Under the pieces are notes generated by a model. The model was given only the letters and a program-made list of their open reading frames with translations, had not been told where the DNA came from and did no database searches. Made by a program: the position numbers and the translations under genes. A stretch of 63,797 nt of DNA, counting the filler, from Conidiobolus incongruus B7586 (Eukaryota): assembly GCA_000697335.1 (NCBI GenBank). It is 10 parts of 10 records of this genome, joined end to end, with 100 filler letters (N's around TTAATTAATTAA, not from the genome) between each part and the next. Parts side by side here need not be neighbours in the genome. Positions count along the whole stretch, not along the records: positions 48,981 to 54,108 come from JNEM01006749.1; 9 more parts are not named here. One strand, 5' to 3'. This document shows positions 1 to 63,797 of this stretch, one piece after another; the first letter of the stretch is position 1; each line of letters starts with the position of its first letter.

Positions 1-2164
1 ATTATAAAATTAATTTTTTAAAATTATTTTATTTAATTGTTTTATTTTTAATAATAGAATATAACAATCATATATAATTAAATTAATTATAAAATCAGAT
101 ATTAATGTTATTATTATTATAAATTAAATTTAATTTGAATTATATGTTATATTTTTTATAATATTAGTTAATAAATATATATTTCTTGAATATATAGAAA
201 ATGTAATAATATCTAACTAATATCTTTTATAAATATAATTATTTATTTAATATAAAAAATATTATTTTAAGATAATCAGATTTTGTGAATTTTTTTTTGT
301 AAAATATCATATATTATTACCAATCAAAATATTCAAATTAATACAATCAATATGAATGGTATATATAATTATCGATATTTTATGAAATATTTTTTCACAA
401 TCCTAGAAAGCTATTAACTTATTTTTTTTTGATATTTGACAATTTCGAAGGCATTATTTTTGTCCATGGTTAGAAAATAATACTGATACTTATCAATATT
501 TTAATAAATAAATCTCACATTTATATTGATCGAAAGTTTTAGTAATGGATATTTAAAAATTTTTAAAAGTATTATATATATTAATTCATTTATTTAAGTG
601 TTATTCTTTAATTTATAAGGTATAAATATATGATATTTACTTTATTATCCAGAAAGTATTAGAATGAAAATTACCACTCATTGTGTTATGGTTTATTTAA
701 GTTAGACTATTTGAAAATTTTAGAATTAATATTGTAGAGTAGCAAAATTAATATAATATTGGAAAATATATCTATCTAAAACATAACTGAGGTATAGTTA
801 CCTTCATTACATTTAACGAGATTTATTTTATATATTAATAAATATTTTACATAGTTAAACCTAATTATCAAGTTATATAATAAATAATATGAAATATATT
901 TAGTAATCATTTAACTATTTAATCATTTATCATTAAATTGATTTAAATTGATTTAACTTGATTTTTAAAAATTAAAATCTATATCTAAAAGATCATTATA
1001 TTAATTCAAGTATTGTGAGTGAATTAATATATATATTCTATGATGAATAATATTTGAAAAAAAAATTAATAAAAGAAATTATAGTCTTTTCTGCTATTAA
1101 ATATTAATTTTTCTTTAAAAATTATCTTATTCACAAGACTATAATTTAGATTAATATATAATAAACCTTTAAAAGTATTTATTTTTGGAACATAATGATT
1201 AAAATTAAAATGTTGAAATTTTTATTCTATAAAAAAATAAAACCTAGTAATTACAATATATATATATTAAGAAGGACTTTAATATAATTAATTTCTTTGA
1301 TCAATTATAGTAAAAATAATAAATTTGATATTGATACTATACTATATTAACACTATTAAATATATACGCTAACTTTAGTTTAAATACTATGAAAAGTTAC
1401 AGAATATACTATATAAATCAAAGCATTCAAAATATTTTAAAGATTAAACTATTATTTAATAAATATTTGTTATTAGGGTTTTATGATTATATTTCAATAT
1501 GATAGATTGAATTGATCAGTGTAGATATTTAAAATGATTTGATAATACTATTTCTAATTACTTAACATATTGAGTCTGATTATAATACTCGATCAATTAA
1601 TAGATAATATCTGATTTTAATATTATGGCATTTTCGCTACCTCAACCCAATATCATTAAAATACAATTAGATATTCGATTTATTATTTCTAATTCAACAT
1701 TAATTTGAATATCAATTTTAAAAACTATTAAATATATGCATTAAAATAATATCAAACAATTTCTGGTTTAAGTAACAGATTGTAATTAATATTCGAAGAA
1801 TAATGATTTATAATGATTTCGTTCATTAACTGTATATTTTTATTAAATATTTTTTCTAATTTATATTAATAACTGATCAATTCATAAAATTAAATTAATT
1901 CATTTGTTATTATATTATATAAAATGTATAGCAAAATAAAATTTGTAAGTATTTAGTATGAAAAATAGGTGTATTATTATAGGAGCTAATAGCAATAGAA
2001 TGTTTTGAGAATGGCAAATAATGTAGAGAAATATATGAATTAATAATTGAGATATTAAAAAAAGAACTAAACACATTTCTTGATAATTACCTACAAACGA
2101 AATGAAATGATATATTTTATTTCGTATTCTAGAGTTAAAGAGTATGGATTATGATGAACTACAC

Positions 2165-3078
2165 TTAAGCAGAGTCGGCCCAGGTTTGACCAGCAGAGGC
2201 GGATTGGTCCCATTCACCATCGGCCCAGGAGGAACCTTGGGCTTCAGCGTTGGCAGTAGCAACGTTGGCGAGAGCGGGGTTGAAACCACCAGTGGCGGCA
2301 TCACCGGAAGCTTCCCAGTTGGCATCGGCTTCGGGAGCGGTCCAGTTTTCGGCACCTTCTTGAGCACCTTCGGCGGCAACTTCGGCTTCCTTTTCTTGTT
2401 CTTCGGGATCTCTGTAGAAGAAAAGATCGACCATGACGTCCCAAGGGTCTTCGCGGGAGATGGTACCACGGAGACGGAGGATTTCACGGGCCAATAACCA
2501 GTAGATCAAACCGATGGAGTGCTTACCCTTGTTGTTACAGGGGATGGCAACATCGACGTACTTGAGGTTGGCATCAACATCAGCCAAGGCAATGACGGGG
2601 ACGTTGACGTAGGAAGATTCGATGATGGGTTGGAAATCGGTCAAGGGATCAGTAACGATGATCAAACGGGGTTCGCGGAAAGAGCGAGTGATGTAATTGG
2701 TGAAAGTACCGGGGGTGAAACGACCAGCAATAGCTTGGCAACCGGTGAAGTGGGCGAATTTGTGAGCAGCTCTTTGACCGTATTGACGGGCAGAAATGAC
2801 AACAACATCTTCGGGGTTTTCAATGCCGGCGATGATACGGGCAGCTAAGACAAGCTTTTCCCAAGTCTTACCGAGGTTGATGATGTTAACACCATCGTCA
2901 CGGCGCTTGTAGACGTAGGGGGACATAGCGGTTTGGGCGTTCTTAGCACCAATGTGAGATTGGGCAGCTAAGAGAAGCTTAATATCTTCTTGAGTGGCTA
3001 CAATTCAGAATTAGTAAATCATTCATACGTAATGATCAAAATCACTTTACCGTTCAAAACAGCGGGCAAATTAGACAT
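2165..3078 (-). CDS. RPS0: 40S ribosomal protein uS2 (S0/SA); exons 3078-3051 and 2997-2165
   Basis: Spliced translation [29 protein letters not shown]...[21 protein letters not shown]...[20 protein letters not shown] is the uS2 signature. 53-nt GT..AG intron 3050-2998 restores the frame. Strong C/T-ending codon bias. Confidence 0.98.
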
Positions 3079-3109
3079 TCTGACGAAAGAGATTATGGGA
3101 CGACAGCAA

Positions 3110-3320
3110 CTAAACACAAGACAAGGATCATTAGTTCATCATTACGTTAAATATTGATAATTAAATTGGTTTTTCGGATATTTTTTGTTGATCATATTTT
3201 TTTAACTATCTAGTATAACTTTTCTATCACATATATTCTTTCATTATGGATTTTTAATGGATGATCACTTATTATATTTTATTTTTTGTATATATTTTTG
3301 ATTTCTCTACTCGTACTTAC
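3110..3320 (-). other. Probable 5'-UTR intron of RPS0
   Basis: GTAAGT donor at 3320, ACTAAT branch-like site and TTTAG acceptor at ~3110. An alternative CAG acceptor lies just before the ATG. Confidence 0.65.
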
Positions 3321-4320
3321 AAGTGAGTCTAAGTATAGTCCTAGCACTATGGCAAGAAAGGGAAGATCCTAATGTTTGATCCAATAATCCCATATCCAAC
3401 TTTTTTTTCCAATTTTCAATTTCCCTCCTAAATTTTTCATTTATTAATTCATTATATCTGATTGGATTATCTATTGAAAAAATATTTGATATTTCTATAT
3501 ATGGGTATTCCGCTATTTAATCTCGGATTTTATTCTAAATATAATTTTTAAAAAAATCAAAGATAATAATATTTCAAAGGTCTCAACAAAATGATTATTG
3601 ATATAAGCTCATTTTTCAAATTTTCTATTAAATTTTTTATATCAGTTATGTTTTATTCACATTAAATTCACAAAAATGTTAATGATACTAAACTCAAAAG
3701 TAGATATAGTAATTTTTGGTATTATTATAATATTTGAAGTGATAAGCTAAATTTAATAATATCTAAAAAATATATAATTGATGGTAACTTTATTGTCATA
3801 ATGTTCAATTAATATTATTGGTATTTTTGACAATGTGTTTTGCAAATCTACAACCAATTTATTTAACCACTTCTGTATTAAAACTAAGTTCTAGTATTAA
3901 TTTCAATCATTTTGCATATACTTTAAAAATATTTATTGAGCTAAAAACTAATTAACTAATATCCAATTAAATAAAATCAAATTTTATTTTATTTTTGATA
4001 TTATATTTAAAATTGAAAAAATAAATATCTTTAACCAAACAGTGAGAGTTAAAAAATTATTCAAATTAATAATAAATAAAAAAATCAAACCAAAACAAAT
4101 TGAACTTAATAAAGTTATCTTCAAAATTAAATTTTATTATGAAAAAAATTACATATTGAGCAAAAAATGTCACACTACAATATTAACGAATTAGTCTAAT
4201 TTTAATTCATTAATTTTTGAATATCGAGGATTAGAGATTTGATCACTGGTAATTGAGACCATTGATTTAAATTTTCCGAATTGTTTTTTTCAAATGTCGT
4301 ACATTGATTATAAATGAATT

Positions 4321-7300
4321 CTAAAAAGTGATCAACATGACTGACAATTGACGAATCCTAAATTCATAGTTAGAGTTGTGTATAGTTTGATAAATATTGG
4401 TAATTACCTTGGAATCAATATGACGAATAGCTTCTTGAAGGATTTGAAGTCGAACGGGTGTTTGCTGATTGAGATCCTTGGCCATCATTTTTGCAAGGCT
4501 CAATAGATCGCGCTGAGAGAACTGACATGTTGAAAATACTGATGAGATATTTTGACCACCCATGTGATTTAAAATTGATGGGATATCCTTAACGTTTACA
4601 GCCTTGAAAGTGATTATATTAACGATTGAAATTTAAACTAAGTTTTATATGAACTTACGTGCATGATCTCAGATTTTAGTTCAGGGCTAATAGCCGTGTT
4701 TTGATGACAAGGGGGTGTAGTAGGTTGGGTGATGGGTGGTGAAGGTTGCTTTACACTGGCTGAGGGAAAAGGCAAATGGGATTGTTTAGGACCTGGATAA
4801 GCATTTGGGGGAGGTGCAGGATTGTTATTCATTTTCAAAAACCTCGTAATTGCATTATCCTCTTGCTATAAAAAGGGTGAGTAAAAATAAAATTATAATT
4901 GGATTTGAATATTACGTTGGGAATAGATTGAGGAATATTTTGAGGAGCATTCGGAGGAGGGCCTTGAGGAATATTCTGAGAAGCAGAGTAGTGAGGTGGA
5001 ATAGCATGTGGATGTGGGGGAGGAGGAGGGTGAGGGTAGGGGAATGAGTGAGGGCGATGCTCAAGAGGAGGAGGAATCACTGGGGGTCCAGCATAGAATG
5101 GCGGTATTGTCTGAAGCTGTTCAAGATCTAAAATAGCTAGTTAATATCAAATCAATTAAAATTTACAAGCATATCACTTTTCTTTAAACCACTTTCGAAA
5201 GCAGATTGCATTTGTGTGAACATAGTCTGAGTAGCTTTCTGATAAGCAGGAATCAAAAGAGAAGTAAAAGAATTTTGAAAAGCGTCTTGAATACCAGCAA
5301 TGACGTTATTAGTAATTGTGCTAGTAATACTTTCAACTAAAGCATCGGATTGGAGAGCAAGATGTACATGGTGTTGAATCATAGAATCGAGATATTTTTG
5401 GAAATCAGGTCCAGTAAAATATTGATCCATCAAATTGGGTATCTGCTGTTCTAAACTAAGCTGTATAGATTCTGAAACTCCTCTTTGGATGGAAGCAGGG
5501 ACAACATTTGAGAGAGTGTAATTAATATTCTGGTTGATACTGTCAATGGACTTGGTAAGATTCTTAGACAATTGGTCAAGTTTTTGAGTGTCAATAGTAG
5601 CACTACTAGCAGCTTTAGATTTTTCATTGCGTTCGGGTTGAGCAATTTTGGGTTGGGGCTCTTTTGGCTGTGCTTTTGGCTTCTCAATAACTGGCTCAAC
5701 AGGCTTAAAGTCGCCCATGGAAAGCAGAGACAAGGATGGTTGAACACTATTGACTTTAGGTTCCACATTTTTCTTAGACTTTTGAGATTTCGTCTTTGTT
5801 TGATCTTTAGCTGTAGGCTGAGCAGCTTGGGAGGATTTCTCAGATTGGACAGAGGCCTGTTGCTTGGACTTGAGGTTATTGTTAGGAGCAGACGAAATGC
5901 CATTTCTTGGTTGAAGATCAGTATTAGAAAAGCCAGGACGAAACTGCTCTTCTGGGATAGTGTACATTTGAATAGTTTTTCCATGCATGACATATAAGAC
6001 GACAGACTTGGATAGTTCAGAAGCATTAGAATTAGTATCAGATGATATATCCATACTCAAAATGTGATCAGGACATGAGTATTCGATATAATTATCAAAT
6101 CTCGTTAATAATAGGTTATTGGGAACCCAATTTAAGCGGAATAAAATAATTGAAGATCTAGAATTGCATCCGACAAAGAGAGTTTCAGAGATAGGATCAT
6201 ACTTGAGAATGTTAACCGATTTACTCGTAATAGGTTTTGAAATCTTAAATTGTATCGTATGCAAACTCTTTTGGCTGGTCAAGTCCCAAAGCTGAATATT
6301 GAGATTATGATTAAACCCAAGAATAATAAATGAAGCAGGTATCAAGGTAGTCTTGTTTGTAGTAATTTTAGGTTGAACAGGCTGAATGTAGTTGATGGGT
6401 AAATGCATATTGGTTTGGATTTTCATCAATGGATGAGGGGAATTGGACCAATTCCATACACCAACAACACCAGATTGAGTACCAGCAAATATACAAGAGC
6501 CATCAGGGGAGAAACATATAGAAGTAAGATCATCATCCAAGCCAGATAAAACTGTGGTAGCATGAGCCAACTGAGAGGGATGGAATGTGGAATTAGCTAC
6601 TCCAACTGGAATTGTGTCGGTATTAAAAACGAGAATTTTTTTGTTAGAGCAACTTACAGCAATGATGCTAGGATTAGTAGGATGGAAAATGGCGCGTGAA
6701 AATTCGATATCGTCAGCAGTGCCATTGATTTTGCATACTATTGTGTATTCTAAGCCTCTGTCAGATGAGGGAGTGTGCTTAATATCCCAAATAATAAAGT
6801 GATTGGATTGAGACAAAGTGACAAGGCGATGCTTTTGACCATTGTCAAAATCTGTTTGGGTGTAGGATTTTCTTAACTTAATATCGACGAGTGGCGATTT
6901 TTCATCTCTGACCAGAGCACGATATCCGTCTTTCTCGTGAATCAATCTAACTTTACCAGATTTCATTGTGTAGCTAATAAGTCCACAATGGGAAGAGATT
7001 AATTGTCCAGAATTTAGGTCTGTTTCGCTGGTGACATGAGAAATTGTGAAATATTCAAGATATTCCATGGCCTTTGGCATTGATTCAAGGCCATCTTGAT
7101 CGTTCAATTCGAGATTTCCTTGACTTGGACCAACTACATTAGTTTTTGGTAGACTAAACAATATTTTTTGGAAATTAGTATTTTAAAAAAATTGTTGTAT
7201 AATATTGTAACATACCTTGCATCATTGTTATTTTCTAATATATCGAATAAATTGGAATTATCGAATGGTGAGACACCAATATCATTTGTCTTTGACTCAA

Positions 7301-8194
7301 TATCTAATCCAGAATTTAAACCTGCATTATTGAATGGAGGAATGGACGTTGCCTTGTCAGGCTGACTGGAGGTGGAAGCTTGAGCGAAGAAGGATTTGGG
7401 TGAAATAGTCTTGGAGTTCTTCTCTGATTGTGGAGTTGATGGTAATGGTATATTATGAGGGCTTAACGACGTCATTTCTGACGTTGACATAGAGTGGTCA
7501 GAGTCGCACTGTTTTTTCTCTGGTCCGAATCCTTTGACGAATGCAGCCAGAGGGTTATCTTGTGTTCCATTCACTGTGGGAGCAGTGGTAGGTTGATAAT
7601 AATGACTTAAATCATTTTCGCTAAAATGAATGAAATTCAATAATGTCACCAATCTGTGTAGAGTAATAGCTACCTTTTAGGGGCTTGACCAAGAATCAAA
7701 CTCTTCAAAGCTTTACTCGATTCCTCCAAAAGTTGTGCAGGCGATTTAACTGGATTACTTAAATCTCCATTCTGTCCACCTTGATGTAACTTTGGACTAT
7801 CATTAGCGGAAGCAACATTGCAAGAGTCGGAAGGGAAGGAAGATTTCATAACATTTTGAGTTAACAAATTGAGTAAATTTTGTGACGCATCTTTATCGGT
7901 ATTAAAGCTTTGAGGAGTTTCAGCTAATGAAGGCTGTGTCGGTAAACTGCTAGGATTCGTTTTGTTAGCATTTGAACCAACGAAATTGGCCATAGAAAAT
8001 AAAGACAGCAAGTTATTTGTTTGAGCAGGCAAAGTTTTTGAAGGGTTAGTATTAGAACCATTAGTATTATTATTAACTTCGCTATTTTTCCTGAATTGAT
8101 TCAAAAAACTTTGAATAGGTTCCTCTTGTGGAGGGTGAGATAATTTATCATCACTGATTAATTCAGGAGATATCGACTGGTTGTTAACGGACAT
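4321..8194 (-). CDS. EDC4: Enhancer of mRNA decapping 4 (EDC4/Ge-1/Pdc1-like) P-body scaffold; exons ~8194-7674, 7620-7216, 7153-5178, 5127-4916, 4865-4659, 4602-4321
   Basis: Six ORF-track pieces join in frame across GT-AG introns. WD40 region, coiled segment AFQNSFTSLLIPAYQKATQTMFTQMQSAFESG and C-terminal helical domain FSQRDLLSLAKMMAKDL match the EDC4/Ge-1 architecture. Confidence 0.85.
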
Positions 8195-10122
8195 ATTTTT
8201 TAAAATGAAGTACTTGAAATTAAATTAATATAGAGTACTGTTATAATACACTGTTATTTAATTTAATGCTTGCTATGAGTTATAGTTTATAATTTGACTG
8301 ACGAAATCCAATTAATTATTCTGTTGAATTCAGCTATACTTATATGGGATCATCTGAATTGTCAACATTTTTGATTAGTCTAATTTGATTAATTTGATCT
8401 CAAGGTTAATTAATAACAAAAATAACTTTTTCCATTTATTGAATGCTAAAAACTGTACAATTTTAATAACAAAGTAATTTAATAATATTATTTTGATCAT
8501 TTATTATAAGATTTATTATTTATTTTAACTTGAAAAAGTGAATATATGCTGTTAACCCGAGATAAATCCATCAAAATTAAAATATAATAATTTACAAATC
8601 TAATAAATGTTTAAATAAGTTAATATTCAATTGAGAAAAGTCGGTTGACGAACATCAAATATAAACATATTTACTTATATTTCTTATCCGATAAAATTTA
8701 ATCTAATATATAAATTATTAGAGTAAATGAGGAAAGTAATATATTGTATATATTTAACTTTCTCAAATTTTTCTTTCAATACAATATTAAAAAATATAGA
8801 AAACACAAACTTGTCAACTATTTTAATTTAACTATTATTTAAATAAGATTATTTATATTATTCAAATAAATAACCTTTTAATCAGAATACATATTATATT
8901 TAATTTCATTCCTTTATAAAAATTAATGAAACATTTTATTATTTGATTCAAATATTATATGTTTTATCTTTCAAATAACTATCCATATACCAATTAAATT
9001 TTAATTAAATATTTCAAATTATAAACAATTAATCTCATTTATTTGGAAATAATTTTCTTTTGTCCTTATATTATAGTTTTGTTATTATTTAATTATGTAA
9101 ATAACACTAATAATTTTACGCAAATATACATTGTATTATATTATATAATACATAAATGTTATTTAAATTCAAAGAATGTATATAATCTATTTGGATTTTG
9201 GATTTTACTTAAAAGCTTTGGGGTTAATTAATTGTGAATAAAATAACAATACTATCATAATTTCCATATATAATTGCAAATGTTCATAATATATAATTTA
9301 TGACAATTAATTTAATGAATTAAAATATTTCATTAATAAATATTACAATATTATTACTTATCTTTGACGAAATAAATTGAAAATATTTTAACCTGGTATT
9401 CAATTAAAATTAATAATATTAATATATTTATAACATTGAATTGAAATATAATACTTTAAAATAATTGCTTCATTATAATAAGAATTTAATAAAGCAAACT
9501 TATATATATTGGAATTCTATAATTTATTGAATATAACTTAAAATTACTCAATTAGGGTGGTTGTTATTTAACAATCCAATATTTGAGTAATTGTAAAACT
9601 AGATAAGATTTTATCAGCATAAAATTTCGACCATTTAGATAGTTTGAAATATTTTATAAATAACTGGCATATTCGTCATCGACATATATAATTTGAACCA
9701 GATCATATATTATTTAATCTAAAAATAATATTATGACACTTAAGAATTTTTAAAATTTAAGAATAATATGTTAAGCAATGAATTTAAAAATTTTAATAAA
9801 ATTTTCTTAAATATTCAAATGAAAGATATATAATGTAAATCAAATAATAATTGTAATAAAAATAATAAAATATATGTAATAAATGTAGTATTATATATTG
9901 CGCTATAGCATATAAAAACTATTGTCATTCTTATTTAAGATCTAAAAATAAAATTTCATCCTCTTAATATACCTTAAATTAATATTAAAATTAATTAAAC
10001 TAATTAACAATAAAATTTTTTTGTCAAATCAAAAAATTGATTAAATTAATCCAATTTAATCAATTTTATCAATATCACTTTTGTTTTTTAATTTAATTTT
10101 AAAAAGACATTCAAACTGAAAA

Positions 10123-11786
10123 ATGTCTATACCCTATCAATATTCAACAATACCTAATCCAATACCAAATAATGACACATCAACAGAAGATTATGATTCC
10201 GTTATTCTGACTGGTTTAAAAAATCCCAAAGATCGTTTATTCTTGTTAAAATTAGATAAAGATTTAGAAGCATTTATCCACGACAAAGAGTAATTATTAA
10301 TGATATTCCCATTAGTATATAACATATTAACCTAGTTTACAGTAATTCCAAATTAGAATTAAAAAATTTAAACTCTTACTATAGGTTATTCGTACATAGA
10401 TTAGCTCACCATTATAAATTAAGTCATCCGGTTAATCCAGAGAACCAAGCTATTGTACTTTATAAAAATATTGAGAGTTGCATGTAATTTTAACTCATTA
10501 TTCATCAAATAATTTTTTTTGATTAATAGAATTTTAGACCGAAGGTTAGACTCAATGATATTAAAGGACCCGAGATAGTTGAGGAGGATGTGAAGGTGCC
10601 TCAAGGGCTTATGATCATGAAGAGGAAATCGGATAATGCAAGTCAGCCTAAACAGCCTGTAATTGCGAAGAGGGATATGAAGAAGGATGAACGTAAACCT
10701 ATTATGAGCTTGGAGGAGAAGGAAGCTGCTTATCAACTGGCAAGAGCTCGTATCTTTCAGCAAGAAGCTGGCAGTATAGATATCAAATCTGCAGGAGTTT
10801 CCGACAGTGATTTGAAGGAAATGAGTACGTCTGAAAGTGATAGTGCAAACATTGATTATTTTAATAATGGGGAGGATACTCAAGTTAAAATGAATGATCA
10901 AAATCAAAGTAAAGAGAATAATGATAAGGATGTTGAAGTGCCAAGCCGCCAAACGATAACTACGCTACCCAATTATAATTACTTAGCAAATTATCAGGGT
11001 GATTCAAATACTTACAGAAGAGAAGGATATAACCGTAATTATAGTCCATATTTAAGTAATCCAACGAATCCTATAAATGTTGCACCTTATCAGCAGTTTC
11101 AAATTAATTTTCAACCTGGTTACAATGCGCCACCTTTACCTTCTTACTATCATGAAGGCTCTTCTGGAAACCATTCCAACACCCAAGATGATACATACTC
11201 AATGAACAATCCCAATATCTACGGTGGCAACAACTACGGTATGAATTACAATGCCCCAAAATCATTTACATCATATATAGGCACAGATCTATCATTTCGT
11301 CCACCTCCCAGAAACAGAGAATTATTTGATCCCTCCAAACCCTCCAAACCCAGTCAGAGGAATAGTGACCAGAACGATGTAAATAAGCTAACTCAATCAT
11401 TCAATCAGATTAGATTAGGAGTTGGATCCTCTTCAATTTCGCCCCAATCGAGATCTCCACGGCTAATCCACACACTCCAGATTCTACCCAAAAATCCCGA
11501 CGAGCCTCTGCGAAATGTGTTCATTCGAGGTGCTACAATCCGTCGATTGGCTCACAATGATCGTCACGTCCTACTAGCATTATTCGATAGTGATGAAGCT
11601 GCAGAACGTGCAATTCGCAACGAAGCTATGAATCCAGCGAGTAAAATTATGCTCATACGGTGGGAAAGTGGTGGTATCACACCCAAATCCCAAACTAGTT
11701 CCGGAGGCCCGCCATCACCGCAATTAGCGAGTCGCGTACCAACCGATATGACGCCAGCCACCAATCACTCGGTGCAAGCCATATAG
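10123..11786 (+). CDS. R3H + SUZ domain RNA-binding protein (R3HDM/ARPP21/Encore/Rbs1-like); exons 10123-10289, 10343-10483, 10538-11786
   Basis: Exon 1 LKNPKDRLFLLKLDKDLEAFI, exon 2 NSYYRLFVHRLAHHY (R3H motif), exon 3 SLEEKEAAYQLARARIF (SUZ). Introns are GT-AG and keep the frame. Confidence 0.9.
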
Positions 11787-11932
11787 CACCCAATTAACCA
11801 TTTAGATTCAACAACATATACCCAATCATCATATAAATTATTTCAATCCCATCTAAATATTATAAATAAATTAACAAATTATTTAATAAATTATATCAAA
11901 ATTTTAACTAGTGAACTATTTAGCAACATTTA

Positions 11933-12806
11933 TTACAAAATATTTTCCACATTTTGATGATAGCAATAAAAGAATATTATAGCAATCACTGAATTGATTA
12001 AGAACATTCTGTTGAATCAAAACTGAAAATAAACGAATTTTAGGTGATCTGGTACTTCACTGAGAATTTTTCTAAATTGTCAGTATTATTATTAGAGTAT
12101 TGGATGGTATGATGGTAACTCCCTGTGTTCCGAAGGTAAACTTACGTGGATTAGGACTACGAGACTTTAGAAATAAATGGAGATAGTTTGACTTAGAAAC
12201 AGATGGATGAATTCATGAATTAATTTGATTTTGTAACTTTTACTCAACTAGATTATGAAAATTAGCAGTTAATGAATTAAATATATTAAAAACTTACCAT
12301 AACAAAATTAACCAGCAATTCTCTCATACTTACAAACACCAATATACCAATAAATCAAAAAGATAATTGCTGACTACAAACCTCGACATCTAAATCGGTA
12401 TTCCACCAAGATAGCAAAATACTCAAACTTCTCGAGATGGGGTCGAATTGCTGGGATTTAGAAGAGAACTTAAACAAAATATTGGCAATGGCCATCAGGA
12501 TGCGGTAGATACAATAGATGGTGAAGAAGCAGCCCAAAAAGTTCATGATTTGGCTTTGCAGGGTTTTGTTGTATTTGATGTGATCCTAATTATTGGTTAA
12601 TAGTTTGGATTTTATCATATATTGGATTAGTTTACCTCGCGGAATTGAACACTTCTCAAATCAGTATGAGTTTCTTCTCTTAAATTGTCTAAGGCTGCGA
12701 GTCCTTGGTGAAAGTTGGAGTCTAAATGTATTGGATAAGTTAAAAATAGTTGGATAATTGATTAAGGATTACTTCGATTGGTTAAATTGGTAACTGACAA
12801 TCTCAT
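11933..12806 (-). pseudogene. GPR89: GPR89/Golgi pH regulator (GPHR, ABA-GPCR-like) C-terminal half, disrupted
   Basis: IKYNKTLQSQIMNFLGCFFTIYCIYRILMA...DPISRSL...SQQLSF*FIGILVFVSMRELL / LFLSQTISIYF*SLVVLIHVSLP / FQF*FNRMFLIN aligns to the GPR89 C-terminus. In-frame stops at 12357, 12169 and 12019, frameshifts, and no recognisable N-terminal half. Confidence 0.8.
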
Positions 12807-14226
12807 AGAATTAAAAAAAATATTTGAATTGTAAAATTCGAATAATTGGTATAATTAACAGTATAATAATTAGACTAATTATTATATTGATTTGGAATAA
12901 TAATTAAGCAAATAGTGACTAAACCCTGATTAATATTAACATGTTAACTTAATATTGAAATACCACTTCGTTTCGATATTGTAAAATATTCCTAACATAA
13001 CAATTTCAAATACCAACAAACCGAAATTAAGACATATTATGAATAATTACTGAATATGGGATATGATGGGTTTTCTTAAGATGTTGGTTTGAGATGTATT
13101 AACGTAAACGAATGTGCTGTCGATATATTTTACGATTATTTTGATACCTATTAGAATTATTAGGAATTAAATAGTTATTAATATGGTTAGATTTAGTGTA
13201 GTCCGTTCCATCATTATATTTTTGGGACTGAGAATTAGAATGAATATGGAAATTTATAAAAATTGAGTTTTTTTTAAGTTTTATGGGATGATTGTTCAAT
13301 GAAATTCTAGCATATGTAATAATATATTTTATATATTAGAATTAAGAATTAAATATATATATTTATTATATGAATAAAAAAATATATAGATTCGATTAAA
13401 TTCTGATAACTATTTATTTTTTGGATCATTATATTTACATAATATAATGATTTATTTTCTCGATTAATACAAAATTCTATTATAATTCAAATTTAATTTC
13501 AATTTTTTCAAGTGTTAAATAAGTCAATTCAAAGAAAGTAAAAAATTTTGTTAAATAATTCGATATTATTAAAATCAAACTATAAGAATCATTGTTATTA
13601 AATATTTAATCTAATTTTTATAAATAACATATTATTGAAAGTTTAATCAAATATTAAGTTTTAAAATTTGAAAATTTTTACTTTTAATAAAGTAATTATT
13701 AATTATATATATTATAAAAGATAATTAAGTAATATCGATAGCTTAAGAAGCTTTCTAACTAAGGTTTTAACCAATAAAAATTGCATTCGTTTTATTATTA
13801 CAATTGTAATATACAATAATCATAATATAGAGTTTGATTAATGAAATTGTTACAAAAAATTAGAGGTTAAAATAAATATTCAAATTTAATTAATAAAAAA
13901 TATAATGAAAGATTTATGAATAATGAACGTTATTTATTTTATTATATATTATTATTAAAATAACATTTTTTTAGTATTTTACTAATATTATTAATAATCA
14001 TCAGAATAAAGTCAAAATTATAACTTTGAAATAGGTTTTGTTGATATGAATGGAAGAAAATCACGTGATTAGATCCAGTTGTGAAATGGGCCAATTAGAG
14101 TGAAGAATCCATTCAATTTTATAAATAATATTGTGATTAAAATTGAAATTATATAAAATTTTATACTATATGCTCGCGTCCTTCTCTTTGCTTGGGTCCT
14201 TATACCGGAATCACCCTATATAATTT

Positions 14227-14388
14227 GTAAGTGGAAGCATCCATTAAAATATCAAAAATTAACAGAATAAAGATAAAAGATAAAAACAAAAAATATATGT
14301 GCTAATTAATAGAATAAAATAATATAAATAGAGACTATATAATAAAATAATTGAAATTGATCATTCACTAATCTAATGTAAATTATAG
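14227..14388 (+). other. Probable 5'-UTR intron of RPL13
   Basis: GTAAGT at 14227, CTAAT branch sites, TAG acceptor at 14388, 3 nt before the ATG. Confidence 0.7.
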
Positions 14389-14391
14389 AAA

Positions 14392-15081
14392 ATGGTATTA
14401 AAGCACAACAATCAGCTTCCCAACGCCCACTTCCGTAAGGACTGGCAACTTCGCGTCAAAACCTGGTTCAACCAACCCGGTCGTAAACTCCGTCGTAGAC
14501 AAAACCGTGTCAAGAAGGCTGCTCAAATTGCCCCTCGCCCCGTCGATGGCCTTTTGAGACCCATCGTCTCTTGCCCCACCAACCGCTACAACATGAAGGT
14601 TCGTGCTGGCCGTGGTTTTACTTTCGAAGAACTCAAGGCCGCCGGTATCAACCGCAAGGAAGCCCGTACCATCGGTATTGCTGTTGACCACCGTCGTCGC
14701 AACCGCTCCGAAGAATCTCTTCAACGCAACGTTGAGCGTCTCCAACTCTACAAGAGCAAGTTGATCGTCTTCCCCCGTCGTGCTGGTAAGCCCAAGAAGG
14801 GTGATAGCGAAGTAAGTCAAATTTTTAAATTTATTTTAAAAAATAACTAATCAATAATTTAGGCTTCCGAAACCGCTCAAGCTACCCAACACACTGGTGA
14901 ACTCTTCCCCGTCAAGAACACCGTTGTCTTCGAAGAACCCCGTGCCGTTACCTCCGAAGAACAAAGCTTCAACGCCTTCCAAACTCTTCTCAACCTCCGC
15001 TCCGACCTCCGTCAAGCCGGTAACCGCGAAAAGATTGCCAAGGCCAAGGCTGAAGAAGAAGCTCAAAAAGTCAAGAAATAA
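14392..15081 (+). CDS. RPL13: 60S ribosomal protein eL13; exons 14392-14811, 14863-15081
   Basis: [24 protein letters not shown]...[12 protein letters not shown]...[21 protein letters not shown]. 51-nt GTAAGT..TAG intron. Exon 2 ends [13 protein letters not shown]. Confidence 0.98.
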
Positions 15082-16035
15082 GCGTTGTATTAAATTAGGA
15101 TGTCCATCAATAAAGCCCGATGACCCATCACTCCTCTCCATAGTTCTTTAGTTTCAGGCGATTGGTTTATAGATATAGTATTTAATACATATAATAATTA
15201 TATATATATGATTATTAACTTTTTTGCTCTATTACATTCTTAGTTATTTACATTTTTATAAATCCTATTCAATCCATGTAACCCATTACTCATCAATTAC
15301 ACACTCCATTTGTTATTTTCAAGCATAAACTTTTCAATATTCTTTAGATTATTTCATACCGTCTTCTAGTTTCAATTATTTTGCATTTCACTTTATTTGA
15401 TTTTTATTTTTCAATATATCATATTCCGTTTATTTTCCCTAATATTAATTTTGTATTATTATTCAATTTTTAATAAATCAAATAACCAACATAAATATGA
15501 TCAATTTCCCTCTTCATCATTTTAATTATTAGTTCAAATATATTAATTTATTCTTTTTGAATCATTGGACTAAGTTATTGCGGGAATAATTAAATATTTA
15601 GGTTGCATGTTATTCAAGGGTTTAGCAATTGTAATCCTTTACAAAGTCACTTTAAACAATTTTATTAATTAATATATTTGAAATTTTGTCAATAATTTGA
15701 GAATAAATTATTTAATGATCAGCTCAAACATTTATAAGATATAATTTCATTAGAATAAACAATAATATTAATAATTTATTGGTTAAAAAATTGTAAATGA
15801 TTAGAATGATCAATATTACCAATTGTTAATTTTTTTTCTATTAATTGATAGATTTATAATTTTAATTTTTATATATGATGAATCCTGAAATATTTTAGTT
15901 TATTGAAATTTAACAATGATATATTTTGTAAAATAAATTTATATATAAAACATCCTATTCTAATTGGATATTTTCTAACTATACATGTATAATCTTCTAT
16001 TTCCAAAAATAACCTAACATTCATGACAAGATTTT

Positions 16036-17338
16036 ATTATTAGTGTAGAAATTAAGTAATAGCATAATTTTAAAATTAAAATTAAACAAATAAATTAATG
16101 AATAATATAAAATTAATAGCTTCTTTTATTATTAATAACTTTTTTCTATACCTTTGGTAAGCTTTTAATACTTAAAAAACAGTTTTTTTATTAAGGACTG
16201 AAATTTAATGTTTCACAAACCAATTTAATTTATTTGTAGGAATTTTTTTCTTGCAAGCTGTTTTTTTAATTGTTTAAAACAATTATAATTATATAGGTTA
16301 TAATCAGGTGAATATACTAGATGTGGTAACTCCCTTTAATTTTTTTTATATAAAAAATCTTTTATAGTTTTAGCTTTATGTATTTTGTAATTATTATGTA
16401 AAATAATAGGTGTTTGTAATTTATATTGAGAATACTATTTAAAAATTGTTTTATTTAAAAAAGTAATATATAACTTGTTATTAATTGATTTTCCTTAAGG
16501 TATTAAATAAAAAACCATATACCATTATAATTTATTATAATAATTAACATTCACTTATATTTAAAGTATTTATTTATTAGAATTTATAGAAGGGATTAAT
16601 TTAACTTAACCTAATATTTTATTTTATTTTTAGGTAAAGAATTATATAAAAGAATTTAAGATTTATTAATTATAAGTATTCACTGTAAAAATCTTTGTTT
16701 TTAGTTATACTTTAATAAGTTTAGTTTAGCTATAGCTACTTTAGTTTTCTTTTAGGCTTCTGCTAAATTATAAGGTATCTATTTTATATTTTTATTAATT
16801 AATCTAAGTTTAAACTTAAGTAAATATAATATACTTATATAATTAATATTAAATTATTTTAATAATTCTCTAATAGATATAAAAAGGTATTTCTTAAAAT
16901 ATTTTTTTACTTTATTAGTAAGTGAAAAAATAACAGTAGAAATTAATTTTTTAGATTTTGGTAAATTTTAAATAATGTCCCTTCTAGCTTTAAAATTATA
17001 AATCTAGTGATATATGGTAGTTTTAAATAAAACACCATTTTTATAAACTGTTTACAAGTTTTAAATGATTTTAAAGGGTTTATAATTAAGTTTTAAAGAT
17101 ATAAAAATAAAAACCTTTTGATAATCATAATCTAATTTAAGTATGATTAAATTTAAATATAAATTTTAAAATCAAAATATTTTAATAAAAAAAAATAATA
17201 AAAATTGAATATATATATAAAGTTTGAAAATATTTATTTTCCTATATATTATATATATATAATTTTTCAAAATATATAATATGTTTGAAAGATCAGAAAT
17301 TAAAAAATTTGCCATTTCTTAATTTCTATACTAATAAT
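16036..17338 (-). mobile_element. mariner (DD34D) DNA transposon, ~1.3 kb, heavily C->T/G->A mutated
   Basis: Imperfect TIRs (ttagtgtagaaattaagtaatagca / rc ttagtatagaaattaagaaatggca). Minus-strand relic reads *IPYNL (WVPHxL), ILIINKS*ILYN (IVTxDESWxxYD), LHNN (LHDN) and LPHLVYSPDYNLYNY (LPHPxYSPDxxPxDY), with exactly 34 residues between the 2nd and 3rd catalytic positions. Confidence 0.88.
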
Positions 17339-18145
17339 TACAAGTTTAATTCAAATTCATATTAAGATTTATCATTTTTATACTTAAAATAATATTTCAA
17401 ATTACAGCCAATTAAATTGTAAAGGATTTATATTCTTAATAGACTTATATATATCAATGATTTTAAGATTTTATATTTAATAAATCTAGCTATACTAACA
17501 AAAACATACACTTATCAGTTAGATTACAAATAAATCTGATTATATTAATGAAAAATTATTTATTAATCACAAAGATATTTAAATTATAATTTTAAATTTG
17601 ATAAGCTATATAATATATATTTTAAGTTATTATTGGTTACAGACAGTTTAAGTTTTGAATTATCAGTTATATTGCTATTTGAACTATATGCAATTATGAA
17701 TAGCTTTTGATAAAGATTATAATGTTTATATTATGAATAATAAAAACATCGATTATAGATTATTATAATATCTTAATTAAAATTTATCACTCAAAACTAA
17801 TTATAAATACAAAAATTCAAATTTGTTATTAAATTTAAAATACACAAAAAGCATAGGAATGAAATTTTGAATTAAGATAAATAAACTAATTAAAAACATA
17901 TTTATTAAAAATAATGGTTCTATATGAAATATTTTTTGGAATATATTAATATCAGATTTTAAGCTAATTTTTCTCTTTTATGATAAGTATTTGTTTAAAT
18001 GTTTAATTAATTGAATGTTAGATTATGTATAATTTTAATAAAATATATTACCTAGATTTTTATGATATAATTATATATACATACTTATTTAAACAATATT
18101 TAATATTTTTATTACACATAGTTTATTTATTATTTTTTGATATAA

Positions 18146-18245
18146 NNNNNNNNNNNNNNNNNNNNNNNNNNNNNNNNNNNNNNNNNNNNTTAATTAATTA
18201 ANNNNNNNNNNNNNNNNNNNNNNNNNNNNNNNNNNNNNNNNNNNN
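18146..18245. other. Scaffold gap with artificial TTAATTAATTAA linker (same at 20083, 25105, 29345, 30796, 33829, 48881, 54109, 62117)
   Basis: 44 N + TTAATTAATTAA + 44 N = 100 bp each time; a six-frame stop linker from assembly. Confidence 0.97.
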
Positions 18246-18576
18246 AAAAGATATTTTTTTAAATTGATAATTTAATTTTATTATATTAAAACTAAATATT
18301 GATTATCAAAATTATTTAAAATTTATAAATAGTTTTTAATAATAAATAATTATTTAAATTAACAAATTATCATTGAGTAAATTATTTTAAAATTAAAAAA
18401 AACTATCTAAAATTTACTAAAATCTAAAAAACTAATTTTAATTATTATAATTTTAATTATTAATTAAATAAACAAAAATATTAAAATTTTTATTATATTA
18501 TTTTTTATCAAAATATAAATCAAATGCTAGATTAAACTAAATTAAGCTGTTTTTATATTTTTTTATATAAACACTG

Positions 18577-20082
18577 CATTAGCCTGCAAAAATAAGTTAT
18601 AAAATCAAAATTATTTTCATAATTACTTATATCTTAAATAATTCTTAATTAAATAAATTTAAATTAAAATATATAATTTACTAATATTAGTTGATTATAA
18701 CTAATTATATTTGATTATATTTTATTAACTATTGGTTATTATATCAAAACCTAAAATTTAACCAAGGTGAGTTATAAATTTATAGGTTTATATATTAAAG
18801 GTGTATAAATGACAAAACTTATATATATATCTTTTTTTTCTTTTGTTATATTATATATATTATAAAACTATTAAGCTAATATTTTAAAATTAATATTATA
18901 ATACTTAAATCTCTCTTTAAAAAAATTTACTTATATATTAATGAATTTTATAATGAAAATAAATTAACTTATGTGATTGTTAGAATTACTAGTATTAGTT
19001 AATCTTTTATAACTAGGGTTTTTAAAAACAATATTAAAAAAACACCTAAACTAAAATTTAAGTGTATTAAGATTATAATTAAACATGATAAAAAATATAT
19101 TTGTAGATTAATTAATATAAGTAAGTATAATATTATTATAAAAGTATAATAAGAATTACAAGACTATATAAGAATAGTAGTTAGTACTAATATTATTATA
19201 TATGTTTTTTATTAGAATAATTACCATTTATATTTTAAGAAAAAACACCTTTAAATAAAAAAGTCTTATTATTAAGTTAGATGGGAGTTTAAATACCAAT
19301 ATCAAAGTTAAACTAAAATTAACTAGAGTAAAGTTATTTAGTTTAATAAAACAAAGATATATTATAATAAATTTAATAAAAAAGCTAGATATTGCAAAAA
19401 AGATAAAAAACCACTTCATGAACATTATGTTATTATATCCCAAAAATACAATGGTGGATTAATAATAATTTAGAGATATATATTATCTTCAAGTATAAAG
19501 TATTTTTATAAGGTTAATAGGGTAATTAATATTGAGATATATTAAAATATTCTAAATAATAAATTGAAAAAATATATTAAATGATATAAATAAATTAAAT
19601 ATTATTTTCTAACAACATAATACCCTTTGTTATATTCTAAATTTTACTATTAAATAGCTTAAAAATAACAAAATAATTATTATTAAATAGCTTCTTTAAT
19701 TACTTAATTTTAACTTAATTAAATATGTTTGGGATTTATTAAAAAATTAATTAAAGCTTTCCTCTTAGCAAAAAATTTAAATCAACTTTAAGATTATATT
19801 TAAGAAGCTTAAAATAATATTAGTCTTGCTTAATATAAGAAGCTAATTGACTTTATACCCTATAAACTTAAAGAAATTAGAAAAGCAAAAGATAGATATA
19901 CTAGATATTAATTTTTCTATTAATATCAAAACTTATAAATTTATAACTTATTTTAAATATATTTTAAATTTTAATATATCAATTAATAATTAATTAAATT
20001 TAACTTTATATACTATATTATAAATAAAAAATATATATTAATTATATAGTTTAATATAAATTTATTTAAATTAGAATTAATT
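18577..20082 (+). mobile_element. Tc1-like (DD34E) transposon, divergent subfamily B, degenerate, right end lost in gap
   Basis: TIR cattagcctgcaaaaataagttataaaatc, inner repeat ccaaggtgagttataaatttatagg at 18762, transposase relic ~18900-19910 colinear with the 51495 copy. Confidence 0.85.
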
Positions 20083-20182
20083 NNNNNNNNNNNNNNNNNN
20101 NNNNNNNNNNNNNNNNNNNNNNNNNNTTAATTAATTAANNNNNNNNNNNNNNNNNNNNNNNNNNNNNNNNNNNNNNNNNNNN

Positions 20183-20591
20183 GCTCTTATTGATTAATAT
20201 TTGAACGGCGTGATCTTCGGCGAACGGGGGATGGGGGTATAGATTCTCCACCAAATTAACACGTCTTGGGAAAGCCGCGTCCGGAATAGTATAAGTAAAA
20301 GAGAGAGATCTAGGGATTTCCAGGTAAAGGTTAGGGAGATAGGGGGTTTATTGATTTAAGCCAAATAGCTGGGAGGACCCAGATCGAACTCCTTCTCTGT
20401 AGTATAGCTCTGTTTCTGGGTTCTATATATAGTGCATAGAGTAGTAGGTTTCTGGAGTTTTCTGGAGGGTTGTATCATTAGCTGATTAAAGGATAGGGTT
20501 GAAGTGGTTGGTCACATGAGGGGGGGAATGACCCTTATATTCAGTTGAAGTAAGCATATTACGTGGGAGGAGAGTCACCTGACTCGTGACA
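20183..20591 (-). mobile_element. Probable LTR of a Ty3/gypsy retrotransposon, unmutated, abutting a gap
   Basis: Sharp GC-richer island starting TGTCACG (minus, 20591), with TATATATA then AATAAA in LTR order. No ORF; the contig breaks at its inner end. Confidence 0.55.
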
Positions 20592-22251
20592 GTATAATCA
20601 ATATAAAATATTGGATTGAAATGATGTGATAAATCGGTCCCCGATTTGGTATATTAACATTTATTATATATATATAATATAATATTGAAAAATATATTAT
20701 AATATTAGGAATATATACACTTGATGGAAAATAAAATTATCCAATATAAACTAATATAATGGGGTCAATCGATATATATAGTAAATAAACTGAATTGTTT
20801 TAAATCATTTATATATAATTATTAAATAAAAAATTAATGACTGGCTAATATTTAAAAATAAATATTTCTATAAAATTTTGAAAATAATTTTCAATATATT
20901 GAATGATATTCAAGCAAGAGTATACATAACTATGATAATATTATCCTTTGACATTAATATATATAATCAGAGTTAAAGATTTTTATTCTTATTCCTGAAT
21001 GACAATCATTAGATATCAATTAAATTCTATTTATCTCATAATTTTTTAAAATTAACAGTAAAGGTTTTAATGATATAATTTTAATATCAGAAGTATGTTT
21101 TTATTCTGAAATAATAATTTAACCCAATATTGAGATCATTAAGTCAAAACTGAAAATAAATAATAAACAATTTTATTTATAAATCAAATTTAAAAATAAA
21201 ATCTGCGGATAATTACATTTTTACGTGAAATCTCACCCAACAAACAATGATATCACCGCTCAATTATTTATTCAACCTTGTTTTTTGAAAAAATTTGAGA
21301 TGATAAAAAATTAACAATCCCTAGTTAAAACAAAATTAAACCTAAAAATTCTCTCAAACAATATATAATTCATATAATCCATAGAGTAAATATGTATTTA
21401 TTAAATGATTCCCGATTCTTTTTATCAACTTCAAATTTGAATAAGTTCAATTTTTTTTTGAATTAAATAAATGCGTACAAATTGATGCAATAATTGATAA
21501 ATGTTTTAAATTAGAATTCGAATTCAATATCGTTAAATGATCGTGCAATTCCTATATTCGTTTGAAACAAGCTCAAACCAATATAACGGAATTTAGAAGA
21601 TTTACCAAGTGTTACCCGACTCAGCGAAGGTGAGGTGAAGTGTGAGATCATCCAGTAAAGATTGAATAACTCCTATCCCTAAATTAAGGAATATGTCTCA
21701 AATTTTTCAAGTTTTGATTTTTAATTCCCAATTAAATTTCTCATATAATAATGATTATGTTCTAATTGATTTTCATCCTGAGTAATTGATTATGGATAAT
21801 TGGATAGTGAAAAATTTTCTATTAAATCCTCTTGATAAAGTTTAGTGCGGCTAAAATTCGTTAGTTTTCCAAATTTGGATGATTGGATAAATTTTTTCGG
21901 AGGGGGATTTCGAGGAATAATGGTCCAACCCGGAATTGAGAAATGGGATATATCTATATTTGGAATCACAAAATATATTTAATTGACTACGTAAACTAGA
22001 TTGAAAAATTCAAAGTTGATTAATTTCTATAATATGAATATTTATTATTTTATTTGGATCGGTTTTCAAAATATTCGCAATTTACTTGTTGTTAAGAGAG
22101 ATAATTAATGTTAGTTTATATAACCAATTTGGTATAAATTAATTTCAATATCATTGTCGGATTATACAAATAATTATGACCTGGGGTGGGTGTATAATTG
22201 AAACCACGTTGTTGAAATTTAAACTGATCCCTATTTGATAGGTTCAAAGAG

Positions 22252-22260
22252 ATATATAAA
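22252..22260 (+). promoter_or_regulatory. TATA box of Zn2Cys6 gene
   Basis: ATATATAAA ~75 bp upstream of ATG 22333, followed by a C/T-rich leader. Confidence 0.5.
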
Positions 22261-22332
22261 GGGACCTTTGTCTGACCTTAAATAAATCTCAACAAATCAT
22301 TTCTCACATTTTTTCAAGATTGCTATTTCCTC

Positions 22333-23025
22333 ATGGCTACTATTATTGAATCCTCAGCAACCACCCAAACCTCTACTTCTGCCGGCAAGAAAGCTTGTGA
22401 CCAATGTTTTAAATCCAAAACGAAATGCGATATGAACCAATTAGGATGCTCAACTTGCAAGAAGAAACAAATTGAATGCACATTCTTGATTCCAAAGAAA
22501 AAGAGAGGCCCTAAATCAAAGCCTTTTTGTGCTTATCCTGTTGAACCCGTTCCCATCCCCACATGGTCCAACGACTACTCCCTATCACCTACCTCAGGCC
22601 CAGCTCTTTGCTCAGGATTTGTTGATTTTCCAGATGAAATGGTGTGCCCTTTCCCTTCATCTGGTCAGTCTTCTCCTATCTTGTCCCCTACAGGAGTAAG
22701 CTGTCCTTCATTTTTATATGAGATAAATAGTTTACATGACTACATGAACTATTTGAATCCTCATCTGTACATTATCTCCTACTCCGACCTAATGATTCGC
22801 ATTAGTCATCCTAAGTCGATATACTTTGAGTTTCTACTCACATGTATGACAACTGCATCTAAAATTTGGCTATCTTTGAATCCTAAATCAGAAGCTACAC
22901 AAACCGAGCTCAAAAACGCAATGAAAGTCTTAGCAACGCTACCCATTCCAACACATTTCGACAAAGATTATAATGACTCAATTAAGATATTGGATTTTAT
23001 TAATAAGTATATGATTTTCAAATAA
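22333..23025 (+). CDS. Zn(II)2Cys6 binuclear cluster transcription factor, 230 aa, single exon
   Basis: ACDQCFKSKTKCDMNQLGCSTCKKKQIECTF fits CX2CX6CX6CX2CX6C, followed by the basic linker PKKKRGPK. Confidence 0.92.
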   Translation: MATIIESSATTQTSTSAGKKACDQCFKSKTKCDMNQLGCSTCKKKQIECTFLIPKKKRGPKSKPFCAYPVEPVPIPTWSNDYSLSPTSGPALCSGFVDFPDEMVCPFPSSGQSSPILSPTGVSCPSFLYEINSLHDYMNYLNPHLYIISYSDLMIRISHPKSIYFEFLLTCMTTASKIWLSLNPKSEATQTELKNAMKVLATLPIPTHFDKDYNDSIKILDFINKYMIFK

Positions 23026-26000
23026 TCAATTTTAAATTAACATATTATTAATCTGGCGAATGATATATCTCAAGTCACCATTGCCCGATCCTCATATAAC
23101 ATCATATATTCTTAAAATACTGGATATTTAAATTAATAAAGCATACACATAATTTGATATAATACTCATCTCTTTTGATAAAAAAATGCTGATATTAATA
23201 TTAACTAATAACCAATAAATACTAATTTGAATTAGTTAAAGTATATAATAAGATAAAATATTGATTAATATGTGAATTTCTCTTATCAAGATGAATTCAG
23301 TTATAAATGTAATATGCAATTTTTGTAATTTTGGATTAATAAAAAATTTAAAAATGGATTTTGTGGTTAAATTATTATTTTGGTTGTGTAATATATTAAG
23401 TAAATATTATATCGAACAAAATAAGTTAATATATTTTCATATTCAATATTTCACTTTCGTGATTCAAACAATAACAATATTATTTATTCAATATTAAAGA
23501 CGATTTTAAACTATTAGATGAAACTTAATTCCAGTTATTACATTTTTGTTAAATTAAGTCTAATATTATATATCAAGTTATGTTATACATTTCAAAAAAA
23601 ATCAGTATCAAAATCAATGAATTATCAATTATATCATTTCAACAAAATATTATCAAATAACCCGAATAGTATAAATATGGCAATTTCTCCATCTAATTTC
23701 CATGCTTTTAATATCATTTTCGAATATTACAGGATAGTTAAATACTTCAACAATTGAGCAACCATATATTAATTTGTTGATTTCAATTATTTTTGCATTC
23801 AAATTAACATCATTGTAAGTTATTTAATCGGAATAGCATTATTATTATTTCAGTGGTCAGCAAGTCTAATTTACCTCATTACAGTATCTAATATATAAAC
23901 TATAATTATTATGACCATTATAATTTCAATCATATTTAAAGTCTAATATTAGAATAAAATAGCATCTCTTTAAATATATAAATCCTCAAATTTAGAATAC
24001 TAACTGTGATAACATCTTTTAGAATTATATTGATTCAATCGGAAATCTTTTCCTGTCAACTGAAGCACCGTTATAAATGGAGCTAATTTAATGGTGAACA
24101 ATATTAAATCGGAATTGATTAAACTGATTCAAAAATTCTCATTTTTTGAATATATATTTGAATATCTAATATAATGTAAATTCTATGATAGAAAAGAAAA
24201 ATTATTTATTCTATATTAAACTTTCATTGTGATTCTTATATATATAATTTATATTATACCTGATATTCACTTATTAATAATTAATTAAATCCTTGATTGA
24301 TAGTTAAACATTATTTTATGCAATTATCAAAAGATCTCAGTTCAACATGATTATCTTAATATTAAAATATTATCACATAAATAAGTTATGTAGATAATAA
24401 TAATTCATCTTCTATATTAATATCGTATATCTCAAAAATTCATTCTGAATTGTTTATAGTAAATTATTACATAGGAAAAATTTTATCAATGTATCCACAT
24501 GTTGTCAAAAGAGATGATATTGATTTGTTTACTTCAAAAATTTATCATTGGCTAACAGCACCATCGTGAAAACCATATCTTCCAAATATTAATTTTTTTT
24601 CACCGAAACACCATTCATCTATCGAACCATTTTTCAATGTAATGTAATTTAATTTAATATACTAAGACTATATCCTAAATGAGTCTATAATAAATATAAG
24701 CAGACTTGAAATAGTTCATTTAATTAACTTTCAAAATATATAATACGTAGAAATGTGAGAGATATAAATTTATATATTAGTTGGTTAATAATAATTTCTA
24801 TGTTTGAAAGCATAATTAGATATTAAACTATATTAATAAATTATATATTTTAGGAAAATTCAAAGATAAACTTATTTTTGTTACTATTCAATTTTTTTTT
24901 AATTTTTTTCAAAATTTTTAATAATTAACTTTTAGATATTATATATATATATTGTCAATATTAATGAACTTTAAGTCTAAATTAAATATATAAGTTGAAT
25001 TTTGAAATATATTGGAAAAAGTATTTAAAAATTCAATTGAATTATATATTAATTTATTAATATATAGCTTTTTATAAATTTATTTTATATATATAATTTT
25101 ATTANNNNNNNNNNNNNNNNNNNNNNNNNNNNNNNNNNNNNNNNNNNNTTAATTAATTAANNNNNNNNNNNNNNNNNNNNNNNNNNNNNNNNNNNNNNNN
25201 NNNNTAATAATAATATTAAAAATAAATTCATCTTTTTAATAAGAAAAAAAAATAATATTTTAACAATTTTTATAATTAATAAAAATTAATTGAATATTTT
25301 TTTATTTTAATTTTTTAATTCATTTTTATTAAAAATTCAAATATAGTAAACTATTGTGTATTTGATATGTTATGCAATGAACTTTAATATCAGTAGTAAA
25401 TATTAGTTTAAAATTTTGTAAAATTAATCTAAGTATGATTTAATAGATTAATTATCATGCAAAATTCTATTGCCAATTTAATAGCAAATTGATGATTTAA
25501 ACTATTTTTTGATCATCTACTATAATTGAAACTATTACAATGCAATTTGTATACTGGACTATTTATTTTTGATGTTTTAATATTTTAAATGTATGATTTG
25601 GCATTTGAGGTAGCTATTTTACTTTGTGATCTGATGAGCTTTATTAAATTAACAAGGGTTTACTTAAAATTGATAAATTATGAGAGATAATAGACATACT
25701 AATGCTAAAAAATTTTCACCATCAAACTAAATTTATTCTCAACTCTGTGGTTAAATTTTTAAGTCATATCGCATTGAAATTGATCAAATTAGAATTGTAA
25801 GGATTCATGTTTATTCAGATATGAAGCTGACAATTCACTTATTAACCAAAATCAAATTAAAATTTATTTTTCAATTAAGTTTGAATTTGATAAATTTTGT
25901 TATATGATAATTAATAGTTAATCATCTTCAACTATAATAACTTTTAAATTGTTTAAAAAATTCAAATATTTTAAAATTATTAATATATCAAAATAATAGT

Positions 26001-27054
26001 ATAATATTTTTATCACAATTGAACTTATATTATATAATTCATAATTTATGCATTATGAAATATTCAAAATTATAATAAATTTTATCTAATTAAATTTTTC
26101 AATTTATTAAAATTCAATTGAAAGCATATTAACTAATTATAATTTAATGATTTTAAATTGTATTTATTTATTTATTTTCAAATAATATAATTAGTTAAGA
26201 TTGAAATACAATAAAATGTACTAATTCAATCATACCTTAGCTACAAATATCATTTTTCTTCTGTTGTTTTATTACATCTAAAATCTTAAAAACTTCAATA
26301 ATTAAATCTGCAAAGAAACCCTCAATTCTAAAACCATGGTTGGGTTAATTGGCTAATTTTATTTCAAGAAAATGGTCAACTCCTATTGATATGGTACTAC
26401 TCTAAAAATCCAAATCTTTAGCCACATGAAATATCCAGTTTTCAAATTTAAAGTCCCTTCATATGATACACAATATTTTAAAAAATGAATATAAATGAAA
26501 TGAATATTTTGCTTATGTTTATTTTAACTTTTATTATAATTTAACAATAACATATTTGTAATAGTTAGATAAAACTCAGTTGAACAGATATGACTTAAAA
26601 TAACTCGATTAATTTTAGAAATAAATTAGATTTGATTTAAAATTAATGTCACTTTAAATGCGAGATAGATATCAAAGTAATTCGATGTTGCAGTCTTAAT
26701 ATACAAATGTCGGTGAATTTGAAATTCGCCAGTGACTTGATAAGATTATCAAAAACTAAGTGAAAGAGTTCAAGGCACCAACACAGTTAGATAAATGGTT
26801 TTGAACAAAGTGGTATTGAATGAAATAGCCAGTTGAAAGTTGATATAGCAAATGGGAACTGAATAAGTTTGCAAGGATGTAATGTGAAGTGACGAAATAA
26901 TTAAATCATTAGAGGAATTTGACATCTACGGCAAACTAGTAACATCAAGGAAAATTACCAGTTACTCAAAATGCGAAGAATGGAGAAAAGGAGGTGGATT
27001 TGGACTTGAAACTGAGGTGAGTCAAACTTTTTAAGCTGTACTGAAAGATCTCCT

Positions 27055-27739
<685 letters not shown>

Positions 27740-29444
27740 AATAAACTAATATCTAAATGTGGCTGGATGTATTTAACGCGACTATAATGATAGAGACAAA
27801 AGACCGAATGAGCTGGACTTTGAATACTTGAGCAGAAGGCTATAAATAAATAATACAGATAACAATCCTAATCAAATCAGTTGAGAAAAATTTTAGGTGG
27901 AATTGGTTTATATAAGGATTTCAATTATGCTAAATTGATTAATTAATAAATCACAAAAATTCAATTCGTTTTCAAACCCCCCTTAAATGGTCTTTCCCTA
28001 TTTGGTCCCATTGTCAATTAATTTGACTGTGAGGAAGTGACACTGTGTGACATCCAATCCGTTTTCATTCTCAAATCGCTCATTCCCCCCATCCCAACTG
28101 ACAATTCCCCACTTGAACTTATCCTCCTTTTTCAGTGTCTCACTTTAGCATTCACCCAGAACATTTGGATTAAGTTAAATGATAAATAAGCATCGTTGAA
28201 TATTAAAACTTTAATCAAAGAAATTTCGGCACTAGATAAATAACAATAATAATCATTCCATGGTTTAAAGCTATTAATAATACTATAATTATGATATAAT
28301 TAAATTGATGGTGTATTGAACTCCTTAATTTCCCCAAATTTCAGTTTGCCTCAAGTCTTAGTGTTATCCAATAGTTCATTACATGACCAAATATATCCAT
28401 TTTCGAACTTAAATCAAACAATCCTTTTTTTAATACTTTGTCTATTATAAAAATTTAATAATATTATTAAATGAATAATATAAATCAAAATTTAATCAAG
28501 ATAATTTAATGATTTAAATAAAAGGTAAAACCTTTTAAACAATTTAAAATATTTTATGAATAATAATATTATGATTATATTAATTTTTATTTTTATTTTA
28601 TTAATTAATAAATTTTAATATATTTTATCTAATATTAAGTAAAATATTTATCAATAATTTTATTTTTTTTCTTCTTGGTTATTATTATTATGATTATTAT
28701 TATTATTATTTCTTAAAAACAATATAAATTATTTTTATTATTTTTTTTAATTTATAAAATTTTTATAAACCCTGAATTAATATTAAATATAAATTGTTGA
28801 ATTTTAGTGATCATATGATATTCGAATTCTAATCAAACATATATCAAATAATATTTGAGTAATTCAATTATGAATGATGACATATTTGATAATATTTTAA
28901 TCTAGTAATTTATGTTAATAATTCACTTATTACATAGGTTTAATAAATTAAAGTAATTGGGATTAGCTTTCGATTTAATCTTATTAATGCAACTGCTTTG
29001 TGACAATTAAATCAAATATTAAATAGTATATATATATTCAGGAAAACTCAATTAATGTTATTTGATAAAATTTAACAAGTTTATTAATAACTTCCATAAG
29101 CTAAAAATTTTATATTATAAATTATTATTTTTTAGGAAATTAAGTATATAATTATTATATTAATATTATTTAAAAATTTATTTAAAAAATATAATTAACC
29201 TTATTAAATAATAATATTAAAATTCATTTTATAATACTTAATTAAAGTTAACTTATATAAGTTGATAATTTAATTTAATATAAAATATTAAAGAAAGAAT
29301 GATTAGTTATAAAAATAATAATTATTAAATCATATTTAAAAAAANNNNNNNNNNNNNNNNNNNNNNNNNNNNNNNNNNNNNNNNNNNNTTAATTAATTAA
29401 NNNNNNNNNNNNNNNNNNNNNNNNNNNNNNNNNNNNNNNNNNNN

Positions 29445-42642: not shown

Positions 42643-45518
42643 TTACAAAGAGTTGAAAATGCCAACACCTAGGAGTAAATTCCTCCTAGTGCATTTGAGA
42701 TATTTGATAGGCGTTCCTTTGGTCTTGAACTCCGCTAACAGGCCTTTGGGCTTGGATGGAGAGTTGTCAGTCCTAAGTCAAAGCAATTAGTCAATGTTAA
42801 ATAGGTCATAGATAGTAGCTTACGTGTCATTTCCATTAGCATCCCCGTCGGGATGAGAGTTTTCGATATTGGATTTGACGTCCCAGATCTTGATGGAGCA
42901 GTCGCTGTCCGCACTGAAGAGTACGTTACTATCCGCCGAGAATTCGAGTGAGTGCACCACTTTGGGTGATGTAATTCCCGAAGTTCCGAGCTCAAAGTGG
43001 TACGAGCGTTTGCCGCTTCCGAGATCCCATACCATGATGCTATTATCGACACCTGTGTTTCAAAGTCAAAATGTGTAATGATGGGTATATTGATAAAAGT
43101 TACCTGCTGTAGCCATTGACTTGCCGTCAGGAGATACGGCAATCTTATATATTGGGGAAGTATGACCAGTGAATACACGTACGCAGCTACCTCTGTTCAC
43201 ATCCCACAATCTAGCTGTCTTATCAGTTGAGCCAGTCATTAAGTATTTAGAATTGGGATGGAATTTGACACAATCAACATCCGATAAATGACCCGTGAAA
43301 ACTCTGAGGGGTGAAGGATGATCCGTGGACCACAAGCGACTCGTTCTATCTAGAGAAGCTGTAGCGAAATAGTAAGAGGTTGGGCTGAAATCTACGTCCC
43401 AGACTGGGAAATTGTGACCTTTGTAAACTACAAGAGTTTGGTAAGTTTCTAAACTCCATAATCTCACTATTAAGAAATTAGTAAATTGATATGATTCATT
43501 CATAATGTATTAATGAATACCTGTCTTATCTTCAGAGCAACTTAACAAACACTGATTATCCTGACTAAAGCTCAATCCAAAGATGGGTCCGGAATGCCCA
43601 ATTAGTTTGCGGTTTGTCGCCATGCCTCTCTCCCTCATTCTGTTCAAATCGCTAGCTAAATAACATTTAATAAATGTTGTAATAAAGATTGATTATAAAT
43701 TACCATCTTTGACCATCGCAGGATTGATAGTACCCTTAAGCGCTCTCAGAGGTTCGTTGAGCAAACTATAGAGTCCTATATAACTGTCACGTGTACCAAT
43801 TGCCATTAAGTTCAAGTTATCGGAAAGCGTGGTACAATTGATACTAAATTGGTTAAAAGTCAGCATTATATCAAACCAAAGTTCAAAAGAGTTACTTATT
43901 ATTCGAATTATGCCAAGTGTAGCAACAAATTGAGGGTAACGCCTTGGATCTGCCTCCTAGGGTAATACGGTGGCGAAGATCTTTGATAAATTCGAGTTCT
44001 CGTTTGGAATCGGCTCCTTTGCTGGATTTATAATATTAGTTTAGAACTTGTTGCTATTTTGGTAAGATTCTTACTATGGTGGAAGGGGCAAATCGTCAGT
44101 TTGAGAAATTTCGGGATCGATATCGTCGTAGTAACGTTTTAGAGTGCTTAATAAGCTGTTAGATTTGGGATCTTTGTACTGATTCAAAGTTGCTGTGGGT
44201 GTTGTGGCTTCTCCTTCCTTAGACTTGGATTTGTCGGCATTCTGATCCTACATATTAAAATTAGAAAATACATACTACAAGGAAATTTAATGTTACATCT
44301 TTGTTGATACTAGAAGCACGATCTTCCTCCTTAACCAACAATTCAACTTCAGCCATCATTTCTGGAGGAATTGGACGCTTTCCCAAGTAAATTTTCTCCT
44401 GATTAAGCTGATTCAATTCCTGTTGAACGTGACCAGTAATACCAATGTAGCATCCTCTAGGATCTCCAGCATCAGGAATAGCGTCAGTCACTAACCAACA
44501 TTGTGAGTAAGTATCCAAAGAATAAATAAAAAGACTACATACCGACAACATTGACCCATTTATTAATAATTCTCAAATTGAGAAGATATCGACTCTCTGA
44601 CAAAAGACCAATCATTAGCCTGAATCCATTCTTACTCACCTTTACGCCAAATTTGTTCCCCCTGAAAATTTTGACGAGTTCGTGATCCATAGGATTTGTA
44701 CTAAGCGTCAATGTCTTAAACTTCTGCAGATCTTCCGAAAAGTAGGTGACATGGTCATCGGAAAACTTGTCAAAAAAATTGCGAGCTTCCCCAGTCTCTT
44801 GTCGCTCTATCAAATCGAGGTAGGAGTGGATGAACAAGGGATAGAGTAGAGAACTCAGTTCGGTCTTGTACATTTCTAGGGAATTGTGCGCCCAGTTTCG
44901 GTATTCGAGATATGCGTTAGAATAGTCTGAGGGCTGGGACGATAGTGCATGCTGTCTTAATAATTCTGTAAATTCGTCGTCATTATTATTTATGTTAGAG
45001 GGTTGAACAGATGATATTGCGCCGCCGTCCTTCATTGTGGTGTTTTGGAATCCACCTTGTTGACCTGAAGCACTCTGGTATGATGATGGGGGAGGCTGTG
45101 GATTGCTGGCAATTAATTGGGTTGATATACTGGCAGCGGTGGGAATATCGGTTGGATAACCACGTCCCTGGAAAAAATTCTTAATTACGGTATCCAAAGT
45201 TTGTGGAGGTCTGGGAACTGGATCTGAAGTTTTCGTCTCCTTCAAGTTTGCATCATCTTCATTTTCATTAGAGTTCGATACATTTGCAACAGTTTCACTT
45301 GCCACAGGGGCTTCGGTATTGGAAACTGGATTTGGAATAGCTTCGGAAGGAATTTGGGCATTGGCTGGAGGCGCAGGTTGAATATTTGGTTGGATATTAC
45401 TAACTTGTGTTATATTGACAGCATTTTGGGTTGAATTTTGTGAAGGGGTTTGAGGGTTTAAGGGAGATTCAGAAGAAGGTTCTCGAATTGCCTCAGTCGA
45501 CTGATTGTTATTATTCAT
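42643..45518 (-). CDS. TAF5: TFIID/SAGA subunit TAF5, multi-exon
   Basis: NTD2 [42 protein letters not shown]40s [48 protein letters not shown]-terminus FKTKGTPI...[10 protein letters not shown]. Confidence 0.96.
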
Positions 45519-47250
45519 GCTTATGAAATTGACTATATATAGTTTACTATTTTTTCAGAATTCTCAACTATTTAATCGTTGTACAGTTTCAATAAACTAA
45601 AATTTCCAAATTTTTCTAATATTCTTTACTTTTTGATATCAAAATAATTTAAATATAAATAATTATTGGTGTAATTAAATAATAATTAAAGTAATGATGT
45701 ATGAAATAAAAGTTATTGATTTTTTGATTTTTAGGGACCATATTCATTATCATTATTAATGTTGAAATTTGTAAATTAGAAAATTATGGGATTGAAATTT
45801 AATATAATTTATTAATTCAAATACTCTTAGAATTGATAAAAATTGCTAATATGAAAAATAATATATATATTAAGTATTTTATAATATCGCTACAAATAAG
45901 ATTATTTCTTTTTTGAAATTATTGATGAAATACTTTTTATCAATTTGAATTTTTCAATATCTTTGGAAAATCAAAATTGAAAATATATTTTAATTTCAGG
46001 TAACAATATGAAAATACATCAAAATTTATTTTGTATTTTTTATAATATATATTGCTAGATTGATAGTATTTGATTAATCTATCATTAATTTGTATTTAAT
46101 ATTTATTGTATTGATATAACTTTATATCACGAAGAAATGAAATATATTAACATAGATTTTATTAATATTAAAATATTAAAATATTGATAATAGTTATGTT
46201 AAAGTATAATCAATCAATAATTTGAATATTTTAATTAAATTAAAAGACACAAGGTTTTGATAATATATAGTATTATGTTAATGAATTATATAATATATAG
46301 TGTACTTGAAAGTTATTGAATTATATATGATAATAATGAATTTGAAAAAAAGGCCACCATATTGAAATCAAATGTTTATAAATTAATACAAAATAATACT
46401 GAATTTTTAAGAAGTTATTTCTAATAATTTAAACTTTTGTTGTATTTTTATATTAAGTTTTATAAATATAGGTTGTAGTTAGAAAAGTACTCAAAATATG
46501 ATTTAGTAAATTATTTATTAATCCTGCTCTTTAACATATTGGGACTGTAGGTTTGAAAACTTACTGTTGAGGTGTTGTAGCAGAATATCCAAAAGAAAAA
46601 ACTTTTTTCTATCTTTATCACTTTTGGGTTTAAATAGTTGCTTAATTGAATGCTATGAGATTTGAATATAATCTAATAAAGAAAACAAAGTGAACAAAGA
46701 GTATCCTTTAATTATAGACTGACAAAGCCAGCTTAAATTAGAATTAATATTGGTTTAACTATCACAATGGAATAAATGATTAAATTTAAAATACAACACT
46801 TTATCAAAGGCATAATAATGAAAAATATTTAATAAATTATATAATCTTAATACCTAATCATTAGAAATAAAAATCCAGAGATTGAAATTGAATTTAATTT
46901 GTAGATGAGTTGAAAGAGTGATATGAAAATATTATGAATTTGTGCTGGTTTTAATATAAAATTAATAATTAAGTGAATTGACAGAGATCGGAAAATTTAG
47001 GAAAACTGATTTTGATTAATTTAAGATCAATACTCAAAAATCATATAAAATGTTATATAATTAGACAAATTACTTGTTGTATTTATAACGAAACTAATTA
47101 TCTCAAAATAAGATAATTAAAGTTTCCAAAATCTGTCGAGATTACAAGATTGAAAAAACAGCCTAATATAAAAATTAGCTATCAATAATAAACTTCCTAG
47201 AAAATTTTCAAATTTTAGTTGAAATTTTAATTTTTAAAAAATTGAGTTAA

Positions 47251-47460
47251 TTATTCTTCGTCGGGTTTAGCCCAGAGCCTACCGGCCAAAGGGATTTTGG
47301 ATAAGATGTCTTGTTGGACCAAGGGAACACCTTCACCTAAGAAGAGTAAAGCAATACCAGCGACGGCACCAAAACGAACGGCGGTGGGGGCCCAACGCAT
47401 AGCGATTTCGGGAGTAATGCGACCAAAATGGGGAGTTTTCTTATATCTGTTGAGATTCAT
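47251..47460 (-). CDS. QCR10: Cytochrome bc1 complex subunit 10
   Basis: 69 aa, PHFGRITPEIAMRWAPTAVRFGAVAGIALLFLGEGVPLVQQDILSKIPLAG, typical fungal Qcr10. Strong codon bias. Confidence 0.9.
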   Translation of the reverse strand: MNLNRYKKTPHFGRITPEIAMRWAPTAVRFGAVAGIALLFLGEGVPLVQQDILSKIPLAGRLWAKPDEE

Positions 47461-47846
47461 TTTTATTTGATTAACTAGTTAACTGAGATATATACAAGTT
47501 AATTAAGGTTTGATATTGATTGTGTATCTTAATTATTAGGAATTGATATGATACAGTGTGATCAAAATTTATGGGATTGGATTATCTTATCTCTATCAAA
47601 TCAATTTTAATTATTTGATATAAATAATTTAATATATTTTGATAAAGCCAAATATCATATAAAATCATAAAATTAATATTTACTTAATAACAATATCTAT
47701 ATTTAGGTATATATTATATTACTCTTTTAGATAGCTATTTATTAATTCGACATAATTCTTCATTTTCAATCAAATTTCAAAAATACACTCTTTTTATATA
47801 ACCAAAAATTTATGGAATTTAAATTATATTGTACAAATAGATATAC

Positions 47847-47847
<1 letters not shown>

Positions 47848-47881
<34 letters not shown>

Positions 47882-47883
47882 TT
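47848..47883 (+). repeat. (AAT)n microsatellite, ~11-12 units
   Basis: Direct inspection. Confidence 0.9.
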
Positions 47884-48416
47884 GAAATTATAACTCACCT
47901 TTTTAATGTTCCCTATATATCAATCAACAGATTAAAATTAATTAAATATAAATTCAATTTTAATCCAATTTGTGAAATCTTATTTCTTTGTGAATTAACT
48001 AATAGCACTTTTTTACAGTTAATATTTCAGTTCCAAAATTATAGATGAACATATTATGATTAAATTAATAAATTAGTTTATCTTACAAGTATATTTAATT
48101 TTTTTTGGAAAAATAAAAAATATTCATTTTTATTTTTCTAATATAAGTTCAATATAAATATCATTGAATTTAGGTATTCTTCCTGAGTTTATAATGAGTA
48201 ATATATTTTCATATAAATAATATTTTGTATTTTGTATTTTGGAATCTGAATCTGAAATATCAAATATATCTTAATTGTGATATGTAGCATTAAAGAATCA
48301 ATAACCAGATAATTTTCAAAATAATTTTTATATAGTATTATTTGAATTATTATGTGTGAAAATAATTTATATGAATTATTTAATTTAACTTAACAAAAAA
48401 TTTTCTTGGAATTATA

Positions 48417-48880
48417 TACTAACTTATAAAAATAAGTCATAGAATCAAAAACACTTATATTTTTACTAATAACTTAATTAATATTTAATAAAATAAACTT
48501 AAATTAAATAATTAAAATTATATTTATTTTTATTAATATAAATTATTAAATAATAATATTTAGTTAATTAATTAGTTAAAATATCAACTCTTAAATTTTA
48601 CTTAAGATAAGTTATAAATTTATAGGTTTTTAGTAATAAAAAAATTAAAACTTAATATATTTACCTATAACATTTTTAAATTTTTTAAGTTTATAAGGTA
48701 TAAAATCAATTAACTTTTTATATTAAAAAACATTAATCTTGTTTTATATCTCTTAAATATATTTTTAAAATTAATTTAAATTTTTTATTAAAAAAAATTT
48801 TAATAATTTTTTAACTAGTTTTAAAGTTATTTAATTAAATTAAGGTTAAGAAATTAAAAAAATTATTTTATAACTATTAC
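48417..48880 (-). mobile_element. Tc1-like copy, TIR plus transposase 3' end, truncated by gap
   Basis: TA|tactaacttataaaaataagtcatagaatcaaaaac TIR; colinear with 51495-51965 but far more AT-shifted. Confidence 0.88.
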
Positions 48881-49573
48881 NNNNNNNNNNNNNNNNNNNN
48901 NNNNNNNNNNNNNNNNNNNNNNNNTTAATTAATTAANNNNNNNNNNNNNNNNNNNNNNNNNNNNNNNNNNNNNNNNNNNNTAGTTTTAATATAATTCAAT
49001 TTAATTTTAAGTCTATTAAGACCAAATAAATATGAATTAATCTATGATTTAAGGAGCCAAAAATAATACTCCCTTATGATATTAAATATATAAAAAGTTA
49101 TTATAATTGTTAACATCTTATATATAAATCTAATCTTAATGCTAATTAAAAGTCCCAAAATATTATTAGAAAATATTAATACAAATAAAAAAATATAAAG
49201 CATTATATATAATCCCAGAGGAAGTGATAAAAGATCAAAATTAATCTTATTAAATATATTAAATATAGATATATTAAAAAACTATTTCCATATTATTTAA
49301 TAAAGATTATTTCAAATAATATCAATATAATATGTTTATTATAAAGTGGTTTTACTGATAATCAATATTGATATTGCATTTAAAGTTAATATTTTAAATG
49401 AATAGGATATTTATATTAAGTTAAAAAAAAAGCTTATTAACCTAATGGCTGGAAAATAAGAGTTTATTATTAAGGTTTTATAATCAGATTTATATAGTTA
49501 TCAGGTAAATAAAAATATATTACAATAAAATTATAAAAGAATTAATAAATAAATAATTATATTTGATTATATA

Positions 49574-50830
49574 CATTTGCTTATAAAAGTCAGTTATAAA
49601 ATTATGACTATATATATTTTTATTAATAACTCTGTTAATTCTTAATTAAATTGATTTAAATTAAAATATATAATAAACTTATATTATTTATTTATAATTA
49701 AATATATTTGATCTAATTATATTAACTTTTAGTTATTATATTAAAATTTAAATTTTATTTAAAATAAGTTATAAATTTGTATATTTTAGTTATAAAAAGG
49801 AAATTAAAACTTAATATATCTATCTTTTGCTTTTTTAACTTCTTTAAGTTTATAAGCTATAAAGTCAACTAACTTTTTATATTAAAAAGAATTAATTTTA
49901 TTTTAAGCTTCTTAAATATATTTTTAAATCTTATTTAAATTTTTTTTGGTGAAAAAGCTTTAACTATTTTTTTCACTAATTCCAAAGGTATTTAATTAAA
50001 TTTAAGTTAAAGGATTGAAAAAACCACTTTATAAATGTTATTTTATTATTTTTAAACTATTTGGTAATAGAAATAATAATATATCAAAAGACATTATTTT
50101 ATTAGAAAATAATATCTAATTTATTTAACCTATATTATTTAATAATATTTTTTAATTTAATATTTAAATTATTTTAATATATTTTAATATTAATTCCCCT
50201 ATCAACTTTATAAAAATACCTTATACTAATATATAATATATATATATAAATTATAATTAACTTATTATTAAATTTTTAATTTAAAATAACATAATAGTTA
50301 TAAAGTAATTTTTTTAAAATATCTAGCTTTTTTATTAAATTTACTAAGTTATATTATTGTTTTATCAAATTAAATAACTTTATTTTAATTAATTTTAATT
50401 TAATTATAATAATGATATTTAAACTCTTATCTAACTTTATAATAGAATTTCTTTAGTTAAGAGTGTTTTTTCTTAAAATATAGGTGATATTTGTTATAAG
50501 GTAAAGTGTGTAAAATAATATTAATATTAACTAATATCCTTATATAGTCTTGTAATTCTTTCTTTATTTTTATAGTAATATTATATTTCCTTATATTAAC
50601 TAACATATAAATATATCTTTTATCATTTTATTTATAATCTTAATATTTTTAAATTTAAGTTTAAATATATCCTTATTATAATTTTTAATATCTTTAACCA
50701 TAATAAACTAACTAACATTAATAATTCTAGTAATCTTATAAGTTAATTTATCTTTAACATAGAGTTAATTAATATAAGTGAATTTTTTTAAAAAGGGATT
50801 TAAGTATTTTAATACTAATATTAATTAAAA
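49574..50830 (-). mobile_element. Tc1-like copy (subfamily B-like), 5' end missing or interrupted
   Basis: TA|catttgcttataaaagtcagttataaaatt TIR; transposase relic ~50805-49805. Confidence 0.85.
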
Positions 50831-50867
50831 CAATAATTTAAAATATTAATATTAATATAAATATATA

Positions 50868-53800
50868 TACTAACCTATAAAAATAAGTTATAAAATCAAA
50901 TATATATATATATATATATATATTAATTAGTAATTAAAACAATTATATATATTAAATTACTTGAAATTATAATATATAATTATAATATATTATATGATAA
51001 TAAATAAATATATTTAAATATATTAAGTAAATTATTAGCAAAAATATTAACCCTTAATATTTAACCAAGGTGAGTCATAAATTTGCAGGTTTTTAAGATA
51101 AAGGGATATATTTAACAATATATAACTATATCTTTTTTCTCTTTTTGTTTTTACTTTATATAATATTTTATAGATATATTAAATTTTTTTATTAGTATCA
51201 TTATATTTAAATCCCTCTCTAAAAAAATTTACTTGTGTATCAATTAACTTTATAAAAAAAATAAATTAACTTATAATATTACAAAAATTATTAGTATTAA
51301 TTATTTTACTATAGTTGAAGTTATTAAGAATAACAATAAAAATACATTTAAACTTAAACTAAAGTATGTTAAAATTATAAATAAATATAATAAGAACTAT
51401 ATTTATAAGTTGGTTAATATAAGCAAGTATTATACTATTATAGAAATATAACAAAAATTATGAAACTATACAAAAATATTAGTTAGCACTAATACACTAA
51501 CCTACAAAAGTGAGTCATAAAATCAAAAACACCTATATTTTTACTAATAACTTGATTAATATTTAATGAAATAAACTTAAATTAAATAATTAAAATCTAT
51601 TATATTTATTAGTTATATATATCATTAAATGATGATATTTAGCTATTAATTGGCTAAAATATAAACCCTTAAATTTTACCTAAGGTGAGTTATAAATTTG
51701 TAGGTTTTTGGTGATAAAAAAAAATTAAAACCTAGTGTATCCACCTTTAGCTTTTCTAACTTCTTTAAGTCTGTGGGGCATAGAATCAACTAACTTCTTA
51801 CACTAGGAAGGGTTAATCTTGTTCTATGCTTCTTGAACATATTCCTAAAGTTGATCTAAATTTTTTGCTGGGGGGAAAGCTTTAATAGCTTTTTTTAACT
51901 AATCCCAAAGGTGTTCAATTAGATTAAGGTTAGGAGATTAAGGAGGCCACTTTATAACTGTTATCTTGTTATTTTTAAGCTATTTGGTAGTAGAAGCTGT
52001 AGTATAGCAAGAGGCATTATCTTGCTGGAAAATAACATCAGATTTGTTTAACCCATACTATTCAATGGTTTTTTTCAATTCATTGTTCAGAATACTTTGG
52101 TACATCTCAGTATTAATTCCCCCATTAACTTTACAAAGATACCCTACACCTGAAGACAACATACATCCCCAAACAATAATTGACCCACCACTATACTTTT
52201 GGGTAGAATTAACATGATGGTCACAAAGTAATTCTACATCTTTTCTGAAGCATCTAGCCCTTCTATCAGATCCACTAAGGTATATTTTTGTTTCATCAGA
52301 CTAAATAACCTTACTCCAATCAGTTTCAGTTCAACATTAGTAGCAACATTCAAACTCTTACCTAGCTTTACAGTAGGATTTCTTTAGTTGGGGGCATTTT
52401 TTCTTGAGGTGTGAGTAGTATCCATGCTGACATAAAGCACATATAATAGTATCAGTGCTAACCAATATTCCTGCATAGTCTTACAGTTCCTGCTATATTT
52501 CTACAGCAGTACTACACTTGCCTGTACTAACCAACCTACAGATATACTTCTCATCATGTTCATCTATGATCCTAGCACACTTAAGTTTAGGTTTAAATGT
52601 TTCTTTATTGCTATTCTTAACAGCCTTAACTACAGTAGACTAGCTAACACCAGTAATTCTAGCAATATCATAAGTTGATTTACCTTCTTTACAAAGTTGA
52701 TTGATGCATAAGTGGATTTTTTTAGAGAGGGATTTAGGTATAATAATACTAATAAAAAAAATTTAGTATATCTGTAAAATATTATATAAAATAATAGCAA
52801 AGAGAGAAAAAAGATATGGTTATATATTGTTAAATATATCCCCTTATCTCAAAAACCTGCAAATTTATGACTCACCTTGGTTAAATATTAAGGGTTAATA
52901 TTTTTGCTAATAGTTTACTAAATATATCTAAATATATTTATCTATTATTAAATAATATACCTTAATTATATATTATAGTTTCAAGTAATCTAATATATAC
53001 AATTGTTTTAGTTATTAATTAAAATATATATATTTTTGATTTTATGACTCACTTTTGCAGGTCAGTGTATTATTATATGTGTTTTATATTAATATAGATA
53101 TTACTTTTATTTTAAGAAAAAACACCCCCAATTAAAGAAATCCTATTATAAAATTAAATAAAAGTTTAAATATTGCTCTTAATATTAAATTAAAGCTAAT
53201 GAGAGTAAAGTTATTTAGTTTAATAAAACAAAAATATACTTAATAAATTTAATAAAAAAGCTAGATTTTTTAAAAAAGATATAAAATTATTTTAAAACTA
53301 TTATGTTAATTTTACCTAATAGTATAATGATAAGTTAATTATTGTTTAAGGATAAATATTATTTTTAAGTGTAAGATATTTTTGTAAAGTTAATAGGGGA
53401 ATTAATATTAAGATGTATTAAAGTATTTTAAATAATAAATTGAAAAAAATTATTGAATAATATAAGTTAAAAAAAATTCAATAATATTTTCTAATAAGAT
53501 ATTACCTTTTGTTATATTATAGCTTCTATTATTAAATAGCTTAAAAATAACAAAATAACAGTTATAAAATAGTTTCTTCAATCTTTTAACTTTAAACTAA
53601 TTGAATATTTTTAAGATTAGTTAAAAAAAGCTGTTAAAGCTTTTCCTTTAACAAGAAATTTAAATTAGCTTTAAGAATATTTTTTAAGAAATATAAAACA
53701 AGATTAATCTTTTTTAATATAAAAAGTTAATTGATTCTATACCCTACAAACTTAAAGAAATTAAAAATGCTAAAGATAGATATATTAAATTTTAATTTTT

Positions 53801-54023
53801 TTATCACCAAAAACCTATAAATTTATAACTCATCTTAAGTAAAATTTAAGGATTGATATTTTAACCAATTAATAATTAAATATTATCATATAATAATTTA
53901 TTCTATTAATAGATATAATAAATTTTAATTATTTAATTTAAGTTTATTTCAATAAATTTTAATTAAATTACTAGTAGAAATATAAGTGTTTTTGATTTTA
54001 TAACTCACTTTTATAAGTTAGTA
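50868..54023 (+). mobile_element. Tc1-like host copy, split by a nested younger copy at 51495-53067
   Basis: Both TIRs present. The sequence either side of the insert rejoins to agcactaaTAttattatatgtg, exactly as in the uninterrupted copy at ~62840. Confidence 0.92.
51495..53067 (-). mobile_element. Tc1-like (DD34E) transposon, full-length 1573 bp, least-mutated copy; transposase pseudogene ~52741-51725
   Basis: TA duplications at 51493-4 and 53068-9; TIR CACTGACCTGCAAAAGTGAGTCATAAAATCAAAAA. Motifs WSKVI*SDETKI, GGSIIVWGCM, IFQQDNASC and KWPP*SPNLNLIEHLW, with 34 residues between D and E. Confidence 0.97.
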
Positions 54024-54208
54024 AATATATATATATATATATATATAATTTAATAAAAATTATTCAAGTAATTTTTGTTTTATATATTTTTTTAACTTAT
54101 TAACCTAANNNNNNNNNNNNNNNNNNNNNNNNNNNNNNNNNNNNNNNNNNNNTTAATTAATTAANNNNNNNNNNNNNNNNNNNNNNNNNNNNNNNNNNNN
54201 NNNNNNNN

Positions 54209-56630
54209 ATTATTTTAAAATTATATGATACTATAAAATATAAGATTAGAAATTAATTAATCTAATAATTTCCAATTAATAAAAATAAATATATTATTTA
54301 AATTTAATAATTTTATTTATTATTAATGACTTTTGGTTATATTTTCATTATATTTCTAATATTTGCATTATTTCTTAACTATAAATTAATATTTAATAAT
54401 TTATAAAGTTTAAATTTTAATAATAATTTTAAATAATTTATTATTATTTTTTAATCACCCAAAGTCATTATAATTATATATTTTTTAATCTAATAATTTT
54501 AATAAAAATTATAACTATTTTAAATTTTATAATAACAAAATATTATATAACTTTAATTTTAAATATTTTATAATTATTATATAAAATAATAAGTGTCCTA
54601 ATTTTATATTAATATCTTTAATTAAAAATAATTTTATATAAAAAAATAATATATAAATCTATTAATTATTAGAATTAATTATTTTTATTAATAAATAAAA
54701 TATTAAAATTTATTAATAGAATCATTTTAGCTTAATTTAATATTTTATTTTTTATTATATTAAAGAAATATATATTTTAATTTATAAATAGTTAATTCTA
54801 ATAATTTATTATAAAAACTTTAATAATTAATTATATTTTAGTAAGCTTTAATCTTTTATAAATATTTGGGTAATTTTTAAGTTTTAATTTATTTATTAAA
54901 TATTTTTAAACTATATTAAGTATAATATATAAATATAATTAAACTTAATTTATTTTTATCTTTTTTAATTAGAATAAAATATTTCTTATAATAAATTTTT
55001 AAATTATTAATATTCAAAATAAAATTATAATTGAGATTATATTTTTTTTATAATTTATCAAATTTTTGATAATTTTTATTTTAATTTTAAAATAGTTTAT
55101 TAAGTAATAAATACTTGTTATAAATATTTTTTTATTCAAAATAACCTATAAATATTAAAAAATTTCAAAAATCTATTATTAAGTTTTATAAATAATAAAT
55201 TAAAATAATTTAAATAATCAGTGTATATTTAAAATATAATATAATTAAATAATAATATTAAAAATATTTTTTTAATATAAAAAAGTTATTATAATATTAA
55301 TATATTTATAATATAATATAATTTCCAATATATATAATATTTATTTATATATCTTAATTTAATAACTATAAAATAATAAAAATTAAAATTAAAAAAATAT
55401 TTAATTATTTTAAATTGAAAAAAATTTATATTTAAATTAATAGATATTTTTTAATTAAAATATTAATTTTGATATTTTTATAATTTGAATATATTTAAAT
55501 TAAATATTAATAATTAAGTTTTTTGGATTTTTATATTAATTAATATTAATAATAAATTTTTAATATTTATATAATTTAAAAATAATTTATTAAATTTATT
55601 ATAATATTTTATTATTTATTAACTTATTTTGAATATTATAAATAATTATATAAAAATTAATTAAAAGTTTTAAAAATAATTTTTTTTAATTATAAAAAAA
55701 GCTAAATATATATTTAATATATATTATTATTTCAATTATAAAGTAATTAAATTAATTTAATATTTAATATATATTAAAGTTTTAAATTATATTAAATAAT
55801 TAAAATATTAAATAAATATTTAATAAATTATTTCAAAAAAATAAATATTTAAATAGAAAAATTTATAAAAAATATTTTAAAAATTAATTAAAAAATAAAA
55901 ATTTTAAAATAAATTATATATTTATTCTATATAACTGCTTATTAAAATAAAAATTAAATATTTAATATAAAAATAATTTTGATTTAATTATAATAATTAA
56001 ATAGTTCTTTATTATAAAATATAAATTATTATAATATATTTATAATATTATATTATTATTTCTAATTATTAAAGATAATTTTATTAATAATAATTTAAGG
56101 TTATTTGTCATTTAAAAGAATAATTATAGAGTCCATTAAGTTATAGCTTTAAAAGATTATCTAATTAATTATTAATTAATAAAAGCTATTATATCTAATA
56201 TACTTATTAAATTATAATCTTTATAATGATAATTTTATTTTAAGCAATTAAAAAAAATATATTTACAAAAAAGAAAATCTCTATAAATAAATTTAATTTA
56301 TTTGTGAAATATCAAGTTTTAGTTTTTAATAACAAGAACTATATTTCAAGTTTTAAAAGTATCCTAAAAATATAGTATAGAATTATTAATAAAATATTAA
56401 TATTAATATTAATATTAAGGTCTAAACTCACCTAGGGCAAGGAATTATATAAGAGGGAATAAAATACTAAGCATATAACCAAAAAAACTAAGTAATATAT
56501 AAAAGAAAGAATAAAGAAAATAGAGAAAAGTGATTATTAGAAAAGGTTAAGCAGTTCAAATATCTAAAACTCTTTAAACGATGGCTTATAATGTGAAGTT
56601 TCTAGAATATCACTAGTTCTTGTGACGAGG
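54209..56630. repeat. Extremely AT-rich degenerate repeat remnant, possibly ending in an LTR-like segment (~56400-56630)
   Basis: Almost no C/G, no CpG until the distal edge, starts at a gap. Family not recognisable. Confidence 0.4.
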
Positions 56631-57099
56631 GGTTAAAATAACCTCTTCATTTAAATAGACTTCTTTTTTCATTAACTAAAATGAAATGTGTAACTGTACT
56701 AATATTTAATTGAACCAATTAAAATCTTTTATAAATTACTCTACGTCATTCGAATAAGATATTTTTAGAATAGTGAAATTAACTAAGGAGTTAGGTAATT
56801 ATAAAAAGGACAATGATGAATGTAAAACGTTATTTCTTCTCATTTTATGAACTTCCCTTCGTTTTTTTACAATTGCTGATACAAACTGTGACAATGCATG
56901 CATCGCTATACCAAAACTAAATCATCTCGTATATCTTAACAGGTAAAATATAATACTATGTTACTTTAATTATTTTATAAATTTTTGCTATTGATATTAA
57001 ATATTTCAAATTTCAATCCACAACATTATTTACTTATGGCTATTTGCTAATTTCACATATTGTAATTTGTTTTATATATATTTTGATTTATATTATTGA

Positions 57100-57861
57100 A
57101 GTGTGTTTAGAGCTTTAATTAACTTGATGATTTAGATAGAATCAAGCGATATGCATTTGTAACTATAATCGAAATAACTCTATCAACCAATTGAGGTAAG
57201 ATTGGACTAGATTTTATTACACTTTTTTCCCGAATATATTCTCTCTTGTTTATCAAAACATTAATACATTTTTCTTTTTAGAAAATTTTATGAATATACA
57301 TGCTCTGAATGTATAATCTCGGTCACTGTTATTCGCAACTCTTCACTTACGGAAACAACTGATTCAGTTACTTTCTTGAGAGCGTTTTGAAGAATGACTT
57401 GTGCTCATGTTCTTTAAAGTGTACTGATAGTTTCTGGATTCAATTTCGACTCCTGTCACGTAACCTCTTAGTTGAGCTTATTGTGATAGGCATCCTTTAA
57501 GGAATTTATCAGATTTATTTCTTACTCAGATTCCAAAAGACATAAATATGATCTCTTTGAGATTGTATGCTTTATCAATGTTATTCACAACCCGTAGCCC
57601 ATTGGCGACAATTGATTATATCAATTGGTTTGGAGTGATTTGAAGGGTGAATCACTTGGGCTCCTCAGGATTAATGTTGGAGTTGTGAACACAAATAAAG
57701 TCAAAATGTACTGATGGAATCTGGGGAATCTGAAATCTGGAACCTGGAACATAATTTGACATCTGGAACCTGGAACAGAATTTGGCATCTGGAGCCTTGG
57801 CACTTGTTCTATATACTTCTACCCTAATAAAATTCTTCAACGCATCCACATCCATATCCAT
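57100..57861 (-). pseudogene. Decayed coding sequence of unknown family containing a 26-bp tandem repeat
   Basis: ATG at 57861 in an A-rich context; protein-like frames such as AQVILQNALKKVTESVVSVSEELRITVTEIIHSE broken by several stops and frameshifts. Confidence 0.35.
57714..57803 (+). repeat. Tandem repeat ATCTGGAACCTGGAACAnAATTTGnC x~2.6 built on 7-bp A(T/C)CTGGA units
   Basis: atctggaacctggaacataatttgac / atctggaacctggaacagaatttggc / atctggagccttggcac, preceded by further atctg units. Confidence 0.85.
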
Positions 57862-59944
57862 ATTTTTTTTCTATTATTTTTATGAAATTAAATATACTTA
57901 TTGAGTCAAAATTATTGAAACAAACTCTATATTATTTAATGGTATTTATAATACTAATTATCAATTCATTTCAATTGTATTAATTCATTATACTATCATC
58001 TTATTAGAATATTAGTATTATTTTTGGTTATTTGAATACTTTAATAACTAACATTTAATCCCATAAATATATATGATCATAATATTCGATGAAATGAAAA
58101 TTATAAATTAAAAATAAATATATATTTCTATTAAAATATTATAATAGTTTAATAAATAATACAACAATAATGATTAAATTAGTGAAATTGTTATTATTGA
58201 ATGATATAAAAAATTTATAATCATAAAGTATTAATATTAGTTAATGATAAGTTAGACATTGGTTAGTGCTTATATTATTAAGTCATTCTAGTGTATAAAT
58301 CGGTTTCAAATCCAATGAACTCTTACCACTAAATAGTTGTTCAAATATCCTTTGTAAATAGTAATCAATGTTTTGTGCATTTTGGAGAATGCTGGTGACT
58401 TGTGTGAGATCTTATACTAAATGCTTCTAGAAATCGTGTAATTTTGTAAGAAATATTATTAAAACACCTGAGAAAGAAAAGAATCTTTATGTTATTTATA
58501 ATGAACTAATTCTATTATGATTTATACCTGATTGAATAATGTTAACATATTTATTAAAAACTGTTCAAGTATATAAATTTAAAATTAATTAAAATTATTC
58601 ATTAAAATTAATTACTAATAGAATTTTTAATCATATATTATTACTCAAGGAGAAAAATGTATACTATTATAATAAGTACCCTTAAATATTTTAAAATTTA
58701 TTTTAAAAGCTCAGGGCTTTTATAGAATATATAGAAATTATTATGAATTATCTTGTAACATATCTAATTATATACTTAATTTATTATTTAGCGAGAATGA
58801 TCTCTATATATTACTAGGTCAAATTCATTAATGTTTCATAGATATAAATTTTAAATTTATTTCTTTAAATATTCTTAAGGATAAATTAATTGTTAATAAA
58901 TTTTGACTTAAAATTCTAAAAGTTATAGTTATGTTTAATTGGATCTTAAACTTAAGGACAAAGTTAATATTAAAAATTTATATAATATATATATATATAT
59001 ATATAATTAAATTATAAATGATAAATTTTAAATTATTATATAGTTAATTATTATATTAAAAGAACTTTATTTAAATAATAATGAATTTTTTGATATCAAA
59101 TATATTAATTCTAATTATAAATATAATTAATATTAGTTCTTTATATATAATTTTTAATAATTTTTTATTTAAAGATATTTATATTCTTATTATAAAAAAC
59201 ATTTATATTTTAAATATATATTATTTAATTCTAATAATCTATTAATCTAATTTTAATAAAAATTTGATTAAAAATATTAAATTTTAATATTTAAGAATTT
59301 AAGGATTTAATATATTGAAATAAAGATTTAAGATAAAATAAAGAAATTATTATATTATATATAATTTTTATTTAAGGAAATTTAAAATATTATAAAAATA
59401 TATTATAACAAAAATATAAATTTAAATAAAATTATAAATTATTAATTAATTGAATTTATTTATTTAATATTATTAAAAAATTAATTTAATATTTTTTAAT
59501 TAATATTAAACTTATATTAATTATATTATTCAAATATTTTATTAAATTATTTTATAAATCAAATAATGGAAAAAATTATTAAAATAAATATATTATTATA
59601 TAATTTATAAAACTAATATAAAAATCTTATTTTTTTTATAGTTTATAATTTGTTATTATTTATCAAGTTAGTTTCTAATATATAAAAAATTAATTTTTAT
59701 TAAAACCTTATATTATTAATTTTATAAATTAATATAATATTTATTTATATAAATCTTTTATAAGCATAGTTTCTAAAAAACCCAAATTATTTATAATTTT
59801 ATATATTATAATTTGGTAAATATATTATATTTAATGGATTTTAAAAGTTTTATATAAAAAATCTTTAATAATTTTAGTTTCATATATAAAATATTTATTA
59901 ATCAAAATAATAAATAGTCTTGATTCTTTATAAATATAATAAAT

Positions 59945-61195
59945 AAATATTACTTTATAATTTATATAATGGCAATTTTTTGTAATTAGAAAAAAATTTA
60001 TATTTTAATATATAAAATTAATAATTTTCTTTATTTCTAAAAACTTTATATTATATTTTAAATAAAGTTCTAATATCTAAAGAATAGTTCTTTTTATTAA
60101 AAACCAAATTTTAATATTTTACAAACTAATTAAATTTTTTGATAAAAAATTTTTTTATTATAAGTTGATTATTGAATTATCTAAAATAATTATAATTATA
60201 TAAGTTATAATCTAAGGTATAAACTGGATATGGTAGTTTTTTCTAGTTATTCTTGATTAAAAAGTTTTTATAATTTTAATTTTATAAATTTTGTAACTAT
60301 TATTCAAAATAATTAGTTTTTATAAATTTTATTAAAAATATCAATTAAAAAAATTTTATTTAAAAAAATAATATAAAATTAATTATTAATTAAATTTTTA
60401 TTTAGGAATTAAATAAAAACAGCATATGCTATTATAATCCATTATAATAATCAACATTTGCTTTTTAATATAGTATTTATTTAAAGGAATTTATAAAAGG
60501 GTTTAATTTAGCTTAATTTTATATCTTGATTTATATTTTAATAAAAAATTATATAAAAGGATCTAGATTTCATCAATTATATTAATTGGTTTTAATAACC
60601 TTGGTTTCTAGGTATATATTAGTAAATATTATTTAACAATAACTATTTTAATTTTTTTCAAGCTTTATTTAAATTATAAAATATGTATTTTAAACTTTAA
60701 TTAATCAATTTAAATTTAAACTTCAATATATATAAAATAATAATATAATTAATATTAAAATATCTTGAAAATTCTTCAACTAAAATAAAAATATAACAGT
60801 TAAAATTAGGTTTCTAAATTTTAGCAAGTTTTAAATAGTTTTCTTTTAGCTTTAAAATAATTTACCTAATAGTTAATTATAAATTAAGATAATATTTTAT
60901 TAATAAAAATTATTTATAAATTTTAAATAATTTTAAAAGATATATAATTTAATTTTATTAATACTAAAATAAATAACTTTTGATAATTAGTATTTGATTT
61001 AATTATAATTAAATTAAATAACTAATTTTAAAAAAATTATTTTTATAATCAAAAAATATAATATATAAATATATATAATTCAAAGCTATTCATTATCCTA
61101 TTTATTTTATATATATTCTTTTATTTAATATTAATAATAAGTTTCAAAAATCTGAAATTAAAAAATTTACCATTTTTTTAACTCAATAATCATAA
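59945..61195 (-). mobile_element. Second mariner (DD34D) element, related subfamily, more degenerate
   Basis: Minus-strand KKLPYPVYTLDYNLYNYNYFR*F..QL and DIRTLFKI*YKVFRNKRNY* parallel the 16-kb element. The right flank (tctgaaattaaaaaatttaccattt) resembles 17293-17317. Ends are approximate. Confidence 0.75.
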
Positions 61196-62230
61196 TAAAA
61201 TAATATTATATTTATTATTAATTAATTTAAATATAAAAATATAATAGGTAATTAATTTTTGATTTAAAAAACTAATTTATCAAATGGAATATATAATAAA
61301 AAATTTTTTATTTTATTTAATATTTTTTGAATATATTATAAATTAAAATATTTTAAATTTAATAATTATAGTTATTTATTATAATAATCTTTGCTTTTAA
61401 GTATTTTTGAATATATTTAATTTAATGACGTATATTTTATTTATTTTTTCAGCTTAAGATAAATTATAAGGTTTTTAATATTTTTTTGAATTGAATTAAA
61501 ATTAATAATTAAAAATATTAATTATAATTTATATTTAATATTAAATTATATTATGTAATATTTTAACTTATTTTAAATAAAATTTCATTAATTTAATATT
61601 TTTATTTTTTTATTCTTTATAAAAAAAGTTATAAATTTTCTATATTTTGATCTTTAATTATTGAAAAAATTTAATTTAATTAAATCTATTTTTTATTTTA
61701 ATTTAAATAAAATTAAAATTTAATTTTGAATAAAATATTATTTAATTATAAATAAAACTTAAAATAAACTTTTTAATATTATTTAAAATTTATAAATAAT
61801 TTTTATAATAAGTTATTATCAAATTATATTTTATAATTGTGAATAAATTATTATACATTAAAATTAAAATTAATTTTAAATTTTATTAATTTAAAATTAA
61901 AAAATTAATCAAAATTTTCAAAAATACCCTTTTATTTTAGTTAAATAATAATCAAAAAATATTAATATTAAATATATATATAATAAATTATTAATTTAAA
62001 ATAAAAATATATTTAATAAATATTATATATTATAATTAAAACTTAAAAAATTAATATTAAATAAATCCTATTAATTTTTAATTATAAATAAAATATTTAA
62101 TAATAAATTATTTTAANNNNNNNNNNNNNNNNNNNNNNNNNNNNNNNNNNNNNNNNNNNNTTAATTAATTAANNNNNNNNNNNNNNNNNNNNNNNNNNNN
62201 NNNNNNNNNNNNNNNNTTAATATATATATA

Positions 62231-63797
62231 TACTAACCTGTAAAAATAAGTCATAAAATCAAAAATATATATATTTTAATTAATAACAAAAACAATTATA
62301 TATATTAGATTACTTGAAACTATAATATATAATTAACATATATTATTTACTAATAAATAAATATATTTAGATATATTTAGTAAACTATTAGTAAAAATAT
62401 TAACCTTTAATATTTAACCAAGGTAAGTTATAAATTTGTGGGTTTTTGAGATAAAGGGATATATTTAACAATATATAACTATATCTTTTTTCTCTCTTTG
62501 TTATTATTTTATATAATATTTTACAGATATACTAAATTTTTTTTATTAGTATTATTATACATAAATCCCTCTTTAAAAAAATCCATTTGTATATTAATTA
62601 ACTTTATAAAGAAAGTAAATCAACTTGTGATATTGTTAGAATTACTAGTGTTAGCTAGTTTACTATAGCTAAAGCTATTAAGAATAGCAATAAAGAAATA
62701 TTTAAACTTAAACTTAAGTGTGTTAAAATCATAGATAAATATGATAAGAAGTATATCTATAGGTTAGTTAGTATAGGTAAATGTGGTACTATTGTAGAAA
62801 TATAGCAGGAATTATAAAACTATATAAGAATATTAGTTAGCACTAATATTATTATATGTGTTTTATATTAGCATAGATACTACTTACACTATAAGAAAAA
62901 ATGCCCCTAACTAAAGAAATCTTATTGTAAAGCTAGGTAAGAGTTTAAATATTGCTATTAATGTTAAACTAAAACTAATTAGAATAAGGTTATTTAGTAT
63001 AATAAAACAAAAATATATTTTAGTAGATTTGATAAAAAAGCTAGATACTTTAAAAAAGATACAGAACTATTTTGTAACTATTATGTTAATTCTACCCAAA
63101 AGTATAATAGTGGGTTAATTATTATTTAGGGATGTATGTTGTCTTTAAGTGTAAAATATCTTTGTAAAGTAAATAGGGGAATTAACACTGAGATGTACTA
63201 AAGTATTCTAAACAATAAATTGAAAAAAACCATTAAATAGTATAAGTTAAACAAATCTAATGTTATTTTCCAGCAAGATAATACCTTTTGCTATACTATA
63301 GCTTCTATTACCAAATAGCTTAAAAATAACAAAATAACAGTTATAAAGTAGCTTCTTCAATCTTTTAACTTTAATCTAATTAAACACTTTTAGGATTAGT
63401 TAAAAAAAGCTATTAAAGTTTTCCCCCTAGTAAAAAATTTAAATCAACTTTAAGAATATATTTAAGTAGTATAGAATAAAATTAACCTTTCCTAGTGTAA
63501 GAAGTTAATTGATTTTATACCACACAAACTTAAAAAAGTTAGAAAAGCTAAAAATAGATAAACAAGGTTTTAATTTTTTTTATCACCAAAAACCCACAAA
63601 TTTATAACTCACCTTAGGTAAAATTTAAAAGTTTATATATTAGCCAATTAATAGTTAAATATCATCATTTAATGATATATATAACTAATAAATATAATAG
63701 ACTTTAATTATTTAATTTAAGTTTATTTGATTAAATTTTAATCTAGTTATTAGTAAAAATATAAGTGTTTTTGATTTTATAACTCACTTTTGCAAAT
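62231..63797 (+). mobile_element. Tc1-like copy, near full length, right TIR cut by window end
   Basis: TA|tactaacctgtaaaaataagtcataaaatc TIR, both inner repeats and the whole transposase relic; colinear with the reverse complement of 51495-53067. Confidence 0.95.

Follow-up and report, generated by a model that had tools for sequence, protein, structure and literature searches.

Introduction

RIP, known from Neurospora crassa and other Pezizomycotina, depends on RID/Masc1 and takes place before meiosis, in the interval from fertilisation to karyogamy; it targets any sizeable duplication, genes included, and its single rounds leave strand-biased clusters of mutations. RIP-like hypermutation in some basidiomycetes prefers the trinucleotide TpCpG, and pure CpG decay turns CG into TG or CA, raising the observed/expected (o/e) ratio of CA+TG. 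The CpG-only signatures of basidiomycetes are linked, in the account given in PMC4352252, to Masc2/Dnmt1 class IIA enzymes, and the mutator of Zymoseptoria tritici is described as methyltransferase-linked and as needing no sexual cycle (PMC8016269).

According to the cited sections of a 2025 survey of 1,239 genomes, RIP-like signatures are confined to ascomycetes (PMC12543289), and PMC13297926, in the portion drawn on here, lists RID as ascomycete and 5mC as near-undetectable in early-diverging fungi. The first-pass annotation of the DNA analysed here held that RIP is not established in zygomycete-grade fungi; this is a fair statement, but RIP has been suggested for the Entomophthorales through dinucleotide indices, as set out in part of PMC11105155. 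In the literature searched, with subscription journals outside its reach, no alignment-level report of such hypermutation was found for Conidiobolus.

Results

Host placement and samples

The window, that is, the whole stretch of 63,797 nt analysed here, consists of 10 contigs joined by nine 100-nt linkers. Its RPS0 exon (Table 1) is 93% identical, over 276 residues, to the protein of Conidiobolus coronatus NRRL 28638, the runner-up among the 120 matches listed reaching 68%. Conidiobolus belongs to the Entomophthorales and is thus non-Dikarya, as the first-pass annotation had proposed for the host; a Pezizomycotina host with ordinary RIP, named there beforehand as grounds for refutation, is not where RPS0 leads. 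A search for TAF5 homologs among longer proteins (E 1e-15) returned no match, and the RPS19-like protein had no counterpart in the protein collection searched. The host taxon is therefore based on RPS0 together with the co-occurrence of the RPS0 contig, the TAF5 contig and the Tc1 element in public run X1, in which 0.91 of the TAF5-contig words, contigs identical to the RPS0 contig and 1476 pieces at least 99% identical to Tc1 copy A are present (2811 such pieces in run X4, which is one and the same sample as X1). The contig of copy A carries no host gene, and copies H and I lie on the TAF5 contig. Runs X5 and X7 (organism B) gave 0 pieces on Tc1, which is no proof of absence and makes them unusable as an outgroup, since host genes in X5-X7 are represented by only 8-12 short pieces. 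Other host genes in the window encode a Ge1/Edc4-like WD40 protein (5152-8224), a Zn2Cys6 factor (22282-23025) and a ribosomal protein S19 family member (40208-40465).

Table 1. Coordinates of the features discussed, counted along the window; ratios are transitions:transversions.
Feature	Coordinates	Strand	Remarks
RPS0 exon, used for placement	2165..3004	-	CpG o/e about 1
SUZ-domain gene	10530..11786	+	window copy keeps CpG
Second DDE transposon family relic	16000..17200	-	CpG 0 of 7.5, CA+TG o/e 0.72; relatives 54239-56417 and 59533-62023
Tc1 copy D, more distant subfamily	18575..20082	+	288:151 vs A
Tc1 copy C, the entire contig	29445..30795	-	85% to A
Tc1 copy I, end fragment, TAF5 contig	33929..34034	+	6:0 vs A
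CpG-free flank of copy I	34035..35796	.	CpG 0 vs 8.7 expected and CA+TG o/e 1.20 in the first kb; not repeated elsewhere in window
CpG-poor flank of copy H	47415..48414	.	CpG 2 of 7.7 expected, CA+TG o/e 1.20
Tc1 copy H, end fragment, TAF5 contig	48415..48880	-	83:13 vs A
Tc1 copy G, more distant; cut at EF start	49570..50860	-	273:109 vs A
Tc1 copy EF, split by A insertion (50866-51494 and 53070-54024)	50866..54024	+	older, more mutated
Tc1 copy A, full length, least mutated; nested in copy EF	51495..53067	-	TA target duplication; terminal inverted repeats long, bearing outer and inner direct repeats
Dead transposase frame of copy A	51725..52741	-	338 codons, 14 in-frame stops; 57% to nearest intact homolog P0122
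Tc1 copy B, near full length	62228..63797	+	89% to A

The Tc1 element and its copies

With an HTH and DDE_3 transposase (DDE_3 E 1e-13 and HTH_Tnp_Tc3_2 E 3e-6 in a Pfam scan of copy A), terminal inverted repeats and a TA duplication, the element is a Tc1/mariner transposon. The window holds 8 copies, A included, and all of them are dead. Copy A sits inside copy EF, in which 244 of the 448 C/G sites kept in A are now T or A; damage therefore tracks age. Between the outer ends of copy A there are 2 changes, and between its inner repeats 3; each is C>T at CpA and none is a transversion, which indicates that CpA mutation occurred in place, provided that the ends were alike at insertion, as they presumably were.

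At both ends (51495-51710 and 52850-53067), the direct repeats, outer and inner alike, hold TGAGTCA, an AP-1/Gcn4-type motif. Mutation is lighter at the ends than in the frame for B, C and EF (P 0.048, 0.054 and 0.001), a difference not seen in D; protein protection or selection for mobilisable ends could account for such sparing.

Mutation spectrum among copies

Copy A contains no CpG where 31.8 would be expected at 28.5% GC (Poisson P 1.5e-14), and the 8 Tc1 copies together contain 0 against 72 expected, which bears out the absence of CpG first noticed in the 1573-bp copy. Compared with A, transitions outnumber transversions by 194:4 in C, 159:15 in B and 262:33 in EF; the expectation that sister copies differ almost only by transitions thus stands for these three copies and for H and I, and fails for the distant copies D and G (Table 1). 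The changes are directional, C>T/G>A exceeding the reverse by 182:12 in C, 147:12 in B and 244:18 in EF, with 1-6 indel events per pair. At the 409 C/G sites kept in A, copy C has 182 C>T/G>A changes and 0 transversions, so that non-CpG transitions are far commoner than transversions; overall, A and C differ at 44% of non-CpG C/G sites and by transversions at 4 of 1350 sites. The mutated inner repeat described beforehand was also found, at 48602.

The family was sampled more widely by aligning public contigs onto copy A, pieces of less than 80% likeness being excluded. Run X1 (16,828 pieces on A) yielded 318 transition places against 7 transversion places, 275 being C>T/G>A and 43 the reverse, and run X4 gave 337 against 13. 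Among the 40 of 350 variable places listed, the 30 forward ones comprise 20 CpA, 9 CpT and 1 CpC. That only 43 reverse places reach 2% of depth gives no sign of an abundant intact master among pieces above the likeness cut-off. Contig depths sum to about 1e5 on the element and about 1e2 on genes, values not taken here as copy number. Mutated sites are common to copies beyond chance (odds ratios 1.5-11), with only 1 site private to A; hot sites or inheritance from already-mutated templates would both give such sharing, and some mutations may be inherited.

Polarity and sequence context

Polarity was assigned with an outgroup of 15 intact transposase homologs, 47-57% identical, which define 154 conserved residues. 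Changes at these residues are explicable by C>T/G>A alone in 25 of 30 cases for copy A, 67 of 73 for B, 72 of 79 for C, 82 of 93 for EF, 82 of 98 for D and 81 of 93 for G. The lesions quoted in the first-pass annotation are present, including ATA where the homologs start with Met, Trp to TAG and Arg to Cys, as is SPNLNL in copy A where 14-15 of the 15 intact homologs have SPDLNP. A count based on the maximum-GC ancestral state was set aside for outgroup polarisation; sites lost in all copies are invisible to it and its rates are therefore underestimated.

Contexts were counted at codon positions of unambiguous context, dropping positions 54, 169 and 189, where the family differs from the outgroup. 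In copy A, mutated inferred sites amount to 5/5 for CpG, 9/26 for CpA, 1/17 for CpT and 2/31 for CpC. The corresponding values for CpA, CpT and CpC are 17/26, 8/17 and 8/31 in B, 23/26, 7/17 and 17/31 in C, and 23/26, 11/17 and 17/31 in EF. CpA exceeds CpT and CpC combined both in A (9/26 vs 3/48, P 0.003) and in C (23/26 vs 24/48, P 0.001), and these site counts uphold the proposed order CpG > CpA > CpT/CpC. When sites kept in A are pooled over B, C and EF, losses amount to 270/446 at CpA, 233/562 (41%) at CpT and 67/279 (24%) at CpC. The second downstream base also has an effect (CAG 0.77, CAT 0.71, CAA 0.49, CAC 0.47, CTG 0.52, CTC 0.15), as does the 5' base (C 0.55, T 0.48, G 0.40, A 0.36), the 3' base counting for more. 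For a check of TpCpG preference, the close copies reveal no more than 4 former CpG sites. Both strands are mutated evenly, and no strand runs were detected along the copies (runs test P 0.57-0.85); many rounds would erase such clusters.

Host-gene and composition controls

The CpG o/e ratio is 0.77 in exons and 0.90 in gene-adjacent non-coding DNA (21% GC; 131 vs 145 expected), against 0/72 in Tc1, and the CA+TG o/e ratio is 1.09, 1.12 and 0.71, respectively. Host genes thus keep CpG, as had been claimed for CpG-rich genes near Tc1, but they are not simply nearby: RPS0 and RPL13 lie on a different contig, and of the contigs with these genes the TAF5 one alone carries Tc1 ends. For a control of the spectrum, a host-gene region with a second, diverged copy in X1 was used, a partly coding and noisy comparison in which 443 of 521 pieces aligned only partly. 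It gave 407 transitions to 130 transversions and a symmetric direction, 200:207, and so differs from Tc1 in both respects (Fisher P 2e-21 for 318:7 vs 407:130; P 5e-27 for 275:43 vs 200:207); the host-gene region, in other words, does not carry the Tc1 spectrum, as single-copy neutral DNA would have had to for the first-pass annotation to be refuted. Dividing C>T per C/G site by transversions per site gives about 150 for A-C, 34 for A-B and 26 for A-EF, compared with about 5 for the gene region; relative to this host-gene background, C>T at non-CpG sites is in excess by a factor of 5 to 30, according to the pair. Together with polarity and context, this control supports the directional, two-stranded, repeat-restricted process of broad context that had been proposed.

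In X1, the SUZ-domain gene is represented over 10849-11732 by an identical contig and by a second copy, 86% identical to it (123 differences in 884 bases) and at equal depth (89.7 vs 83.8). This second copy is not hypermutated, which, depending on ploidy and provided that both copies share a nucleus, would lean against pure homology sensing. Judging by the second gene copies in this run (10849-11732; 1700-15900), the genome looks hybrid, duplicated or heterokaryotic, or the sample mixed.

CpG loss in flanks and repeat bodies

Eight fixed-length flanks beside repeat ends were analysed, in preference to a pooled test whose end points had been picked post hoc from CpG positions. CpG is depleted in 5 of the 8 (0/8.7, 2/7.7, 1/4.8, 0/2.8 and 1/5.1, observed/expected) and not in the other 3 (5/9.0, 15/17.2 and 13/9.8), and the CA+TG o/e ratio is 0.98-1.35 in all 8, against 0.71 in Tc1. 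Five flanks therefore lose CpG with CA+TG kept or raised, so that CpG loss reaches past the repeats, unlike non-CpG loss. Within the window, second copies of the flanks are scant or absent; the flanks could be old unrecognised repeats. A Pfam scan of the CpG-free ones found no domain, 28 of 31 translations being blank. The single mutational process envisaged by the first-pass annotation is accordingly directional and repeat-linked, as stated there, but the data split it into two tiers, CpG loss that extends into flanks and non-CpG loss that is repeat-confined.

Two further stretches are CpG-poor: 45560-47000 upstream of TAF5, which is non-coding and holds no recognised repeat (4 of 11.7 expected), and 25205-26500 at a contig end (1 of 10.8), where CA+TG is raised (1.32).

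Other repeats

AT saturation in the second DDE family is too advanced for a spectrum to be drawn (151:117 for the best pair). At 54209-56420 and 58830-62116 nested relics of this family have fallen to 7-8% GC, and this DNA is the end state of the process. Two LTR segments are exceptions to the rule that all repeats lack CpG. An LTR-like segment at 20183-20595 (44% GC, bounded on the minus strand by TG..CA, with a primer-site-like word after it) keeps 12 CpG vs 17.6 expected (o/e 0.68) with a CA+TG o/e of 0.74, and its flank shows no CpG loss. The 3' end of a chromodomain LTR retrotransposon lies at 30896-31592 (Chromo E 2e-8); its coding part and first LTR half have 0 CpG, and its last 160 bases (31430-31592) keep 6 vs 4.8 expected.

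Discussion

The best explanation for these patterns, to which we give about an even chance, combines CpG methylation and deamination with a probably RID-independent, repeat-confined and CpA-biased mutator, the candidate enzyme being of DNMT1/DIM-2 type; the dead copies would then probably be the mark of a methyltransferase-linked genome defence. Behind it stand, as direct observations, the spectrum and its polarity, the order of contexts, the restriction to repeats, the heavier damage in the older nested copy and the CpA changes between the ends of one copy. Transposons and up to 1-2 kb of their flanks would be CpG-methylated, and deamination of 5mC would remove their CpG; the loss of CpG and gain of CpA/TpG in flanks is what pure CpG decay would produce. 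Inside repeats, non-CpG cytosines would then be attacked by the methylating enzyme itself or by another of the DNMT1 family, CpA first and more readily where the second downstream base is G or T; they would be converted to T much faster than background and over many rounds, and every copy found would in this way end as a stop-riddled, AT-rich relic. Targeting might be through small RNA/heterochromatin or through DNA pairing, and the timing might be vegetative or tied to the zygospore.

A PF00145 domain by itself could be that of DNMT2. Genes with this domain are reported for all entomophthoralean sets, C. coronatus included (PMC11105155, in part). A precedent for the mutator is the Dim2-dependent mitotic CA>TA mutation described for Zymoseptoria (PMC8016269), and the zygomycete Phycomyces is described as having DIM2 and DNMT1, with CG plus CHH 5mC on transposons (PMC11258239). 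RID/Masc1 homologs are given only for Dikarya, save one likely bacterial transfer, in the relevant part of PMC5751038. Against this best reading, two LTR segments keep CpG, 3 of the 8 flanks are without CpG loss, mutations are shared and the gene control is noisy; by analogy, too, a Zymoseptoria-type mutator would be expected to spare CG, unlike what is seen in the Tc1 copies. Also against it, a kingdom-wide k-mer survey assigns 'no_rip' to C. coronatus NRRL 28638 as well as to each of its 8 Zoopagomycota (PMC12543289).

The 5- to 30-fold C>T excess might also be reached by passive deamination of heavily methylated non-CpG sites, and the most serious competitor, although we rather doubt it, is decay of this kind alone, in which dense CG and non-CG methylation, small-RNA-directed and repeat-confined, is followed by hydrolytic deamination over long times with no active mutator. 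The sequence CpG >> CpA > CpT > CpC resembles an order of methylation levels, strand clustering is absent (P 0.57-0.85) and damage scales with age in the nested pair. Full methylation of CpG speeds spontaneous C>T about tenfold; the A-C ratio near 150, compared with about 5 for host genes, is a high value for partly methylated non-CpG sites that decay spontaneously. Transposons of Phycomyces do bear the CG and CHH 5mC that passive decay calls for, by the account in PMC11258239, whereas CA mutation in Zymoseptoria did not follow methylation level in the data described in PMC8016269. General AT drift of the genome or an artefact deserves practically no weight: intergenic DNA is about 21% GC and the assembly fragmented, but gene-adjacent non-coding DNA keeps CpG (131 of 145 expected), host-gene differences are symmetric and the family spectrum recurs in two runs of one sample, so that run spectra, host-gene control and CpG composition already contradict it.

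True RIP, that is, recognition of duplications by DNA pairing during sexual reproduction or in resting spores, superimposed on ordinary CpG decay and either the forerunner of ascomycete RIP or a convergent counterpart, appears unlikely to us. It would fit the end of CpA loss at the repeat boundary and the rank of CpA as top non-CpG context; the C. coronatus figures given in PMC12543289 (0 1-kb repeats at 95-100% identity, 555 at 80-95%), the RIP index of 24.2% for Z. radicans and the two-domain methyltransferases of relatives described in PMC11105155, and the statement in PMC7136305 that zygospores can form in the genus, also favour it. It is opposed by the lack of strand-biased runs, by losses of 41% and 24% at CpT and CpC, and by the 884-bp, 86%-identical gene duplicate that stands at equal depth and is not hypermutated, provided that it shares a nucleus with its counterpart; nor is RID reported outside Dikarya in the portion of PMC5751038 concerned. 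Editing of transposons by an AID/APOBEC-like or other cytosine deaminase is very improbable. Changes that are only C>T/G>A and some effect of the 5' base agree with it, but the 3' base outweighs the 5' base, the strands are evenly hit without runs, a cut-and-paste element has no single-stranded reverse-transcription stage, and a CpG-only halo requires methylation anyway.

Returning to methylation with a DNMT1-family mutator, a bolder version may be put forward only tentatively, and we think it rather unlikely to hold as a whole: a RID-free, repeat-sensing CpA mutator would act atop CpG methylation, RIP-type defence would predate the split between Dikarya and zygomycete-grade fungi or have re-arisen from a DNMT1-family enzyme, and AT-rich intergenic DNA would have masked the signal from k-mer surveys. 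The survey test, as described in PMC12543289, requires AT-rich words to be enriched twofold in repeats over non-coding DNA, and the values given for C. coronatus are 0.87-1.03. Such a test is probably hard to pass where non-coding DNA is already about 80% AT, and the surveyed C. coronatus strain is not the present genome. Alignment-level, outgroup-polarised evidence from Conidiobolus contradicts a strict ascomycete-only view and supports the tentative index report for the Entomophthorales. What is new here is the two-tier split between spreading CpG loss and repeat-confined CpA/CpT/CpC loss, which provides a sequence-only test usable on other early-diverging genomes; whether RID, and whether sex, is needed for CpA-biased repeat mutation become testable questions in a culturable fungus.

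Comparison with known systems

The element itself resembles Tc1/mariner transposons of DD34E type in its HTH and DDE_3 domains, terminal inverted repeats and TA target duplication, and differs from them in that every copy found is dead and that its closest intact homologs are unnamed and 47-57% identical. The RIP-index signal of Zoophthora radicans, Entomophaga and Entomophthora is likewise a repeat-linked CpA depletion in Entomophthorales; it is a composite dinucleotide index with stated caveats and, in the portion of PMC11105155 at issue, comes without alignments, polarity, context spectrum or a Conidiobolus value. The CpG-only transposon hypermutation of basidiomycetes (Microbotryum, rusts), as presented in PMC4352252, shares the complete CpG loss, attributed there to methylation and deamination, and matches the flank tier, whereas most changes counted here are non-CpG (182/409 non-CpG C/G sites for A vs C). 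The Dim2 mutator of Zymoseptoria tritici shares the CpA-biased C>T concentrated in repeats; in the results described in PMC8016269, more than 98% of its C>T fall at CA and CG is spared, while in the Tc1 copies no CpG is left and CpT/CpC have been mutated too.

The likeness to the RIP of Pezizomycotina lies in two-stranded C>T in repeats with few indels or transversions, in the sparing of host genes, in the AT-rich relics, in CpA as the top non-CpG target and, as regards CpA though not CpG, in the confinement of mutation to repeats. The process differs from RIP in its non-Dikarya host, in CpG being lost first and beyond the repeat (0/72 left; 5/5 inferred CpG vs 9/26 CpA in A), in the substantial hits at CpT and CpC and perhaps in the sparing of a diverged gene duplicate. 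Since CpG is its foremost target and a role for RID, a sexual timing or homology sensing would be conjecture, we do not class the process as RIP, although its sequence traces are RIP-like.
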